This document shows, one piece after another, positions 1-64,000 of a stretch of 64,000 bases of DNA (its first letter is position 1; each line of letters begins with the position of its first letter). The notes under the pieces were generated by a model, which was given only the letters and a program-made list of their open reading frames with translations, made no database searches and had not been told where the DNA came from. Origin of the DNA: a virus; the IMG/VR virus record IMGVR_UViG_3300027747_000004, positions 46,995 through 110,994 of that record; one strand, 5' to 3'. Both the position numbers and the translations under genes were made by a program.

Positions 1-1712
1 AATCCAAGGGCGAGATGGCCCCCTACATCATGATGGTGGACGAGCAGTCCAGCGAGGTGATCGGCCTGTACCGCAACTGGGAAGAGGGCGACGACACGAT
101 GACCAAGCTCGACTGGATCGTCGAGTTCAAGTTCATCCCGTGGCGCGGCGTGTTTGCCATCGGCCTGCCCCACCTGATCGGCGGCCTGAGCGCGGCCCTG
201 ACCGGCTCCCTGCGCGCGCTGCTAGACAGCGCCCACATCAACAACGCGGCGACCATGCTCAAGCTCAAGGGTGCCAAGATCAGCGGCCAGACGCAGCAGA
301 TCGAGGTCACTCAGGTGGCCGAGATCGAGGGCGCGCCCGGCGTAGATGACATCCGCAAGATCGCGATGCCCATGCCCTTCAACCCACCCAGCGAGACGCT
401 ATTCAAGCTGTTGGGCTGGCTGGACAGCGCGGCCAAGGGCGTGGTCACCACGTCCGAGGAGAAGATCGCCGATGTCAATGCTAACGCTCCGGTAGGTACT
501 ACCCAAGCGTTGATTGAGCAGGGCGCTGCCGTCTACTCCGCAATCCACGCGCGCCTGCACCAGTCGCAGGCTCGCCTGATCAAGGTGCTGTGCCGCCTGA
601 ACCGCTGGCACTTCAAGGAAATGCGCAAGGGCGACATGGTCGCGGACCTTGAGATCGAGCGCGAGGACTTCGAGCGCAACACCGACGTCATCCCGGTCAG
701 CGACCCGCACATCTTTAGCGAAACCCAGCGCATGGCGCAGATGCAGGCCGTGTTGGCCCGCGCGGACGCCAAGCCAGACCTGTACGACGCCAAAGCCGTG
801 GAGGAGCGTTTCCTCAAGCAGATCAAGATTCCCAACGTCAGCGAGCTGCTCAAGGACGTGCCCGAGCCCGAGCAGCGCACTTTGGCCGACGAGAACGCGG
901 CGATGTCCATGGGCCACCCGGCGTATGCCTACATGCAGCAGGACCACATCGCGCACATCCAAGGCCACCTAATGTTTGGCCTAGACCCGAGCTTTGGCGG
1001 CAACCCGCTAATCGCGCCAAACTACCAGCCCAACGCGATTGAACACATCAAGCAGCACATTACGCTGTGGTACCTCAACCGCATGAACGGCTACGTCATT
1101 AACCTGCGCGGCGGCAAGCCGGTGGACGACTATGAAAATCCGCACCTGACCGCCACCATCGACAAACTGTACGCCACCGTCGGCGAGCACGTCGCGTTGG
1201 ACGGCCAGATGGTGTTCCAGCAGATCCTGCCGCAACTTCAACAGATGCAGCAGGCAATGCAACAGAACAAGCCACAACCCCAACTGCCGCCCGATGCCCA
1301 GGTGGTCAAGGACACCGCGATGGCCGAGACCCAGCGCAAAGCGGCCAAGGACCAGCAGGAGATGCAGCTCGCCCAAGCCAAGCTGCAGGACAGCCAACAG
1401 CGCACCCAGGCCGAGATGCAGGCCAACGCGCAGAAGGCCCAGCAGGACACGCAGGTCAACATGCAGAAGGCCCAGCAGGACGCCCAGCTCAAGATGCAGG
1501 ACCTCCAGGCAACGTCTCAGGCCAAGCTGCAGGACACGCAGGTCGATATCCAAGCACGCGAGCAAGAGTCCATGCGCAATGCGCAACTACAATTGGAACT
1601 AGAGCGCATGCACGACCAGACGCAGATTGACATTACAAACGCAAAGTTAACCCACGAAACCATACAGAGTATGGTCCAACCCCAAGGAGCTCCAGATGGC
1701 AACCTCGAATAA
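1..1712 (+). CDS. Portal protein, copy 1 (5'-truncated by the window edge)
   Basis: Collinear homolog of the C-terminal two-thirds of 54283..56778 (shared KLDW-x-x-EFKFIPWRG, GLPHLIGGLS, APVGTTQALIEQG, DVIPVSDP); Q-rich C-terminus; reading frame is open upstream of position 15. Confidence 0.88.
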   Translation, partial: SKGEMAPYIMMVDEQSSEVIGLYRNWEEGDDTMTKLDWIVEFKFIPWRGVFAIGLPHLIGGLSAALTGSLRALLDSAHINNAATMLKLKGAKISGQTQQIEVTQVAEIEGAPGVDDIRKIAMPMPFNPPSETLFKLLGWLDSAAKGVVTTSEEKIADVNANAPVGTTQALIEQGAAVYSAIHARLHQSQARLIKVLCRLNRWHFKEMRKGDMVADLEIEREDFERNTDVIPVSDPHIFSETQRMAQMQAVLARADAKPDLYDAKAVEERFLKQIKIPNVSELLKDVPEPEQRTLADENAAMSMGHPAYAYMQQDHIAHIQGHLMFGLDPSFGGNPLIAPNYQPNAIEHIKQHITLWYLNRMNGYVINLRGGKPVDDYENPHLTATIDKLYATVGEHVALDGQMVFQQILPQLQQMQQAMQQNKPQPQLPPDAQVVKDTAMAETQRKAAKDQQEMQLAQAKLQDSQQRTQAEMQANAQKAQQDTQVNMQKAQQDAQLKMQDLQATSQAKLQDTQVDIQAREQESMRNAQLQLELERMHDQTQIDITNAKLTHETIQSMVQPQGAPDGNLE

Positions 1713-1851
1713 CTCTCAGACCGGCGAGCTGGTCAAGCAACACCACCGCCTGGCCATGGGTGAGAAGCTCAACGGCCAGAGCCTGCAGCCCAAGGGCGGC
1801 ACCAGCAAGCCCGCTGGCGGCTTGAGCGCGCTGGCCAAGAAGAATAAGTGA
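1696..1851 (+). CDS. Small basic protein, 51 aa (MATSNNSQTGELVKQHHRLAMGEK...)
   Basis: Translated by hand; AGGAG at 1685-1689; H-x-R-x-AMGE motif shared with the syntenic ORF 56780..57121. Confidence 0.7.
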   Translation: MATSNNSQTGELVKQHHRLAMGEKLNGQSLQPKGGTSKPAGGLSALAKKNK

Positions 1852-2018
1852 TCTCTGAACTTATTCACCAGATCCAGGTCAGGCAGGCGGAGCTTCGCCT
1901 GGCGCTGGTTCAAAACCCCGTGGGCGACCACGCTACATACACACGCATCGTTGGTGAGTACCAGGGCCTGCAATGGGTAATGGACGCACTAAACCAAAAA
2001 CTCGCTGAGAACGAATAA
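1848..2018 (+). CDS. Small hypothetical protein, 56 aa, GTG start (MISELIHQIQVRQAEL...)
   Basis: Translated by hand; GTGA overlap with the upstream stop; homologous to 57121..57306 (Y-x-R-x-x-G-x-x-x-GL). Confidence 0.7.
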   Translation: MISELIHQIQVRQAELRLALVQNPVGDHATYTRIVGEYQGLQWVMDALNQKLAENE

Positions 2019-2077
2019 GGCAGCAATGCCCCAAGCCGCGCTGAGATATGCGCATTTTCAAACCTGAAATATGGTTT
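2019..2077 (+). promoter_or_regulatory. Three-hairpin leader upstream of the GroES-like gene
   Basis: GGCA-GCAA-TGCC, GCGC-TGAGATAT-GCGC and AAACC-TGAAATAT-GGTTT, just upstream of AGGAG (2086-2090). Confidence 0.5.
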
Positions 2078-2095
2078 TTGTCGATAGGAGTGAGT

Positions 2096-2554
2096 ATGAG
2101 CGAGAAAGAAAAGATACCTACCATTGGTGGTGTCCAACAAGAGTCCGACCCAACTGAGCTGGCGTGGGCATTTCCAGACGTTTTACCCGGGCAAGCCCCG
2201 CTAGGTGGCCGCGTCATTGTCCAACTTCGCCGCATCAAGAAAAATGCCGGAAAGATTATCCTGGTCGAGGAGACCAAGGAGAATGAGAAGTGGAACAACA
2301 TGATCGGCAGGGTGGTCGCGATTGGTCCTTTGGCCTACCGCAACCGCGACACCATGCAGGTGTGGCCCGAAGGAAGTTGGGCTGAGATCGGTGACTACGT
2401 GCGCGTGCCTCGGTGGGGCGGGGATCGCTGGGAGCGACCCGTGCTTAACGAAGAAAACGGCGACCTGAACCCGGTCCTGTTCATGACAATCAACGACCAC
2501 GAGGTGATTGCGAAGGTCACTGACGACCCGTTGTCATTTAAAGCCTACGTTTAA
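2096..2554 (+). CDS. GroES-like co-chaperonin, copy 1
   Basis: PLGGRVIVQ...GKIIL...GRVVAIGP...IGDYV...DHEVIAKV fits the Cpn10 pattern; ATG at 2096 follows an SD. Confidence 0.75.
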   Translation: MSEKEKIPTIGGVQQESDPTELAWAFPDVLPGQAPLGGRVIVQLRRIKKNAGKIILVEETKENEKWNNMIGRVVAIGPLAYRNRDTMQVWPEGSWAEIGDYVRVPRWGGDRWERPVLNEENGDLNPVLFMTINDHEVIAKVTDDPLSFKAYV

Positions 2555-2563
2555 GGAAATACC

Positions 2564-3532
2564 ATGGTTACAAATACCGAAAAAGATGATGTTTTGCACG
2601 TGCAGGAAGGCCAAGACGGCACCGCCACGGTAGAACTGCCTGAGGGCATCCTGCCCCAAGACGACAACAACGACGATAAAACGCCCAATAACGCCCAATC
2701 CGACGACGGAAGCGATGACGACCACCCGGACGACAGCGACGCGGTGCGCGCAGCACGCCGCGCACGCCGCCGGTCCAAGAAAGACCTCATCCGCAAGACC
2801 AACGAAGAGAAGGATATTCGCCTGCAGGCCATCCAACGCGAGAACGAGGAGCTGCGAAACCGGCTTTCGCGCGTGGAACAGAAGACTCAGGCTTACGACG
2901 TGGGCCGAATTGAGAAGGCAATTGAGGACCAGCAGGTGCGCATGGAGTATGCGCGCATGAAATTGGCCGAGGCAACCGGTTCTGGTGACGGCGACGGCGC
3001 TGTAAAGGCGCAGGAACTGCTTTACGAGGCCCGAGACAGCCTTCGGCAGCTCGATGCCCTGCGCAGGCAGGCAAATCAGCCCGCGCAACCCGCGGCTCCG
3101 GCCGTAGATTACACCGTGCAACGCCACGCGACCACCTGGATTGAGCGAAACTCATGGTACAAACCCGATTTATCGGATACTGACAGCAAAATCGCAAAAG
3201 TAATCGACGAAGACCTCGTAAAAGAGGGCTGGAACCCCGGAACTGACGATTATTGGGACGAATTAGACTCCCGCTTGCAAAAAAGATTGCCGCATCGCTA
3301 TAATGATTCGTCAGATAAACGTGATACCGACCGACGAACACCAAGGAACACCGTGGGAAGCTCAGGACGTGAAGCATCAGCCGCATACGGGGGCACAAAC
3401 CGCACCTTTACCCTCACCGCTGAACAAGTGCGTGCGATGAAGGACGCGGGTATGTGGGATAACCCCGAAAAACGCGCAAAGATGATCAAACGATACGCAG
3501 CAGAATCCCGTAACAATTCCCGGAGTAACTAA
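2564..3532 (+). CDS. Putative capsid scaffolding protein, copy 1
   Basis: Acidic N-terminus, long coiled coil, position between portal and capsid genes; homolog at 57734..58723. Confidence 0.6.
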   Translation: MVTNTEKDDVLHVQEGQDGTATVELPEGILPQDDNNDDKTPNNAQSDDGSDDDHPDDSDAVRAARRARRRSKKDLIRKTNEEKDIRLQAIQRENEELRNRLSRVEQKTQAYDVGRIEKAIEDQQVRMEYARMKLAEATGSGDGDGAVKAQELLYEARDSLRQLDALRRQANQPAQPAAPAVDYTVQRHATTWIERNSWYKPDLSDTDSKIAKVIDEDLVKEGWNPGTDDYWDELDSRLQKRLPHRYNDSSDKRDTDRRTPRNTVGSSGREASAAYGGTNRTFTLTAEQVRAMKDAGMWDNPEKRAKMIKRYAAESRNNSRSN

Positions 3533-3534
3533 TC

Positions 3535-4083
3535 ATGACCGAATCACGTCTCAAAAAATCTCTCAATGCTGGTGGACGCCAAGATCGCGCAAGCGAGGAC
3601 GCAACCCGCGCAGCACCCGAAGATAAGTTCATTTCAACGCAGGAACGTCGCAAGATGTGGAGCGAAGAGTGGACGCAATCAGCACTGCCCAAACTGCCCA
3701 CATTTGACGGGTGGCATCTTTGCTGGCTTTCAACATCCAACAGCTACGACTCCATTGATAAGCGGATTCGCCTAGGGTACGTTCCAGTTAAATCTGAAGA
3801 GTTACCGGGTTATGAAGACTATCGTGTAAAGGCCGGCGAGCATGTTGGTTACATTTCCTGTAACGAGATGTTGCTGTTCAAGTTACCCATGGACGTTTAC
3901 CAAGAGATCATGATGCACATGCACCACGATCAACCCATCGAAGAGGCGGAGAAAATTCGCGTCCAGGTGGAACAACTCCAAGGTGCACGCGACAGCAATG
4001 GTAAATCGTTGGTAGGCGTTGAAGGCGAAGGATTGGGCAATTTTGATAGGCAACCAAACAAACTACCGGTATTTGCCGGTTAA
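3535..4083 (+). CDS. Conserved head-module hypothetical protein, copy 1
   Basis: HLCWLS...RLGY-x-PVK...CNEMLL shared with 58726..59259. Confidence 0.7.
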   Translation: MTESRLKKSLNAGGRQDRASEDATRAAPEDKFISTQERRKMWSEEWTQSALPKLPTFDGWHLCWLSTSNSYDSIDKRIRLGYVPVKSEELPGYEDYRVKAGEHVGYISCNEMLLFKLPMDVYQEIMMHMHHDQPIEEAEKIRVQVEQLQGARDSNGKSLVGVEGEGLGNFDRQPNKLPVFAG

Positions 4084-4096
4084 CTAAGGAGTTAAT

Positions 4097-4696
4097 ATGA
4101 GTGCTACCTCTGCTCCGTTTGGCCTTCGCCCCGCGTTTCACCCTTCGGGTCTGGATCGCGCACAAGCGCTGGCTGGCGGTATTACATCGGGTTATGCAAC
4201 CCAAATCTTGAAGGGCCAACCCGTTGCCTACTCGGCTTCGGCAGGTGTCATCGTTCCCCTCACTACCGCCCCTGCTGCTGGCTCTGCCGTAGCCTGGTCC
4301 GGTGCCTTTGCTGGCGTTGAGTGGACCGATACCACCGGTCGTCGTCGCGTGTCCAACTACTGGCCCGCAAGCACCGCGTACCAAACTGGTTCGTGCGTCG
4401 CTTATTTCTACAACGACAACAACATCGTTTACGAAATCCAAGCAGACGGTTCGATGGCTCAAACCACAATTGGTAACGAGTACAACTTCACCAATACCAC
4501 CTCTGGTTCTTCCACAACCGGTCTGTCGCAATGCACTTTGGGTGCTTCGACTGCTGCTGGTAACGGTACCCAAGGCCAAATGCGCGTGGTTGATCTTAGT
4601 CAAGCGGTGGATAACGCGTGGGGCGACGCCTACACCGTTGTTCGTGTCGTTAACGCGCAGTCGCAGTTCTTCGGCGCTTTCACTGCTATCGCATAA
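4097..4696 (+). CDS. Putative capsid decoration/cement protein, copy 1
   Basis: Beta-rich, A/T/G-rich, APFGLRP N-terminus, directly upstream of the major capsid gene; strong SD. Confidence 0.6.
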   Translation: MSATSAPFGLRPAFHPSGLDRAQALAGGITSGYATQILKGQPVAYSASAGVIVPLTTAPAAGSAVAWSGAFAGVEWTDTTGRRRVSNYWPASTAYQTGSCVAYFYNDNNIVYEIQADGSMAQTTIGNEYNFTNTTSGSSTTGLSQCTLGASTAAGNGTQGQMRVVDLSQAVDNAWGDAYTVVRVVNAQSQFFGAFTAIA

Positions 4697-4708
4697 GGAG
4701 AATAAATA

Positions 4709-5623
4709 ATGGCTGCACCAATGAGAAGTACGGACTTTCGTTCAATCGTCGAACCGATTTTGAACGAATGCTTCGACGGCGTTTACGACCAACGCGCTGA
4801 TGAATGGTCTCGTGTCTTCCGCGAGGAAGACGGTATCCCCCGCAACTACCACGAAGAACCCGTCCTTTACGGTTTCGGCGCGGCACCCCAACTGCCTGAC
4901 GGCACCCCGGTGACGTACCAACAAGGTGGCGTGTTGTTCCTGAAGCGCTATGTCTACAAGGTCTACGGTCTGGCTTTTGCCTTGACCAAGGTCCTGGTGG
5001 AAGACGGCGACCACATCCGCTTGGGCCAAGTGTACGCACGTCATTTGGCACAGTCGCTAGTGGAGACCAAGGAACTGCTGTCCGCTAACGTCTTGAACGT
5101 GGCATTCAACAGCTCCTACCCCGGTGGCGACGGCGTGCCTTTGATCAGCACCGCCCACCCCATCGTGAACGGTACCTTCAGCAACCAGTTGGCCACCGCC
5201 GCTGTTCTGTCCCAGACATCTCTTGAGCAGATGCTGATCCAGATCCGCCAGGCAGTGGACAACAACGGCAAACGTATCCGCTTGGTGCCACGTCAGTTGG
5301 TCGTTGCCCCCGGCAACGTGTTCCAAGCTGAGGTGCTGCTGAAGTCGGTCCTGCGCACCGGCAACGCCAACAACGACATCAACCCGGTGAAATCCATCGG
5401 CTTGTTGGATGAGGGCGCTGCCGTTCTGTCTCGCTTGACCAGCGCCAACGCATGGTGGGTCCAGACCGATGCACCCGAGGGCTTCAAGCTCTTGATGCGT
5501 CGTCGTCTGGAAAAGACCATGGAAGGCGACTTCGAGACCGACTCGATGCGCTACAAGGCTACCGAGCGTTATGATGTGGGCTTCACTGACCCCCGTTGCG
5601 CTTACGGCACACCTGGTATCTAA
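4709..5623 (+). CDS. Major capsid protein, copy 1
   Basis: 304 aa, strong SD (AAGGAG), followed by a terminator; GGDGV..L.STAHP and GDFETDSMRYKATERY..G.TDPR..YG.PG motifs typical of this capsid class. Confidence 0.85.
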   Translation: MAAPMRSTDFRSIVEPILNECFDGVYDQRADEWSRVFREEDGIPRNYHEEPVLYGFGAAPQLPDGTPVTYQQGGVLFLKRYVYKVYGLAFALTKVLVEDGDHIRLGQVYARHLAQSLVETKELLSANVLNVAFNSSYPGGDGVPLISTAHPIVNGTFSNQLATAAVLSQTSLEQMLIQIRQAVDNNGKRIRLVPRQLVVAPGNVFQAEVLLKSVLRTGNANNDINPVKSIGLLDEGAAVLSRLTSANAWWVQTDAPEGFKLLMRRRLEKTMEGDFETDSMRYKATERYDVGFTDPRCAYGTPGI

Positions 5624-5639
5624 TACCAGCAAAGGCCTT

Positions 5640-5671
5640 GGCGGGGGGCCTTAATCCCCCGCCCCATTTTT
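5640..5671 (+). terminator. Rho-independent terminator after capsid copy 1
   Basis: GGCGGGGG/CCCCCGCC stem followed by a T run. Confidence 0.7.
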
Positions 5672-5702
5672 AACATCGGTCAAACTTTTCAAGGAGCAGA
5701 CC

Positions 5703-6953
5703 ATGCCTCAATTCGCAGATGACATCTTTCTGGGCGGTAACAACGGCCAGACCTACATGGGCACCGGCAACTACCCTGCCACGTCCGTATTTACCGGCCG
5801 TATTGCTACGACCACCCTTACCGTATATTCGACCCAGTCCGGTGACCCTTTGGTAGTTGGCCAGTACATTACCGGCTCTAGCGTAACCGCCAACTCCTAC
5901 ATCACCGCTGACCTCGGACAGGATAGCTCTGGTCGCAATACTTATACCCTGTCTCAGTCATCTACCGTGTCGTCCAACACAACTATGACGGCCGCTGGCA
6001 ACGCCTTGCTGGGCGATCCTTCGCCGATGTCTTTGGGCGTTGGTCCTTTGGGCCGCATCTACGTGTTTGACACCGTGCCCCAGACCCTGCAGGCCGCAAA
6101 CATCGCTGCATCGCAAACTCAAACTGCTGCAGGCGCGTTGACCCTGACTGCCGGTACCTCGGCTCGATCTGTGACCCGCAGCGATGGCACCACGGTGATT
6201 CAGTTGGACGTTCCTCGTGCAACCAGCGTCACGACCGGTACAGCAACCGGAACGGCTTTGGCTGGCGTGGCCACGACTGGCACCGGCGGCCAGATCTCGT
6301 TCACGTCTAATACCAGCGTGTACACCGGCCAGTACGTGACCGTGTCTGGCACCGCAGGCGGTACCGGTTCGATTACTGGCTACAGCAACCCTACGACCTA
6401 CATCCTGTCTGCCGTAACCGCTACTACCGCGACCCTGTTGACCACCGCAAGCGGTGCTGTTGCATCTACCGCGGGTACGATTACTGGCCTGACCTTTACC
6501 CTGGGCGCGGCTCCCCGCGCTATGACGGTTGCGGGCTACGACTACTACGGCCAGGCCATGAGCGAGGTTATCACCAGCAGCTCTTCGGTCAGCACCGCAG
6601 TCAGCGGCAAGAAAGCGTTCTACCAGATCTCTTCTATCACCAGCGCAGGTGCAACCGGAACTGCGGTAACCGCAGGAACCACCGACGTGATTGGTTTGCC
6701 AGTCCGCGTGACGGACGCAGGCTACGTGATCAAGGTGGGCTGGAACAACGCCCTGCTGCAGAATGCTGGTACCTTCACGGCCGCCGACATGACATTGCCA
6801 GCTACCACTACCACAGGTGACGTGCGCGGCACATTCTTGCCTACCACAGCCTCTGATGGCACCAAGCGTTTGGTCATGTCCATCGCTGTGCCCGGTATCG
6901 CAGTCGGACCCAATGCAACCCGCACTGGTGCCCTTGGTGTAACCCAAGCCTAA
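5703..6953 (+). CDS. Thr/Ser/Gly-rich virion structural protein (head fibre/decoration-like), copy 1
   Basis: Beta-rich composition; GYDYYGQ-x-MSE and DVRGT motifs shared with 60869..62191. Confidence 0.6.
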   Translation: MPQFADDIFLGGNNGQTYMGTGNYPATSVFTGRIATTTLTVYSTQSGDPLVVGQYITGSSVTANSYITADLGQDSSGRNTYTLSQSSTVSSNTTMTAAGNALLGDPSPMSLGVGPLGRIYVFDTVPQTLQAANIAASQTQTAAGALTLTAGTSARSVTRSDGTTVIQLDVPRATSVTTGTATGTALAGVATTGTGGQISFTSNTSVYTGQYVTVSGTAGGTGSITGYSNPTTYILSAVTATTATLLTTASGAVASTAGTITGLTFTLGAAPRAMTVAGYDYYGQAMSEVITSSSSVSTAVSGKKAFYQISSITSAGATGTAVTAGTTDVIGLPVRVTDAGYVIKVGWNNALLQNAGTFTAADMTLPATTTTGDVRGTFLPTTASDGTKRLVMSIAVPGIAVGPNATRTGALGVTQA

Positions 6954-6966
6954 GGAGTGAAATACC

Positions 6967-8523
6967 ATGGCAACAAAGAAATCTAGCGGCGGTTTCGCCC
7001 AGATGCCTAAGATGATGACCAATGAGCCCTCGGCCATTCTGAAGCTGAAAAAAGGTGGCCACGTAGCTTCGGCTCACAAGGACGAGCATGGCCACACCAA
7101 CATGAAGGGTGATGCCTTCAAGGCCAAGTACGCCATGGACAAGGCAGAAGATGGCGCGGCTCCCAAAAAGCCGTCCATGGCCGAACGTCGCAAAGCGATG
7201 TCCGGTGCCCTGCTTAACTCCAAGAAGGGTGGCAAAGTTGCAAAGCATGAAGATGCCGCGCAGGACCGCGCCATGATCAAGAAGGCCCTGGCAGGCAAGA
7301 AGTTTGCTGCTGGCGGCACCATTAAGGGTAATGCTGGCAAGTTTGCTAAGACCAAAGTCGTTGACGGTGACAAAAAAGACACCGCCAAGGGCACCGGTGT
7401 TGTGAAGATGGGCAAGCCCGCTGGTTACAAAACCGGCGGAACCATTGAAGGCAACGCTGGCAAGTTTGTCAAGACCAAAGTGGTTGGTGGCGACAAGACC
7501 GACAAAGCACACGGTACCAAGGGTATCAAAGAGGGCCAGCCTGCTGGTTTCAAAAAGGGCGGCAAGATTGGTTGGGAAAATCGCCCAGCCGATGATGGCG
7601 ACCATTTTGACCCGGCTCATGGTACTGGTGGCGTGCGCGAAGGCAACGCTGGCGGCTACAAAAAAGGCGGTGCTGCAAAAAAGCATTTTGCCACGGGGGG
7701 CAGCGTTAATGATGCTGGCCGCGCCGTGGCAATGCCCCGCAAACCTGTGTCTCGTCCCGTAGCAAACAGCTTGCAATCTGGCACCTTCAAAAAAGGTGGC
7801 AAGGTCAAGAAGTATGCTGATGGCGGTAATGTTAGTGGTGGCATGGGCGGCACGGGTGGTACTACGCCGATGGATTACGCAATATCATCAAACCAATCTG
7901 CGTCAGTGCCGGGCGCACCTATAGGTGCAACTTTTGATGGCCCGGCACCGATGAATCCTTTTGGAGGCATGAATCCCAACATCGGCAAACCCGGCGCAAC
8001 AATCATGCCAACCATGGGAACAACTTCGCCAGTTCCCGCTGACCTGCAACAACAAGGACAGCAAGCGGCAATGCAGAAAGCGGCAATGCAGCAAGCGGCA
8101 ATGCAGCAACCACCTATGAGTCAGCAGCAGCTAATGCAGCGTGCCCCAATGGGTGGCTTTGGTGGTATGCGCCCCCCAATGGGCGGAATGCGTCCTCCGA
8201 TGGGTAACATGCGTCCAATGCCGGTTGCCTACAATCCGAACGGCGCTACCAAGCTGTACAAAAAAGGCGGTAAGGTCAAGAAATTCGACATCGGTGGAAG
8301 CACTGGCAACGACATTCAAGATCTGTCCAATGGCGCGTATGCTGGAACCTACAAGAACCAGCGTGATGAAAACGAACGCGACCGAGAAGCCATCTTGGGG
8401 GCACCAGGAAGGGCGTATGATGCTGTCAAACGTCTGCTTGGAGGAAAGCCTGGCGCGGGAGCCGGTCGTGGGATGGTGAACCCGCCTATGGCCAAAAAAC
8501 GCGGTGGCGGCGCTAAGTGCTAA
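6967..8523 (+). CDS. Lys/Gly-rich repeat protein (KKGG motifs), putative internal core protein, copy 1
   Basis: About 12 x-[AK]-x-GG motifs; very basic; SD AAGGAG. Confidence 0.7.
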   Translation: MATKKSSGGFAQMPKMMTNEPSAILKLKKGGHVASAHKDEHGHTNMKGDAFKAKYAMDKAEDGAAPKKPSMAERRKAMSGALLNSKKGGKVAKHEDAAQDRAMIKKALAGKKFAAGGTIKGNAGKFAKTKVVDGDKKDTAKGTGVVKMGKPAGYKTGGTIEGNAGKFVKTKVVGGDKTDKAHGTKGIKEGQPAGFKKGGKIGWENRPADDGDHFDPAHGTGGVREGNAGGYKKGGAAKKHFATGGSVNDAGRAVAMPRKPVSRPVANSLQSGTFKKGGKVKKYADGGNVSGGMGGTGGTTPMDYAISSNQSASVPGAPIGATFDGPAPMNPFGGMNPNIGKPGATIMPTMGTTSPVPADLQQQGQQAAMQKAAMQQAAMQQPPMSQQQLMQRAPMGGFGGMRPPMGGMRPPMGNMRPMPVAYNPNGATKLYKKGGKVKKFDIGGSTGNDIQDLSNGAYAGTYKNQRDENERDREAILGAPGRAYDAVKRLLGGKPGAGAGRGMVNPPMAKKRGGGAKC

Positions 8524-8524
8524 C

Positions 8525-8550
8525 AGCAGGGGCTTCGGCCCCTGCTTTTT
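8525..8550 (+). terminator. Rho-independent terminator with UUCG tetraloop
   Basis: AGCAGGGGC-TTCG-GCCCCTGCT followed by TTTT. Confidence 0.9.
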
Positions 8551-8567
8551 AATTATTAGGTGAAAAA

Positions 8568-11195
8568 ATGTCCCAACTCGTCGTCTACACAGGCCCCAGC
8601 AGCCAAACCGATAATCAACTGCGCACACAGACTTCACAGCGTTCGGCTGCATATGACCCTGTGGACAAGTTGCGCACATCCAATCCTCAAGCATTGATTG
8701 ACACCGACTTTGAGTATGGCACCCAGCCAACCAAATGGGAATCAATCGGTCTTCAAAACAATCGTCAAAGCTGCTACTACATTGCGCAGTCCCCACTGAC
8801 AATCACGGGCATCACGGGCGCAAACACCTTGAATGGCGGATTCACGTTAGCAGGCACTTTCAGCTTGACCGCAGGCGACATCATCTACATTCAAAACTCC
8901 CTGAACACGGATTGCAATGGTTGGATGTATGTCACCACCACCTCAACAACCAGCGTCAATGTTCAAACAGCAGTAGGTACCACAATCCCTGCAACCAACT
9001 TCTACAACAGTGCAGGAACTTACGTCTACAAAGGCTACTTTTACTCGTCATGTGGGTTTAACCTGACAGGCACCAGCGCGGTAACTAATGTTGGTACAAC
9101 GATCACGGTAACCACGACAAGCGCGCATGGTTTGAATGCAAACAGCTTGATCTACGTGGTTGGCTTGGGCGGTGGTACACCAGCCCCAAATGGCGCGTAT
9201 ATTGTTGCTACTGTACCTACAGCAAATACGTTCACCTACATAGTCGCATCAGCGCCTACAGTTGCCATCACCAACACAGCAGGCGCAACCAACATATACG
9301 CACGACCTGCTGGTTATGTTGAAACTCGATCTTTTGACGGTGGCGTTGCATTCTCTGCTGGCTCTGCTGTTCCAAACCAACAGTTGATCCGCCAAACTCG
9401 TCGCTACTTCCGTTACCAATCGGGAAAGGGCATCCAGTTTTCTACAGGTTCCTCGTTGAAGCCTTACTTGTTCAACCCATCGTTGAGTGCAAGCGGAACA
9501 TCTATCGGCGCAACCATTACGGTCACCACGCAGTTTCCTCATAACCTAACTGCAAACACAGTTGTGACGGTTGCAGGCGTGGATCAAACGGGTTACAACG
9601 GCACATACACAATTCTTTCTACGGGCTTGACTGCAACTGCATTTACTTACACTGCAACAACCGCCCCTTCCTCTACAACAGCAACTGGATTGAACATCAA
9701 GGTCAGCCCGTTTAGTTGGTATGGATCAGGCAATCGCATTGGCTTCTTTGATCAACAAAACGGAATGTTTTTTGAGTTTGACGGCCAAGTACTGTATGCA
9801 GTGTTACGTAGTTCTACAACCCAAATTAATGGCAGGTCAACTGTAACTACGGGTTCTGGAACCATTACAGGAACAGGAACGCAGTTTAGCACGCAACTGA
9901 AACCCGGCGACTATATTGTTATACGCGGTCAGTCGTACAAGGTGATCACAATCACCAGCGACACCTCCATGCAAGTCTCCCCAGAGTACCGAGGTGGCAC
10001 GATCAGCCAGGGCGGTGTAATTATTTCTAAGACAATTGATACACGTACGCCACAGTCGCAGTGGTTTGACGTATGTGATGGCACAAGCAGTATCAATAAC
10101 CCTTCGGGCTATCTGCTTGATTTGACGCGCATGCAAATGTGGTATATCGATTACTCATGGTATGGCGCTGGCTATGTTCGTTTTGGATTTCGCGGTAAAG
10201 ACGGTGCGGTGACCTATGTGCATCAGATCCAAAACAACAACATCAAGTACGAAGCCTACATGCGTTCTGGCAACATGGCAGCGCACTACGAGTCCAACAA
10301 CCAGTCGCTGGTGACCTACATTACTGCGTCTGCAGGAACAAGCGATACCACATTGAACGTGGCAAGTACCACAGCATTTGCGCCTACTGGTACTTTAAAA
10401 GTGCAAGCAAGCGGTACGTCTGGTGTAATTGAGTACATGACCTACACAGGCAAGACGGACACCACGTTTACCGGGTTGACTCGTGCAACCACTGGTGGCG
10501 CTGCTACCGCGCAGTCATTTACTTACTCTGCTACCGCCCCGGTTGCAGTTGAATACGCATCACCTGACACTGCTGCGGCTCTGTCTCACTGGGGTTCTTC
10601 GGTCATCATGGATGGGCAGTTCAATGATGACAAGTCGCTGATCTTTAACTACGGAACCACGGCGCAGCTTGCTGTTCCTGCGGGGGCAACCGTCCCTATT
10701 ATTGCGATTCGTATTGCACCATCTGTGGACAACGGACAGGTTGGCCTGCTTGGTGTTAAAGAAATTGTCAACCGTATGCAACTGCAATTGGTTGAGTTGG
10801 GTATTGTTTCTGCTGGTACGTTTCTAATTAACTTGGTTTTGAATGGATACTGCACTAGCTTTAGCGGGTCATGGAGTTCACCTACAGTCTCCAATGGGTA
10901 CACCTCTTCATTAGCGCAAGTAGCGGTTAACACAACTACTACAGCGTCAATTAGCGGCGGTGAATCAGTTGCTGCAGCGTTCACCAATTCAAGCGGGCAA
11001 ACTACACTAGATTTAAGTGGAGTTCGGGATTTGGGTAACTCTATCCTTGGGGGCGGTACTACCTCTTCGGTTCCAACCGGACAATCGGGGCAGTACCCAG
11101 ATGGGCCTGATATTTTGTATGTAGCTGCTACTAATACGGCAGGATCAGCTACAAATATTTTGGCTCGTTTGAGCTGGAAAGAAGCGCAGGCCTAA
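8568..11195 (+). CDS. Large beta-rich virion structural/tail-associated protein (875 aa)
   Basis: Thr-rich with repeated TVTT..AHGL/PHNL modules; lies in the structural operon; its 5' part is repeated at 63048. Confidence 0.65.
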   Translation: MSQLVVYTGPSSQTDNQLRTQTSQRSAAYDPVDKLRTSNPQALIDTDFEYGTQPTKWESIGLQNNRQSCYYIAQSPLTITGITGANTLNGGFTLAGTFSLTAGDIIYIQNSLNTDCNGWMYVTTTSTTSVNVQTAVGTTIPATNFYNSAGTYVYKGYFYSSCGFNLTGTSAVTNVGTTITVTTTSAHGLNANSLIYVVGLGGGTPAPNGAYIVATVPTANTFTYIVASAPTVAITNTAGATNIYARPAGYVETRSFDGGVAFSAGSAVPNQQLIRQTRRYFRYQSGKGIQFSTGSSLKPYLFNPSLSASGTSIGATITVTTQFPHNLTANTVVTVAGVDQTGYNGTYTILSTGLTATAFTYTATTAPSSTTATGLNIKVSPFSWYGSGNRIGFFDQQNGMFFEFDGQVLYAVLRSSTTQINGRSTVTTGSGTITGTGTQFSTQLKPGDYIVIRGQSYKVITITSDTSMQVSPEYRGGTISQGGVIISKTIDTRTPQSQWFDVCDGTSSINNPSGYLLDLTRMQMWYIDYSWYGAGYVRFGFRGKDGAVTYVHQIQNNNIKYEAYMRSGNMAAHYESNNQSLVTYITASAGTSDTTLNVASTTAFAPTGTLKVQASGTSGVIEYMTYTGKTDTTFTGLTRATTGGAATAQSFTYSATAPVAVEYASPDTAAALSHWGSSVIMDGQFNDDKSLIFNYGTTAQLAVPAGATVPIIAIRIAPSVDNGQVGLLGVKEIVNRMQLQLVELGIVSAGTFLINLVLNGYCTSFSGSWSSPTVSNGYTSSLAQVAVNTTTTASISGGESVAAAFTNSSGQTTLDLSGVRDLGNSILGGGTTSSVPTGQSGQYPDGPDILYVAATNTAGSATNILARLSWKEAQA
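8902..9520 (+). repeat. Exact direct repeat of 63382..64000 (offset 54,480 bp)
   Basis: Line-by-line comparison shows no mismatch after position 8901/63381 up to the window end. Confidence 0.93.
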
Positions 11196-11196
11196 T

Positions 11197-11742
11197 ATGC
11201 CACTAGTCAAAAGCAAATCAAAAGAAGCGTTCAGCAAAAACATTTCTGCAGAAATGAAAGCTGGCAAGCCGCAAAAGCAAGCGGTAGCCATTGCCTACTC
11301 TGTTAAGAATGCTGTTGGCAAAAAGTCTGGTGGCTTGTGGGATAACATTCACGCTAAGCAAGAGCGCATTAAAAATGGATCTGGCGAGCGTATGCGCAAG
11401 CCCGGCTCAAAAGGCGCGCCAACCGCTGCCGACTTTAAAGCATCAGCTAAGCCTGCCAAAATGAAAAACGGCGGCGACCCTGTGCTGTCTGTTAGCCGCG
11501 GTGAAAAGTTGCCTACAAGCCAAGGCGCAGGTTTGACGCAAAAAGGACGTGACAAGTTTAACCGCGCAACTGGTAGCAACCTTAAGGCTCCGCAGGCAAA
11601 AGGCTCCAGACATGACTCATTTTGCGCAAGAATGAGTGGCATGCCTGGGCCTATGAAAGATGATAAAGGCCGCCCAACACGCAAAGCCGCGTCGCTAAAA
11701 CGCTGGCATTGCGCTACAGGCGGCACAGTTAAAAACTACTAG
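11197..11742 (+). CDS. Basic hypothetical virion-associated protein
   Basis: K/R-rich; KQAVAIAYS and RHDSFCARMSG motifs recurrent in phage head modules. Confidence 0.65.
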   Translation: MPLVKSKSKEAFSKNISAEMKAGKPQKQAVAIAYSVKNAVGKKSGGLWDNIHAKQERIKNGSGERMRKPGSKGAPTAADFKASAKPAKMKNGGDPVLSVSRGEKLPTSQGAGLTQKGRDKFNRATGSNLKAPQAKGSRHDSFCARMSGMPGPMKDDKGRPTRKAASLKRWHCATGGTVKNY

Positions 11743-11752
11743 GTAATCCCAC

Positions 11753-12811
11753 ATGTCAACAAGCGGTACTGTTGGGCAAACTGTAATCACTGTACAAAAT
11801 CTTATTGACAGTGGTGCTCGTCGTGCAGGAAAGCTTGCTGAAGAGCTTACGTCTGAGCAAATACAGGCGTCCAAGCAAAGCTTGTACTACCTACTGTCAA
11901 ATCTTGTTAATCGCGGCATTCAATATTGGTGCATCCAAAAAGTAGTGCTGGGCTTAGTGCCTGACAAATACATTTATGATATGCCTGTTGGTGTCAATGA
12001 CATCTTAAACTCAAATTACCGCACACTTACTGCAAACACATCAGGCGGGTACAGCTCTTCAGGTAATTCAGCCAACGTATTTGATGGGCAATACACAAAT
12101 ATTTGCCAACTTAGCAGCAATACAGGCGTTATTGGCATCAACAATGGCTCTGGAAGCCCGGTCTACGTGGGCTCCGTGGGTATCCTACCAGCCGTGTCGG
12201 GTTCTGTGACTCTGAGTGTGCAATACTCGCTTGATAATAGCACTTGGGTAACACTTTACAGCCCTGGCGCCACTACTTGGGTTGCGGGCACATGGGTTTA
12301 CTACGACTTGGACCCGTCTGCGTCTGCGCCATATTGGAGAATTCAGCAAACTGCCGGCGTAAACATGGGTGTGTACCAAGTTGTGTTTGGGTCTAACGCA
12401 ACTGAAATCCCACTTGCACGCTTGAATCGTGATGACTACACGAACTTGCCCAACAAAAACTTTTTGAACAACTACCCGCTGCAATATTGGTTTGATCGTA
12501 CTATTCCGCAGCCGTCCATGTACTTATGGCCAACACCAAATACCTACGCACCTCAGATTGTGGCGTGGTGTTCATACTATGTGCAGGATGTAGGTAACCT
12601 CTCAGGTTCAATCCAAATACCCCAGCGATGGTATCTGGCCATCCAGAATATGCTTGCGCACCAGATGGCCATGGAGCTACCTGGCGTTGATGCAGCACGA
12701 ATTCAATATTGCGAAAATCAGGCTGAAAAGTACTGGATGCAAGCAGAGCAAGAAGAACGTGACAAGTCGCCAATTTATTTTGCGCCTAACATTAGTGTGT
12801 ACACACGATGA
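11753..12811 (+). CDS. Putative head-tail adaptor with an inserted discoidin-like domain
   Basis: Helical N-terminus (LL..L.NRG..YW), LPNK...P.QYWFDR..P.MYLWP.P, IPQRWY.A; central QYSLDNSTW...YWRI segment. Confidence 0.55.
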   Translation: MSTSGTVGQTVITVQNLIDSGARRAGKLAEELTSEQIQASKQSLYYLLSNLVNRGIQYWCIQKVVLGLVPDKYIYDMPVGVNDILNSNYRTLTANTSGGYSSSGNSANVFDGQYTNICQLSSNTGVIGINNGSGSPVYVGSVGILPAVSGSVTLSVQYSLDNSTWVTLYSPGATTWVAGTWVYYDLDPSASAPYWRIQQTAGVNMGVYQVVFGSNATEIPLARLNRDDYTNLPNKNFLNNYPLQYWFDRTIPQPSMYLWPTPNTYAPQIVAWCSYYVQDVGNLSGSIQIPQRWYLAIQNMLAHQMAMELPGVDAARIQYCENQAEKYWMQAEQEERDKSPIYFAPNISVYTR

Positions 12812-13179
12812 GCAAATGGCTTGATACTTTAGGTAATGCTGTATTGTCGATTGCTATTTGCGATCGATGCAAGATGAAGCGCGCCTACAGTGACATGTCG
12901 CAAGATAGAAACATTCCGGGTTTACGTGTATGCAATCAAGGCTGCAATGACGAGCGTGACCCATACCGCTTACCTGCACGACAGCCTGAAAAGATTGCTA
13001 TTCGCTTCCCACGTCCTGACGAAGATGTTGCAGAAGTTGATAACGCGCTGACCACTGACCCTAATGTTGTAACCAACTTAAATCAAACTATTACACACAC
13101 AACGGCAGGTGAGTATGGCATTGCACCTGAGACGTCGCAAAACCCGATTGATGGCAACCTTGACAATTTGAGCCCATAA
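12808..13179 (+). CDS. Small Cys-motif protein (CDRC...C..GC.D)
   Basis: Putative Zn-binding Cys pattern; ATGA overlap with the upstream gene. Confidence 0.65.
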   Translation: MSKWLDTLGNAVLSIAICDRCKMKRAYSDMSQDRNIPGLRVCNQGCNDERDPYRLPARQPEKIAIRFPRPDEDVAEVDNALTTDPNVVTNLNQTITHTTAGEYGIAPETSQNPIDGNLDNLSP

Positions 13180-13547
13180 TGCCATACAACAATAATTTAT
13201 TTGTTCCGCGTGCAAAGTATCAAACATTTACCCCAATGTTTTTGGGGCAAGCTGCCCTAACCACGTCTGCTGCTGTAATTTATCTTGCGCCTGTGCAGGC
13301 GTTGACAGCCATTCGTGACATTGTAGTTGTTAATACTTCAGGTTCAACGGCAACACTTAACTTGTATATTGTCTCGCCTGTTGCAACAGCAGGCACAAGC
13401 AATGCAATTTATTACGGGTATTCACTTACTGCAGGGCAAACGTTATGCTGGACAGGTGAGCAAATACTTGCAGGATTGTGGACTTTACAAGGCAGTGCAT
13501 CAGCAACAGGTCTTACTGTTACAGTCAGCGGTGGGATGTATATATAA
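13179..13547 (+). CDS. Small beta-rich structural protein
   Basis: Translationally coupled in the structural operon. Confidence 0.6.
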   Translation: MPYNNNLFVPRAKYQTFTPMFLGQAALTTSAAVIYLAPVQALTAIRDIVVVNTSGSTATLNLYIVSPVATAGTSNAIYYGYSLTAGQTLCWTGEQILAGLWTLQGSASATGLTVTVSGGMYI

Positions 13548-13581
13548 CTGTAACTTAGCAATATAAAATACCGGTACAAGT

Positions 13582-16500
13582 ATGGCAAACATTCGTATAT
13601 CGCAACTACCCGCAGCAACTACACTTGCTGGTACAGAGTCCGTGCCAATTGTGCAGAATGGGGTCACAGTTCAAACCACGGTGGGGGCAATTGCGAACGC
13701 ATATTCGCAGACACAAACCTATGTAACCGTTAATCAAGAATCAAGCCTAGCCAACAGCCAAGTGCTCACAGCGGGCGATGGGATAAATGTTACCGCCAGC
13801 GTCCCTCAAGGAAACATCAAAGTATCCTTGAAAAATTCTGGTGTGTCTGCTGGCAGCTTCACCAATGCCAATGTAACGGTTGATCAATATGGTCGCGTTA
13901 CTGCGGCATCAAATGGTGCTAGCAGTGGAACGGGAACGGTAACCTCTGTTGCGCTTACTGCTCCATCGTTCTTGTCGGTAACCGGAAGCCCAATTACCAG
14001 CAATGGAACATTGGGATTAAGCTATTCTGGAACTGCTTTGCCTGTGGCAAATGGTGGCACAGGAGTTACAACGTCTACAGGTTCTGGCAATACTGTTTTG
14101 TCTACCTCGCCAACATTGGTTACGCCAAATCTTGGTATTCCAGCATCAGTAACATTGACAAATGCTACGGGTTTGCCTTTGTCAACTGGTGTTACTGGAA
14201 CTTTGCCAATTGCAAATGGTGGAACAGGTACAACTACGCCTTCTTTGGTAGCTGGTACAAACGTCACCATTACCGGCTCTTGGCCAAATCAAACCATTAA
14301 CTCTACTGGAGGCGGTGGTAGCGGCACCGTAACTTCTGTTGCTGCAACTGTTCCTTCTTTCTTGTCGGTTACTGGTAGCCCCATTACGACAAGTGGAACT
14401 TTGGGTATTGGATATTCCAGTACTGCACTCCCTGTTGCAAATGGTGGTACAGGAGCAACGTCAGCATCTGCGGCACAAGCAAACTTGATGGGGTTTACAA
14501 CTACTGCAACCGCAGCAGGAACTACTACATTAACAAATACAAGTAGTTATTATCAAGTATTTACTGGCACAAGTAATCAAAATATAAAACTTCCTTTAAC
14601 ATCAACATTAACACTTGGCTGGTCATTTTTTATTTTTAACGCAACTACCAATGGAAATTTAACTGTTCGTAGTTCAACTAATATTGTAATTACAGTACTT
14701 ATCCCTAACATGGGTGTAATTGTTACTTGTAAAAGTACAACAATAACAACTGAGGCAGCATGGTATTATGTTTTTACTGGAACAAATGATTATGCCGGTA
14801 GCGGTGCTATGGTCTTGCAAAATGGGCCTTCTTTGATTAATGCAGATTTAGGTACGCCATCTGCAGCAGTTCTTACAAATGCTACAGGACTTCCCTTAAG
14901 TACGGGAGTAACAGGTACATTACCTGTTGCAAATGGCGGTACAGGTTCGACCTCCACACAATTTGTTAACCTAGCTTCCAATGTCACAGGCACTTTGCCA
15001 ATTGCAAATGGAGGCACAGGATCAACTTCAACAACTTTTGTAAATCTTGCTTCCAATGTCACTGGAACTTTACCTGTGGCAAATGGCGGAACAGGCATCG
15101 CCACGCTGACGGCTAATTACATCCCATATGGCAATGGTACCAGTGCCTTTGCATCTTCTTCTGGGTTCACTTACAACCCCACCACCACCACGCTGACAGC
15201 GCCTGTGCTGATCGTAAATTCAACCACCAGCACAACACCCAATTTGACGTTTAACGCCAGCAATTCGGGCTTTACTTCTGGCGCAGCGGTGTCTGGCAGT
15301 TACTTGCAGACCGTCATTCAAAACAGTAGTGGCACGGCAGGCGCGTCCACCAACTACGTCTTGAGCAATGACTTGGGCACCGACTCCACCTACTATGGTG
15401 AGTTTGGCATGAACTCGTCGGTGTACTCAGGTGCAAGCATCCCTGCTGACTTTTTCAGCATCAACAATGGCCTGTACTTTTCGGGCCACGATGGAGACAT
15501 CACCGTAGGCTCTGGCAACGGCTTCAAGACCTACCTTGCGTGGGGCGCAACTGGTGGCTCTGCCCACGTTATCAATGCCTCTGGTGCTATTGGTTTGAAC
15601 ACCAATTTGGCGGCTGGAGCAGGATCAGGCACAACCAACTTTGGCACTGCGGGTTATGTGATGACCAGCGCAGGCAATGCCGCCACCCCCACTTGGTCGC
15701 AAGTCAGTTTATCTGCTGGTGTCACTGGAACATTACCACTAGCAAATGGCGGTACAGGCAAAACAACAGCACCTGCTGCACAAGCCAACTTGTTGGGCTA
15801 CACGGCTACTTCTACCACCGCCCTCGCAACCACTGCCGCGACTGGCTCTGCTGGTACAGCCACCTTGACTTTTGCAGTGCAAGCTTCAGCGCCCTATGCT
15901 CTTGGCTCATATATTTCCGTTCAAGGTGTAACGCCTACGGGGTATAACGGCTATTACCAAGTAACTGGATGCACGACCACTACCGTTTCTTACACCAACG
16001 CAACCACTGGCGCTCAAACTGTTGCTGGAAGTATTTCTCCAACAACAACGCTTACCAATACAAGCAGTTTTTATCAATATTGCACCTCAACATTGCAGGG
16101 TTCATATGTATTGCCTGATACATCAACTTTACAAGCTGGTTGGGCATTTAGAATTTCTGCGGTAGGGGTTTCTACATACGTATATAGTTTAAGCGGAGCC
16201 TTAGTAGCAGGCATTACATCAAGTACATCATATTATTTTGTATGTATTGATACCACTGTAAATACTGCTGCTGCTTGGAGGAGTGAGATTACATCGACTG
16301 CTGGATTTACTGGCTCCGGAAGCATGGTGCTTTCTAGTGGCCCGACTATTACTGGTACTCTTAACTTTACTGGTTCTACAACCAATTCAGCAAATATTGG
16401 TACAGCAATAACAACTGGTTTAATTACAGTTGGCGGCACTGCCGGTTTAGGTTTAATTAACATTGGTCGAGCAACAACCTCCCAGCCAATTCAAATTGGT

Positions 16501-17166
16501 TCAGGTGTCACCGCCTCCTCAACAACTGCATCAGGCACGGCCAGTTCAATCACAACTACTGTATTGACCGTTGGCGGTACTGTAACTGGCACGTTCTCGA
16601 TTGGTATGGCATTGTCGGGCACAGGCGTGTTGCCGGGTACATACATCATCAGCTTGGGTACGGGTGCAGGCGGTGCAGGTACATACAACATAAACCAAAC
16701 CCAGACCGTAACATCGACCACCATTACAGGCACAACCCAGAAGTCCATTGATATTGGAACGGGCGGAGCATCGGGCTCCATCACGGCCATCACGCTTGGC
16801 TCTGCTACATCTGGCGCTACGTCAACGACTACGATCAATGGAGCATTGAACTACGCTGTTAATGCAGTGACCGTAACATCCAATGCTGGAACTGTCCCCG
16901 TTGGATACAAGGTAAATAACTTCACAAATAGTTCAGCCGCAACAATGGCTATTACTATGGCGGTTACAGGTGCTGTTGATGGGCAAATGACTATTGTTCG
17001 TATCTATGATTTTAGTGCAGCAACGCAAACAATCGGATGGACAAATACTGAGAATAGCACCATCAACGTTCCAACTACATCAAATGGCTCCACAACCCTC
17101 CCTCTAACAGTGGGATTCATGTACAACAGCCAGACATCTAGATGGCGTTGCATAGCATCTGCTTAA
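13582..17166 (+). CDS. Long tail fibre protein (1194 aa)
   Basis: N-terminal RISQLPAAT..G.E.VPIVQNG.T attachment motif; many LP(V/I/L)ANGGTG repeats; G/T/S-rich. Confidence 0.8.
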   Translation: MANIRISQLPAATTLAGTESVPIVQNGVTVQTTVGAIANAYSQTQTYVTVNQESSLANSQVLTAGDGINVTASVPQGNIKVSLKNSGVSAGSFTNANVTVDQYGRVTAASNGASSGTGTVTSVALTAPSFLSVTGSPITSNGTLGLSYSGTALPVANGGTGVTTSTGSGNTVLSTSPTLVTPNLGIPASVTLTNATGLPLSTGVTGTLPIANGGTGTTTPSLVAGTNVTITGSWPNQTINSTGGGGSGTVTSVAATVPSFLSVTGSPITTSGTLGIGYSSTALPVANGGTGATSASAAQANLMGFTTTATAAGTTTLTNTSSYYQVFTGTSNQNIKLPLTSTLTLGWSFFIFNATTNGNLTVRSSTNIVITVLIPNMGVIVTCKSTTITTEAAWYYVFTGTNDYAGSGAMVLQNGPSLINADLGTPSAAVLTNATGLPLSTGVTGTLPVANGGTGSTSTQFVNLASNVTGTLPIANGGTGSTSTTFVNLASNVTGTLPVANGGTGIATLTANYIPYGNGTSAFASSSGFTYNPTTTTLTAPVLIVNSTTSTTPNLTFNASNSGFTSGAAVSGSYLQTVIQNSSGTAGASTNYVLSNDLGTDSTYYGEFGMNSSVYSGASIPADFFSINNGLYFSGHDGDITVGSGNGFKTYLAWGATGGSAHVINASGAIGLNTNLAAGAGSGTTNFGTAGYVMTSAGNAATPTWSQVSLSAGVTGTLPLANGGTGKTTAPAAQANLLGYTATSTTALATTAATGSAGTATLTFAVQASAPYALGSYISVQGVTPTGYNGYYQVTGCTTTTVSYTNATTGAQTVAGSISPTTTLTNTSSFYQYCTSTLQGSYVLPDTSTLQAGWAFRISAVGVSTYVYSLSGALVAGITSSTSYYFVCIDTTVNTAAAWRSEITSTAGFTGSGSMVLSSGPTITGTLNFTGSTTNSANIGTAITTGLITVGGTAGLGLINIGRATTSQPIQIGSGVTASSTTASGTASSITTTVLTVGGTVTGTFSIGMALSGTGVLPGTYIISLGTGAGGAGTYNINQTQTVTSTTITGTTQKSIDIGTGGASGSITAITLGSATSGATSTTTINGALNYAVNAVTVTSNAGTVPVGYKVNNFTNSSAATMAITMAVTGAVDGQMTIVRIYDFSAATQTIGWTNTENSTINVPTTSNGSTTLPLTVGFMYNSQTSRWRCIASA

Positions 17167-17167
17167 T

Positions 17168-18040
17168 ATGGCACAAGTAATTCTTACAGGCTCAGGAACT
17201 TGGACGCTTCCAGCAAATTGGAACGATGCTGTCAATACCATTGAAATATATGGTGCTGGAGGCGATGGTGCGGCAGGAACTGCTTCTGCATCTGGTGGTG
17301 GTGGTGCTGGTGGATATTATTTTCTATGCTCCAATGTACCTTTTGCTACACTTATTTCTCAAGGCTATGTTACAAACTTAAATTACGATACTAAATCTTC
17401 TTCTGCTGGAAGTAATATTGCATACTTGGGTGTTGGTACTATTGATGGTTCAACTTATGGCAGCATACTTTTAGCTGCGGGTGGACAAAATGCTAGTGGA
17501 ATTACAGGTGGTGCTTTTGGAGTTCTTACTACAACCATAAATAATACAGATTATTTAACAAGTTCTTTTGCCCGTGGCGCAGGAGGAAATGGAAGAACAA
17601 ACACTACAGCAGCCGGTGGTGGCGGTGGTGGTGCTGGTGGGCCTAATGGAAATGGTGGAGCTGGAGGAGCAAATAGCGCAACCAATCCAACAATAGGTCG
17701 AGGCGGCGGTGGAGGAAATGGTGGAACGGCTGGCTCTGGAACAACATCAACTGCTGGTACTGCGGGTACAGGTGCTGGCGCTGGAGGTGCTGGTGGTGCA
17801 GCATCTACATCGGGAACCGCTGGAGGCGCAGGAGCATCAATTTATTCGGGTGGTGGAGGCGGTGGCGCTGGTGATGGAATAACTGCTACATCCGGTGGAG
17901 CTGGCGGACTTTATGGTGGCGGCGGTGGTGGAGGAGCATCATCTATACTTTCAACTGGTGGTCTTGGTGCTGCCGGTATCATTATCATCACTTACACTCC
18001 TTTGGTTCAGTCAAAAGGCAACTTCTTTTTAATGTTTTAG
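17168..18040 (+). CDS. Glycine-rich tail-associated protein
   Basis: SGTWT.P...EIYGAGG N-terminus, poly-Gly runs, G.G..GIIIITY C-terminus. Confidence 0.7.
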   Translation: MAQVILTGSGTWTLPANWNDAVNTIEIYGAGGDGAAGTASASGGGGAGGYYFLCSNVPFATLISQGYVTNLNYDTKSSSAGSNIAYLGVGTIDGSTYGSILLAAGGQNASGITGGAFGVLTTTINNTDYLTSSFARGAGGNGRTNTTAAGGGGGGAGGPNGNGGAGGANSATNPTIGRGGGGGNGGTAGSGTTSTAGTAGTGAGAGGAGGAASTSGTAGGAGASIYSGGGGGGAGDGITATSGGAGGLYGGGGGGGASSILSTGGLGAAGIIIITYTPLVQSKGNFFLMF

Positions 18041-18049
18041 GAGCCAATC

Positions 18050-19327
18050 ATGGCGCAAAGCGGATACACACCCATACTGATTTACGCAAGTGGCACAGCC
18101 TCAAATGTGCCAAGTGCGTCCAATCTGACCAACAGCACCTTAGGCTCTGAACTGGCTTTGAACTATGCCGATGGCAAGCTGTACTACAAAGACAACAGCG
18201 GCGTTGTCCAAGTTATGGCTTCCAAAGCTACGGCTGCGGGTACTTTTACATCCATTTCCGACTCAGGCAACCTCGCTTTCACAGGTACCGGCAACCGCAT
18301 CACTGGTGACTTTACCAATGCAACTGTTGCAAATCGTGTGATGTTTCAGACCAGTACGTCAAACAGCGCAACTGTAATTGGAGTTATCCCAAGCGGAACT
18401 GGGACAGCGTCTTATCTTGCATTGTGGGGTAATGCATCTGCAACCAATACCAACGTCACGCAACTAGGTTCAGATGGTTCTATTGCGTCGGGTCAAGTCG
18501 GTTCTGGCACATACCTACCGATGACCTTCTACACAGGAGGCGCAGAACGGATGCGGCTGGACACCAGTGGTCGATTAGGAATTGGTACATCTACGCCAAG
18601 CACAAACGCCATACTCACAACCAATGGAAGTATTTCAGTAGCTATACCAACACGCAATGCGGTATCCTCAAATCAGATTGGTGTTTGGACATCCGATGAC
18701 CCATCGGACAATGCTCGTTCTTCAATTACATTTGCCACAACTGCTGGAGCATCTTCTTCAAATAGTTACATTGCTTTCAGTACAAACAATTACGGCGTAT
18801 CTGGTGGCGAACGGATGCGTATTGACTCCGACGGGCTTGTAGGTATTGGAATGTTAGGTGCATCCACCGTACGCTTATCAGTAGCTGCTAGTTCAGCTTT
18901 TATTATGGTGGGGCGGGATTCAACTGGCGTAACCGATCAATTTCGTATTGCCGCAAACGGAAATGTTACAAATACAAATAACAGTTATGCGGCTATTTCT
19001 GACATAAAAATCAAAGAAAATGTTGTTGATGCAACACCAAAACTTTCCAGTTTAATGAAGGTAAGGATTGTTAATTACAATCTTAAATCTAATTTGGGTT
19101 ATGAGCAAAATAAACAAATTGGTGTTATTGCACAAGAACTTGAGCAAATTTTCCCCAGTTTGGTTGAAGAAACTGCTGATCTTGACGTAGACGGTACTGA
19201 CTTAAAAACATCAACAAAGTCGGTGAAATACAGCGTATTTGTGCCAATTCTTATTAAAGCAATTCAAGAACAACAAGCCCTTATCCAAGACCTCACAACT
19301 CGCTTGGCAGCGCTTGAAGCCAAATAA
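18050..19327 (+). CDS. Tail fibre/spike with a C-terminal intramolecular chaperone (peptidase S74-like) domain
   Basis: GSELALNYADGKLYYK N-terminus, ERMR(L/I)D repeats, SDIKIKENV...IGVIAQELE..FP...LIKAIQEQQ. Confidence 0.85.
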   Translation: MAQSGYTPILIYASGTASNVPSASNLTNSTLGSELALNYADGKLYYKDNSGVVQVMASKATAAGTFTSISDSGNLAFTGTGNRITGDFTNATVANRVMFQTSTSNSATVIGVIPSGTGTASYLALWGNASATNTNVTQLGSDGSIASGQVGSGTYLPMTFYTGGAERMRLDTSGRLGIGTSTPSTNAILTTNGSISVAIPTRNAVSSNQIGVWTSDDPSDNARSSITFATTAGASSSNSYIAFSTNNYGVSGGERMRIDSDGLVGIGMLGASTVRLSVAASSAFIMVGRDSTGVTDQFRIAANGNVTNTNNSYAAISDIKIKENVVDATPKLSSLMKVRIVNYNLKSNLGYEQNKQIGVIAQELEQIFPSLVEETADLDVDGTDLKTSTKSVKYSVFVPILIKAIQEQQALIQDLTTRLAALEAK

Positions 19328-19342
19328 CCCAAAGGAAATACC

Positions 19343-19639
19343 ATGACCACCTTTAACTGGACTATCTCTCAAATGGATCGACTGACCGCTGACGGCTTTG
19401 TTGTCACCGTGCATTACAACGTCACCGCTACCGACGACACTTACAGCGCCAGCACCTACGGCACTGTTGGCTACACTCAAGAGCAGGGCGAGTCTTACAT
19501 CCCCTACGCTGACCTGACGGAAGCCACTGTCGTTGGCTGGGTGCAAACCTCGCTGGGTAAAGACACCGTAGAAGCTAACTTACAAAGCCAGATTGACGCA
19601 CAAAAAGCTCCTGTGAAAGCCTCTGGTTTGCCTTGGTAA
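19343..19639 (+). CDS. Small tail-fibre-associated protein
   Basis: W.I..M...V..VHY...IPYADLTE..V.GWV...GLPW pattern often found after fibre genes; SD AAGGA. Confidence 0.6.
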   Translation: MTTFNWTISQMDRLTADGFVVTVHYNVTATDDTYSASTYGTVGYTQEQGESYIPYADLTEATVVGWVQTSLGKDTVEANLQSQIDAQKAPVKASGLPW

Positions 19640-19646
19640 TGTTCAA

Positions 19647-20126
19647 ATGATTGACCCGATCACCGCCTTTGCTACAGCCCAAGCGGCCATCAAGGGAGTC
19701 CAAGCCGCAATCAAGATGGGCAAGGACATCGGAGCTATTTCCGGTGATCTGATGAAGTTTTTTGAGGCTAAAGATGTTGTTGCCAAAGCCGCATCTGAAC
19801 CCAAGAAGGGGTTTGGTAAGTCGGATACGGCGCAGGCGTTTGAGACGGTGCTGCATGCCAAGCAGTTGCAGGACGCAGAGAACGAACTCAAGCAACACTT
19901 AATCTGGTCTGGACAAGCTGACGTATGGCAGGCTATCCTGATGGAACGTAACAAGATCGTGCAGAAACGTAAAGCAGAGGAAGTAGCTATGGAAAAAGCA
20001 AAAGCCAAGCGCAAGCAGGAAATTAGTGAAGCCATTGAAATGGTGCTGGCAATAGCTGCCGGGGCATTGCTTATCACCCTGCTGGCTTGGGGAACGATGG
20101 AATACATTGACTTCATGAGGAAATAA
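19647..20126 (+). CDS. Coiled-coil membrane protein
   Basis: MIDPITAFA N-terminus; C-terminal hydrophobic helix. Confidence 0.65.
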   Translation: MIDPITAFATAQAAIKGVQAAIKMGKDIGAISGDLMKFFEAKDVVAKAASEPKKGFGKSDTAQAFETVLHAKQLQDAENELKQHLIWSGQADVWQAILMERNKIVQKRKAEEVAMEKAKAKRKQEISEAIEMVLAIAAGALLITLLAWGTMEYIDFMRK

Positions 20127-20127
20127 A

Positions 20128-20625
20128 ATGGATGAACTACTTGGAATTCTTAAAGGCATTGCTCCTGCTGTTGCAACTGCTGTCGGTGGGCCTCTTGGTG
20201 GTCTTGCTGTTACCGCTATTGCCAATAAGTTTGGTGTGGCTGATGACGTTCAAGCCGTGGCAAAAGCCATTGCAGGAGACCCAGAAGCGGCGTCCAAACT
20301 GGCTGAACTAGACCTCAAGCAGTTTGAGTTGGAGAACGCTGACCGAGACTCGGCTCGTCATATGCAAGAGACTGCTCTGAACCAAGACGACAAGTTTGCT
20401 AAGCACTTTATTTACTGGTTTGCATGGTTCTGGAGCGTAGGCTCGATGATATATTTCTTTGCCATCACATTTGGCCAAGTGCCTGCCAGCGGTAAAGACT
20501 TTGGCAACATTATTCTTGGCTTTTTGCTCGGCACTGCAGTGGCTACCATTATTTCTTTCTTTTACGGCTCCAGCAAATCCAGTAAAGACAAAACTGACAC
20601 CATGACCAAGGAAATTTTGAAATGA
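20128..20625 (+). CDS. Putative holin (3TM-type)
   Basis: APAVATAVGGPLGGLA, DRDSAR, two TM helices, FFYGSS; directly upstream of the endolysin. Confidence 0.7.
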   Translation: MDELLGILKGIAPAVATAVGGPLGGLAVTAIANKFGVADDVQAVAKAIAGDPEAASKLAELDLKQFELENADRDSARHMQETALNQDDKFAKHFIYWFAWFWSVGSMIYFFAITFGQVPASGKDFGNIILGFLLGTAVATIISFFYGSSKSSKDKTDTMTKEILK

Positions 20626-21053
20626 CACAGTTGACCGAACACTTCACGCTCAAAGAGCTGACCCATACCGACCACCGCCAGTTTGACAACACGCCTAATG
20701 ATGCAGAACGCGCAAATCTTCAACGACTGGCTGAGTTTTTGGAGCTGGTCAAGGCGGCGCTTGGAGGTAAACCCATCATGGTCAACTCCGCCTTCCGATC
20801 TAAGCAGGTCAACGACGCCGTTGGTTCCAAGGACACCTCTCAGCACCGCGTGGGGTGCGCTGCTGACCTGAAGATTCCCGGCATGACCCCTGATGAGGTG
20901 GTTCGTGCCATCATCTCTGCCAAGTTGCCGTTTGACCAAATCATCAGGGAATTCGACGCCTGGACGCACATCAGCGTACCCAACACCACCAGCTTGGCAC
21001 CCCGCAAGCAGGCTCTTATCATTGATAAAACCGGCACAAGACTTTTCACATGA
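20622..21053 (+). CDS. Endolysin, peptidase M15A-like Zn peptidase
   Basis: HFTLKEL...NSAFRS..VN.AVG...SQH..G.AAD...WTHIS. Confidence 0.85.
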   Translation: MTQLTEHFTLKELTHTDHRQFDNTPNDAERANLQRLAEFLELVKAALGGKPIMVNSAFRSKQVNDAVGSKDTSQHRVGCAADLKIPGMTPDEVVRAIISAKLPFDQIIREFDAWTHISVPNTTSLAPRKQALIIDKTGTRLFT

Positions 21054-21060
21054 GTATAAA

Positions 21061-21282
21061 ATGGATACACAAGCATTATTTAACATTGCTGTAGGTCTTA
21101 TAGCATTTTTTGGTGGATGGACCATCAACAGTATTACACGATCTTTGGAGCGTTTAGATACTGATTTTCGTAGTATGCAACGTGAGTATGTCACTAAAAA
21201 TGACTACCACCGTGATATTGACGAAATAAAATCTATTTGCAAGCAAATCTTTGACAAACTTGATGCCAAGGCCGACAAATGA
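21061..21282 (+). CDS. Small membrane protein (N-terminal TM plus coiled coil), lysis-associated
   Basis: MDTQALFNIAVGLIAFFGGW...FDKLDAKADK. Confidence 0.65.
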   Translation: MDTQALFNIAVGLIAFFGGWTINSITRSLERLDTDFRSMQREYVTKNDYHRDIDEIKSICKQIFDKLDAKADK

Positions 21283-21920
21283 CTACACCTGCAGCAGTTT
21301 TAACATACGACTCACTTACAAGTTTGGTGCAACAATACTTGGAGCGTAAAGATGCTGCAGTTATAGCGTTTATACCTACTGCCATTATGCTGGCAGAGTT
21401 TGAAATTGCAGAAAACATTAAAACATTGGGGCAGATGCTGGTTGCAAATAGCACCATGACTGCGGGTAGCCCAATTATTCAAAAGCCTGCGCGTTGGCGC
21501 AAAACTGTGTCAATGACTTTGACTACGGCTGCAGGCGGCACGCAGCCAATTTTGCTTAGAAAACTTGAGTACTTAAAACAATATTGGCCTAGTGTGTCTA
21601 CTACTGACACGCCATTGTTTTACGCAGACTACGACTTTGATAACTGGTATGTGGCACCAACGCCAAGCAGCAATTTTGCATTTCAAACTTTGTGCTATAC
21701 GAGGTTACAGCCGTTGGCCTCTGATAACCAGACAAATTGGCTTACACAAAATGCGCCTAACGTATTGCTGTTTGGCACTCTTAAACAAACAGCGCCGTTC
21801 TTAAAAGATGACGCACGACTTGCTGTGTGGTCGCAGTTGTTCGATACTGGACTTGCAGCATTGAAGCAAGAAGACCAATTACGTATTGGTGATCGTCAAA
21901 CTGTTGCACAGGATTCTTAA
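21279..21920 (+). CDS. Putative head-tail adaptor / tail tubular protein A-like
   Basis: TYDSL...QQYLER...FI..AE; VAPTP; TNWLT.NAP..LL.G.L. Confidence 0.6.
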   Translation: MTTPAAVLTYDSLTSLVQQYLERKDAAVIAFIPTAIMLAEFEIAENIKTLGQMLVANSTMTAGSPIIQKPARWRKTVSMTLTTAAGGTQPILLRKLEYLKQYWPSVSTTDTPLFYADYDFDNWYVAPTPSSNFAFQTLCYTRLQPLASDNQTNWLTQNAPNVLLFGTLKQTAPFLKDDARLAVWSQLFDTGLAALKQEDQLRIGDRQTVAQDS

Positions 21921-21922
21921 TC

Positions 21923-23137
21923 ATGACAACGTACACTTCGCCGTTTTCCGGCCAGCAAATTTATCCAACAGCAGTAAGCTATGAAGCATTGTCAATTAGC
22001 TCAAATACTGTACTTCAATGGCCTGTAAATGGTAACACCAACACTCCTGTAAGTAGCATCATTGATGTGACAGCTACAACAACAGGTCTGTTGCTGGAAA
22101 TGCCGCCGGCATATCAAGTCTCTACGGGTCAATCAGTGCTGGTTCGAAATGTTGGCTCTAACACGTTTACTGTCACCGATAATTCTGGCAACACAATCAT
22201 TGCAATTACTTCAGGCGTATCGCAGTACATTTTTGTAACTGACAATACTACAGTAAATGGCAGTTGGTCTTCAATCCCGTTTGGCGCAGGAACATCATCT
22301 GCAAATGCTGCTTCATTGGCCGGGTACGGTCTTTTAGCATCTAGTTTAACGCTAAATCAAATCTACCCTGTTCTAACTTATAGTGCAAGCACTACTCTTA
22401 CTTCTGCCAATAGTGCAGACTTAAGTGTATGGACAGGTGGCGCAGGCGCACTAACGCTTCCTTTGGCTGCATCCGTAAGCTCAGGTTGGTTTATTACTAT
22501 CAAAAACAACGGAACTGGAATTCTTACGATTACGCCGTCTAGTTCTGATACGATTGACGGAAATTCTAGTCAACAACTACAGCTTACTGAGTCAATCAGC
22601 TTAGTGTCAGGGGGCGGCACAAGCTGGAGTAGCTTTGGGCTTGGCAGGTCTAATAGTTTTGCGTACACGCTATTGTCTTTGCCTGTTACAGGTGGCACAA
22701 CTACGCTAACATCAGCGCAAGCCGCAAACACAATTCAAACATATACGGGCACACTAACAAGCCCACAAATTGTCATTGTGCCGCCTACTGTTCAGCTTTA
22801 TACAGTCACTAACAATACTTCAGGCGCAACATTTACGTTTAAGACAACTTCAGGCACAGGTGTTCAAATACCGTCTTCTTCTTCGATGGTATTATCATGC
22901 ACAGGTACTGAAGTATATAACGCTGCATCAGGCGCATCAAATACTTTTACTTCAGCTATTTCTGTTATTAGTGGTTCTGCATCAACGCCTTCCGTTTATT
23001 TTGGTGCTGAAAGTAATACAGGCTTTTATCGTCCTACTACAGGCCAATGGGCAATATCTATTCTTGGGTCGCAAGCTGGGGTGTTTAGCGCAAATGGCTT
23101 AACAGTGCCTAATGGAATTGGCGGAGGCGCTTTTTAA
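21923..23137 (+). CDS. Tail structural protein
   Basis: S/T-rich beta protein in the tail operon; LTLP.A.SV..GWF motif shared with fibre modules. Confidence 0.6.
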   Translation: MTTYTSPFSGQQIYPTAVSYEALSISSNTVLQWPVNGNTNTPVSSIIDVTATTTGLLLEMPPAYQVSTGQSVLVRNVGSNTFTVTDNSGNTIIAITSGVSQYIFVTDNTTVNGSWSSIPFGAGTSSANAASLAGYGLLASSLTLNQIYPVLTYSASTTLTSANSADLSVWTGGAGALTLPLAASVSSGWFITIKNNGTGILTITPSSSDTIDGNSSQQLQLTESISLVSGGGTSWSSFGLGRSNSFAYTLLSLPVTGGTTTLTSAQAANTIQTYTGTLTSPQIVIVPPTVQLYTVTNNTSGATFTFKTTSGTGVQIPSSSSMVLSCTGTEVYNAASGASNTFTSAISVISGSASTPSVYFGAESNTGFYRPTTGQWAISILGSQAGVFSANGLTVPNGIGGGAF

Positions 23138-24906
23138 TGACAGCTGACGTTATTTCGCTAACAATACCTCCTGGTATTCAGCGGGATGGTACTGTTTTTG
23201 ACTCGCCTATGTACGTAGATGGAGTATGGGTTCGATTTCAGCGTAAGCGCCCTCGTAAAATAGGTGGCTACAATGCAATGTTCTTGAATGCCGCTGAAAT
23301 TAGTCGCGGCATGGTAATGCAGTCAACGCAAGGCTTGAACTACGTGTATTCAGGCTCTGCTAGTTACATTCAGCAGTGGTCTACATCTAATACGGATGGC
23401 GTAGGCTCGGGCCCAACTAATGTATTGACGTCATCAACGGCTGACTTTACTGCAAGTGCAAACAACTTATGGCAGTTTGATGTAGGTAATAATCTTGGTT
23501 CAGGCATTCAAGTAGTTGCTCACCCAGGTCAAAACCTTGCAGCAATTGATAGCACAGTAAATACGCCTGTTTTGTCAGGCGCATTTCCAGGTGGCGCACT
23601 AACAAAAGTTGGCGTATTTACTGCGACAGGCACAATTAGTGGCACAGGCAGTGTTACATTTACTATCTCATCTGCTAACTACTTAATTGATGTAGGCCAA
23701 ACAGTTACAGGTGGCGGTATTGCAACAACTGCAACAGTTACGTCATCTGTTGTCAATGGCTCAGTCACTGTAGTTACATTATCAGCAGGCGGCACTGCAG
23801 GCACGCAAACACTTACATTTGACAATAACATTTCAGTGTCGGGCGGCGCTGTGATGCTGTACCCATATCTTTTTGTGTATGGCAACAATGGCTACGTGCA
23901 AAACTCTTCAGCAGGTGACTTCACTAATTGGGTTGCGCCCGATGCCAACATTGTCAATATTTCGGCTACAAAAGTAGTGAAGGGTATGGCGCTTCGCGGC
24001 GGTACTGCGTCACCATCCGGTTTATTTTGGTCGCTTGACCAGTTAACGCGTATTAGCTACGCGCCTACGCCCATCGGTAGCTCCACACAATATTGGCGTG
24101 CAGACATTATCTCAACGCAAACGTCAATCTTGTCATCGCAATGCGCCATTGAGTATGATGGCTTGATCTTCTGGATTGCTGTTGATCGCTTTATGGTTTA
24201 CAACGGCGTTGCACAAGAGTTACCTAATGGTACCAACCTCAACTTTTTCTTCGACAATCTAAACTACGCACAGCGCCAAAAAGTTTGGGCAGCCAAGGTT
24301 CCACGTTGGGGAGAGATCTGGTGGTTTTACCCCCATGGCACAGCCACTGAGTGCAACAACGCCATCATCTATAATGTTCGCGAACAGGTCTGGTATGATG
24401 CAGGGTTTGCTACAGGCGCGCAACGCTCAGCAGGTGTGTTTTCAGAAGTGTTTAGATACCCAGTATGGGCTGACAATGCCGCAAATAGCAATAGCAAATA
24501 TACGTTATGGCAGCACGAGTTTGGAAAGAATCGTCAATACCTAACTGCCGTTACTGCCATTCAAAGTTATTATGAAACAAATTGCATTGGGTGGGTAACT
24601 GGCGGACCTGGGCAAAACGCTGTGCAAGGGGCCAATCGTTGGATGCGTTTAGAACGCATAGAGCCTGATTTTGTGCAAGTTGGCGATATGAGTGTGACTG
24701 TTATTGGCGCAGGTTATGCAGACGAGCCAGATTCTTACTCTGATCCGTATATTTTTAGCCCGTCAACATATAAAATAGACATGCGTGAGCAAAAACGTGA
24801 GATGCGTTTGCGCTTCGAATCTAACACTTTTAATGGCGACTATGAAACAGGCAAAGTGCTGCTTAGCGTCAGTGTGGGTGATGAACGTAGTACAGGCAAC
24901 CCATGA
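23137..24906 (+). CDS. Putative tail tubular B / head-closure (stabilisation) protein
   Basis: PGI.RDGT...VRF...PRKIGG N-terminus; EIWWFYP...CN..IIYN..E..W; size and position. Confidence 0.6.
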   Translation: MTADVISLTIPPGIQRDGTVFDSPMYVDGVWVRFQRKRPRKIGGYNAMFLNAAEISRGMVMQSTQGLNYVYSGSASYIQQWSTSNTDGVGSGPTNVLTSSTADFTASANNLWQFDVGNNLGSGIQVVAHPGQNLAAIDSTVNTPVLSGAFPGGALTKVGVFTATGTISGTGSVTFTISSANYLIDVGQTVTGGGIATTATVTSSVVNGSVTVVTLSAGGTAGTQTLTFDNNISVSGGAVMLYPYLFVYGNNGYVQNSSAGDFTNWVAPDANIVNISATKVVKGMALRGGTASPSGLFWSLDQLTRISYAPTPIGSSTQYWRADIISTQTSILSSQCAIEYDGLIFWIAVDRFMVYNGVAQELPNGTNLNFFFDNLNYAQRQKVWAAKVPRWGEIWWFYPHGTATECNNAIIYNVREQVWYDAGFATGAQRSAGVFSEVFRYPVWADNAANSNSKYTLWQHEFGKNRQYLTAVTAIQSYYETNCIGWVTGGPGQNAVQGANRWMRLERIEPDFVQVGDMSVTVIGAGYADEPDSYSDPYIFSPSTYKIDMREQKREMRLRFESNTFNGDYETGKVLLSVSVGDERSTGNP

Positions 24907-25136
24907 TAGTTTACGATCCGCGAGGCATGTCATGGGACCAATGGTGCGCGCTTATGATTGAGCTTTTTGCTGCGCAGCAGTTAAGCAAGTACCCAGAAGA
25001 GCAATGGCAAGACTGGGCGCAGTCATTGCAAGGCATTGGCTATTTCAACAATTCAGCAGTGCCTGATGCACGTGGCTACTCAGACTGGCAAAGCTGGGCA
25101 AGTGCATTGACTGGCATTATGTCAATAAGGGGCTAG
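24903..25136 (+). CDS. Small Trp-rich hypothetical protein
   Basis: Coupled start; repeated W..WA motifs. Confidence 0.6.
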   Translation: MIVYDPRGMSWDQWCALMIELFAAQQLSKYPEEQWQDWAQSLQGIGYFNNSAVPDARGYSDWQSWASALTGIMSIRG

Positions 25137-25138
25137 AT

Positions 25139-26650
25139 ATGCCAAGAGATAGTAGTGATGATATAACTGCAAGCACACCTGGTGCAGTGCTTGATCCCGG
25201 CAATTCGAGGCGCGACCCTTATTGGCGTATGCCTACTGAAGCTGAGAAAGCAAAAGCATCTTATGATGCCGCATACGCAGCACTTAGTCCTGCGCTCAAA
25301 GCTAAAGTAGAAAGCGGTCAACTTAGACTTGACATCATTGAGTCCAATGTAGGCGGAAGCCATAATTCTGAAATGGCACCCTCTGGCATTCGCGGTTTTA
25401 CTGCGCCTGCGGGTGGAGATATGTTGAATGTGTACGACATCAATGGTAATTTAACTAAACAAGTTAATGCTCACGGTGATGATGGCGGTTTCTTTGATCG
25501 AGTGTTTAGCGGCGTTGGAGATTTCTTTGCTGACCCAGCAAAGGCAACCACTCAGTTTTTTAAAAATCCAGGAGTAACAGAGGCCACCTTGGCGGCTGCT
25601 GCTTTATACGGAATGCCTGCGCTTCAAGAGCTTGCTGCCGGAACTGGGGCGGCGGCTGGTACTGCAGCTTCTGTTGCACCAGAAGTTCTTGCTGCAGATT
25701 TAGCGGCGTATCCAACAGCTGGAATTGTTGGCGATGTTTCTGCTGCGGCTTCAGGCATCCCATCTTTACCCGCGAATGATGTATATGTTCCACCTGAAGC
25801 AGTAAGCACGCCTCCTAACTTACCCGCGAATGATGTATATGTTCCACCTGAAGCAGTAAGCACGCCTCCTAACTTACCCGCGAATGATGTATATGTTCCA
25901 CCTGAAGCAGTAAGCACGCCCCCTAACTTACCCGCGAATGATGTATATGTTCCACCTGAAGCAGTAAGCACGCCTCCAGGAATACCTGCATATGATGTAT
26001 ATGTTCCACCTGAAGCAGTAAGTGGGCCAAGCTTAACTGCTTCGGCAATAGTAAAAAGCTTAATTGCTGGTAAAAACGCAATAGACAGCGCAAAGTCATT
26101 GTTTGGCACATCGCCACAAGGCTTAACGCAGCAAGGGCTTAACATGCTAAACCCTTCAGGTGGCGGTAGTGTGTCTTCACAAAACTTGCAAAGCACCGGT
26201 CTTACAAGCACTGCGCCTTCAGGCAATGAAGGCATTTTAAAGCAGCTTGTGCAAATGTATCCGCAAATGGCTAACGTATCGCCACAAACTATGGCGGCAA
26301 TTTCGCCGCATATGCAGCAGATTGAGCAAACACCAATGCCTGAAGAGCAGCCTCGCTACTTTGCTGAAGGCGGGCTTTCAAGCCACAAACCTGAATTTAT
26401 TACAGGCGCAACTGGGCACTACGTTAAAGGTCGTGGCGATGGGCAGTCTGATGACATTCCTGCAATGCTTGCAGATGGCGAGTATGTGTTTGATGCAGAC
26501 ACTGTTGCAGCACTTGGTAATGGCTCTTCTGATGCAGGTGCAAAACGTTTGGATGAAATGCGAGAAGCTATTCGTAAGCATAAACGCTCTGCGCCTATAC
26601 ATAAAATTCCACCAAAGGCCAAATCGCCTTTAGAATACATTAAAGGATAG
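25139..26650 (+). CDS. Putative internal virion protein with an 18-aa tandem repeat
   Basis: C-terminal G.GDGQSDDIPAML.DGEYV..AD.V..LG.GSS.AGA..L motif; FAEGG motif. Confidence 0.6.
   Translation: MPRDSSDDITASTPGAVLDPGNSRRDPYWRMPTEAEKAKASYDAAYAALSPALKAKVESGQLRLDIIESNVGGSHNSEMAPSGIRGFTAPAGGDMLNVYDINGNLTKQVNAHGDDGGFFDRVFSGVGDFFADPAKATTQFFKNPGVTEATLAAAALYGMPALQELAAGTGAAAGTAASVAPEVLAADLAAYPTAGIVGDVSAAASGIPSLPANDVYVPPEAVSTPPNLPANDVYVPPEAVSTPPNLPANDVYVPPEAVSTPPNLPANDVYVPPEAVSTPPGIPAYDVYVPPEAVSGPSLTASAIVKSLIAGKNAIDSAKSLFGTSPQGLTQQGLNMLNPSGGGSVSSQNLQSTGLTSTAPSGNEGILKQLVQMYPQMANVSPQTMAAISPHMQQIEQTPMPEEQPRYFAEGGLSSHKPEFITGATGHYVKGRGDGQSDDIPAMLADGEYVFDADTVAALGNGSSDAGAKRLDEMREAIRKHKRSAPIHKIPPKAKSPLEYIKG
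25766..26023 (+). repeat. 54-bp coding tandem repeat, about 5 copies (LPANDVYVPPEAVSTPPN)
   Basis: Units start at 25766, 25820, 25874, 25928 and 25982 (last one degenerate). Confidence 0.95.
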
Positions 26651-26653
26651 ATC

Positions 26654-27544
26654 ATGACCGATATTACGCAAGGCACGCCGTTGCCAGATATTCACTCCAC
26701 AACGACGCAGACAACAACTGCGCCGGATTGGTTTTCAACTTACATGCAGGATATTGCAAAGAATGGCGCAGCTGCTGCAACAAATGCAACGTTTGCGCCT
26801 GCAACTGCTAATCAAACAGCTGCATGGAAAGCTGCAGGCGCCAATGTAGGCAACTATCAGACCAACTTAGATGCGTCAAAAAATCTTGTAACACAAGGCG
26901 CACTGTCTGCTGTAGACCCTAATAATGCTAATGGCGTGCAATCATTTATGTCTCCTTATATAAATGACGTAGTAGACAACATTGGCGCGCAAGGTCAAAA
27001 CAACATTGCACGTGGATTGGCGCCGCAAGTCACTTCAGGTATTGTAGGCTCAGGCATGTTTGGCTCTAAACAAGGCGCAAATGCGTTGGCGTCAAATATT
27101 GCAAATGCTGAAAATAACATTACTCAACAGCAAACACAAGCATTGCAAAGTGGCTATAGTCAAGCACTGGCAGCTGCGCAAAATCAGCAAGGCTTTGACT
27201 TTACAGGCGCAGGGTTAATGTCTGGCCTTGCAGGTCAAACACAAGCATTAGGGCAAGGCGATGTCAACACATTGGCAACAATGGGTGCGCAAGAGCAAAC
27301 CAACAATCAAAATTCAAATCTCTTTGACTTGCAAAAGCAACAGTACGCGGCCAATCTTTTAAAGGGCTATACAGTGCCTACTGGTGTAACAAGCAACTAT
27401 GTTGGCCCAGGTGGTGCAGGACAATACTCTTCATCGTCTCTAGCAACAGCAGGTGGCACCGCTGCAATTATTGCAGGGATTGCAAGCTCACCGGGTGGGC
27501 AGCAAATGATTGATTGGTTGCAAAGAAATGGGTACCTCCCATAG
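26654..27544 (+). CDS. Putative internal virion/DNA-ejection protein
   Basis: Q/A/G-rich; FMSPYINDVV and GMFGS motifs; position after tail genes. Confidence 0.55.
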   Translation: MTDITQGTPLPDIHSTTTQTTTAPDWFSTYMQDIAKNGAAAATNATFAPATANQTAAWKAAGANVGNYQTNLDASKNLVTQGALSAVDPNNANGVQSFMSPYINDVVDNIGAQGQNNIARGLAPQVTSGIVGSGMFGSKQGANALASNIANAENNITQQQTQALQSGYSQALAAAQNQQGFDFTGAGLMSGLAGQTQALGQGDVNTLATMGAQEQTNNQNSNLFDLQKQQYAANLLKGYTVPTGVTSNYVGPGGAGQYSSSSLATAGGTAAIIAGIASSPGGQQMIDWLQRNGYLP

Positions 27545-27557
27545 TTAAAGGCTGAAT

Positions 27558-29642
27558 ATGGCACTACCCGTAATCCCCACATTGCCTACTGACGCAGCAA
27601 CAAATCCTGATGCTGCTGCGCAGTATACATCTGCGCTAGATAGACTGTCAAAGTCGCTAAATCAACGCAATGATACTAATTGGTTTAGCATCGCAGGCGC
27701 TTTACTAGACCCAGGCAAAACTGGCTCATTTGGTGAAGCTGCAGGCCGCGCAGCAACTGTTGTTGGTCAACAGCGACAAGCTGAGCTTGAACGACAGCCT
27801 GCGATTGTGCAAATGCAAATGCAAATCGAAGGGCAAAAGTATGAGTTGCAAAGCCGCGCTGACGCAATGAGAATGCTAGGCGAAGCAATTGGTGCACCAC
27901 CTTCGCAAGTTGCGCAAGTCTTAAAGAACGGATCTGAAGGTACCGCAGCAGCTACTGCAACAGCGTCAACGCCGGGGCTGGCTGAAACGGCTAATAAGTT
28001 GCAGCAGATTGACCCCAAAGTCTATTTGAAAATCGCCGCTAAAAACCCAACAATAGGGGCCTTGGTCAAAGACTACGCAGGCATGACTGACGCGCAGATT
28101 AAAACGCAAATTGAGCAAGACAAACTTAGTGAACAGCAAAACCAAAACAAGATTGGCAATCAGATTGAAGGCGTTAAGCTACAAAACGCATATCTTGAAT
28201 TGCAAATCAAAGTGCTGCAGGCTGGCAATGACCAAGAAGCTAAGCGTCGTGCAAATGCTGAGTTCATTGACAAAGTTGGCCCCACTGCTGCAAAGGCTTA
28301 TGGCATTGAAATACAGCAACCCGCAGCAATGCCTTCACCACAAGCGCCTGCAATTCCAGGTGTAACAGCACCTGCTGGAGGCACTGGAGCAGCAAGGCCA
28401 TTGGTTACCCCACCTACTCCGCCCGCAGGCCCTCAAGGGACACTGGTGACACCTCCGGCAGGTAGCCAACCACCACCTGCTCCTGCAATGCCGCAAGGTG
28501 GTCCTGCAATGCCGCAAGGTGGTCCTGCAATGCCGCAAGGTGGCCCTGCAATGCCGCAAGGTGGCCCTGCAATGCCTGCACCGCCTATGGGGCCTGCGGC
28601 AATGTCTCGACCTGCTGCGCTTGGTCCGGCGCCCGTTGCTACGCCTACAGGAAGTCCTGCAGCATTGATTGGCAACTTAACTGCAACCCGTGATAAGCTT
28701 TCAACATTGCTAGATGCAGCAGTCAAGTCTGGCAATCAGCAAGTACAAGCTGCTATCAGCCCGCAACTTGCTGATGTTGAGAACTTACTTCGCCAAGTTG
28801 GTGGACAAATACCGCAGCAAGCGCAGCAAGCGCCACGAGTATCTGCGTTGCAAGTGCCTATGCAGCCTGTTACGCAACCTGCAGCGTCTGTACCGCAAAA
28901 TATGAGTGATGTTAGATCTGACTCACCTGCAGTGCAGCGTGCTATTGAGCAAAAGCGTGCTGAGGCGCAAATTGGCATGGAGACAAGAAACGCTGAAACG
29001 CAATTAAAGCCTTTTAATGATAAAGTTGCTGCGCTTAATCGCTTCAACCCAACTACCAATTCGCAAGCCATCAACAATATGACCACTTTGCGCCAAATTA
29101 CAACTGACCCTGATGGGCAAGCTGTGTTTGGGCAATTGCAAGCACGCGATGTTGACACAGTCATTAAGCGTGCAGCAAAAGCTGCTGGGCAAATGGTTAA
29201 TACTGGCGTTGGCATTGGGCACTTTGGTCATGCCAATGTTAATGTTGAAGACTTGGTGTCCAATCTAAACTTGGATGATCGGCAAAAGAAACTAGCATCT
29301 CGTGCATTGAACGCTATAGCTGAAGAAACTGTTGCCAATCTTTCATTAAATCGTGAAGCAATTGGTGGGCGTCTTAGCAACTATGAAGACAAGCAACTTA
29401 GCGCTGCAATTGCAAACATAGGCAATTTGCCTGAAGCTATGTATTATTGGGCAGGCAAACGTCTTTTGCAACATCAAAACGACAGTAAAATTGCTGGGAT
29501 GTATAGCGCATGGGATGAAGCAAACCCAGGTCTTGCAGTTAAAAATCCTCGTGCGTTCTTTAAGACAGATGCATACATTAAGCAAAACAGCGACTACTTA
29601 GATGCACTAAAAGGTCTTGACCAAGTGCTCTTGAAAAAGTAA
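27558..29642 (+). CDS. Putative internal virion/DNA-ejection protein
   Basis: AGALLDPGKTGSFGE N-terminus, helical, Pro-rich linker. Confidence 0.55.
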   Translation: MALPVIPTLPTDAATNPDAAAQYTSALDRLSKSLNQRNDTNWFSIAGALLDPGKTGSFGEAAGRAATVVGQQRQAELERQPAIVQMQMQIEGQKYELQSRADAMRMLGEAIGAPPSQVAQVLKNGSEGTAAATATASTPGLAETANKLQQIDPKVYLKIAAKNPTIGALVKDYAGMTDAQIKTQIEQDKLSEQQNQNKIGNQIEGVKLQNAYLELQIKVLQAGNDQEAKRRANAEFIDKVGPTAAKAYGIEIQQPAAMPSPQAPAIPGVTAPAGGTGAARPLVTPPTPPAGPQGTLVTPPAGSQPPPAPAMPQGGPAMPQGGPAMPQGGPAMPQGGPAMPAPPMGPAAMSRPAALGPAPVATPTGSPAALIGNLTATRDKLSTLLDAAVKSGNQQVQAAISPQLADVENLLRQVGGQIPQQAQQAPRVSALQVPMQPVTQPAASVPQNMSDVRSDSPAVQRAIEQKRAEAQIGMETRNAETQLKPFNDKVAALNRFNPTTNSQAINNMTTLRQITTDPDGQAVFGQLQARDVDTVIKRAAKAAGQMVNTGVGIGHFGHANVNVEDLVSNLNLDDRQKKLASRALNAIAEETVANLSLNREAIGGRLSNYEDKQLSAAIANIGNLPEAMYYWAGKRLLQHQNDSKIAGMYSAWDEANPGLAVKNPRAFFKTDAYIKQNSDYLDALKGLDQVLLKK
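28482..28576 (+). repeat. 21-bp coding tandem repeat, 4.5 copies (PAMPQGG)
   Basis: CCTGCAATGCCGCAAGGTGGY at 28482, 28503, 28524 and 28545, partial at 28566. Confidence 0.93.
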
Positions 29643-29651
29643 AGGGTATCT

Positions 29652-30854
29652 ATGGCAACCACGCCTGTTAAATCTAGTGTAGACTCATTAAGTGGGTTTG
29701 ACCCAAGTTTGACTGTGCCATTTGGCGCAACTGCACCAGCATCTTCACCTGCTGCAGCCACATATGAAGACTTTGCTGCTTCTAACCCTGGTGCCACTGA
29801 AGAGCAATACACTGATGCAATGCGAAGGCGTGCAGCAGCGCCTGTTGCAGCAGAAGCTGACATTGACCCCTTGGCGCCATACGTGCGACGTGGGCCAGCA
29901 CCTGCAGCTCAAAAAGCTAATGAGGGACTTGGCATAAGTGAGATTGGCGCAACTCTTGGTGGCGCAGCCATTGGCTCACGTGTGCCTAACTACGTTAACC
30001 CAGATCTGACTGCTGCCAAAGTTGACTTAACTCGTAATGCAGCGTATGAGCAGTCATTGGTTAAGCCTTTGCAGGCTACACTTGATCAAGCGCACATGGC
30101 GCATCAAGCTGCACAAACTACACTTTCTGACGCTGCTATGACGCGTGATGCTGCGCATGCTGCTGCGCAAGCTGTTGGGCTTAATCCTGCTGACATTCCA
30201 ATTGAAGATCTTGCCGGTGATAAATGGAACAAAAAAGTAGTAGGTTCAATGGGCCCAGGCGGCGATAGCGTTACAGAAGCTGCACGTAACTACAATGTTG
30301 AAAAAGGCTTGCCTGCAGATTACAAAGCCACTCGCAGCGGATTGGCAGTGCCTCGAAGCTATGAAGAGCCTGCGCATATTGCAAATGCGCGTCAGGCAGT
30401 TGTTGACGCTGGGCTGGCTCATAAAACTGCGCAAGCAGAAGCAGCAGCAGCGCAACTTGCTTTAGAGCAGGCAAAAGCTGCAAGAAACGCGCCGTCCATA
30501 GCACGAGCAACTGCAGCAACGCAAGGGGCACAAGCAACGCTTGATGAGTTATCCAAGGCAAAAACTTTCTTGGCTAAGATTCCGGGCTTTAACACAATCA
30601 TGGGCGGTTTGTCAGCAGGTGAGCTAGTGCATGCCTACAATGAGTTTCAGGCAGGCAATACTCTTGAAGGTGTAATGGCGGGTCTTAGTGGCGCAGGCGG
30701 CTTGGTTGGGCTAATACCACATCCGGCAGCTAAGGCCGCAGGCGCTATTATGTCTTTGCCGCCTCTTGCGTACCAAGGCTACCAAGCTTACAAAGAGCAT
30801 AAGACAAAGAACCCCGACCTAGGCAATTTTGCACCCGGCCGCGGTGACTATTAA
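29652..30854 (+). CDS. Ala-rich putative internal virion protein with a hydrophobic Gly-rich C-terminus
   Basis: Last gene of the + strand operon; converges with the - strand block. Confidence 0.6.
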   Translation: MATTPVKSSVDSLSGFDPSLTVPFGATAPASSPAAATYEDFAASNPGATEEQYTDAMRRRAAAPVAAEADIDPLAPYVRRGPAPAAQKANEGLGISEIGATLGGAAIGSRVPNYVNPDLTAAKVDLTRNAAYEQSLVKPLQATLDQAHMAHQAAQTTLSDAAMTRDAAHAAAQAVGLNPADIPIEDLAGDKWNKKVVGSMGPGGDSVTEAARNYNVEKGLPADYKATRSGLAVPRSYEEPAHIANARQAVVDAGLAHKTAQAEAAAAQLALEQAKAARNAPSIARATAATQGAQATLDELSKAKTFLAKIPGFNTIMGGLSAGELVHAYNEFQAGNTLEGVMAGLSGAGGLVGLIPHPAAKAAGAIMSLPPLAYQGYQAYKEHKTKNPDLGNFAPGRGDY

Positions 30855-31543
30855 AGCTCTTTGCCTTTAGTGTAAAACCACATACGCACTGAGCTCATTC
30901 CACCATCAATCAATACGTGGTTAGGAAATGCTTGGTACTTGTGGTACAGTGGATGGTTGATGAAGTTTTTCATCAGCAGGTACGCATCAGCATCCGGTGG
31001 TGACATACCCATGGCACGGTCAGTGTCAATGCACTTAACGTCAAAGTCATCCGCAAACTCTCGTTGCATTGCATGGGCTTGGTCATTTAGCAAGCCAATG
31101 ATGACTACACGCTTTTTCTTAATGCCTGTTGCAGCATACTCACCACAGTGTTTGCGCACCCCAAAGTCATGCTCAAGCTCTTTAACTGCTATTGCAATTT
31201 CTTGCTTTAGTGCACCGGCAATTTTCTTTGCTATGGCCTGAACGAGGTCATCAAGAGTGGGGTCCCAGGATGTACTGGTGGGCACTGGCGCCACTTCATT
31301 AGCAACTGTGGGTGGTTCTATTGCTTTTTGCTTTGGCACATCCAGCGCTATGCGAACCTTCAATTCTTTGATGAGCTCATATGCAGCTGGATATGCATTG
31401 AACGGGCGCTGCCGCGACTCAGGCAGCTTTTTTTGCGCTGCTTTGATTGCGTCAAAATACCCGTAACTGTGGTCTGTAACGTAGCGATGCGCAACAGTAA
31501 GCACCGTGTCAATTTCAGCTTTTGTCCAGAAAATTTTAGCCAT
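30851..31543 (-). CDS. Hypothetical protein with a C-terminal alpha/beta domain (possibly DUF2325-like)
   Basis: Own leader and -10 box; RVVIIG...ADAYLLMKNFINH. Confidence 0.6.
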   Translation of the reverse strand: MAKIFWTKAEIDTVLTVAHRYVTDHSYGYFDAIKAAQKKLPESRQRPFNAYPAAYELIKELKVRIALDVPKQKAIEPPTVANEVAPVPTSTSWDPTLDDLVQAIAKKIAGALKQEIAIAVKELEHDFGVRKHCGEYAATGIKKKRVVIIGLLNDQAHAMQREFADDFDVKCIDTDRAMGMSPPDADAYLLMKNFINHPLYHKYQAFPNHVLIDGGMSSVRMWFYTKGKEL

Positions 31544-31605
31544 GATGTATCCTTTTCAATAGTCAAAGTACCGTAGACAACGTTGCCTACGGTACTGATT
31601 ATACA
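31544..31605 (-). promoter_or_regulatory. Promoter (TGTATAAT) with 5' hairpin and conserved leader
   Basis: Minus strand: TGTATAAT-C-AGTACCGTAGGCAACGTTGTCTACGGTACT-TTGACTATTGAAAAGGATACATC-ATG. Confidence 0.6.
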
Positions 31606-31609
31606 GCAA

Positions 31610-31795
31610 TCAGGGTGCAAAGTCTGCTTCAGCTGCAACTTTTTGCCAATTTTCCACATTTACCAACTCAATCTTCAATGCCATCAAGGCTTCAATGATC
31701 TCTGGCAATGTGTAATGCTGCCGCAGCATGGCCTCAATGTACTTGCGTAGCACACGTTCTGCGGGATGCCGTAAGGCTAAATGTTGAGTAGCCAT
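31610..31795 (-). CDS. Small hypothetical protein
   Basis: Fills the gap after the TS-like gene in the same operon. Confidence 0.55.
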   Translation of the reverse strand: MATQHLALRHPAERVLRKYIEAMLRQHYTLPEIIEALMALKIELVNVENWQKVAAEADFAP

Positions 31796-32562
31796 TTTGA
31801 GAACTCGTACTTGGGGTTGATGACAGAGTTGCTAAGCTCCAAAGCTTCGTCTTTTGTGATGCGAGGTGGAGGGTCTGAGATGGATAGATATGTGGAGCTA
31901 CCCACAATTTCTTTGAACATTTCCATACGACGCACATAAACGTGGAAAGAACCTACGGTAACCGTAAGATTGCCCATGTTTACGCCAAGAATGGCAGCAA
32001 TGATCTCTTGCAAAAATGAGAACGTGGGCAGGTCATTGGCCATGCCCCATAGGATGTCTTGGCTGCGCATAATTGCACGAGCATTCAATTGACCATTGCG
32101 AATGCGAAACTCAATGGCAAGTGTGCAAGGCACATCTTTTGCGTCAATGTCCATGTGGTCAACGTCAGTGCCATACATTGGAATGACAGCACGGCGGCTG
32201 GTAGGGTCAGCCGTCAGCAACTTTACAATGTTGCGTACGCCATGGCGGCCAAACCAGTATGAGCCATAGTTGCTATTGAGCTTGCCGTTGGCAATGATTT
32301 TGCCCCACTGCGCTGCGTGATCTGCAATGGTCAGGTCATATGGATTGGCCTTGATGTACCAAGCCATTTCACGCTTAAGATACGGGATGTTGAGCGCACG
32401 GCCTTTAAATGCATTGAACCTGACGTACGGCCCAACTGTGTACGAGAAGTTTTCAATCTCCAGTGTTGTTTCGCCACGAGGCGTGGCCCATTCGCCGTAT
32501 TCACGCAGTACGTGGTACAGATTGATGAGGTCTGCTTCTTTATTGATAATCGCTAAGTCCAT
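31777..32562 (-). CDS. Thymidylate-synthase-family enzyme, likely dCMP hydroxymethylase-like
   Basis: SRRAVI, catalytic PC (DVPCT), RSQDILWGMAND with Asp at the specificity position, SFHVY. Confidence 0.8.
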   Translation of the reverse strand: MDLAIINKEADLINLYHVLREYGEWATPRGETTLEIENFSYTVGPYVRFNAFKGRALNIPYLKREMAWYIKANPYDLTIADHAAQWGKIIANGKLNSNYGSYWFGRHGVRNIVKLLTADPTSRRAVIPMYGTDVDHMDIDAKDVPCTLAIEFRIRNGQLNARAIMRSQDILWGMANDLPTFSFLQEIIAAILGVNMGNLTVTVGSFHVYVRRMEMFKEIVGSSTYLSISDPPPRITKDEALELSNSVINPKYEFSKWLLNI

Positions 32563-33487
32563 TGTTGCCTTCTGTGATGTGGTATGGTTGATCTGGATAG
32601 TTTTGGAGATGATACAACGGTGGTGGAAGCTTGATGGCTTTCACGTTGTTGTTTAGTGCCCATGCGTAGGCATTGTTACCTAGCGCAAAGATCTTTCGCG
32701 GCGTAAGTTGCTGAATGAAACTTGCATCAGATGGCGCACCAGCAGCGTTTTGCGTATTTGCCCAGTACAAACAGCTTTCAGGTACGCCCTCATCTTCAAG
32801 AACTGTTGCCAACATTCTGCTGGGGCCATCGTTGTCAAGAAAGTTGATAAAAGGTACTACCACAGCTGATGACTTAACATTCATCTGAGGGCCTTTGTCG
32901 CACAGCATAAGGTAGTTGTCTTGCTTAAACGAACCGCCACCTGTGCTTTTGTTTGTGATGCTTGCGTATTTGATTTTGGCAAACAAGTCTTCAACATCAT
33001 CATTGACATAGTCGTAGTGTACAACTGTTAGATGCGTTTGCAATGCCAGTGCGTCATACGCAGCGTACACTTGACGCAATTGCGTAGTGTTGTCAAGATA
33101 CTCCTCACCAAGCCGCGCAGAAAATGCCTGCTCACAAACCTCATAGGCAGGTTGGCACAATACCACTACTGCACCACGTGCAAGTGCAATACGCTCAAGC
33201 ATGCGGCGACGCGGCATGTCAACACGTGAGTTGCCACCGCGGTACGCATCAGCGTAGATGGGCTCAGACAACCATGACCTATCCATGATGAGAGTGTCAT
33301 CAAAAGTCAAGGCAGGCGACATCGCACGAAAGTACAACTTGCACAGTTGCTCAGACGTTAAGCCTGAGTAAGGGCCATGCTTAACCATGTGCACCATGCT
33401 TGCGGTACTTTTGCTGATGATGACGCGCAGCTTTTCAGCAAGTGTTGACTTGCCTGCGCCGTCTGGGCCTTCTAAAATGATGATCAT
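32540..33487 (-). CDS. Thymidylate-kinase-like dNMP kinase fused to a UDG-like C-terminal domain
   Basis: IILEGPDGAGKST P-loop and MDRSWLSEPIY; C-terminus PF...S..L...L...G...YWAN...PRKIFALG..A. Confidence 0.75.
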   Translation of the reverse strand: MIIILEGPDGAGKSTLAEKLRVIISKSTASMVHMVKHGPYSGLTSEQLCKLYFRAMSPALTFDDTLIMDRSWLSEPIYADAYRGGNSRVDMPRRRMLERIALARGAVVVLCQPAYEVCEQAFSARLGEEYLDNTTQLRQVYAAYDALALQTHLTVVHYDYVNDDVEDLFAKIKYASITNKSTGGGSFKQDNYLMLCDKGPQMNVKSSAVVVPFINFLDNDGPSRMLATVLEDEGVPESCLYWANTQNAAGAPSDASFIQQLTPRKIFALGNNAYAWALNNNVKAIKLPPPLYHLQNYPDQPYHITEGNNGLSDYQ

Positions 33488-34371
33488 AAAAAAGATTGTA
33501 GAGTTTTAATAGTTGTAAGTCGCGGTGTTACCAGCACTTCTTGTTTTTGACCCTTTATGACCCTACGTAGATCATTGGTGTCCATGGACTCAAGCTCATG
33601 CAGTTTAAAGCCATATGATGGCCCAACAGCTGCAAGCTCAATAGGGTCGCCGCCAAGTACGCAACCTGCATACGCTGCATGTAAATAGCGTACACGCCAC
33701 CAACCACATCCAGCGTGCTCATATGTGGGGCACAACACGCCTTTGTAAAAGCCATATTCCCAAACAATATCACTTTCAAGTTTGCGTGGCTGGCCCAAAT
33801 GCTTGCCACCAACAGAGTACACAGGCCAACTAAGACGTTGCGCACTTGCCCACAGGTGTGCGCCGGTTGACAATGACGCGTTGTACCACATTTGCTTACG
33901 TTGGCCCCATGACAGCTGATGCGTAGGTGGGCATACGTATAAGGGTGATGGGTCCCATGGCAAAATACATTCGACAGGTAAACCCATTTTGTCTTTGTTG
34001 CCCCAAGGGAACAATGGTGCAATCCATACGCGTGACTGAAGCTTTTCAACATCAATTACATTTGCCCATGTGGGCAGAATCTCTTGGAAAGACCAATCGT
34101 CGAGGCAGATGTATGCATTGGGTTTTTGTTCCAACGCATACACTGCCCCGGCGTGGTCAATCGCGTTGTGGTCCAATGGGTAAACATACACAAACACGGC
34201 GTCAAACCCAGAAAGATCTTCGCCAACAGTCACCGCACGGTGCGCCACATTGTGGCCCATCAAACGATACGCCATTGTCATGATCTCTGGAATAGAGACG
34301 AACTTCGTAGAGCTTGCCCTATCAGGATGATTGATGTGCGTCTCTGTGACGCCAGTGATGAGTATGTTCAT
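33484..34371 (-). CDS. Putative GT-B-fold DNA/nucleotide glycosyltransferase
   Basis: MNILITG beta-1, LMGHNV, FDAVFVY, GVLCPTY...WWRVRYLHAAYAGCVL resembles the GT-B C-terminal motif; gene context. Confidence 0.55.
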   Translation of the reverse strand: MNILITGVTETHINHPDRASSTKFVSIPEIMTMAYRLMGHNVAHRAVTVGEDLSGFDAVFVYVYPLDHNAIDHAGAVYALEQKPNAYICLDDWSFQEILPTWANVIDVEKLQSRVWIAPLFPWGNKDKMGLPVECILPWDPSPLYVCPPTHQLSWGQRKQMWYNASLSTGAHLWASAQRLSWPVYSVGGKHLGQPRKLESDIVWEYGFYKGVLCPTYEHAGCGWWRVRYLHAAYAGCVLGGDPIELAAVGPSYGFKLHELESMDTNDLRRVIKGQKQEVLVTPRLTTIKTLQSFL

Positions 34372-34652
34372 TATGCAGCTTCGGCTTCTTCTTCAGCTTC
34401 GTCTTCGTACACAGCATCTTCAAGAGTGATGTCGCCACGTCCAGCATCATAGTGCACGTCACTGGAACGACCACCTGCAGCAAGGTAGTCTGCAATGGTC
34501 ATGCCATCTTCGTACAATGCAAAACGCGCATGTGCAAGGGAGCCTTCACGCTTTGGATTGACTTCCACATTAATGCGGATGACAGTGTTTTTGTCAATGT
34601 TGGGGCCACGTTCTTTGCGGGTTTTTTCGACGACTTCTTTGGTATCGGTCAT
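34371..34652 (-). CDS. Small protein with an NPKR-x-GS domain and acidic tail
   Basis: NPKREGSLAHARFALYEDGMTIADYLAAGG...D..YD...G.I.L; EDEAEEEAEAA tail; first gene of the operon. Confidence 0.7.
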   Translation of the reverse strand: MTDTKEVVEKTRKERGPNIDKNTVIRINVEVNPKREGSLAHARFALYEDGMTIADYLAAGGRSSDVHYDAGRGDITLEDAVYEDEAEEEAEAA

Positions 34653-34720
34653 ATAGATCTTTCTAAAAAGGATGAAAACTAACAGTGAATAACGTCAATG
34701 GTCAGTACTTGCATTATACA
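34653..34720 (-). promoter_or_regulatory. Promoter of the modification operon
   Basis: TGTATAAT at 34720-34713 followed by CTGACCATTGA. Confidence 0.55.
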
Positions 34721-36087
34721 TTACGATGAATGTAATCACGTACAGCAGTCAACAATTTTTGTTGCGTTTTGTCTTTGCGCCTCACAGCAAGCATAATTGC
34801 CTCATCTACAGTGTCATTTGCAATGATGTGATGCACCATGATGTTGTTTTTCTGGCCCTGGCGCCACAATCTACGAATGAATTGCTCATAGATCTCCAAT
34901 GACCAAGTCAATGAGTACCAGATGACTGCATGCCCGCTATCTTGTAAGTTGAGGCCATGACCCGCCGACATAGGGTGCGCAAGCAAGACTGGTATTTCGC
35001 CGGCATTCCAGTTCGTAGTAATAGAATCAAGCTTAGTGCCAACGACGCCTGAACCAATAACAGGCGCATTTGGGAATGCCTTCCTGAGTCTTTCCAGGTC
35101 GTGCTGAAAATGGTACCCAATGATGCAAGGCTGTCCTGATAATTCTTCCACAAGGTCCATAACCGCTTCAGTCTTTGCGTTGTGTACATGCGTTGTTACT
35201 CTTTCATTGCCATCAAGATATGAGCCGCCATTGGCAATTTGTTGGCCCTTCATAACTGCAACAGCTGCGTTGACTGCTGTCACCGTGCCTTGTTCAAGCT
35301 CAATGGTCAAAGCTTTTTCAAAAGCATCGTACATTTTACGTGCAGCAGGTGGAAGTTCGACTCTGACATCGTTGTAGGCCAAGCTAGGTAAGTCAAGGTG
35401 ATCAAGAGCTGCCATCCGCAGCACTTTATTGTTAAGCTTTTTCTGGATTCTTGCTTCGCCATCTGGTTGTAACTTCCACTCATAGCCATTGAAGCCAGAA
35501 GGGTAAAAATACTCTTCCCTAAACCTTGACACATAGGGCCCAAACGTGGCCCCCTGGTCAATAATCAACTGCGGTCCAAATATGTCTAATAGACTATTGG
35601 GCGCAGGTGAACCAGTGAGGCCCCAGCGTCGGTCGAACCGATCTAACAAAGGCTTCAAAGTTTTAAAGCGCTGCGTTTGCGTGTTCTTCATGAATGAGAT
35701 CTCGTCAACGGTAAGAATCTCAAAGGGCCATGCTTGTCCACGCAATTTGCTTGATAGCCAGCCAAGGCCTTCAAAGTTGATGACGTAAATGTCGTGGTTG
35801 GCAGCCAAGGTTTTTTCTTTTTTGGCGCCATGCAAAACGCCAACTGAGTACCCTTCAAACTGCTCCCACTTTTTCACCTCATTAGGCCATACAGTGTACG
35901 TTGGCCGCAATGGCGCAATCACAAGCATTTTCCTAGCCATGCTTGACAGACGCAGCGTACGAAACGCGCTTAGCACAATGGCAGTTTTGCCTAGCCCTGG
36001 GTCTAACCATAGTTGGCCAGACCCATGCTCAACCAGAAACTTTACGGCTTCTTTTTGGTATTCATGAGGTTCCCAAAACACGGTCAA
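34714..36087 (-). CDS. SNF2-like superfamily 2 helicase
   Basis: PHEYQ, LDPGLGKT, VDEIS, GLTGSP, GHGLNLQ, QFIRRLWRQGQ. Confidence 0.9.
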   Translation of the reverse strand: MTVFWEPHEYQKEAVKFLVEHGSGQLWLDPGLGKTAIVLSAFRTLRLSSMARKMLVIAPLRPTYTVWPNEVKKWEQFEGYSVGVLHGAKKEKTLAANHDIYVINFEGLGWLSSKLRGQAWPFEILTVDEISFMKNTQTQRFKTLKPLLDRFDRRWGLTGSPAPNSLLDIFGPQLIIDQGATFGPYVSRFREEYFYPSGFNGYEWKLQPDGEARIQKKLNNKVLRMAALDHLDLPSLAYNDVRVELPPAARKMYDAFEKALTIELEQGTVTAVNAAVAVMKGQQIANGGSYLDGNERVTTHVHNAKTEAVMDLVEELSGQPCIIGYHFQHDLERLRKAFPNAPVIGSGVVGTKLDSITTNWNAGEIPVLLAHPMSAGHGLNLQDSGHAVIWYSLTWSLEIYEQFIRRLWRQGQKNNIMVHHIIANDTVDEAIMLAVRRKDKTQQKLLTAVRDYIHRNV

Positions 36088-36349
36088 TCCCTTCTTTTGA
36101 GTCGATCACATACACCTTGTGGCCTCGGCTTGCAAGTTGGTCATGAACTTTTTGTTGCAATGGTGATACCACACCTCCGGGACGCTTAAGTTCAACCCAT
36201 AGCACTTCACCATTTTCAAGAGGTACCACACGATCAGGCCAGCCGCGTTGAAAATGCACACTTAGCTTTAACGTTAAAAGACCATGCTTTTTACATTGCT
36301 TGCTAAAGTATGCCTCAAGGTCTCGTTCCAGCAGTACACGTGTCACCAT
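36062..36349 (-). CDS. VRR-NUC domain nuclease
   Basis: E..LE...GWPDR....G..LWVELKRPGG..S.LQ. Confidence 0.85.
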   Translation of the reverse strand: MVTRVLLERDLEAYFSKQCKKHGLLTLKLSVHFQRGWPDRVVPLENGEVLWVELKRPGGVVSPLQQKVHDQLASRGHKVYVIDSKEGIDRVLGTS

Positions 36350-36984
36350 TTGCAAGGCCCGCCATTGTCTTTACGAAAGTGGCAGTACCTGCAATTTGCG
36401 TTAGGCTTTGGCGCAAAGATCTTGTCGTTTTCGATCTTTAACATGCGGTTTGTCATCCATGTTTTCATCAAACCAAAGTTGTCACGCGTTACAGTTGCGC
36501 ATGTTACAGGCTTTTGCAGGTCAATGAATGCTAGCTCAAGCTCAATAGTGTCAACTTCAGGGTACAGCGCAAAGACTAGCGTGGCATAAAGCCGCAGCTG
36601 CTCTTCGTAATCACGAAGTTTGCCTGTCTTCCAATCAATGATGCGAGCTTCGTTGCCTTTGATTGCCAACAAGTCGATCTGGCCCCGTAGCCATACATCG
36701 CTATCTTTAAAGCCGCATGATGACCAGTCGCGCCGCACGCCTACGTCATGCTCAGGCAAGACAACGTTATAGAAGCTTTTGATGTCTTCAATGAAGTCAA
36801 GCCAAGGCTCAAGCTCGGCAGTAACCAATGGAAACCCATCAAAAGCTTCTTCAAACTCTTTGTGGATACGTTTACCACGCTCTGCAGCAGGGCCAGTGGG
36901 CTCTTGCAAATGATCAATACGCGTAAGCTTGTACTTGTAGGGGCAGCCTTCATACGTTGAAATGCTGGAGTGTGAATAGCTCAT
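36343..36984 (-). CDS. PD-(D/E)xK exonuclease, Cas4/RecB-like with putative Fe-S cysteines
   Basis: SHSSI..Y..CP, G.RIH, GQIDL, IIDWKTG, QL..YA, C..C.F......C. Confidence 0.85.
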   Translation of the reverse strand: MSYSHSSISTYEGCPYKYKLTRIDHLQEPTGPAAERGKRIHKEFEEAFDGFPLVTAELEPWLDFIEDIKSFYNVVLPEHDVGVRRDWSSCGFKDSDVWLRGQIDLLAIKGNEARIIDWKTGKLRDYEEQLRLYATLVFALYPEVDTIELELAFIDLQKPVTCATVTRDNFGLMKTWMTNRMLKIENDKIFAPKPNANCRYCHFRKDNGGPCKW

Positions 36985-38798
36985 TTGGTTTCCTGATAGT
37001 TGTTGCCAATCTTGTAGTCACTAATCATTGGCACGTCCATGGTTAGTGCATTGCACATTGCATTGACCAAGCACTCAGCCTCACGTTCAAGCGCGTCAAT
37101 AGGGGCACTGATGACCAATTCATCATGCACACTAAGTAGCAGCCTGCTACCTTTACGTGTCTTCTGATACAGCAGCATTGCAGCTTTGGCTTGGTCAGCA
37201 GCAGAGCCTTGAATCAACAAGTTGACGCCTTTATAGTCAAACTCACGCATACGGCCATTGATGACCTTAGGTGGCTCCATTTTGACAAGCCTGCCGCCAA
37301 TAGTCTTAAGGGGCTCACCAAGCTTGTACCTTGTACGCATGGTTGCCTGCATGACCTTAAGTCCCGGCGCCACAGCTGTTGTGTAGGCATTCATCAGTGT
37401 GCGCGCCATGTCAAGGTCAACACTAAGCATATCACTGATTTTGGTTGGACCTGCGCCATACAGAATTGCAAAGCTTACGCCTTTTGAGTACGTACGACTA
37501 ACAGGCCTGCCACTTGCCTCGGTCATCAAGTTGGCTGCGTACGTATGCAAATCGGCACGTGCATCTGCCTGATACTGCTTCATGAGGTTGCCACCTTCAA
37601 AGTGGGCAAAGATACGAAGCTCTTGAGCATTGAAGTCACATGCAATAAGCTTGTGGCCTTCGTCAGGCAAAATGAAGCTACGAATCAATGGCAATGGTGC
37701 AACCTTTAAATCTGCAGGAAGCGTGACTACTGGATACCTGATGGGGGCGTTTTGAAAATTTGGTGTGGAAGATAGTCGTCCAGTTCGAGTTCCACCGCGC
37801 TCACCTCTAACGCTATTCCAGTTTGTATAGATTCGACCCGTAGTACTTGAAGCTTGTAGCCACGGTTCAATAAAAGTCGATAAACAAGTGGAAAGATTTG
37901 CTCGAAATCTGAGGACATCACGTAGCTCCAAGTTGGTAAGCATTTCGTCGAATGCCTCTTTAGTGGCTTGCAATTGCCCCTTGTCTGTTGCAGGCCATTG
38001 TTTATTTTTGTCCCAGTGCTCAGATGCATAAATACATTCGACAAGCTGTTGATCGCTGTCGACATTCAATTCAGGAGAACCTAACAATGAACGTACCCAA
38101 TCATTACAAAGCGCAATGTCTATTTCTGCTTGTGCCTTTGCTTTTTCAAGGCCTTCCACATCTACACGTATGCCTAGACTTGAGTTTTCAAGCAGCATCG
38201 GAATCAGTTCCATCTCACGGCGGTAAGGCACCAACTGCGCAGGCAAAACCTTTGCCTCCAAATAGTCGTAGAGCAAAGCGGTAAGCCGTACGTCAGCCAT
38301 TGCATAGCGACCCACCAGCGCCACTGGGCCGCGACAGATGTATGCTCCCCATGTAGACTTCTTTCGCTTGGCTTCTAGCACGTTCTCAATGACCCAAGCC
38401 TTTAGCTCATCCCGTTCGTCTGGTTGCGCAAGGCCCCATGTGACAACTAGGTCTTTGAGAGACAGAGAGCGAGTATGAGGGTCATGCAAAAAAGCCAGAA
38501 CAAGGGTATCGTTAATTCGATTAGCCGCAGGAGTGTCGAGCCCAAAATGTACGTTAATGACGTCCAAATCGAATGCAGCGTTGTGAAAGCATATCTGCCG
38601 AGTTGACGTGAAAATGGCTTTGAGTATCTCATGCACTTCATCCTTGGTGGCATTGTTGTCGTGTAAATGACCAAACGCGTAGTAGTCATCGCGTACTTCA
38701 CCTTCAGGGTCAAAGATAGCAAGGCCCACCGGCACTGGTGGGTACTTGGGCCTTGCTTCTATTCCCTCGGTTTCAAAGTCGAGGAAGATCGGTTTCAT
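36981..38798 (-). CDS. polA: Family A DNA polymerase with 3'-5' exonuclease
   Basis: LDFETE, HNAAFD, YAMAD; TGRLSS; motif A DFNAQELR; motif B RTYSKGVSFAILYG; motif C VHDEL. Confidence 0.95.
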   Translation of the reverse strand: MKPIFLDFETEGIEARPKYPPVPVGLAIFDPEGEVRDDYYAFGHLHDNNATKDEVHEILKAIFTSTRQICFHNAAFDLDVINVHFGLDTPAANRINDTLVLAFLHDPHTRSLSLKDLVVTWGLAQPDERDELKAWVIENVLEAKRKKSTWGAYICRGPVALVGRYAMADVRLTALLYDYLEAKVLPAQLVPYRREMELIPMLLENSSLGIRVDVEGLEKAKAQAEIDIALCNDWVRSLLGSPELNVDSDQQLVECIYASEHWDKNKQWPATDKGQLQATKEAFDEMLTNLELRDVLRFRANLSTCLSTFIEPWLQASSTTGRIYTNWNSVRGERGGTRTGRLSSTPNFQNAPIRYPVVTLPADLKVAPLPLIRSFILPDEGHKLIACDFNAQELRIFAHFEGGNLMKQYQADARADLHTYAANLMTEASGRPVSRTYSKGVSFAILYGAGPTKISDMLSVDLDMARTLMNAYTTAVAPGLKVMQATMRTRYKLGEPLKTIGGRLVKMEPPKVINGRMREFDYKGVNLLIQGSAADQAKAAMLLYQKTRKGSRLLLSVHDELVISAPIDALEREAECLVNAMCNALTMDVPMISDYKIGNNYQETK

Positions 38799-39562
38799 TA
38801 GAAGCGCGTCGATTGTGCTGCAGCTTCAGGGGCGCCATCATCACCTGCAAAGGCAACGGACTCCAGTGCTTTGGCGTTTTCATTAGTTGCACGCATAATC
38901 AATGCATTCAACACGTCAGCGTCTTGCACCACGCTCTTCATGGTGAAGGTCACCTTGAATTGCGTCTTGGCATCAGGCACAACAGCTAAGGTGGTTACCA
39001 CACCAAGCGTTGGGCGACGCAGCGTAGCAGCAATCGTTTGAATGTACGTGGTGTAGTTGCGAATGCTGGTAACCGGTGGGCGCAATGCGACAACCTCAGC
39101 AGCTTGCACAGCACTTGCGCTCGCAATGCTATCTGCAGGCAGAATCAACAAGCGGCGAGTCTCACGGCAAGCCTTGCCTTTGCCACCATTGTTAGCGGAG
39201 CCCCACTCATTTTGCGGGCAGCCTTCGCAGGTAGTGTGTTGCTTACCTTCAGCGGCGTCTGACGGGCCCATGCCGGTTGCAGCTGACGCAATGGCAAAGC
39301 ATTTCGGGCCCACAGTCTTGGTAGGGTCATAGCGGCTGTCGTAGTACAAACGCTCAATGGGGCCTGCCAAAATGACGCAGTCCAATTGGTTGTTGGCAAC
39401 AGGGTTGCCGCGGTACGTCAGCACGCCACTTTTGGTGGACAGGAATGCTGTGCCAAGGGTCGATTGCTCTGCCTTGACAGTGTCCATGGCCAATGCGGCC
39501 AATTGGTCTTCGAACAAGCTCAGCTGGTTCTTTTCGGGTTTAGTGATAGCATTTTTAGACAT
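38798..39562 (-). CDS. Conserved replication-module protein, possibly ssDNA-binding
   Basis: C...C..CP.N.WGS....GKAC motif; acidic/aromatic C-terminus; directly upstream of the polymerase. Confidence 0.5.
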   Translation of the reverse strand: MSKNAITKPEKNQLSLFEDQLAALAMDTVKAEQSTLGTAFLSTKSGVLTYRGNPVANNQLDCVILAGPIERLYYDSRYDPTKTVGPKCFAIASAATGMGPSDAAEGKQHTTCEGCPQNEWGSANNGGKGKACRETRRLLILPADSIASASAVQAAEVVALRPPVTSIRNYTTYIQTIAATLRRPTLGVVTTLAVVPDAKTQFKVTFTMKSVVQDADVLNALIMRATNENAKALESVAFAGDDGAPEAAAQSTRF

Positions 39563-39580
39563 GATGTTCCTAACAAGTTA

Positions 39581-39949
39581 CTAGTTTTTACGATACACGG
39601 ACAGTTCAAAAGACTTTGATGCCAAAGTCCCAGGTATTGTCTCACCGGCTTCCCATCGTTCACGGAAAATCGCTGAAGACAATCTTTTGTGCAGCAGCTC
39701 AAATTGCTTTGTTTCTGCTACGTATTCATAGAAGGTAGGCCAATCAACAATTGTAGGATTAGACACCTCTTTCATTGTGCATGATGCCTTGTCAGAGCCG
39801 GCCTTAGAAATGCCTTGCGCTGCCATTTGCTCCATGATGTCTGCTTCAAGAGCAGACAGCTTTTTTGTGAGCTCTTTTGCCTCTGCAGTTAGCTCTTCAC
39901 GTTTGCCTTTGACAGTGACAAACTCATCGATTAAGTCTTTAATGTTCAT
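39581..39949 (-). CDS. Coiled-coil hypothetical protein (replication module)
   Basis: Start MNIKDLIDEF overlaps the MazG stop; DW..FY.YV....F.LL.KR...GE.IPG. Confidence 0.65.
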   Translation of the reverse strand: MNIKDLIDEFVTVKGKREELTAEAKELTKKLSALEADIMEQMAAQGISKAGSDKASCTMKEVSNPTIVDWPTFYEYVAETKQFELLHKRLSSAIFRERWEAGETIPGTLASKSFELSVYRKN

Positions 39950-40334
39950 GTTTGTAGCTTTGCAATATGATTGCAATGTCGCCTTGCGGCGCAATCCAGC
40001 CTATAGGCTTTACAATGTCAAAGTGGTTACCACGCAAACTGCGAATATAGTCATTAGCAGGTTCTTTGCGCATGTTGGCTGCATGCACCAAAGCAAAGAT
40101 CGCGTCAAAGGGTAGTCCCATGGCATGAGCGCAGCCAAGCACAACGTATGTCAAATCAGCCAGTGCGTCAGCAGCCTCAGGCAAATCGCCATCCTCACAT
40201 GCCTTCATGTACTCACTAAGCTCTTCAAGGATGAACCTTGAAAAGTAGGAGCTTTCACTAGGGTCAAGTAGTTGCGGCTTATCGCCAATAGGCAATTGCA
40301 TTGCCTTACGGAACTCAAGGACTTTGTCGTACAT
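39939..40334 (-). CDS. MazG/HisE-like all-alpha NTP pyrophosphohydrolase
   Basis: EEL.E......D..E..DAL.DL.YV..G; VH.ANM.K; KP.GW..P. Confidence 0.85.
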   Translation of the reverse strand: MYDKVLEFRKAMQLPIGDKPQLLDPSESSYFSRFILEELSEYMKACEDGDLPEAADALADLTYVVLGCAHAMGLPFDAIFALVHAANMRKEPANDYIRSLRGNHFDIVKPIGWIAPQGDIAIILQSYKHEH

Positions 40335-40849
40335 TATGCAGCTTTCAAGGATGTGGCCCAGATGTCTGATAGCCAGTAGGGTGGAGGCGTAGTGCCTTTA
40401 AAGTACACCATAGGCATACGTTCGATTTTACTAGCGTAGAAGCGGCGGTATGAGTCAATGGTGTTGGGGGACTTGTATTCGTCAGGCATGGCCAACGGAG
40501 GGTCTTGCCACACAAGGGGCATAGCCAGCATGGCAGGTGGAGCTTTCATGAGCTGCTCGACAACAATGAGATGCGTTTTGTGGCGTTTGCCGTAGCGGAC
40601 GTAAAACTGCCGGCCAAGGGCCAATGCAAGCTCGACAACGTAGTCATAGTGGAGCCTGCTAGAACGTACCCAGACGTTGCTTGGGTGGTTTTTATGGGTG
40701 GGCTTATAGGACACATGGTCGCCGTTGCCAAAGTGGTGATGCGCTGTGGCCAGCATTTGTGCTGACTCAATAAGCATTTTGCCTACATGCTTGTCGCAAT
40801 GCATGCCTGCTGCAACAGCTGCGCAATGGTGGAGATAGAAGACGTTCAT
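40334..40849 (-). CDS. Pyrimidine-dimer DNA glycosylase-like protein (T4 endonuclease V family)
   Basis: MNVFYL...A..HCDKHV.KM.IE.AQML, Y..TH.NHP...W, RYGK.H, P.AMPD.YK....SYR.FY. Confidence 0.75.
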   Translation of the reverse strand: MNVFYLHHCAAVAAGMHCDKHVGKMLIESAQMLATAHHHFGNGDHVSYKPTHKNHPSNVWVRSSRLHYDYVVELALALGRQFYVRYGKRHKTHLIVVEQLMKAPPAMLAMPLVWQDPPLAMPDEYKSPNTIDSYRRFYASKIERMPMVYFKGTTPPPYWLSDIWATSLKAA

Positions 40850-40889
40850 AGATACCTTTCAATAGACAATGCTGAGATTATATAACAAA

Positions 40890-40968
40890 AGGGTGGGGGT
40901 ACTTGCTTTGCTGGTTTAGTGGGACTAAGTTGCACTTAGGTCTATTACCAGCATCAGCTTTCCCCCCG
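40890..40968 (-). ncRNA. Candidate structured RNA / terminator-like long hairpin
   Basis: Minus strand: GGGGG-GAA-AGC...GCUGGU...CUAAG-UGCAA-CUUAG...ACCAGC...GC-A-AGUA-CCCCC, followed by ACCC-UUUU. Confidence 0.5.
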
Positions 40969-40973
40969 AAACT

Positions 40974-41933
40974 TTATGCCAAGGCCAACAGGTCTTGTAC
41001 TGCTTGTTGCTTGATGGATACACCACCACCAAACCATGCATTGGCCAGTCGAGCATCGCCTGTGCGTGCTGTTTCCCAGTCCATCAGTTGAGTGACTGCA
41101 TTCAATGCACCCCATGCAGTACCTTTGGCAGATTCAAGATCTGCACCGATGCCTGCGCCGTCAAACAATGCCAGAGCACGTTGTGCTGCACGGCTTGGCT
41201 TTTTGTCATCACCACCAAGTAGCTTGGTAAAGATGCTTTGCGCTTGCATGCTGCCGAGCTTGATGCCTGCCAATGCTTTGGCAGTTTGCTCGAACGTTTT
41301 GAATGCTTCGTTGAAGTTGGCCAGCTCGGTTTTGACAGCGGTGGGATTGAACACCGAGTTGTGACGCACACTAACTTCTGCCTTGCCTTTTTGCGCCAGT
41401 TGCAATGTGTTGTTGCAAACAACGCGGACCGAAGTCAACCGAGCTTGCGTTGCCAAGGAACCATCGGCGGACGAGGCCAGAAGCAGGTACTGGTTGACTT
41501 TATCACCAGCAAGGTTGAATTCACCATCCATCCGTGCCAGTGCCCAGTAGTGTGCGCCATTGCGCAGGACGCCAGCTGTTTCAAGGTGGGCAATAGAGCC
41601 AACCATGTCACGGAAGAACTCAAGCACTTCCATGGGCTGCACAATTTTGTATTGGCTAGACACCAAGCCCAAAGGCATTTCGTTGTCAGTGCGGTACATG
41701 ACTTTTTTGCCATTGAACTTTGTGTGCTGAGGCTTAAAGCCATTCCACACAGATGCAGGTGGCGCAAACTGAACATCTGCAGTAGCCAATTGGAAGTCAA
41801 GACCAGATTCTTCAGCCCAGGTTTCAATGGTGGAGTCAGCAGTAAGTCGTTGACCCAAACCGTGCCAAGGGGTGTCACCTACGTAAGCCATTGCAGCTTT
41901 GCCGGTGAGAGTAGTTGCGAGCATGTGTGCCAT
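40974..41933 (-). CDS. DUF932-family phage/plasmid protein
   Basis: MAH...MAYVG.TPWHGLG; Y..VQP; ETAG.L..G; S.DGS.A; RVVC.NTL; GTAWG.LNAVT. Confidence 0.85.
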   Translation of the reverse strand: MAHMLATTLTGKAAMAYVGDTPWHGLGQRLTADSTIETWAEESGLDFQLATADVQFAPPASVWNGFKPQHTKFNGKKVMYRTDNEMPLGLVSSQYKIVQPMEVLEFFRDMVGSIAHLETAGVLRNGAHYWALARMDGEFNLAGDKVNQYLLLASSADGSLATQARLTSVRVVCNNTLQLAQKGKAEVSVRHNSVFNPTAVKTELANFNEAFKTFEQTAKALAGIKLGSMQAQSIFTKLLGGDDKKPSRAAQRALALFDGAGIGADLESAKGTAWGALNAVTQLMDWETARTGDARLANAWFGGGVSIKQQAVQDLLALA

Positions 41934-42060
41934 GATGATTGCCTTTCAATATACAGTAAACAAGTAAGTTAGAGGGACCAGTTTGTAGTTGCCTACAGTT
42001 GAATTGTACAGCTGTTTTTGCAACTTTTTCACGTTTTTGCAAAAAAGTTGCAAAAAAGTT
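41934..42060 (-). promoter_or_regulatory. Promoter region with A-tracts, TGTACAAT, a GCAA hairpin and the conserved leader
   Basis: Repeated TTGCAA/A-tracts; TGTACAAT at 42010-42003; GTAG-GCAA-CTAC; ATTGAAAGGCAATCATC-ATG. Confidence 0.6.
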
Positions 42061-42389
42061 CACTTTTTTACGTTCTTAAGGCGCCAGTCTTCCAAGATTT
42101 GCAGGACATGCCGCCGAAAGTTCTGCCGCATGATCAACTCTCCAGGCTCGTACATGCTCATGAAGCGTTGCAGTGCGTCCTGCTCGCCTTGGTAGTCACG
42201 TTGTGCTTGCGGCAGCACGTCAGTGTCCAGCTCACGAGCCAATGGCGTGGCGCCATAGATCATGTCTGTCAATGGCGCGTCAGCGCCTTCCTTTGCTTTT
42301 TTGACACGCCGCACTACTTCTGCAGGTGGCAGCTTTACTTCGCCAATGAAGGCTAGCGTTTCGTCAAGATCAGGCGTTTTGTCAGTCAT
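42060..42389 (-). CDS. Hypothetical early protein
   Basis: Start MTDKTPDL adjacent to the upstream stop. Confidence 0.6.
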   Translation of the reverse strand: MTDKTPDLDETLAFIGEVKLPPAEVVRRVKKAKEGADAPLTDMIYGATPLARELDTDVLPQAQRDYQGEQDALQRFMSMYEPGELIMRQNFRRHVLQILEDWRLKNVKK

Positions 42390-42390
42390 A

Positions 42391-42648
42391 TTAGATGCTT
42401 TCGTAGTAAGGTGATGCTTCTTTTTCACGCACAAACCGCGCGTATGGGATGCTTGATGTTGTAGGTGCATCCATAAACACGCGAGCATGCAAGGTTGCGC
42501 TTGTGTGGAACATTTCAGGGTACAAACTTTTAAGGGTTTTGGTGTACTCTTCCAATTCTACATTCGGCAGTGTGGGATAGTTCATGTCCTCACGAACTTT
42601 GCTTATGTCTTGTAGACGTTTATGTTGGTAAGCTGGAAATTGTGTCAT
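42391..42648 (-). CDS. Hypothetical early protein
   Basis: Part of the coupled small-gene array. Confidence 0.6.
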   Translation of the reverse strand: MTQFPAYQHKRLQDISKVREDMNYPTLPNVELEEYTKTLKSLYPEMFHTSATLHARVFMDAPTTSSIPYARFVREKEASPYYESI

Positions 42649-42815
42649 GTGTTTTCCTGTGCCTCTCGGCCTTTTCTATACGCTTCTGCCAATGCCGCTG
42701 ACATTCGCATTGACGCCTTGGCGATTTGCAGCATGACTTTCCTGACCGCCCGATTAAACGCTGTGCGCTCACGCCACAACTTTAATCTGCGCTTGTTTTT
42801 TTGTCGTACTTTCAT
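42645..42815 (-). CDS. Small Arg/Lys-rich protein
   Basis: ATGA coupling at both ends. Confidence 0.55.
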   Translation of the reverse strand: MKVRQKNKRRLKLWRERTAFNRAVRKVMLQIAKASMRMSAALAEAYRKGREAQENT

Positions 42816-43051
42816 GTGTTTTTCTCTGCTCGTTCGTTCCATGCGGCAATGGCGCGTTTGTTAGCGTCTGCAAAAGCCTGATCGCGCGTCTGCCCTTCAA
42901 GGATAGAGTGCCGCACATCAGGCGCTTGTGCACCGCAGGAGTTGCAGATAGCCACTCTCCATCGGTAGGTATCGCCTTCTACTACGGTCACCCCTCGATC
43001 ACCGCAGAATGGGCATGGCTTGGCATCGGGTACAAAGTATTGTTCGTTCAT
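42812..43051 (-). CDS. Lar-like restriction-alleviation family Zn-ribbon protein
   Basis: KPCPFCG...C..CGAQ.P...AIAAWN.R. Confidence 0.7.
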   Translation of the reverse strand: MNEQYFVPDAKPCPFCGDRGVTVVEGDTYRWRVAICNSCGAQAPDVRHSILEGQTRDQAFADANKRAIAAWNERAEKNT

Positions 43052-43257
43052 GTGTTCCCCCTTGCTCGGATTGCTTGATAGGCTTGGTATGCATAGAAAT
43101 GCTCTTTGCACAACTTCATACAAGCCTCACGCTCATCGGCGCGGATGAGGTCAATAAGTCTTGACTCATATGCTTCTCTCCAATAAGGCTCACCTTTGAA
43201 GTTGTAGTCAGCATACGCTTCAGCTTGCTTTGCAAGTTCAATGTCTCGTTTGTTCAT
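43048..43257 (-). CDS. Hypothetical early protein
   Basis: DEREAC..LC...AIRARG motif; coupled. Confidence 0.6.
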   Translation of the reverse strand: MNKRDIELAKQAEAYADYNFKGEPYWREAYESRLIDLIRADEREACMKLCKEHFYAYQAYQAIRARGNT

Positions 43258-43598
43258 GGTTTGTTCATCTCCTTGAGTTTGGCGTCTGCCCACAATGCTC
43301 CTGCGTAAAAAGATGCATTTGAAATAGTGCCTGTGTCCATTGCTTTTATTTCATCATCCGTCAGCCCTACCCACGGGCGCTGGGGTGGGGTAGCGTACAG
43401 GGGGATTGTGAAAGTTGATTTGTCATAACCATGCCCAAATAACCACAAGCTGCCATCAGGGTGCATCCATGCCTCAGGCTCCTGCGCTGGCTGTGCTAGG
43501 GCTTCTTGGACTGCTTTAATAGCGTTCAGTCGTTTTTCGTAGTCAAAATCCGACAACGCATCAAGCGCCAGCTTCAATGCTTCGTCTTTATTGCTCAT
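43254..43598 (-). CDS. Hypothetical early protein
   Basis: EALKLAL.AL...QPAQEP.AW...PLY..PPQRPWVGLTD.EI...AKLKE.N. Confidence 0.6.
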   Translation of the reverse strand: MSNKDEALKLALDALSDFDYEKRLNAIKAVQEALAQPAQEPEAWMHPDGSLWLFGHGYDKSTFTIPLYATPPQRPWVGLTDDEIKAMDTGTISNASFYAGALWADAKLKEMNKP

Positions 43599-43818
43599 GA
43601 GTAAAACCTCTCCAGTGTACGTTAGTCGCAAGATACATTGCCCAGCTTCTATCAGTTTTACGTTTTGCGCCACTTACTGTGTATGCCACTACGCACCATT
43701 TTCCCCCATCCCACTTTGCAAACTCCATAGGATTGTCGTTGATGCGAACTTCGTATACGCCTATACGCGCAGGGAAAATGGTTACAGGGAACCAGTCGGT
43801 CATAATTGACTGCATCAC
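43588..43818 (-). CDS. Small Trp-rich hypothetical protein
   Basis: TDWFP...P.R.GVYEV...WDG..W...WRG. Confidence 0.6.
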   Translation of the reverse strand: MMQSIMTDWFPVTIFPARIGVYEVRINDNPMEFAKWDGGKWCVVAYTVSGAKRKTDRSWAMYLATNVHWRGFTHEQ

Positions 43819-44072
43819 ACTCCCTTGCTCTGCACACGCAGAAAGTCATCAGCACCACGCCGTACTGCGCCCATGCTTTCAGGGACATATTGTTGCCTAT
43901 CCCACACACTCATCTGCGGCGGTGGCACAGCATTGGGGTCTTTTGGCATTGGCACAAAGCCACCACGCACATAGCGAGCTGGGTTCTTGTCGCCTAGCTT
44001 GTTGGGCACAGCTGCAAGAGACGCGTCAGGATTCTTACGCATTAGGTTGGGGTTACCGCGATCAACTTTCAT
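43815..44072 (-). CDS. Hypothetical early protein
   Basis: R.GA.DFL...S.G C-terminus; coupled. Confidence 0.6.
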   Translation of the reverse strand: MKVDRGNPNLMRKNPDASLAAVPNKLGDKNPARYVRGGFVPMPKDPNAVPPPQMSVWDRQQYVPESMGAVRRGADDFLRVQSKGV

Positions 44073-44203
44073 TTCAAAATCCGATCAATAAAAGTTGGGG
44101 TGCAGGTCTTGGGCAGAGGCACCGATGCGTACGCGTAGCCGAGGATGAACATGGTGGTAGCTACAGCGCCTAGCAGTGCAAGGAAGTCTTTGAGCAGTTT
44201 CAT
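44069..44203 (-). CDS. Small membrane protein, 44 aa (MKLLKDFLALLGAVATTMFILGYAYA...)
   Basis: Translated by hand; ATGA-coupled to both neighbours. Confidence 0.55.
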   Translation of the reverse strand: MKLLKDFLALLGAVATTMFILGYAYASVPLPKTCTPTFIDRILK

Positions 44204-44394
44204 TTGTGGTCTCCATACTGCGCAAGGTAGGCCTCAAGGCGAGCAATGCGGGCTTGGTTGTAGCCCACCATGCTTTTGGCGTAATCAACGCCTGTTTGTG
44301 CAGTTAGCAGCTCAAGATAAGCTTCTGACAGTTCCGTGGCAGCTGCCTCCAAGTCGGTCGGGCCAGCCAGCAGTTTCTTTAAATACTTAATCAT
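44200..44394 (-). CDS. Small helical hypothetical protein
   Basis: A..EL.EA...LL.AQ...DYA..MV.Y...RI.RL. Confidence 0.6.
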   Translation of the reverse strand: MIKYLKKLLAGPTDLEAAATELSEAYLELLTAQTGVDYAKSMVGYNQARIARLEAYLAQYGDHK

Positions 44395-44564
44395 GATGCT
44401 ACTACCTTCGCGTTGAGGATACAAGCCTGTCTCCAGGCCTCGTCCCAGATAGCCTTAGGGTCTTCCAATAGGTCCATGGCGTCTGCACGCTTAAGCAGCG
44501 CCACCCAGTCTTCAAATGCCTGCTCCCAATTTTGGGCATGCGGTGGATTGTGTCCAGTAATCAT
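44391..44564 (-). CDS. Small hypothetical protein
   Basis: Start MITGHNPP; ATGA coupling. Confidence 0.5.
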   Translation of the reverse strand: MITGHNPPHAQNWEQAFEDWVALLKRADAMDLLEDPKAIWDEAWRQACILNAKVVAS

Positions 44565-44656
44565 AGGTCCATTCCTAATACGCAGATCGTAAGAAAGTAC
44601 AGACCCAGCATGCAAATGCCGGACAGTACACCAATGCAGATGTCTTCGATTGTCAT
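44561..44656 (-). CDS. Tiny membrane peptide, 31 aa (MTIEDICIGVLSGICMLGLYFLTICVLGMDL)
   Basis: Translated by hand; coupled to both neighbours. Confidence 0.45.
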   Translation of the reverse strand: MTIEDICIGVLSGICMLGLYFLTICVLGMDL

Positions 44657-44877
44657 GCTGTTGCCGCCTCTTTTGCAGCTTGTTCTTCAGCTTCAGAAAT
44701 TGCAACAAGCAATGCTGCTGCCATCTCACGAGCTTGGTCGCAAGTCATGGCATGGTTAAATGCCATTGAGCCTGACACCTGACTTACTATGACCACAGGA
44801 TTGTGCGCCGACATAGTCATGCTGCTGACTGCAATGGGGTCTTTGTTCCAGTAATTTTTGATGTAAATAGTTTGCAT
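44653..44877 (-). CDS. Small hypothetical protein
   Basis: GGAG SD; MT..QAR.MA.AL motif. Confidence 0.6.
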   Translation of the reverse strand: MQTIYIKNYWNKDPIAVSSMTMSAHNPVVIVSQVSGSMAFNHAMTCDQAREMAAALLVAISEAEEQAAKEAATA

Positions 44878-44878
44878 G

Positions 44879-45130
44879 TTAGTCTCCAAAGTATTCGTCG
44901 GCTGCATCAGCCATGAGGTAGTGCTCGATCTCAGCGATCAAATCGCTGTTCATCTTACTAGTGATTTTGCGCTCAAGCCATGGCGCACGGCGGCCGCGGC
45001 GATCAAGGACATGGAATTCGCATTCGACGTAGGAGCCTTCAACGTCGCTGAAATAGTCAAATGCAACCACACCAAGTTGGCAAGGGATGCCAGCAACAAA
45101 AGTGTCGATGGTTGTAGAATAGTGAGTCAT
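44879..45130 (-). CDS. Small conserved phage protein
   Basis: GIPC...V......E.EF.VLDRRGR.A.WLERK; conserved leader upstream. Confidence 0.65.
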   Translation of the reverse strand: MTHYSTTIDTFVAGIPCQLGVVAFDYFSDVEGSYVECEFHVLDRRGRRAPWLERKITSKMNSDLIAEIEHYLMADAADEYFGD

Positions 45131-45142
45131 GATGTATGCCTT

Positions 45143-45301
45143 TCAAAAAACAGGGTTGTCAACTTCGCAAAGCTCAACAAAGACTTCTTTGACATGGAAG
45201 CCAATGCCGCGGTCAAACACAATAGTGAGGGCAGCGTCCTCGTCGATGGCTTCGACATCTACATGCCAGTCGCCGTTGATGTACACAGAAAAGATGTTCA
45301 T
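45143..45301 (-). CDS. Small acidic protein, 52 aa (MNIFSVYINGDWHVDVEA...)
   Basis: Translated by hand; coupled to 45298..45483. Confidence 0.55.
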   Translation of the reverse strand: MNIFSVYINGDWHVDVEAIDEDAALTIVFDRGIGFHVKEVFVELCEVDNPVF

Positions 45302-45483
45302 TCATCATTCTCCTCAGGATACTCTTCAGTGTCGGCGCGGTCTGCATCGGTTTCAATAGCAGTGTGCTTGGCTTCCCATTCACGCTGGATCTTGCGTTGC
45401 CGCGCCTCTTCAGCCTGTTGCTCAGGGGTGATTGACTTGAATTGCCTAAGCAACTCGGCGTCAAATTCATCAAAGATGTTCAT
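45298..45483 (-). CDS. Small acidic protein, first gene of the leftward early operon
   Basis: Conserved leader upstream; very acidic. Confidence 0.6.
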   Translation of the reverse strand: MNIFDEFDAELLRQFKSITPEQQAEEARQRKIQREWEAKHTAIETDADRADTEEYPEENDE

Positions 45484-45772
45484 GATGTATGTCTTTCAAT
45501 GGTCAGGTTGTCACAGCAACGTTGCTGTAAGTGCATTGTACATCCGCTTTTTGCAGCTTTTACCGCAAATAAAAAAATATTTTTGCTGCCCAGTTAGGCC
45601 TACAGGATGATGTATAGTAGACACCCCGCCATGCCTAGTGTGGCCTACCAACCTGACCATTGAAAGGCATCTATGTGACAACGATTGTCAACGCTACAAC
45701 AAATAGTCAAAAAATAAGGCACCTGAAGTCTGTGGAACTTCAAAGTGCCTCAAAACTAACCAAGGATTAACA
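45484..45772. promoter_or_regulatory. Divergent control region with an 18-bp inverted repeat
   Basis: CAACCTGACCATTGAAAG at 45510-45493 (-) and 45649-45666 (+); TGTACAAT (-, 45542-45535) and TGTATAGT (+, 45611-45618); hairpin at 45717-45750. Confidence 0.7.
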
Positions 45773-47902
45773 ATGGACTCACAAATTGTGCCGACCGGAT
45801 TCGGCGCAAGTATAGTAACTCCGCAGCAATTATACACCAACTATCTACAAGATCGCGGGTTTGACGCAACAGATGTTGCGCAACTTGGGCTTGAACTACT
45901 TGATAGAGATCAAACAAAGGCTTTGCTAGGCCACACCGGTGAGTGGAGCATACGCATACCGTACCGCGACGTTGATGGCAAGGACACCGGCTTTGATCGT
46001 GTAAGGCTTTTGCAGCCGCGGGGCAAGATGAAGTACTCACAGGCCCGTGCCAGTGGCAGCCATATCTACTTCCCAGTCAAAACTAATTGGCGCCAAGTCA
46101 TCACCAATGTAGACATCCCCATCATCATCACCGAGGGTGAATTCAAAGCATGGGCCATCACCAAGGTCCTAGCTGCAGACACACTGCCTTACGCGTGTAT
46201 TGGCTTGGCGGGTGTGACCAGTTGGACAGACAAGCAGGGTATGCACCTTCACAAAGATCTCATGCAGATCATGTGGCGCAAAAAGACCAGCTTTGACGCC
46301 AAAAGCCGCCAAGTCTACATCATCTTCGACTATGACGGCGCTAAACCTGATGGCGAGCCCAATGAGCAGGTTGCACTAGCAGAGACTAAACTTGCAATCA
46401 CGCTGCGTGGGCTTGGCGCTGAGGTCCACCTTTGCCGTGTAGGGCGCTTTGGCTACGGTGAAGGCAAGAAATACGCAATTGACGATCACCTGCAGGCCGG
46501 CAAGACGCTTACTGAGGTGCTCACCGCGACCAGCATCGTAATGAATGGCGTGGATACACTAGATGTGAAGCTTCATGAGTTCTCTACAAGGTATGCCATG
46601 CTCAATGGCGATGTGATTCGGTTGAGCGATGGCCACATCCTGAACTTCAACAAGGCGCGCATTGACTCAGCGCAGCACATCTTTGTGCAGACAAACACCG
46701 TGCAAGGCAGAGCCGGACAGCCACCTAAGGTTGTCAGCCGTGAAATACCCCTCATTGAGGAGTACAAGAAGTGGCCCAAGAGGTGCGATATTAAAAAGGT
46801 GGGTATCTACCCACAGTACCAGGGACTTAGGGTCACTCCAGATGGCTGTTACAACTATCTAAACTCGTGGTCGCACTTTCCAACCTCAGGCGATGTGACT
46901 TTATACGAAGAATTCTGCAAATACTTCTTCAGAGATGAGATTGAGTTCATGGAGTACTGGCATGATTGGGTTGCAAACATCGTGCAATACCCGCATCGCC
47001 GTAACAACACCACTCCGCAATTCGTATCAAACAGTGAAGGCATCGGTAAGTCAGCAGTTGCTGAATTTATAGCTGAGATGCTAGGCCTTGGTGATGGGGC
47101 ACCTGCAATCATCGTTGGGCCTGATGAGTTGTTTGGCTCATTCAATGGGCTTTTACGAAACAAGATCTTCGTTGTGGTAAATGAACCATCATCCGACCGT
47201 GATGACCATAGCGCAAAGCTAAAGAACTTCATCACAAGCAAGGAGATCACCATCAACAACAAGTATGGGGCGCAATACTCCATAGAGAATTACATTAACT
47301 TTGTCTTCACAACCAATCGCCCTTACGTTACAACGATGGGTAACAGCGCAAGGCGTGAAGCTATTTACAAACCAGAGACTTTGACCAACACGGAGACGCA
47401 ACCATTGGTTGTAGCTTTGATGAAATGGGCACGTGCAGGCGGCTTTGGCGCCGTGCTGAATTGGTACTACAACCGCGACATCTCAAGCTTTGACCCATTC
47501 AAGGCAGCCCCAAGCACTAAGCGCAAGGCACAGGTTGTCAAGCTTTCGCAATCGGTGACTCAGCAATTCGCCAATGACTTGATCGACTGGACCAAGACTC
47601 ACATCAACGGGCTGGCATTCTTTACAAATCAGCAATTGCAAATACTGTTTAGAGCTTGGCAGGGTGATGAAAGGATGCCATCAGCCAAGTACGTCAAGGC
47701 TGCATTGTCAGGCATTTCACCTGGTGATGAGGCAGTCGTGTTTATGAAAAAAGATGATAGCGACGCGGCCAAAAATATTACTGTGCGAGGCTGGTTCATT
47801 GGTAATACTGAGGCATGGGAGATTTGTAATAAACGCTTGGTAGCAAAAACAACAGCTGACGCAGTCGCAAAAGAGGTCCAAAATATTACAGAATCCTTCT
47901 AA
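45773..47902 (+). CDS. Primase-helicase (Toprim/DUF3854-like plus SF3/D5-like P-loop)
   Basis: MKYSQ; IIITEGEFKA; YIIFDYD; IDD.L; Walker A EGIGKS; VVVNE; FTTN. Confidence 0.85.
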   Translation: MDSQIVPTGFGASIVTPQQLYTNYLQDRGFDATDVAQLGLELLDRDQTKALLGHTGEWSIRIPYRDVDGKDTGFDRVRLLQPRGKMKYSQARASGSHIYFPVKTNWRQVITNVDIPIIITEGEFKAWAITKVLAADTLPYACIGLAGVTSWTDKQGMHLHKDLMQIMWRKKTSFDAKSRQVYIIFDYDGAKPDGEPNEQVALAETKLAITLRGLGAEVHLCRVGRFGYGEGKKYAIDDHLQAGKTLTEVLTATSIVMNGVDTLDVKLHEFSTRYAMLNGDVIRLSDGHILNFNKARIDSAQHIFVQTNTVQGRAGQPPKVVSREIPLIEEYKKWPKRCDIKKVGIYPQYQGLRVTPDGCYNYLNSWSHFPTSGDVTLYEEFCKYFFRDEIEFMEYWHDWVANIVQYPHRRNNTTPQFVSNSEGIGKSAVAEFIAEMLGLGDGAPAIIVGPDELFGSFNGLLRNKIFVVVNEPSSDRDDHSAKLKNFITSKEITINNKYGAQYSIENYINFVFTTNRPYVTTMGNSARREAIYKPETLTNTETQPLVVALMKWARAGGFGAVLNWYYNRDISSFDPFKAAPSTKRKAQVVKLSQSVTQQFANDLIDWTKTHINGLAFFTNQQLQILFRAWQGDERMPSAKYVKAALSGISPGDEAVVFMKKDDSDAAKNITVRGWFIGNTEAWEICNKRLVAKTTADAVAKEVQNITESF

Positions 47903-48072
47903 TTTACACGTTATTACAAAAGCGTATTACACTGTTAAATGCTCTAAGTTGTTGATTCTAAACGCTTATTACAATATTACATATATTACATTACTTAAAA
48001 CTATAGGAATATTAGATATATATACACTCCTCGTATATAGTTTTCGCGCCCGTTGTAATATTTTTTGTAATA
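47776..48072. repeat. AT-rich TATTACA iteron cluster with an IHF consensus; putative replication origin or packaging site
   Basis: TATTACA at 47884, 47912, 47925, 47967, 47975 and 47984; TGTAATA at 47825, 48054 and 48066; AATCAACAACTTA (-) at 47957-47945. Confidence 0.65.
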
Positions 48073-48118
48073 TGCCACAAATGATTATCTTGCCATTGAA
48101 AAGTGTATAATCTTGCCT

Positions 48119-48571
48119 ATGACTACTACTAAACGCCCCGTCGGTCGCCCTACAAAGTATGACCCTGCTCTTTGCGATAAGATCGCAGACATGGGCAAAG
48201 AAGGTCTTTCACGTTGGCAAATTGCCTCACGTCTTGGCATTCACCCTAAAAACGTGGGTGACTGGGAAGCTGTGCATGAGGAGTTTCGTAGCGCCTTACA
48301 AGAAGCGAAGCAGCATGCGCTTGAATACTGGGAGACGCTAGCCCAGAATCACATGATTGAGAACCCAGGAGGACCGCGTTTGAACACCGGACTTTGGTCT
48401 CGGTCCATGGCTGCAAGGTTCCCCAACGAGTACCGTGAGAACAACAAGGTTGAAGTCGTAGGTAAGAACGACGGCGCCATTCAAGTTGACGTCATACACG
48501 ATTTTGCAAGTGATCTGGTTGCTGATCTGTTAGCTGCGCGCCAAGCTGATGTTGAAGCCGGAGATAGCTGA
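48119..48571 (+). CDS. terS: Terminase small subunit
   Basis: GRPTKYDP..C...G.EG.S..QIA..LG HTH; W...H.EF; directly upstream of TerL. Confidence 0.8.
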   Translation: MTTTKRPVGRPTKYDPALCDKIADMGKEGLSRWQIASRLGIHPKNVGDWEAVHEEFRSALQEAKQHALEYWETLAQNHMIENPGGPRLNTGLWSRSMAARFPNEYRENNKVEVVGKNDGAIQVDVIHDFASDLVADLLAARQADVEAGDS

Positions 48572-49976
48572 TCGTCTTGCCAAGCGCATAGCGTCTGGCC
48601 CTGACTTAAACAAAGCATCGCCTGAGTGGAAGGCGGCGTTGAAGGCCCGCATCAAGTGGCTGTCAATCGCAAACAAGCATCAAATTACTCCGGGCGGCGA
48701 TTGGTGGGACATTTGGCTGTTGCTTGCAGGGCGTGGCGCAGGCAAAACACGGTGCGCAGCAGAGTGGACTTGGTGGGAAGCATGGAGCCAGCCCGGGACT
48801 CGATGGCTTGTATCAGCACCAACGGGCGGAGATGTCCGTGATGTGTGCTTTGAAGGCGACTCAGGCTTGCTGTCTGTCATCCCGCCAATACTCATTTCTG
48901 ACTACATCAAGTCGCTGAACGAGATTAAGCTTGTGAATGGCAGCCTGATCAAAGGCATCCCAGCATTTGAGCCTTCACGTTTCCGCGGCCCGCAGTTTCA
49001 TGGTGGGTGGCTTGACGAGTTGGCTGCATGGGACTACCTTGATGACGCGTGGAACATGTTGCAGTTCGGCATGCGATTAGGCAAACACCCACGCATCATT
49101 GCCACTACAACACCTAAGCCAAAGCCCTTGATTGTGGATCTGGTGAACCGAGATGGCGAGGATGTATGCTATACCTCAGCCTCCACGTACGACAACATTA
49201 AGAACCTCGCTCCATCGTTCCAAAAACAGATCTTGCAATATGAAGGCACGACACTTGGGCGCCAAGAGATTCATGCTGAGATCATCGACCCTGAAGAATC
49301 CGGCATCATCAAACGCGACTGGTTTCAGCTTTGGCCGCATGACCGCGCATTGCCCCGCTTTGAGTTTGTGGTGCAGTCATACGACATTGCCACGTCGGAC
49401 AAGACCAAGAATGACCCGACCGCGTGTGTGGTCTTTGGCGTGTTCAAGCCCTCGCCTGACAAGCCCATGTCAGCAATGATCATCGACTGCTGGGAGGAGC
49501 ATCTGCAATACCCTGACCTGCGCCCCAAGGTCGTGGACGAGGCAACAAGCATTTACGGTGATGAGAATGAGTTTGGGTCAGGCAAGAAAGTCGACATCAT
49601 ACTCATTGAAGACAAAAGCGCAGGCATTTCACTAATCCAAGATTTGCGCCGTGCTGGTCTCCAAGTCCGAGGTTATAATCCTGGGAACGCTGATAAGACA
49701 ATGCGTCTTAACATCGTGGCGCCCATCATCAAACGCGGACTCATATACGTGCCTGAATCAGCAAACAATCCCGGTGCACCACGAACATGGGTTGAGCCTT
49801 TGCTGAACCAACTATGCGCCTTTCCAGAGGTCCGGCACGATGACCTTGTGGATGCCACCTCACAGGCATTGCGTTTGTTACGAGATCAAGGGTTCCTGAA
49901 CATCGATCCGTTGTACAATGACAATGACTCGTATGACGAAGACCGTCAACCCCGCACCAATCCATACGCGCAATAG
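48549..49976 (+). CDS. terL: Terminase large subunit
   Basis: AGRGAGKT, RGPQFH..WLDE, TTTPKP, SYD.A, IEDKSAG, HDDLVDA. Confidence 0.95.
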   Translation: MLKPEIADRLAKRIASGPDLNKASPEWKAALKARIKWLSIANKHQITPGGDWWDIWLLLAGRGAGKTRCAAEWTWWEAWSQPGTRWLVSAPTGGDVRDVCFEGDSGLLSVIPPILISDYIKSLNEIKLVNGSLIKGIPAFEPSRFRGPQFHGGWLDELAAWDYLDDAWNMLQFGMRLGKHPRIIATTTPKPKPLIVDLVNRDGEDVCYTSASTYDNIKNLAPSFQKQILQYEGTTLGRQEIHAEIIDPEESGIIKRDWFQLWPHDRALPRFEFVVQSYDIATSDKTKNDPTACVVFGVFKPSPDKPMSAMIIDCWEEHLQYPDLRPKVVDEATSIYGDENEFGSGKKVDIILIEDKSAGISLIQDLRRAGLQVRGYNPGNADKTMRLNIVAPIIKRGLIYVPESANNPGAPRTWVEPLLNQLCAFPEVRHDDLVDATSQALRLLRDQGFLNIDPLYNDNDSYDEDRQPRTNPYAQ

Positions 49977-49978
49977 CC

Positions 49979-52900
49979 ATGGCACTACCCGTTGATCTTG
50001 GAACGTTTGACCCTGGGCAAGGCCAAGACGACAGTTGGGACAACATACCTGAGACCAAAACAGAAAAAGCAAAGCGCGTAGCAGCACAAGCGGCGCTTGA
50101 GTTTAATCCGCTCATGGCGCTGCGGACGCTGCAGGACGCGCCTGCCATTGCGTGGAACGCAACAGTTGCGCCATTGGCATCCATGTGGTCAGTGCCTGGG
50201 CAAGCAATTCAAAACAAAGGCGCCGAACTAATCTATGGTGCGCTAGGTGAGGAAGACCTAGCACGTGAAGCCCGTGATCGTGGCAACAACATTCAACCTG
50301 CAGACATGTCATTGCCTGTGCGCTCAGCATCAGGGCAAGCTGCGCAAGAAGCTATTGCTGATGCGTTTAAGGCGTCAAAGCTTGAAGGCGCACTTGGACT
50401 TCATATGCCTGCAAGCCGCGGCTTCAGCCCTAATGACCTGCGTGCTGCGGCAGGCGAAGTTCAAAACTTTGGCAAACAAGTCAGAGAAATACCCACAGAC
50501 TTTGCCAATGCCAAGGCGGGCACTACAAAGATAGACCCAATCACAGGCAAGCCTACGCTAGGTTCAGGTCTGTACGACATTGCACCAGGGCTTGACACAA
50601 TTGGAGAAGTTGGCCCATCAAGTGGCTCACGTGCAGCGCAGTTTGGCGCAGTGCGTATGCCGGGCACTCAAATTGCACGAGCACGTGACCCAGGCACAGG
50701 CAACTTGGTTACACCTGCGCAGGCTGAGTATGCTGATCTAAGTCAAATTGACAAGCTGCAACTTGCGCCTGAGCATAGCATTGACAAAACGCAAATGAGC
50801 CGCTCAGTGCTAGGCGACTATACTGACCGTTACCTGCAAAATAATGAGCTGCGTAACGGGTTGCAAAACTACTTTGACAGCAGGCTGGCTGCTGAGTACC
50901 CCGACGCGCCATCAAAGCGTAGTGCGCAACTTGCATTTGAAGCCCGTCACGGCGGCCGCTCATCGCAGTCTTACGCAGATGCCAAGGCTGAAATGATTGA
51001 CGACTTTGTCAAAACGCCTGAGGCTCAGCAACTTGCGCAGGCACAAGGCCAATTCCTACCTACAGTTGAAGACTACTTCAACCGGCATGATGCTGCCATG
51101 AAGTGGATATCTAACAACCTGTCCAATTATGCATCTAAGTTTGTTGGCACGTCCAATGACCCGCTTCTAAAAGCTGCGTCAGAAGGCTACACGTTCTTGC
51201 CTGCGAATGAGATACGCCAGCTTGGAAATTCCGCGGAGTCTTACGCTGAAAGCAATCGTCGTGCTGCTGGTATGCCTGGGTCTGCATTGCAAGACGCCAT
51301 TGACACTAAGCAAGCAGAGCTTGACAAGGCAACGCAAGACTTGACCACACTTGCTGAGTCCAACGCCGGCAATCTTGAGGCCACAAATACTGTTACCCGT
51401 GCGCAAGAAAAGCGCAAGAAGATTGCGCAAGAGCTTGAAAACTTGAAGCTTGGCGCTGCGTATGAGAACCTTGCTGACGCAGGCGTGCAGCCTACGACCA
51501 AGGAGAAATTGCTTAACTACTTGGACTACAATGAGCGGCAATTCTACCCAGACGTAACGCACCCCAACGTACCCAGTGATGCAACTGTGTACCGCGCAAC
51601 GCGTGAGTTTAACGAAACAGGCCTGAAGAACATTGCTAGGTCCGCGTACAATGACGTCATGCAAGGCAAACTAAGTCCTGACAATCTCAGCGCCAACTTG
51701 CCTGTTGACAAGTATGTGCGTCAAAAGTCTGCGGCTCGCATGCAAGAAGAAGCCAATGCTGCAGCTGCAAGAGCAACGTACGTGAATGACGCAAGCAAGG
51801 CAATTGCTGCGCGCAACGCAGCAGACCCTGCAGGCCAAGTCATTGGCAATACATTGGTGCTTGAGACAGACGCAAACACCCCGCATGATGTGGCACTGCA
51901 ACGTGCTAGTGACGCCACAGCTGTGCTTGACCATTGCGTTGGGCAAGGCGGCCGCGATGTAACATACACAAAAGAGAAGCACCCATTCACAGGCAACACA
52001 GCCGTGTATGAGCCTTTGCGCAACCCGATCACAGGCGAAGCAAACCCTAATGCAGGGCGGCAGGGGTCTGGGTATGTTGACACTGCACTCAATGGTTCAG
52101 GCATGTTGACACACATCAACGACGCTGAGACCAAGCTGCCTGTTGCAACGCTGCAGTTGCACAAAGACCACAATGGTTACAGCCTTGGCTACGTGTCTGG
52201 GCCCACAACGTCAAGAAATGAGACTAATGGGCCTATTGACCCCAAGTACCACCAAGCAATTGCTGATTACTTAAACAAGCGTGGCGACATTACCCATGCA
52301 GGCTCCAACATAAGCGATAACACAAGCATTCTTGACCTGCAAGAAGATCGTGCAGCTGCACGCATTCTTGGTGTACCACGCCCAAGCGACATTTCTGCTG
52401 CGCATCCAGACCTGCCGCGGTTTATGACAGAAGACGCATTGAAAGAGTACACAGCTGGTGTTGCGGCGCAAAAAACAGCAGCACAGCAAAACTTCTTGCC
52501 TACGTCAAGCAACACTGACACAATTGAGTCATTGCAACAGGCACTTAATGACGCATATGTCGAGCATGGAAGCGCAAGGCGTGACAACGATCTTGACGCT
52601 GCAGAAAACGCAATTTCTCGCATAAATGACTTAGAAGCTCGAATTGGGCGTGCACGCAATGACCAACGTCTTGCAGCTAATCACGCAAATCCTGCTGAGT
52701 ACCTATACAACGACTTTGCGCCACTCGGCGAGGCGTTATTTTTGACGTCACAGCAAATGCGTAATGGGCAAGCTGCAATTGACGCCATCCATGCCTATTT
52801 TGATGAAAATCGATTGCAAGACAATAGCCTTTACGCAGGCCAAGCGCTGGGGCACCCTGCAATAGACGAAGTGCTGCATGACAATGAGGCGCAGCGCATA

Positions 52901-54274
52901 CTTTCAGGATTGTCGCATGACACTCGCAATGCTGTTGGGCAATACTTCCGCGACTTGCCTGACAATGACAGAATGGCAATGCCTCGCGTAATAGCGCGCA
53001 TGTCAGACCCTGAGTTATATAGTCAAATTAGCAATGCGCAAATTGCGCGTTTGCCTGAAATCTTTGCGCAGTTGGGGCAGTTCTTTGATGCCAACCCTCA
53101 ACATTTCCCATCCATTTTGGCGTTTGCAGATGAGATGCGGCATGATCGTCCCATGCCTATGCCTATGCCTGGGCAGTCGCAGCAATCATACGATCCTGCG
53201 CAACTTGAGCTTGCATTGCGGCTACTCACAAACGAGCGTCTTGCGCAAGGCCAAATTGCTGCACGTGCTGCACGTGCTGCCCCTGCTGCGCAGCCTGAAG
53301 CTGCTCTTGGCGGTGACTGGGAAGTAGATACTACACACCCAGCAAACCAAACTGCTGCGCAGCAAGAAGCTGACTTAAGTGCACGTATGGCGCGTTTGCG
53401 CAATGGCGATTTTGCGCAGCAAGTAGCTACAAACCAAGCTGCCGGCACGGGTCTTATTGGCGCACGCTACGACGAACTGCAGCAAAACATAACAAACACG
53501 CAACGGCATCTTGTCAATGTTGCAGTAGAGCGCATTGCAAACCAAGCACAAGCGCATGGCATTGATAGCCCAGCTGAAGTTGCCGGCTTAATTCGTCGTC
53601 GTAACAATGTGTTTGGGTCAGCCACAGTGCCACTAACTGACTTTACGCCAAGCATGGTAGAACTTCTTGCACGCGATGTAAGTGATACAATTGAGGCACG
53701 CAACAACGCAGTTGCTCGTACGCAGCAACAGCAACTTGAAGCTCCGCCACAAGAAGCCGCAGCGCCACGTGGCTGGAACACTGTTGAGCCTGAGCCGCAT
53801 GTTCAGCAGGCACGTGACTTAGCGCAGCATCTAGAAAATCAGTTTTACGACAATTTGCGTGCAGATAGCAGTGATCGCCTTAACGCAATAACGCATGATA
53901 TTGACCGACTATCGGGCGACACCAGACGTGGCGCATGGCGCAATTTGTTTGGCGGGCTCCCTGTTGATGCGCAACACATGTACTCAGATGAACTTGCTAA
54001 TGGCGTCATTCGCCAGTTGCGTGAGTTGCAAGATCGCGAGCTTATGTCGCTTGGGCAGTATATCATGAACATGATAGATGAAAGCCTCATAGGCAATTCT
54101 GAAGGCACACATGCAAGACGTATTATTGACGACACGATTACGCAACTTGAGAATCGCGGTGAGCAAGGCTGGGAAGATGTACTTGGCGCAGAGGCGCAAG
54201 AATACGAGTACTCACCATCACTGCGTGACGCTGTACTACGTGAAATGCGCATACTACGCACTGCTTATGAATAA
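49979..54274 (+). CDS. Large (1431 aa) multidomain protein, likely virion-delivered, with a PcfJ-like segment
   Basis: Long ORF with backbone-like codon usage; LDHCVGQG...GYV...G...D....PVATLQL segment. Confidence 0.65.
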   Translation: MALPVDLGTFDPGQGQDDSWDNIPETKTEKAKRVAAQAALEFNPLMALRTLQDAPAIAWNATVAPLASMWSVPGQAIQNKGAELIYGALGEEDLAREARDRGNNIQPADMSLPVRSASGQAAQEAIADAFKASKLEGALGLHMPASRGFSPNDLRAAAGEVQNFGKQVREIPTDFANAKAGTTKIDPITGKPTLGSGLYDIAPGLDTIGEVGPSSGSRAAQFGAVRMPGTQIARARDPGTGNLVTPAQAEYADLSQIDKLQLAPEHSIDKTQMSRSVLGDYTDRYLQNNELRNGLQNYFDSRLAAEYPDAPSKRSAQLAFEARHGGRSSQSYADAKAEMIDDFVKTPEAQQLAQAQGQFLPTVEDYFNRHDAAMKWISNNLSNYASKFVGTSNDPLLKAASEGYTFLPANEIRQLGNSAESYAESNRRAAGMPGSALQDAIDTKQAELDKATQDLTTLAESNAGNLEATNTVTRAQEKRKKIAQELENLKLGAAYENLADAGVQPTTKEKLLNYLDYNERQFYPDVTHPNVPSDATVYRATREFNETGLKNIARSAYNDVMQGKLSPDNLSANLPVDKYVRQKSAARMQEEANAAAARATYVNDASKAIAARNAADPAGQVIGNTLVLETDANTPHDVALQRASDATAVLDHCVGQGGRDVTYTKEKHPFTGNTAVYEPLRNPITGEANPNAGRQGSGYVDTALNGSGMLTHINDAETKLPVATLQLHKDHNGYSLGYVSGPTTSRNETNGPIDPKYHQAIADYLNKRGDITHAGSNISDNTSILDLQEDRAAARILGVPRPSDISAAHPDLPRFMTEDALKEYTAGVAAQKTAAQQNFLPTSSNTDTIESLQQALNDAYVEHGSARRDNDLDAAENAISRINDLEARIGRARNDQRLAANHANPAEYLYNDFAPLGEALFLTSQQMRNGQAAIDAIHAYFDENRLQDNSLYAGQALGHPAIDEVLHDNEAQRILSGLSHDTRNAVGQYFRDLPDNDRMAMPRVIARMSDPELYSQISNAQIARLPEIFAQLGQFFDANPQHFPSILAFADEMRHDRPMPMPMPGQSQQSYDPAQLELALRLLTNERLAQGQIAARAARAAPAAQPEAALGGDWEVDTTHPANQTAAQQEADLSARMARLRNGDFAQQVATNQAAGTGLIGARYDELQQNITNTQRHLVNVAVERIANQAQAHGIDSPAEVAGLIRRRNNVFGSATVPLTDFTPSMVELLARDVSDTIEARNNAVARTQQQQLEAPPQEAAAPRGWNTVEPEPHVQQARDLAQHLENQFYDNLRADSSDRLNAITHDIDRLSGDTRRGAWRNLFGGLPVDAQHMYSDELANGVIRQLRELQDRELMSLGQYIMNMIDESLIGNSEGTHARRIIDDTITQLENRGEQGWEDVLGAEAQEYEYSPSLRDAVLREMRILRTAYE

Positions 54275-54282
54275 GGAACACC

Positions 54283-56778
54283 ATGGCTCTTGAAATGCCC
54301 ATCCCACAAGACTATGACCGCTTTATTGACGGCATTGCTGACGAGCCTGAGGCGCATGAGTCTGAAGTCGAGCTTTTCAGCAATGTCGACTCTGACGTTG
54401 AAGAGCTAGAAGACGGCTCAGCAATTGTTCATATGCCCGATCTCAAAGGGCCTGATGATGACCCTGACTTCTACGAAAACTTGGCAGACACGCTTGATAG
54501 TGGAATGCTTGGCGAGCTAGCAATCAAGTACTTGGATTTGATTGAGAAAGACAAAGAAGCTCGTGAAGATCGTGACAAGCAATACGAAGACGGGCTGCGT
54601 CGTACAGGCCTTGGCGCAGATGCGCCGGGCGGAGCGCAGTTCTTAGGCGCATCAAAGGTGGTCCATCCTGTCATGGCCGAGGCGTGTGTGGACTTCGCGG
54701 CACGTGCCATTAAAGAACTATTTCCTGCGGACGGACCTGTCAAGACGAAGATCGTGGGTGACATGGGGCAGGACAAAGTTGATCGTGCAGAGCGCAAACG
54801 CGACTACATGAACTGGCAATTGACTGAGCAAATTGAAGAGTACCGCGACGAGCAAGAGCAAATGCTTACGCAACTGCCACTTGGCGGATCGCAATACATC
54901 AAAATGTGGTGGGATGACCAGCTGCGTCGCCCACGTGCAGAGTTCATTCCCATTGACAACATTTACTTGCCATTTGCAGCAGGCAACTTCTACACTGCCA
55001 GTCGCATGACTGAAGTGCAAGACATCACGCAAGAAGAATACGACATGCGTGTTGACACAGGGTTGTATGTTGACACTGACATCTTCAGAACGTCAATGGC
55101 GCCTGATGAGACCAAGGCTGAAAAAGCCAACGACAAGATTGAAGGTCGCCGTCAAAAAGCTGAGAATATCGATGGCGTGCGCCGTGTATTCCACATTTGC
55201 ACGTGGTTGAATCTTGAAGACGACAAGTTTAGCGAAGGTGAACGTGCGCCCTACATTCTCATGATTGATGAGACATCACGTGATGTGGTAGGCCTGTATC
55301 GCAATTGGGAGAATGGCGATGATGCGCGTGCTAAGCTTGATTGGATCATTGAGTTTAAGTTCATTCCTTGGCGAGGTGCTTATGCAATCGGGCTTCCACA
55401 TCTTATTGGAGGCTTGTCTGCTGCTCTCACCGGTGCTTTGCGTGCTTTGCTTGACTCAGCGCACATCAACAACGCGCCCACAATGCTTAAGCTTAAAGGC
55501 GCAAAGATCTCCGGCCAAAGCACTGTCATTGAGCCTACACAAGTAGCAGAGATCGAAGGCGCGCCGGGCGTGGATGACATTCGCAAGATTGCCATGCCTG
55601 TGCCGTTCAATGGCCCAAGCCCGGTGCTGCTGCAATTGCTTGGCATCTTAACCGATGCTGCAAAAGGCGTGGTCACCACCAGCGAAGAAAAGATTGCTGA
55701 TGTCACATCTAACGCGCCTGTAGGCACCACACAAGCTTTGATTGAGCAAGGCGCTGCGGTGTTTAGCTCCATCCACTCACGACTGCATGACTCGCAACGT
55801 CGTGTTTTCAAGGTGCTGGCGCGTATCAACCGCTGGTACTTGGATGAGCAGCGCAAGAGTGAGATGTCGCAAGACATGAAAGTCACTCAAGCTGACTTCA
55901 CATCTAACTCTGACGTCATCCCGGTCAGCGACCCACACATCTTTGCTGAAAGCCAACGTTATGCGCAAATCCAGACGCTTGCTGCTCGTGCACAAGCAAA
56001 CCCCGATTTGTACAACCGCTTGGAAGTTGAAAAGCGTATCTTAAAGCAGATCAAGCTGCCTGATATTCCTGCAGTGCTGCCTGACCCTCAAGAATTGCAT
56101 GACATGAACCCTGCGCTTGAGAATGTTGCCATGACAATTGGCAAGCCGGTTGGCGCCTTCCCTGCGCAAGATCATATTGCGCACTTCAAAGTGCATTTGG
56201 CGTACGCTATGGATCCACTGTTTGGTGGCAATCCTGCTATTGCGCCTGGGTTTATCCCGCAATGCTTGGAGCACTTAAAGCAGCACTTGACGCTGTGGTA
56301 CCTTACCATGGCAGATGGCTACACTAGCACGGCACTTGGGCACCCATACAATGTGCTCAAAGTGGAGCCTACCATGCGTGAAGCGCAGCAGTTGCTTGCA
56401 GTTGCAGCGCAACACGTGCATCAAGACGCTGCTGAGCAATTGCAGCAGGTGGGCCAAGTGATGGCGCAAATGATGCAGCAACTCCAGCAAATGTCGCAAC
56501 AATCTGCACCGCCTGACCCAAGTATCATGGCCCAGGTGCAAATGCTGGGTCAAACAGCAATGGCTGAGACGCAACGCAAAGCGCAAAAAGACCAAGCTGA
56601 CGTGCAACTTGCTCAGCAAAAACTGCAAGCGCAGCAAGTTGAAAACACTGAGAATAACATGGTCCAAGAACGAATCAAGGCAGCGGAACTTTCGAGGGAC
56701 GCTGTAAAGCTGCAGCATGAGCAACTGCAAACTTCACTTGCTGCTCAACGTGAAATGCAATCTAATATAGGAGCTTAA
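54283..56778 (+). CDS. Portal protein, copy 2 (complete)
   Basis: FYENLA, GAS.VVHPV..EA, GPVKTKI, LPLGGS...K.W; 831 aa; follows the terminase region. Confidence 0.9.
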   Translation: MALEMPIPQDYDRFIDGIADEPEAHESEVELFSNVDSDVEELEDGSAIVHMPDLKGPDDDPDFYENLADTLDSGMLGELAIKYLDLIEKDKEAREDRDKQYEDGLRRTGLGADAPGGAQFLGASKVVHPVMAEACVDFAARAIKELFPADGPVKTKIVGDMGQDKVDRAERKRDYMNWQLTEQIEEYRDEQEQMLTQLPLGGSQYIKMWWDDQLRRPRAEFIPIDNIYLPFAAGNFYTASRMTEVQDITQEEYDMRVDTGLYVDTDIFRTSMAPDETKAEKANDKIEGRRQKAENIDGVRRVFHICTWLNLEDDKFSEGERAPYILMIDETSRDVVGLYRNWENGDDARAKLDWIIEFKFIPWRGAYAIGLPHLIGGLSAALTGALRALLDSAHINNAPTMLKLKGAKISGQSTVIEPTQVAEIEGAPGVDDIRKIAMPVPFNGPSPVLLQLLGILTDAAKGVVTTSEEKIADVTSNAPVGTTQALIEQGAAVFSSIHSRLHDSQRRVFKVLARINRWYLDEQRKSEMSQDMKVTQADFTSNSDVIPVSDPHIFAESQRYAQIQTLAARAQANPDLYNRLEVEKRILKQIKLPDIPAVLPDPQELHDMNPALENVAMTIGKPVGAFPAQDHIAHFKVHLAYAMDPLFGGNPAIAPGFIPQCLEHLKQHLTLWYLTMADGYTSTALGHPYNVLKVEPTMREAQQLLAVAAQHVHQDAAEQLQQVGQVMAQMMQQLQQMSQQSAPPDPSIMAQVQMLGQTAMAETQRKAQKDQADVQLAQQKLQAQQVENTENNMVQERIKAAELSRDAVKLQHEQLQTSLAAQREMQSNIGA

Positions 56779-56779
56779 T

Positions 56780-57121
56780 ATGAGCGAAGCAATCAACATG
56801 CACAAGCGCATTGCCATGGGTGAATCCGGTGCTGAAACTCACATGAAACGTGGCGGCAAAGTCGCCAAGTTTGCCAAAGGCGGGTCTGTAAAGAAGCCTG
56901 CCGAGATTATGTGGGATGAAGCACCTTCTGCACAGAAAAATAAGATGGGTGCGTATTCTGAAAAAGAAGCACAAACTCGAATTAATGATAGCAGCCAAAA
57001 GCTTCCTTACGCGAAGCCTACAGGCAAAATTGCCACCATGAAAAAAGGTGGGCATGCTAAAGGCGGACTCACAATTGCGATTGTGGCGCCTATGAAGAAG
57101 AGTGCCGGTCGAGCACGCTAA
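56780..57121 (+). CDS. Small basic KGG-motif protein
   Basis: SD AGGAG; MKRGG, FAKGG, MKKGG, HAKGG. Confidence 0.7.
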   Translation: MSEAINMHKRIAMGESGAETHMKRGGKVAKFAKGGSVKKPAEIMWDEAPSAQKNKMGAYSEKEAQTRINDSSQKLPYAKPTGKIATMKKGGHAKGGLTIAIVAPMKKSAGRAR

Positions 57122-57306
57122 TGCGAATTAGCGCACTCATAACCCTGATTAAGCAAAAGCAGCTGGAGATTGCTGACTCGATGGCACAAGGCCATTGTTC
57201 AAATTTTGAGAGCTACTTGCGCTTAACAGGGCGTCACGCAGGTTTGGAAGAAACCTTGCAGATTATCAACAACCTACTTGAAGAGGAAAAAAGAGATGAC
57301 ATTTGA
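57121..57306 (+). CDS. Small hypothetical protein
   Basis: Homolog of 1848..2018. Confidence 0.7.
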   Translation: MRISALITLIKQKQLEIADSMAQGHCSNFESYLRLTGRHAGLEETLQIINNLLEEEKRDDI

Positions 57307-57715
57307 TGTCGAACAAACGCTTGAAGAAGCGTTTCCAGTAATTGATCCGCTTATGGCGCCGTACGGCGCCCGTGTTCTCGTGCAGTTGAGAGCAGTGAAA
57401 GATAAGGTGACAAGTTCTGGCATTTACATCCCAGAGGAGTCTAAAGAGACCGAGAAATGGAACACCATGATCGGTAAAGTCTTGGCTGTTGGGCCTATTG
57501 CGTTCAAAAAGCGAGACACTATGGAGCCATGGCCGGAAGGTGTATGGTGCCAAGTTGGCGACTTTGTTCGCGTGCCTAAGTGGGGCGGCGATCGTTGGGA
57601 AGTAGACTTTGAAGAAAATGGCGCAAAAGGCAAAGCGCTGTTCACGTTCTTTAATGACCATGAGATTATTGGCAAAGTGACCGGTGACCCTCGTGCGATT
57701 AAAGCTTTCATCTAA
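57296..57715 (+). CDS. GroES-like co-chaperonin, copy 2
   Basis: PYGARVLVQ...TSSGIYIP...GKVLAVGP...VGDFV...NDHEIIGKV. Confidence 0.8.
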   Translation: MTFDVEQTLEEAFPVIDPLMAPYGARVLVQLRAVKDKVTSSGIYIPEESKETEKWNTMIGKVLAVGPIAFKKRDTMEPWPEGVWCQVGDFVRVPKWGGDRWEVDFEENGAKGKALFTFFNDHEIIGKVTGDPRAIKAFI

Positions 57716-57733
57716 GTTTTGAAGGGAAAACTT

Positions 57734-58723
57734 ATGACTTCTACAGATAAGATGGAAATGCAGGTGGCGGAAGAGCAAGATGGCGGCGCAGTCGTTGTTT
57801 TGCCTGACAATATTGCATCTCCGCAAGCAGATACTGATTCGTTGGTGCACTCAGATGGCTCGGGCACGGACGATATGGGTGGTTCATCACAACAAAATGA
57901 TGGATTGGACCACGACCCCAACCGCGAAGCCATTCGTGCTGCACGGCGGGAAGAGCGAAAGCTCAAAAAGCAGCTTCACCGTGAAAAAGCACGTGAATCT
58001 TCACACTTGGTCAACGCTCTGAAGCAGCAAAATCAAGCTTTGTCAGAGCGACTAGCCAATATTGAGCAGCGAACGTCAGGCGCAGAGCTTGCGCGCGTTG
58101 ATAAAGCCATTGAAGATGCTGGCGTGCAGGTTGAATACGCCAAAATGAAGATGCAAAATGCCGTTGAAAGCAAAGACGGGCAAGGCGTAACCACTGCGCA
58201 GCAAATGTGGTTTGACGCACAGCGTAAATTGGAGTCTTTGACCTCTTTGAAGCAGCAGGCTACCAAGCAAATGTCGCAGCCTAAGCAAAACATTGCGCAG
58301 CCTGACCCAATTGTTAAGCAAATGGCATCTGAGTGGATGGAAGAGAACCCATGGTATGACCCTAGTGGCAAGAATGAGGAGTCTCAAATTGCCCAAGTCA
58401 TTGATAAGCGCCTTACAAGTGAAGGTTTTGACCCCACGACTCAAGAATATTGGGACGAATTGAGTGATCGATTGCAAAAGTACATACCAAATTCTCAGAG
58501 ACAGGGGTATAATGACTCTAATGCAAGAACCCAAAGGCCCAGGTCTGTTATGACAAGTTCAGGTCGTGAAACTACCGCAACTACAAAATCGAATGAGTTT
58601 CGATTGAGTCCCGCACGTGTGCAGGCAATGAAAGACGCAGGTTTGTGGAACGACCCAACAGCACGTCAAAATGCCATTCGCAAATATGCTGAATGGGACC
58701 GTAGTAACAAGACAAGGAGCTAA
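57734..58723 (+). CDS. Putative capsid scaffolding protein, copy 2
   Basis: Homolog of 2564..3532 (W...N.WY.P, YWDEL..RL, AMKDAG.W). Confidence 0.6.
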   Translation: MTSTDKMEMQVAEEQDGGAVVVLPDNIASPQADTDSLVHSDGSGTDDMGGSSQQNDGLDHDPNREAIRAARREERKLKKQLHREKARESSHLVNALKQQNQALSERLANIEQRTSGAELARVDKAIEDAGVQVEYAKMKMQNAVESKDGQGVTTAQQMWFDAQRKLESLTSLKQQATKQMSQPKQNIAQPDPIVKQMASEWMEENPWYDPSGKNEESQIAQVIDKRLTSEGFDPTTQEYWDELSDRLQKYIPNSQRQGYNDSNARTQRPRSVMTSSGRETTATTKSNEFRLSPARVQAMKDAGLWNDPTARQNAIRKYAEWDRSNKTRS

Positions 58724-58725
58724 TC

Positions 58726-59259
58726 ATGGATGACCGTTTGAAACGAAATAATCGCCTCGGCCGTGAGTCACGTGGGCAAGAAGACGCATCGCGTCGTGCA
58801 CCCGAGGAACAGTTTGTATCGTCTGAGGAGCGCCGTAGGGCATTCCGTTCGGAGTGGCTGCAAGAAGCACTTCCGACCCCACCTGAGATTTCGGGTTTTC
58901 ATTTGTGCTGGCTTTCTTCTAACAACCAGTATGACCCCATTCATAAACGCACACGCTTGGGCTATACGCCCGTGAAAGCCGAGGAATTGCCCGGCTTTGA
59001 GACTTATAAAGTCAAAGCAGGCGAGCATGAAGGCTTTGTTGCATGCAACGAAATGCTTTTGTACAAAATCCCAATGGACATTTATCAGGACTTAATGGCA
59101 GAAATGCATCATTACGCTCCGTTGGATGAACAAGAAAAGATTCAAGTACAGCAAAATCAGTTGCTTGGTGCCAAAGACCGCGGTGGCCAACCACTGGTGC
59201 GTATTGAAGGCGACGGCATGAAATTTGACCAAACCGCACCCGTACCGATGTTCGGGTAA
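58726..59259 (+). CDS. Conserved head-module hypothetical protein, copy 2
   Basis: Homolog of 3535..4083. Confidence 0.7.
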   Translation: MDDRLKRNNRLGRESRGQEDASRRAPEEQFVSSEERRRAFRSEWLQEALPTPPEISGFHLCWLSSNNQYDPIHKRTRLGYTPVKAEELPGFETYKVKAGEHEGFVACNEMLLYKIPMDIYQDLMAEMHHYAPLDEQEKIQVQQNQLLGAKDRGGQPLVRIEGDGMKFDQTAPVPMFG

Positions 59260-59277
59260 CACAATTTAGGAGTTTTT

Positions 59278-59871
59278 ATGAGTGCTACCTCTGCTCCGTT
59301 CGGTTTGCGTCCCGCGTTTCATCCTTCGGGTCTGGATCGTGCTCAGGCGCTTACCAACGGTATTACCTCTGGCTATAGCAATAACATTCTGAAAGGACAA
59401 CCTGTTGCATACAGCGCGTCTGCAGGCGTTATTGTCCCTCTTCTCACTGCACCTGCTGCTGGCTCTGCCGTAGCTTGGTCCGGCGCATTCCAAGGTGTTG
59501 AGTTTACTGACACCACTGGACGTCGTCGTGTATCCAACTACTGGCCTGCTAGTACGTCTGCTACCAACATCATTGCGTATTTCTACAATGACAACAACAT
59601 TGTGTATGAAATTCAATCTGATGGCACTATGGCACAAACCACTATTGGTGGTGAGTACAACTTCACTAATACAACCTCGGGCTCTACTGTTACAGGCTTG
59701 TCGCAGTGCACTTTGGGTGCTTCGACCGCTGCAAGTAATGGCGTGCAAGGTCAAATGCGTGTAGTTGACATTTCTGACGTACCCGGCAATGCTTGGGGTG
59801 ATGCATATGTCATCGTTCGTGTTGTTAATGCGCAGTCGCAGTTCTTCGGCGCTTTCACTGCTATTGCATAA
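59278..59871 (+). CDS. Putative capsid decoration/cement protein, copy 2
   Basis: Close homolog of 4097..4696. Confidence 0.6.
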   Translation: MSATSAPFGLRPAFHPSGLDRAQALTNGITSGYSNNILKGQPVAYSASAGVIVPLLTAPAAGSAVAWSGAFQGVEFTDTTGRRRVSNYWPASTSATNIIAYFYNDNNIVYEIQSDGTMAQTTIGGEYNFTNTTSGSTVTGLSQCTLGASTAASNGVQGQMRVVDISDVPGNAWGDAYVIVRVVNAQSQFFGAFTAIA

Positions 59872-59883
59872 GGAGAATAAATA

Positions 59884-60798
59884 ATGGCTGCACCAATGAG
59901 AAGTACGGACTTTCGGAGCATCGTCGAGCCTATCCTCAACGAAGCTTTCGATGGAGTCTACGACCAACGCGCCGACGAGTGGTCCACGGTTTTCCGTGAA
60001 CAATCCGGCATCCCACGTAACTACCACGAAGAGCCCGTCCTGTATGGTTTCGGCGCGGCGCCTCAGTTGCCTGACGGTTCGCCTGTGTCGTACCAACAAG
60101 GTGGCGTGTTGTTCTTGCAACGTTACGTCTACCAAGTATTCGGTCTTGCTTTTGCACTGACCAAAGTCTTGGTTGAAGATGGCGACCACATCCGCATCGG
60201 TCAGGTATACGCTAAGCACTTGGCACAATCTTTGGTGGAAACCAAAGAGCTGCTGTGCGCTAACATCCTGAATCGCGCTTTCAATAGCTCGTATACCGGT
60301 GGTGATGGCGTGTCGCTGATCAACACTGCTCACCCGATCGCCGCTGGCTCGTTTAGCAATCAGTTGTCTACTGCTGCTAATCTGTCGCAAACGTCGCTGG
60401 AGCAAATGTTGATTCAAGTGCGTCAAGCAGTTGACAACAACGGCAAGAAGATTCGTTTGCAACCCGTAAAGCTGGTTGTTGCCCCCGGCAACGTGTTCCA
60501 AGCTGAAGTGTTGCTGAAGTCTGTTTTGCGTACCGGCACCGCTAACAATGACATCAACCCGATCAAATCGATTGGCTTGCTGCCCGAAGGCGCTTCCGTT
60601 ATCAGCCGTTTGACTTCTGCCACCAATTGGTGGGTACAAACCGACGCGCCTGAAGGCTTGAAGCTGATGATGCGTCGTGCTTTGGAGAAGACCATGGAAG
60701 GTGACTTTGAAACCGATAGCATGCGCTATAAGGCTACCGAGCGTTACATTCCTAACTGGACTGACCCTCGCTGCGTATACGGCACACCCGGCGTATAA
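59884..60798 (+). CDS. Major capsid protein, copy 2
   Basis: 304 aa; about 43 substitutions versus copy 1 by manual count (~86% identity). Confidence 0.85.
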   Translation: MAAPMRSTDFRSIVEPILNEAFDGVYDQRADEWSTVFREQSGIPRNYHEEPVLYGFGAAPQLPDGSPVSYQQGGVLFLQRYVYQVFGLAFALTKVLVEDGDHIRIGQVYAKHLAQSLVETKELLCANILNRAFNSSYTGGDGVSLINTAHPIAAGSFSNQLSTAANLSQTSLEQMLIQVRQAVDNNGKKIRLQPVKLVVAPGNVFQAEVLLKSVLRTGTANNDINPIKSIGLLPEGASVISRLTSATNWWVQTDAPEGLKLMMRRALEKTMEGDFETDSMRYKATERYIPNWTDPRCVYGTPGV

Positions 60799-60804
60799 GC
60801 CGAC

Positions 60805-60836
60805 GGGGCTGGCTAATCCCCAGCCCCCTTTTTTTT
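60805..60836 (+). terminator. Rho-independent terminator after capsid copy 2
   Basis: GGGGCTGG/CCAGCCCC stem followed by a T8 run. Confidence 0.85.
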
Positions 60837-60868
60837 AATCTTGTCATACTTTTCATGGAGCAGACAAA

Positions 60869-62191
60869 ATGCCTCAATTTTCTGATGATCTCTTTTTAGG
60901 TACTGCGCAATCTTATGCCGGTATCAACGCCAACAACCCTTTGGGCAATCCTGCGCCAATGGATCTTGGCTTTGGCCCTATGGGTCGTGTTTATTTGCTG
61001 GATGAAACTCCTGCAACTGTAACAACTGCTGCTATTTTGGCAGCTTCAAGCCCTGCTTCTGCAACTACTGCAACAACTTATAGCGGTACTTCGCTTGCAG
61101 CTGCTAGCGCTACTGCAGGTGTGACTCGCGTAATTCGCACAGACGGCACTACTGTCGATCAAATGGATTATCCTCGTGCTGTTAGCGTGTCTACTGGTGC
61201 GTTTACCGCTGCTACGTTTGTAACAGCCAACATCACATCATCCAACACTACTGGTTCATTTGCAGTTGCAACAACCCCTTTGGTTGGATTGGCTGTTGGT
61301 CAAACAGTAACTGTAACTGGCACAAATAGCGGAACTTCCACTCTTGCCGCAGGTACTTACCTGATCTCTGCAACCAATGGCACAACCACCTTCACGTTGG
61401 TGACTACTGCTGGTGCGGCAATTACAACCGTTACCTCTGGCACAAACACTGGTTTGACTTTTGCCAACGCATTGACTGCTGTATCTGTGCTTGTTTCAGG
61501 CTATGACTACTACGGTCAGCCAATGAGTGAGTACATTAACACTAGCACTTCTGCTTCTACTGCGGTGAACGGACGCAAAGCATTCTACCAAGTGGCTTCC
61601 GTGTCTATGGTGGCATCCGGCGGCGCAATTTCTGTTGACAACACCAAGGTGATGGGTTTGCCTGCTAAAGTGACTGACCCTGCGTACGTGTTGACCTCTA
61701 AGTTCAGCGCAGGCACGATTGATAACACAAGTGGCGTAACGTCTGGGTTAGGCGGTGGTACTACCAACTACTCTACTCAAGCCGTGTCAGGTTTGACAAT
61801 TGCTTCTCCCGGCGTATTTACCGTAGCTTACTCACCCCCCAGTGGCACGCTAGTTTCTTTCACCGGAACTATTGGATCGTTGACTGGCGTATCGTTGAAT
61901 ACAACTTACTGGTGGACAAATGCATCTGGCACTACTGGAAGCATTTCCACTACGCAGGCGAATTACTTGGCAGGCACCAAAGTTAACACTGGTGGTTCTT
62001 ACACAGCCAATGCATTGAACTTAGTACCTTCAAGCGTATCTAGCCCTACAACGCCTGATGTGCGCGGCACTTATGCCATCTCTGGTACGCCAGATGGTAG
62101 CAAGCGTTTGCTGGTTAGTATGGGACTGACTGCAATTCAAGTCGGCCCTAATTCCACTCGTGCAGGTTTGCTTGGTTCTGACCAAGCCTAA
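60869..62191 (+). CDS. Thr/Ser/Gly-rich virion structural protein, copy 2
   Basis: Homolog of 5703..6953. Confidence 0.6.
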   Translation: MPQFSDDLFLGTAQSYAGINANNPLGNPAPMDLGFGPMGRVYLLDETPATVTTAAILAASSPASATTATTYSGTSLAAASATAGVTRVIRTDGTTVDQMDYPRAVSVSTGAFTAATFVTANITSSNTTGSFAVATTPLVGLAVGQTVTVTGTNSGTSTLAAGTYLISATNGTTTFTLVTTAGAAITTVTSGTNTGLTFANALTAVSVLVSGYDYYGQPMSEYINTSTSASTAVNGRKAFYQVASVSMVASGGAISVDNTKVMGLPAKVTDPAYVLTSKFSAGTIDNTSGVTSGLGGGTTNYSTQAVSGLTIASPGVFTVAYSPPSGTLVSFTGTIGSLTGVSLNTTYWWTNASGTTGSISTTQANYLAGTKVNTGGSYTANALNLVPSSVSSPTTPDVRGTYAISGTPDGSKRLLVSMGLTAIQVGPNSTRAGLLGSDQA

Positions 62192-62203
62192 TAGGAGGTC
62201 ATC

Positions 62204-63001
62204 ATGGGACAATTCAAACCAATGGATAAGATGGAGACTACCGAGCCTTCAGTTGAGCTGAAACTTAAAAAAGGTGGTCAAGCAAAAGGCAAGCACATGG
62301 CTGATGGGGGTGTACCTATGGCTGCGCCTCGTATGTCACCAGCGATGGCCTCTCGTGCACGAGCGATGGCACGTCCTCGCATGGCGCTTATAGCGCCATC
62401 TACTGCGGCTGGCCCAATGAAAAAAGGCGGCAAAGCTGAAGGCGGTAAGTCAGATATGGCGCAAGACAAAGCCATGATCAAAAAAGCTTTTAAAGAGCAT
62501 GACGCGCAAGAGCACAAAGGTGGCAAAGGCACTCACTTGAATCTGAAGCATGGCGGTAAAACACACCACTATGCAAAAGGTGGTGGTGTTGCTGATGTAG
62601 GCTCTGATGATGTAGGCGGCTTGGAAGGTGGCATTGAAGCCACTAAATCAGTTGCTGACAAAACTGGTGGCGTTCGTAGCCCTGGCTACAAAAAAGGTGG
62701 TGCAATTAACCCAAATCTCAAGCCTAGCAGCGCAAAGCAAACCAAAAGTTTTAGCACCAAAACTGCAGGTGTTGAGGGCCGCGGCTTTAAAAAGGGTGGA
62801 ACTGTGTCTGCTAGCGTTGCAAACCAGTACAAAAACACCAAAGTGCAAGATGGTGAAAACATGCCTGCGAAAAAAGGCACTACAAAGTCTATTCATCAAG
62901 TACCTGCTGGATACAAAACAGGTGGGCATGTTATGCATAGCGCAATGAGCAAAGGCGGTTCTTGTGGGCACATGCCCATGAAAAAAGGCGGCCGTTGCTA
63001 A
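62204..63001 (+). CDS. Lys/Gly-rich KKGG repeat protein, copy 2
   Basis: Homolog of 6967..8523 (M.KM.T.EPS..LKLKKGG; D.AQD.AMIKKA). Confidence 0.7.
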   Translation: MGQFKPMDKMETTEPSVELKLKKGGQAKGKHMADGGVPMAAPRMSPAMASRARAMARPRMALIAPSTAAGPMKKGGKAEGGKSDMAQDKAMIKKAFKEHDAQEHKGGKGTHLNLKHGGKTHHYAKGGGVADVGSDDVGGLEGGIEATKSVADKTGGVRSPGYKKGGAINPNLKPSSAKQTKSFSTKTAGVEGRGFKKGGTVSASVANQYKNTKVQDGENMPAKKGTTKSIHQVPAGYKTGGHVMHSAMSKGGSCGHMPMKKGGRC

Positions 63002-63005
63002 ATTA

Positions 63006-63031
63006 AGTAGGGGCTTCGGCCCCTGCTTTTT
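63006..63031 (+). terminator. Rho-independent terminator with UUCG tetraloop
   Basis: AGTAGGGGC-TTCG-GCCCCTGCT followed by a T run; nearly identical to 8525..8550. Confidence 0.9.
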
Positions 63032-63047
63032 AATTATTAGGTGAAGT

Positions 63048-64000
63048 ATGTCACAACAAATTGTTACCACAGGCCCATCATCGTCCACTGACAACCAGTT
63101 GCGCACGCAACTTGCTGTACGCTCTCCTGCGTATGATCCAGTGGATAAGATGCGTGTGTCTACGCCTCAAGCACTAATTGACACAGACTTTGAGTATGGC
63201 ACGCAGCCAACTAAGTGGGAGTCTATTGGCTTACAAAACAATCGTCAAAGCTGCTACTACATTGCGCAGTCCCCACTAACAATCACGGGCATCACGGGTG
63301 CAAACACCTTGAATGGAGGGTTTACGTTAGCAGGCACTTTCAGCTTGACCGCAGGCGACATCATCTACATTCAAAACTCCTTGAACACGGATTGCAATGG
63401 TTGGATGTATGTCACCACCACCTCAACAACCAGCGTCAATGTTCAAACAGCAGTAGGTACCACAATCCCTGCAACCAACTTCTACAACAGTGCAGGAACT
63501 TACGTCTACAAAGGCTACTTTTACTCGTCATGTGGGTTTAACCTGACAGGCACCAGCGCGGTAACTAATGTTGGTACAACGATCACGGTAACCACGACAA
63601 GCGCGCATGGTTTGAATGCAAACAGCTTGATCTACGTGGTTGGCTTGGGCGGTGGTACACCAGCCCCAAATGGCGCGTATATTGTTGCTACTGTACCTAC
63701 AGCAAATACGTTCACCTACATAGTCGCATCAGCGCCTACAGTTGCCATCACCAACACAGCAGGCGCAACCAACATATACGCACGACCTGCTGGTTATGTT
63801 GAAACTCGATCTTTTGACGGTGGCGTTGCATTCTCTGCTGGCTCTGCTGTTCCAAACCAACAGTTGATCCGCCAAACTCGTCGCTACTTCCGTTACCAAT
63901 CGGGAAAGGGCATCCAGTTTTCTACAGGTTCCTCGTTGAAGCCTTACTTGTTCAACCCATCGTTGAGTGCAAGCGGAACATCTATCGGCGCAACCATTAC
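63048..64000 (+). CDS. Structural protein, second copy of 8568..11195 (3'-truncated by the window edge)
   Basis: ATG at 63048 = 8568+54480; the frame stays open to the window end; identical from 63382. Confidence 0.9.
   Translation, partial: MSQQIVTTGPSSSTDNQLRTQLAVRSPAYDPVDKMRVSTPQALIDTDFEYGTQPTKWESIGLQNNRQSCYYIAQSPLTITGITGANTLNGGFTLAGTFSLTAGDIIYIQNSLNTDCNGWMYVTTTSTTSVNVQTAVGTTIPATNFYNSAGTYVYKGYFYSSCGFNLTGTSAVTNVGTTITVTTTSAHGLNANSLIYVVGLGGGTPAPNGAYIVATVPTANTFTYIVASAPTVAITNTAGATNIYARPAGYVETRSFDGGVAFSAGSAVPNQQLIRQTRRYFRYQSGKGIQFSTGSSLKPYLFNPSLSASGTSIGATI

Follow-up and report, generated by a model that had tools for sequence, protein, structure and literature searches.

How a single viral sequence comes to hold two diverged sets of capsid-building genes is the question raised by a 110,994-b IMG/VR virus record, of which the final 64 kb (contig 46995-110994) make up the window analysed here. 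The record could be the genome of a phage with two capsid systems, or it could join two phages that belong apart. As set out below, the evidence argues strongly for the latter, and the record is very probably an assembly chimera of two related phages rather than the sequence of a dual-capsid phage.

Two head modules and the genomes that carry them

The two syntenic head modules described in an earlier note on this DNA were both found in place (Table 1), with no internal stops in any of the gene pairs. The MCPs, put there at about 86% identity, are 85.9% identical in amino acid sequence, and the greater divergence claimed for the portal and the scaffold is borne out by identities of 54.5% for the portals (878 versus 831 aa) and 38% for the scaffold-like proteins. 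The decoration-like proteins share 85% identity, the hypothetical proteins 54%, the GroES-like proteins 45%, the Thr-rich proteins 31% (with Thr contents of 19% and 18%) and the KKGG-repeat proteins 18% (518 versus 265 aa, with 16 and 13 x-x-x-G-G motifs in copies 1 and 2, respectively). Two small genes were also said to recur; they do so by position but hardly by sequence, as their identities are just 16% and 26%.

Both units gave PHROG matches for the portal, the major head protein and TerL. The MCP matches Pfam Phage_capsid_4 (36.0 bits against a cut-off of 27) and the GroES-like protein matches Cpn10 above the curated cut-off, while the scaffold-like and decoration-like proteins match PHROGs of unknown function only, so that both of these labels are putative. 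Judged from these sequence matches, the modules fit the HK97 type of tailed phages, in that a portal and a large terminase accompany an MCP from a phage capsid family.

The record as a whole is composed of two complete, collinear phage genomes, unit A of 56,387 b and unit B of 54,480 b. The earlier reading, a genome of about 54.5 kb joined to the head module of a higher-GC phage, was right about the size of B and about the higher GC content of copy 1 (0.57 versus 0.49), but it fell short in that what is attached is a whole genome, 56,387 b long, the copy 1 head module being the terminal part of this second genome, which extends upstream of the window. Each unit has its own TerL (61% aa identity between the two), portal, MCP, DNA polymerase, helicase and primase. 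The halves are collinear across the structural and packaging genes, the pairs compared being 18-92% identical in amino acid sequence, and nucleotide identity is patchy, at 65-93%. At species level, A and B are new members of a large uncultivated freshwater phage group, whose MCP is encoded by at least 593 IMG/VR contigs.

In composition the halves differ by 8.5 GC points (0.572 in A, 0.487 in B) and by 0.24 in GC3. The excess of G/C-ending codons that had been noticed in copy 1 is confirmed by the GC3 calculation, which is higher for copy 1 in all ten pairs, and over the whole units A exceeds B in 18 of 18 homologous pairs (means 0.69 and 0.45). Tetranucleotide correlation is 0.74 within A and 0.80 within B, against 0.39 between them. 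Because the two units are different genomes, the mean k-mer frequency of the record stays close to 1.01 (1.014 for 20-mers and 1.010 for 31-mers), and the frequency well above 1 by which CheckV recognizes a same-genome concatemer was not found in the record.

Table 1. Features of the record, in window positions unless marked as contig positions.
Feature	Position	Strand	Remarks
Unit A, unique sequence	contig 128-55895		
Unit A, 3' end	1..8901	+	higher-GC phage; portal through 5' 334 b of fibre-like gene
Portal, A	1-1712 (partial in window)	+	PHROGs; gene begins 924 b upstream of window
GroES-like, A	2048-2554	+	
Scaffold-like, A	2564-3532	+	
Hypothetical, A	3535-4083	+	
Decoration-like, A	4097-4696	+	
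MCP, A	4709-5623	+	304 aa, HK97-type; PHROG major head matches
Terminator-like hairpin after MCP A	5640-5663	+	
Thr-rich protein, A	5703-6953	+	
KKGG protein, A	6967-8523	+	
Terminator-like hairpin after KKGG gene A	8525-8546	+	stem almost equal to 63005-63028
Fibre-like virion protein gene, composite	8568..11195	+	875 aa; PHROG 5838 virion structural protein, E 4.7e-216; A 5' end 8568-8901, S 8902-9520, B 3' part 9521-11195
Repeat S, copy 1 (joint A to B)	8902-9520 (contig 55896-56514)	+	619 b exactly equal to 63382-64000
Unit B, unique sequence	9521..63381 (contig 56515-110375)	+	53,861 b, GC 0.487, complete phage genome
Tail/fibre genes, B	within 9521..63381		
DNA helicase, B	34714-36087	-	
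DNA polymerase, B	36981-38798	-	
Primase, B	45773-47902		
TerL, B	48549-49976		
1431-aa protein, B	49979-54274		
Head module, B	54283-63001	+	
Portal, B	54283-56778	+	PHROGs
GroES-like, B	57278-57715	+	
Scaffold-like, B	57719-58723	+	
Hypothetical, B	58726-59259	+	
Decoration-like, B	59278-59871	+	
MCP, B	59884-60798	+	PHROGs
Terminator-like hairpin after MCP B	60805-60827		
Thr-rich protein, B	60869-62191	+	
KKGG protein, B	62204-63001	+	
Terminator-like hairpin after KKGG gene B	63005-63028		
Fibre-like gene, second copy, 5' part	63048..64000	+	B 5' end and S; runs over false closure into contig 128-1790 (A 3' part)
Repeat S, copy 2 (joint B to A)	63382-64000 (contig 110376-110994)	+	ends exactly at record end
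Final 127 b of record	63874..64000	+	equal to contig 1-127 and to window 9394-9520 (end of S copy 1)

The repeat at the joints and the ends of the record

An assembly chimera through a shared gene was the option that the earlier note had listed first, with 8.7-9.5 kb as the place to look. The joint there is a 619-b exact repeat, S, inside the 875-aa gene. Apart from the terminal overlap, S is the only exact repeat of at least 127 b in the record; shorter exact matches between A and B, of 113 and 75 b, lie near it. The initial 127 b of the record are identical to the final 127 b, an overlap of exactly that length, and contig 1-127 corresponds to the last 127 b of S, with position 128 differing from position 56515. 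The record thus starts and ends at the right-hand branch point of S, so that its ends coincide with S and both A/B joints fall inside this repeat. What the earlier reading had not included is the second copy of S at the end of the record, through which a false circle is closed.

These features are best explained if phages A and B co-occurred in one sample and shared S. Where two genomes, circular or circularly permuted, have one repeat in common, a de Bruijn graph built with k=127 would take the form of a figure-8, which the assembler very probably walked as A, S, B, S before halting at the branching vertex. The leftover 127-b overlap would then be the k-mer of that vertex and would mimic the terminal repeat of a circle of 110,867 b, whereas a correct resolution would give the circles A+S and B+S with one head module each. 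The length of the overlap points to a short-read assembler and to k=127, and we infer that reads spanning S in the order of the dimer were absent. In support of this scheme, an exact repeat no shorter than k lies at both joints, the record both begins and ends at a branching vertex, where precisely 127 b overlap, each unit is complete at a size normal for the family, and the linkage of genes across the joints is discordant here and concordant in relatives.

The fibre-like gene itself is mosaic, and within it A and B have a near-identical tract of about 0.9 kb that includes the 619 exact bases. Such a tract in phages 8.5 GC points apart suggests recent exchange of a host-recognition module, most likely by recombination between phages meeting in a common host, and the exact identity of S could be due in part to bubble-collapsing by the assembler. 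An exact 43-mer from S had no match in viral or metagenome contig collections, which may exclude the record itself. The fibre-like protein is about 40% identical to virion/fibre proteins of cyanomyoviruses. The 875-aa gene occurs in part of the phage family only; A-like relatives have a fibre-like gene at this place.

Genome size and gene linkage in relatives

Genome length is almost invariant among related viruses (PMC8116208). Among the IMG/VR contigs listed, the best 80 have MCPs 90-98% identical to that of A, and the longest of these 80 measures 59 kb; no listed relative is longer than about 72 kb. Relatives closed by terminal repeats measure 55,723, 55,756, 57,128 and 54,146 b, with one MCP match each, and a B-like fragment of 15,189 b was rated 25% complete by CheckV, which implies an expected genome length of about 60 kb. 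Described phages agree with these sizes. The MCP of unit B is 77.6% identical to those of the Caulobacter phages RW, KcrB, RLK and GB2A (about 62 kb, one MCP each), 86.5% identical to that of the metagenome-derived MW202545.1 (57.5 kb, single MCP), and about 43% identical to those of the more distant pelagiphage HTVC023P and roseophages CRP-901/902, which also have a single MCP. All of these genomes are 52-62 kb long and, unlike the record, none has two head modules.

The arrangement of genes around the fibre gene is equally informative. In two contigs close to B (L081 and L145) the head genes are of B type (portal 91% and 89%, MCP 100% and 98%), and on the same contigs the genes past the fibre gene are of B type too (95% and 91%, 91% and 91%, 77% and 88%). 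In three contigs close to A (L006, L045 and L040; GC 0.56-0.57) genes of A type flank the fibre gene on both sides. In the record, linkage is discordant at both joints, with A on the left and B on the right at one, and B on the left and A on the right at the other. The fibre gene itself is too diverged in relatives (at most 81% nucleotide identity) for its 5' and 3' parts to be paired with A or B in this way; L081 is slightly nearer B for both parts. The nearest relatives of A and B have about 80% nucleotide identity across aligned flanks, and a near-identical copy of A alone or of B alone was not found in the collections searched.

Rival readings and use of the record

A more complex chimera, in which, in addition to the joining at S, parts of unit A (candidates being contig 1-1790 and 4016-10928) come from further co-occurring variants, would account for the B-like composition of these stretches, whose GC3 is 0.23-0.49 compared with 0.6-0.9 elsewhere in A, and the sub-k exact matches to B lie close to S. 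We consider it unlikely, however, as the record lacks any other exact repeat that reaches 127 b and the low-GC stretches consist of fibre or tail-type genes. Such genes are commonly exchanged between phages, and A-like relatives have a fibre-like gene at the same position.

A real heterodimer is harder to defend, and we regard it as very unlikely. Recombination at S in a co-infected cell would give a cointegrate or mixed replicative concatemer, A-S-B-S, that was then captured by assembly. The near-identical tract does make it probable that A and B have recombined, for which they would have had to share a cell, and a true A-S-B-S circle would give the same graph topology as two circles sharing S. 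However, this molecule would exist only transiently inside the cell and make up little of the DNA, two monomers would look the same to short reads, and the record lends it no positive support; closed relatives with one MCP at 54-57 kb and the concordant linkage across the fibre gene speak against it, as does a length of 111 kb, about twice what the family would package to judge from its genome sizes. That a 111-kb circle is physically real, a cointegrate formed in the fibre-like gene and persisting to dominate the sample, is highly improbable; if true, it would be one replicon in which the genes for capsid, packaging and replication are all present in two sets, diverged and intact. We give almost no credence to one genuine phage genome of about 111 kb that arose by fusion or duplication and kept two diverged capsid-building systems, even though every ORF of both head modules is intact and the record closes on itself. 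The doubling goes beyond the head genes to TerL, DNA polymerase, helicase, primase and tail genes, and the split in GC, GC3 and tetranucleotide usage is not expected of one replicon evolving in one host. Listed relatives reach about 72 kb at most, the closed ones 54-57 kb, and a single exact repeat houses both joints and coincides with the record ends. Neither the dual-capsid reading nor a real concatemer has positive support. Two further candidates were rejected: tandem prophages, as the record is self-closing and its ORF tables and annotated proteins have no host-like flank, and an MDA-type chimera, as a single long homologous repeat, and not random microhomologies, is found at both joints.

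The assembly chimera has recognizable counterparts. Terminal-repeat lengths cluster at assembler k values, and some IMG/VR contigs exceed their expected length more than twofold, probably as artefacts of assembly (CheckV paper, Nayfach et al. 2020, PMC8116208). The concatemer contigs of that study share with the record a length about twice that expected and a 'terminal repeat' of k-mer length, and are regarded as artefacts; however, each of them consists of one genome repeated, which a k-mer frequency above 1 reveals, whereas two different genomes are joined here. The 'variant components' of Phables (PMC10104058) likewise involve related phages with common unitigs whose unseparated genomes yield chimeric or duplicated sequences, but those are mostly variants above 95% ANI, while A and B stand at species or genus distance with a single common node of 619 b.

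The biology that is left is ordinary, namely two co-occurring related phages with one head module each, and the record matters mainly for data quality: its 127-b end overlap is of the type classed as a direct terminal repeat and a closed genome, yet it holds two genomes. As a reference sequence it would push expected genome lengths upwards, make clustering and the assignment of hosts less clear, and encourage mistaken reports of 'dual capsid' phages. With a k-mer frequency of 1.01, k-mer and duplicated-region filters would miss it, and only a warning on length versus expected length could flag it.

Structure of the record and its two units

The window is the final 64,000 b of one 110,994-b virus record (contig 46,995-110,994; contig denotes the record's coordinates), and self-comparison split the whole record into two collinear units, the first half (A) rich in GC and the second half (B) poorer in it. 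The record's initial and terminal 127 b are identical; besides this end overlap, exact-repeat analysis found a sole long exact repeat, S, of 619 b. Contig 1-127 equals the final 127 b of S; divergence begins at the following base (128 versus 56,515). From this identity and the positions of the S copies, the record reads as the last 127 b of S followed by A-S-B-S; counting one S each, unit A measures 56,387 b and unit B 54,480 b. GC is 0.572 in A versus 0.487 in B, GC3 is 0.69 versus 0.45 (A above B in 18 of 18 pairs), and tetranucleotide correlation is 0.74 within A and 0.80 within B versus 0.39 between units.

ORF lists show the same gene order on the + strand at both window ends, namely portal, two small ORFs, GroES-like, ~330-aa, ~180-aa, ~198-aa, the 304-aa major capsid protein (MCP), a Thr-rich protein and the Gly/Lys-rich 'KKGG' protein. 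Copy 1 (window 1-8900) is the end of unit A; copy 2 lies in unit B. The earlier note had described the module as present twice and intact, and this was accurate: the global alignments summarized in the table contained no internal stops in any copy 1/copy 2 gene pair. Its manual MCP count of ~86% agrees with the aligned 85.9%, and its remark that copy 1 is richer in G/C-ending codons is borne out by a higher GC3 in every gene pair. The two small ORFs correspond by position only, and 'scaffold' and 'decoration' are positional labels. Cpn10 and Phage_capsid_4 matches exceed Pfam cut-offs; PHROGs support the portal, the major head protein and, immediately upstream in unit B, the large terminase (TerL). 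In both copies, terminator-like hairpins follow the MCP and KKGG genes.

Features of the record and copy 1 versus copy 2 comparisons
Feature	Position	Remark
S, first copy	contig 55896-56514 = window 8902-9520	exact repeat
S, second copy	contig 110376-110994 = window 63382-64000, record's extreme end	exact repeat
875-aa fibre-like gene	window 8568-11195; second copy 63048-64000, continuing contig 128-1790	contains S
Portal pair		54.5% aa identity
GroES-like pair		45% aa identity
Scaffold-like pair		38% aa identity
Hypothetical pair		54% aa identity
Decoration-like pair		85% aa identity
MCP pair		85.9% aa identity
Thr-rich protein pair		31% aa identity
KKGG protein pair	window 6967-8523 and 62204-63001	18% aa identity; 518 vs 265 aa
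TerL-portal interval, B	window 49979-54274	one 1431-aa ORF
TerL-portal interval, A	contig 40033-46070, mostly before window	two ORFs, 1000 + 1012 aa
Repeats, B's 503-aa protein	window 25766-26022 (contig 72760-73016)	54-b period, in frame, tandem
Repeats, A's 589-aa protein	contig 4469-4716	75-b period
Low-GC island, A	contig 4016-10928, outside window	GC3 0.23-0.49 vs 0.6-0.9 elsewhere

The doubling covers everything, the head module being just one part. In tblastn searches, unit B ORFs had collinear homologues in unit A from the fibre-like gene through tail/virion genes to TerL, portal and head module; TerL is 61% identical (aa), and the early and replication regions are far more diverged. 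PHROG scans found one set of TerL, DNA polymerase, DNA helicase and primase per unit, and A and B are each complete genomes. ARAGORN detected neither tRNA nor tmRNA genes in window 1-64,000.

Relatives and the origin of the joints

It is very probable that the record is an assembly chimera of two circles; an assembly chimera was already among the origins proposed in the earlier note. Common SPAdes/metaSPAdes settings go up to k = 127, and the exact 127-b overlap is a k-mer-length closure. Terminal-repeat lengths are known to cluster at assembler k values (CheckV paper, PMC8116208). Two circular or permuted genomes with one common exact repeat of at least k would form a figure-8 in the assembly graph, and the record would be a walk A-S-B-S ending at the branching vertex on the right edge of S. 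A genuine A-S-B-S circle would give an identical graph, so the record is uninformative on linkage across S and other evidence must decide.

That evidence comes from relatives and from the compositional split between A and B given above. At least 593 IMG/VR contigs encode this MCP, the longest among the best 80 being 59 kb. Four relatives closed by terminal repeats (55,723, 55,756, 57,128 and 54,146 b) have a single MCP match each, and phage-collection relatives with the closest MCPs carry one MCP each in 57-62 kb. CheckV assigned 25% completeness to a 15,189-b B-like fragment, hence an expected length of ~60 kb. Two contigs close to B (L081/L145) have B-type head genes (portal 91%/89%, scaffold-like 90%/85%, MCP 100%/98%) and three post-fibre genes that are also B-type (95%/91%, 91%/91%, 77%/88%); three close to A (L006, L045 and L040; GC 0.56-0.57) are A-type on either side. 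Both A/B joints in this record are discordant. Two closed genomes (G001, G004) have one head module each, and the homologues of the post-fibre genes lie within ~3.5 kb downstream of it. A real A-S-B-S dimer has only a very slim chance. We conclude that the head module is genuinely repeated in the sequence and, as a single-molecule feature, is very probably an assembly artefact. A 43-mer derived from S had no further exact occurrences in viral and metagenome contig collections; the nearest relatives are ~80% identical (nt) across aligned flanks. In another related record, G010, the MCP match (36686-37597, 91% identity) contains one in-frame TAA, which may reflect a sequencing error, gene inactivation or recoding.

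The CheckV paper reported IMG/VR contigs exceeding twice the expected length in which one and the same genome recurs, flagged by k-mer frequency (PMC8116208). In contrast to those contigs, A and B differ; the k-mer frequency is therefore 1.01, and the heterologous version slips past the k-mer filter. The same underlying graph problem is described for phage variants by Phables. The value of the case lies in this curation lesson and in the exchanged fibre tract.

The shared fibre-like gene

The 875-aa gene in which S sits hits PHROG 5838 ('virion structural protein', E 4.7e-216), and its product is ~40% identical (aa) to virion/fibre proteins of T4-like cyanomyoviruses (S-PM2, Syn1, S-RSM4 and others). 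The A/B similarity island is coextensive with this gene, and past it there is no alignable A/B similarity. Profiled in 100-b steps, identity is ~67% at the 5' end, 89-95% directly before S, 100% across S, 98-99% for the next 200 b and then a patchy 63-98% to the stop codon, giving a mosaic whose patches range over 63-100% identity and which ends abruptly at the borders of the gene. Its GC is B-like (~0.49) in both units, and the gene is missing from G001 and G004 and found in other relatives. Owing to the mosaic identity, the B-like GC and the patchy presence, the gene reads as a mobile module; judged from sequence, it looks like a mosaic host-recognition module recently exchanged between A and B. 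The exact stretch of S could have been lengthened by assembler bubble-collapsing.

Giant proteins, repeats and a low-GC island

In the KKGG proteins (G 17-18%, K 13-15%), the x-x-x-G-G motif occurs 16 times in A's copy and 13 times in B's, often in the form aromatic-K-K-G-G; neither protein matched a Pfam or PHROG family. The TerL-portal interval keeps its position and is hypervariable in content, with giant proteins encoded in both units: blastp (E<1e-5) revealed no similarity between its A and B ORFs, and family matches are all but absent, the exception being one weak endolysin-family PHROG match in A. B's 503-aa protein, which carries tandem repeats, has weak tape-measure-like PHROG matches. 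The low-GC island of the GC-rich unit A holds a 625-aa ORF (GC3 0.23) without a family match, as well as the 589-aa protein, which shares a 265-290-aa stretch, at 83-87% identity, with B's 1194-aa protein; the island probably consists of tail-fibre cassettes that have been exchanged.

Follow-up and report, generated by a model that had tools for sequence, protein, structure and literature searches.

Can a short run of overlapping phage genes encode a route to glycosylated cytosine? The genes lie in a 64,000-nucleotide window (positions 46,995 to 110,994 of IMG/VR record IMGVR_UViG_3300027747_000004), where an initial annotation proposed a pathway yielding a glycosylated modified cytosine. The computational checks suggested there all turned out favourably: protein fold, thymidylate synthase (TS) residues, a kinase–uracil-DNA glycosylase (UDG) fusion, a MazG-like gene and synteny support that proposal. 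We consider it quite probable that the operon is a compact cytosine hypermodification system of the T4 type, in which 5-hydroxymethylcytosine (5hmC) would be made before replication and then glycosylated on DNA with a host sugar nucleotide. From folds, diagnostic residues, synteny and domain fusions, we infer the chemistry throughout.

Five overlapping minus-strand ORFs occupy positions 31610–34652, in the order and with the overlaps first described: p93 (34371–34652), GT295 (33484–34371), kin315 (32540–33487), TS261 (31777–32562) and p61 (31610–31795). Neighbouring genes overlap by 1 nt (p93/GT295), 4 nt (GT295/kin315, ATGA), 23 nt (kin315/TS261) and 19 nt (TS261/p61), and these overlapping stop and start codons suggest translational coupling. 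The source record is 110,994 bp long and appears to be an assembly chimera of two joined ~55-kb phages; contigs of relatives reach 53–58 kb. The description "small phage" is correct only because the record looks like two such phages, and would not fit the 110,994-bp record as it stands. No tRNAs were found in the window, and a nucleotide-level search of the operon DNA against 50,697 phage records gave no match.

The arrangement is strictly conserved. A gene-neighbourhood survey, proposed in the initial annotation, finds the order helicase–p93–GT–kinase–TS in 80 of the 80 related IMG/VR loci examined (GT identity 57–76%), which is far beyond chance. Relatives of GT295 are encoded in at least 517 IMG/VR loci; p93 lies upstream of the transferase gene in 77 of the 80, and the MazG-like gene keeps its position in related loci that reach that far upstream (38 loci). 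A dCMP-type TS homologue adjoins the kinase–UDG fusion in every locus examined, including that of the cultured phage AXL3.

TS261 belongs to the TS family (PF00303, 69.9 bits, cut-off 24.3; phrog_160, 6.3e-37). Its nearest PDB relatives are MilA CMP hydroxymethylase (2e-19) and T4 dCMP hydroxymethylase (3.6e-13), and it is 27% identical to T4 gp42 (E 4e-16). The DVPCT motif aligns with the catalytic Cys of T4 gp42 and MilA (ThyA C146), and the residue corresponding to ThyA N177 is an Asp that lines up with D179 of T4 gp42 and with MilA. Published residue rules, correlative and derived mostly from Straboviridae, define 5hm-dCMP synthases by N177D, L143D/E and retained D169: N177D denotes a dCMP substrate, L143D/E water access and a hydroxymethyl product, D169N is the mark of 5-hydroxycytosine (5hoC) synthases, with Asn169 in every tested one, and Leu143 is associated with methylation (PMC13326640). 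TS261 has L143D, retained D169 and N177D, the full 5hm-dCMP synthase signature, and this D/D/D combination is identical in 69 of 69 close relatives. The dCMP-type Asp noted at the outset is thereby confirmed and narrowed further: TS261 is most likely of the 5-hydroxymethyl-dCMP synthase type, judged from its sequence.

Other products can be weighed against these residues. Asp177 homologues yield methyl, hydroxymethyl or hydroxy products (PMC13326640), and RB69-type clusters contain the same kinase/GT/TS triad, so TS261 might instead make 5-methyl-dCMP, the Xp12 product, or 5-hydroxy-dCMP, the RB69 product, any sugar then being ether-linked to 5hoC. We regard this as very unlikely: L143D, D169 and N177D together disfavour both products, position 169 being Asp against Asn in all tested 5hoC synthases and position 143 Asp against the methylation-associated Leu, and a methyl group would offer the transferase no acceptor hydroxyl. 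An ordinary thymidylate module, with synthase and kinase beside an unrelated transferase, would agree with the AXL3 annotation and with the database names of the homologues ("thymidylate synthase", "thymidylate kinase"). It is extremely improbable, given that N177D disfavours dUMP, that L143D and the closest solved relatives point to a hydroxymethylase, and that AXL3, whose DNA is restriction-resistant, encodes ThyX separately. Thymidine hypermodification (5hmU, 5-HMUDK, aGPT-Pplase) was also considered and rejected, because every TS homologue adjoining the fusion has Asp177.

GT295 (295 aa) had been called GT-B-like, and its AF2 model is confident (pLDDT 90, pTM 0.88) and bears this out: it has two Rossmann-like domains and matches solved GT-B enzymes over its full length. 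The nearest structure is T4 beta-glucosyltransferase (BGT), both in the proposed Foldseek search (6.2e-6) and as the best VIA match (Z 17.9, 280 of 295 residues aligned); the T4 alpha-glucosyltransferase (AGT) scores VIA Z 15.4, and dozens of GT-B enzymes reach VIA Z ≥14. At the sequence level, no Pfam family matches GT295, none of 40 family members scanned against Pfam hits a GT family, the family profile (A6) found nothing meaningful among PDB sequences, and hhalign of profile A1 with T4 b-gt was not significant (probability 0.9%, E 0.058), so that no homology to the T4 beta-glucosyltransferase family (GT63) is detected. Since significant similarity to BGT, Pfam GTs and PDB sequences is lacking, acceptor and donor are assigned from fold and context alone. 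The protein belongs to phrog_14998 and to a family of 596 representatives (50% identity), which includes fusions to C5-DNA-methylase, UDG, dUTPase_2 or SAM-MTase domains. In Actinomycetia phage DSL-LC01, homologues lie beside UDP-galactopyranose mutase and MazG.

The fold alone would also suit an enzyme acting elsewhere, as small-molecule GT-B enzymes score nearly as high (SenB Z 17.3, PimA 15.5, BshA 15.2) and in a published survey ~65% of GT-containing phage contigs lack a base-modification gene nearby (Pyle et al., bioRxiv 2023.12.21.572611). 5hmC DNA could then be made while GT295 adds its sugar to a polymer of the host envelope, to a virion protein or to a small molecule. We give this a low probability: the GT295 gene overlaps that of the kinase and, in 80 of 80 loci, lies between replication genes and the TS homologue; some relatives carry C5-DNA-methylase or UDG domains as fusions; and the DNA enzymes BGT and AGT are among the top structural matches of GT295. 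A D/D/D TS homologue, which would form 5hmC, adjoins it across the 80 loci. GT295 is accordingly predicted from fold and context to glycosylate 5hmC in DNA, and its Pfam-less GT-B family is likely one of DNA glycosyltransferases.

The claimed dNMP kinase–UDG-like fusion is real. The N-terminal domain of kin315 (residues 1–175; 32963–33487) carries a P-loop (GPDGAGKST), a DRS motif of the DRx form and a thymidylate kinase (TMPK) fold, with M. tuberculosis TMPK at Z 15.1 and YorR at Z 14.6. The score of the protein against PF02223 is 26.1 bits, slightly short of the cut-off (27); of 40 relatives, 31 match at E ≤0.01. The protein belongs to phrog_761. The domain is a predicted dNMP kinase that would convert 5hm-dCMP to 5hm-dCDP.

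The C-terminal domain (residues 180–315; 32543–32950) is more divergent. Three fold searches with the two-domain model returned lists filled by kinase-domain matches, PF03167 does not match the window's own kin315, and phmmer of the homologue P0180 against PDB gave no informative match. In the family, 6 of 40 members match PF03167 (best 2e-8), among them P0180, P0190 and P0194 (35–39% identity), which match C-terminally at 34.9, 33.8 and 24.5 bits (cut-off 24.3), and the family profile against PDB finds family-4 UDG and UdgX, only at E ~0.006. By transitive homology the domain is putatively assigned to the UDG superfamily. Its catalytic motifs (motif A GE/DxPG, motif-B HPx) are not preserved in the window clade, where 12 of 12 members have LCDKGP and LPPPL instead, with Pro in place of the motif-B His; the HP motif (mostly HPQ) is kept in 24 of 28 wider relatives and in AXL3 and PW916. 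As the motif-B histidine is lost, the domain is probably non-catalytic in the window clade. We think that it serves as a non-catalytic module that docks the kinase to DNA or polymerase, or binds a pyrimidine.

The same architecture could be read as an enzyme acting on DNA, in which 5hmC is flipped out by the UDG-like domain and then phosphorylated on its hydroxymethyl group by the P-loop domain; the 5-hmdU DNA kinase would be the model, and phosphorylation would prepare further substitution. Fusion of a P-loop kinase to a base-flipping fold suggests such action, the full-length model (pTM 0.90) implies a fixed two-domain unit, in the related locus L159 the same core is adjoined by a protein that has the helical domain of 5-hmdU DNA kinase, and the SP10 5-hmdU DNA kinase is a weak structural match to kin315 (rank 35, TM 0.34). 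The kinase domain, however, is far closer to thymidylate kinases and keeps the TMPK-like DRS motif. In addition, kin315 has no match to the HMUDK helical domain PF18723, a downstream pyrophosphorylase-type enzyme is absent, and the phage ORFs scanned against Pfam include no second dNMP kinase to make 5hm-dCDP. A DNA-directed kinase is therefore highly unlikely, and kin315 is better read as a nucleotide kinase.

The MazG-like (PRA-PH) pyrophosphohydrolase said to lie upstream is confirmed on the minus strand at 39939–40334, ~5 kb upstream of the operon (PF01503, 57.6 bits, cut-off 21.3). It is 34% identical to the AXL3 NTP-PPase. Five distant loci (L151, L159, L163, L200 and L207), as well as AXL3 and PW916, have a MazG gene directly upstream of the kinase–UDG gene. 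From sequence it is predicted to be a dCTPase that excludes dCTP and feeds dCMP. As the initial annotation stated, sugar-nucleotide genes are missing from the phage ORFs scanned against Pfam (part of the ORF set); a dCMP deaminase was looked for and not found, and no host-DNA degradation gene was identified.

Assembled, these activities would form a five-step pathway. The MazG-like enzyme would turn dCTP into dCMP and so exclude ordinary C from the phage DNA, and TS261 would hydroxymethylate dCMP at C5 with methylene-tetrahydrofolate and water. The TMPK-like domain of kin315 would raise 5hm-dCMP to the diphosphate and host NDP kinase to the triphosphate, after which the phage family-A polymerase would incorporate 5hmC. 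Finally, GT295 would flip 5hmC out of duplex DNA and add a sugar from a host NDP-sugar, the host being the presumed donor because no phage gene for sugar-nucleotide synthesis was found. The resulting glycosyl-5hmC DNA would resist restriction enzymes and probably some CRISPR nucleases.

The closest functional parallel is the glucosyl-5hmC pathway of T4, which uses gp56 dCTPase, gp42 dCMP hydroxymethylase, gp1 dNMP kinase and alpha- and beta-glucosyltransferases. Step logic and order are alike, TS261 is a true gp42 homologue with the same D/D/D signature, BGT is the best match to the GT-B fold of GT295, and the MazG-like pyrophosphohydrolase of the window phage could serve to exclude dCTP. The differences are that the window kinase is a TMPK-like enzyme fused to a UDG-like domain and not gp1-like, that the single transferase has no detectable sequence similarity to BGT, and that no dCMP deaminase was found in the window phage. 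The T4-like phage is 169 kb, the window phage ~55 kb with a family-A polymerase. The view that the pathway is built from different parts holds for the kinase, clearly unlike gp1; it does not hold for TS261, homologous to gp42, or for the transferase, which shares the BGT fold.

Calling the system undescribed also went too far, since pathways of the same kind are already known from T4, from RB69 and DLP3 and from metavirome GT-B and ThyS clusters. RB69, DLP3 and RL38J1 carry experimentally characterised arabinosyl/hexosyl-5-hydroxycytosine clusters (Lee et al., NAR 2026, PMC13326640), in which a TMPK/YorR-like kinase, a first GT-B transferase and an Asp-type TS homologue are likewise clustered (PMC13326640). 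Their TS homologues, in contrast, are D169N and make 5hoC, and these phages carry genes for sugar-nucleotide synthesis; no UDG domain is listed for their TMPK/YorR-like kinases, which are accompanied by a separate gp1-type dNMP kinase (PMC13326640). A tblastn search with GT295 against the three phages gave no match.

Metavirome DNA GT-Bs (subclass III GT53, GT66 and GT94) transfer hexose, HexNAc or heptose onto 5hmC from host sugar pools, and IMG/VR GT-B matches often (~28%) adjoin ThyS (Pyle et al., bioRxiv 2023.12.21.572611). The 5hmC-glycosylating phage GT-Bs match T4 beta-GT at Foldseek E 1e-5 to 1e-7 (bioRxiv 2023.12.21.572611); GT295 falls in the same range as the GT53/GT66/GT94-type enzymes, a likeness of fold, and members of both groups are fused to C5-MTases. 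The tested metavirome enzymes need a C5-methyltransferase and a TET-like dioxygenase, which form 5hmC after replication, whereas 5hmC in the window phage would be pre-replicative. Kinase, UDG and MazG components are not mentioned in Pyle et al. (bioRxiv 2023.12.21.572611), nor are the operon's components in the MetaGPA paper.

Stenotrophomonas phage AXL3 and Pseudoxanthomonas phage PW916 offer a counterpart, a cassette of methyltransferase, MazG, "thymidylate kinase", "thymidylate synthase" and dCMP deaminase. It contains a full-length kinase–UDG fusion (31–35% identity) adjoining a D/D/D TS homologue and lies, as in the window, within a PolA–exonuclease–helicase replication module. It differs from the window operon in that its tailoring gene encodes a methyltransferase instead of a GT, an adjacent MazG gene and a dCMP deaminase are included, and the UDG motifs VGEDFG and HPQ are intact. 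AXL3 DNA is resistant to 35 enzymes whose sites contain G/C. On sequence grounds, the AXL3-type proteins named "thymidylate synthase" and "thymidylate kinase" probably act as dCMP hydroxymethylase and 5hm-dCMP kinase, respectively; if confirmed, this would give a residue-level reason for the restriction resistance of AXL3-type phage DNA.

UDG domains also occur fused to phage family-A DNA polymerases, active in SPO1-like and SP15-like phages and inactive in N4-like phages (NAR 2026, PMC13697223). Both settings place a UDG fold within replication or nucleotide machinery, beside C5-modified pyrimidines, in active and inactivated versions; the partner there is the polymerase and the genomes are T-modified (PMC13697223), while here the partner is a nucleotide kinase in a C-directed pathway. 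An intact AXL3-type (HPQ) domain may strip uracil or unmodified cytosine from phage DNA, and the degenerate form may tether 5hm-dNTP synthesis, perhaps with the overlapping GT, to the replication fork. As a combined proposal, with the intact domain as a quality-control glycosylase, the degenerate one as a docking module and p93 as a dedicated GT partner, this is speculative and rather unlikely.

The small NPKR-domain protein of the initial annotation, p93 (93 aa), has an NPK(R) motif invariant in 25 orthologues (N32, P33 and K34), a basic N-terminus and, in the window phage, an acidic tail. It has no match in Pfam, PHROG or PDB, its family profile (A4) finds nothing meaningful among PDB sequences, and the ESM Atlas returns only viral hypothetical clusters. 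In the distant locus L152 p93 is paired with a 30%-identical GT; the two are genetically linked and probably work together; on the speculative proposal above, p93 would be a dedicated partner subunit of this Pfam-less DNA glycosyltransferase family. Neither an NPKR partner protein nor a kinase–UDG fusion is mentioned in the literature searched. If the pathway is confirmed, the T4 strategy would be found packed into ~3 kb in uncultured ~55-kb phages of a very common clade. Enzymes of this kind are useful for 5hmC labelling and sequencing chemistry, and it is known that standard sequencing and restriction-based methods have a blind spot for glycosylated genomes.

Expression of the operon had been attributed to one promoter. 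The -10-like octamer TGTATAAT is indeed present on the minus strand (34720–34713), as a candidate promoter only: it overlaps the helicase stop codon (TAA, 34716–34714), has no -35 element 16–18 nt away and does not fit the extended -10 form TGnTATAAT, and a promoter and terminator scan of the region finds promoter-like sites at chance level, so that the promoter claim has no support beyond the octamer itself. In 60 of 67 distinct relatives the corresponding position holds a similar sequence, TGATA[CA]AAT, but within coding sequence.

Two further genes lie at the far end. The 61-aa ORF p61 is present as described, running across the TS stop, and is a conserved protein: an orthologue was detected in 27 of 80 loci, with 16 distinct sequences among them at 29–70% identity. 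Beyond it, p230 (30851–31543, minus strand) is the final gene of the same-strand block, and its membership in the pathway is uncertain. It matches nothing in Pfam or PHROG and has only weak, low-confidence structural neighbours in the ESM Atlas; a poor model weakly resembles DUF2325 and DpdD, and the gene is conserved downstream in 46 of 80 loci.

All five genes of the proposed cytosine-hypermodification operon lie on the minus strand, in the overlapping set described in the initial annotation. In order, these are p93, encoding a 93-aa NPKR protein (34371–34652), GT295, a 295-aa GT-B-like enzyme (33484–34371), kin315, a thymidylate-kinase-like (TMPK-like) kinase fused to a UDG-like domain (32540–33487), TS261, a thymidylate-synthase homologue (31777–32562), and p61, a 61-aa protein (31610–31795). 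The arrangement is translationally overlapped, with successive stop/start overlaps of 1, 4, 23 and 19 nt. Upstream on the same strand are PolA (36981–38798), a PD-(D/E)XK exonuclease (36343–36984) and an SNF2-type helicase (34714–36087). The same-strand block is closed by p230 (30851–31543), a conserved gene without a family match, for which the Atlas model (pTM 0.40) shows weak similarity to DUF2325 and DpdD proteins.

The single promoter originally placed at 34720 fares less well. The octamer TGTATAAT is present at 34720–34713. However, it overlaps the stop codon of the helicase gene, lacks a −35 element at 16–18 nt and does not follow the TGnTATAAT form; promoter-like sites across the operon region occur at a frequency no different from chance. 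Of 67 distinct relatives, 60 have a similar sequence, TGATA[CA]AAT, at this position; since it is located in coding sequence, its conservation is no proof of a promoter. The replication genes and the operon may simply share a transcript.

The whole IMG/VR record is 110,994 bp long, has ends overlapping by 127 bp and is labelled "complete". Self-comparison divides it into two collinear related halves, the first from 1 to ~55.5 kb (GC 55–62%) and the second from ~55.5 to 111 kb (GC ~48%), with common segments at 70–94% identity and an offset of roughly 55–58 kb. Because of these two halves, and because contigs of second-half relatives reach up to 53–58 kb, the 111-kb record appears to be chimeric, with two related ~55-kb phages joined in assembly. 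The low-GC one, phage B, carries the operon and would span about 8525–64000 of the window, positions 1–8525 belonging to the other phage. Homologues of the operon genes are absent from the other half of the record, where the helicase alone finds a match (37% identity). Phage B also contains tandem repeats at 25766–26022 on the plus strand (record 72760–73016; period ~54 bp, copies 92–95% identical), located inside a 503-aa plus-strand ORF (25139–26650).

TS261 matches PF00303, and its nearest solved relatives are MilA CMP hydroxymethylase (2e-19) and T4 dCMP hydroxymethylase (3.6e-13), with true thymidylate synthases ranking behind both; T4 gp42 shares 27% identity with it. According to a 2026 study that numbers positions as in E. 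coli ThyA (PMC13326640), N177D gives selection of dCMP, L143D/E accompanies hydroxymethyl rather than methyl products, and D169N is diagnostic of 5-hydroxy-dCMP synthases that depend on flavin, those of RB69, DLP3 and RL38J1. TS261 carries D143, C146, D169 and D177, as do 69/69 close relatives, which is the T4/MilA signature. The dCMP-type Asp noted initially is D177; D143 and D169 fit the hydroxymethyl type. Since these published diagnostic residues can be applied to TS261, its predicted product is 5hm-dCMP, the residue rule being correlative.

Residues 1–175 of kin315 fold like a thymidylate kinase, with Z 15.1 against M. tuberculosis TMPK and 14.6 against YorR, and carry a P-loop and a DRS motif; in fold searches with the whole model, kinase-domain matches took the entire list every time. 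The C-terminal 135 residues have no direct Pfam match. Full-length homologues (35–39% identity) match PF03167 (UDG) over this domain above the curated cut-off, and a PDB search with the family profile picks up family-4 UDG and UdgX (E about 0.006). The family alignment keeps Pro-Phe and Asn positions, which we take to be pocket residues of family-4 UDGs. The wider kinase-UDG family, including gp29 of Stenotrophomonas phage AXL3 and the protein of Pseudoxanthomonas phage PW916, keeps VG(D/E)xxx and HPQ, resembling UDG motifs A and B; the clade of the window has LCDKGP and LPPPL instead in 12/12 members. Because the motif-B histidine is gone in all of them, the domain is best read as UDG-derived and probably non-catalytic in this clade. 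The earlier description as a dNMP kinase-UDG-like fusion fits the kinase fold and the homologues' PF03167 matches. UDG domains, active or inactivated, are fused to phage family-A polymerases in modified-pyrimidine genomes, and polymerases also serve as docking sites for UDGs encoded in trans (PMC13697223). By analogy, a docking or base-binding role is favoured for the kin315 domain, and a uracil-repair role is possible for the AXL3 type.

GT295 has no Pfam match and no PDB sequence match, and the PHROG that it matched is one of function unknown. Its structure, predicted from an alignment of 27 homologues, is confident (pLDDT 90, pTM 0.88). The best Foldseek match is T4 beta-glucosyltransferase (BGT; 6.2e-6), and re-alignment gives Z 17.9 across 280/295 residues; the Se-glycosyltransferase SenB is tied with it (Z 17.3), followed by T4 alpha-glucosyltransferase (Z 15.4) and numerous other GT-B enzymes (Z 14–15). 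Since all of these match the model, the predicted fold is GT-B; the 295-aa ORF was rightly called GT-B-like and does have a glycosyltransferase fold in the model. Membership of the BGT sequence family is unsupported (hhalign probability 0.9%).

An exhaustive profile search defined a GT295 family of 596 cluster representatives, most of 330–360 aa; 0/40 sampled members match Pfam GT families. Fusion proteins containing the GT295 domain (P0318, P0325, P0336, P0340, P0227, P0228 and P0261; 566–990 aa) link the family to cytosine-C5 chemistry: in four cases longer members are fused to a C5-cytosine DNA methylase, one with a UDG domain too, and further partners are dUTPase_2 and SAM-methyltransferase domains. 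UDP-galactopyranose mutase adjoins the GT295 homologues of Actinomycetia phage DSL-LC01 and Erwinia phage FBB1. Judged by such fusions and neighbours, the family is tied to cytosine-C5 DNA modification, and both agree with a report on 5hmC-glycosylating GT-B enzymes of phages, whose Foldseek matches to T4 beta-GT have E-values between 1e-5 and 1e-7 and which often adjoin ThyS in IMG/VR (bioRxiv 2023.12.21.572611).

Inside the replication module of the 129-kb phage DSL-LC01, at 93284–96905, the genes that come after the GT295 homologue encode UDP-galactopyranose mutase, then a hypothetical protein and then a MazG-like protein, an order that suggests galactofuranosylated DNA. In the T4-like Aeromonas phage phiAS4 (14224–17496), three consecutive ~350-aa hypothetical proteins follow motA; because GT295 matches the middle one through its N-terminal domain (99 residues at 36% identity), all three are candidate DNA glycosyltransferases.

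The upstream MazG-like pyrophosphatase gene was confirmed at 39939–40334 (PF01503) and is a candidate dCTPase. MazG would convert dCTP to dCMP, which TS261 would hydroxymethylate; kin315 and then host NDP kinase would phosphorylate the product, PolA would incorporate the modified nucleotide, and GT295 would glycosylate it on DNA. No dCMP deaminase was found by tblastn. Pfam scans of 39 further phage-B ORFs revealed no sugar-nucleotide enzymes, in agreement with the first reading, so the sugar, if added, would have to be host-derived, as in T4 and in reconstituted metavirome pathways. A Lar-like restriction alleviation protein (42812–43123, minus strand; PF14354, 6.3e-11) in the early region of phage B is likely a second anti-restriction function.

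The cytosine-hypermodification interpretation is supported, but the kind of system is not undescribed, as had been proposed, because the predicted pathway would operate like that of T4 and resembles the triads of kinase, GT and TS in RB69, DLP3 and RL38J1, and because a survey of viral contigs has already noted that GT-B goes with ThyS (bioRxiv 2023.12.21.572611). It differs from known systems in the fusion of a TMPK-like kinase with a UDG-fold domain beside a dCMP-type TS, the NPKR partner p93, a GT-B family without a Pfam model, and the small PolA-phage chassis with its metagenome abundance.

GT295 relatives are encoded in 517 IMG/VR loci. The proposed gene-neighbourhood survey, run on 80 retrieved loci, revealed strict synteny: the order helicase-p93-GT-kinase-TS is the same in all 80, as far as contigs reach, and the positions of MazG, PolA and other replication genes are fixed too. 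At distant loci (33–42% identity), the core comprises kinase-UDG, a TS homologue and a dCMP deaminase, sits downstream of the same PolA-exonuclease-helicase block and in most cases adjoins MazG. In each locus examined, the kinase-UDG fusion has a dCMP-type TS homologue as its neighbour. The slot upstream of the distant core is variable, its occupants including an AXL3-type methyltransferase, a Dcm-like C5-methylase and a protein with a 5-hmdU-DNA-kinase helical domain. At one locus (L152) it holds homologues of p93 (44% identity) and then GT295 (30% identity), so p93 and the GT travel together.

Among 13 distant TS homologues (AXL3, PW916 and ten IMG/VR loci), 12 have Asp at positions 143, 169 and 177; the thirteenth has Leu at 143, the methyl type. 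This 454-aa protein (L195:7858–9222; L/D/D, with Leu143 and Asp177) has a long N-terminal extension and adjoins a kinase-UDG gene; its pattern is that expected of a dCMP methyltransferase (5mC). At L159:5786–6619 (IMG/VR 3300048805_000013), a PF18723 protein (helical domain of 5-hmdU DNA kinase, 1.1e-43) sits upstream of MazG, kinase-UDG and a D/D/D TS, which hints that 5hmC, not 5hmU, is the starting base for a DNA-kinase-based hypermodification there.

Two cultured phages have this core. AXL3 DNA is reported to withstand 35 restriction enzymes whose sites contain G/C and to be cut by AATT and TTAA enzymes only; the phage has a separate ThyX (PMC7504290). This resistance fits cytosine modification by the kinase-UDG/TS core, and the D/D/D TS and UDG-kinase genes probably explain it. 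In AXL3 (gp28–gp31) and PW916, the genes annotated as "thymidylate synthase" or "deoxyuridylate hydroxymethyltransferase", and as "thymidylate kinase", carry the D/D/D dCMP-hydroxymethylase signature and an intact-looking UDG domain.
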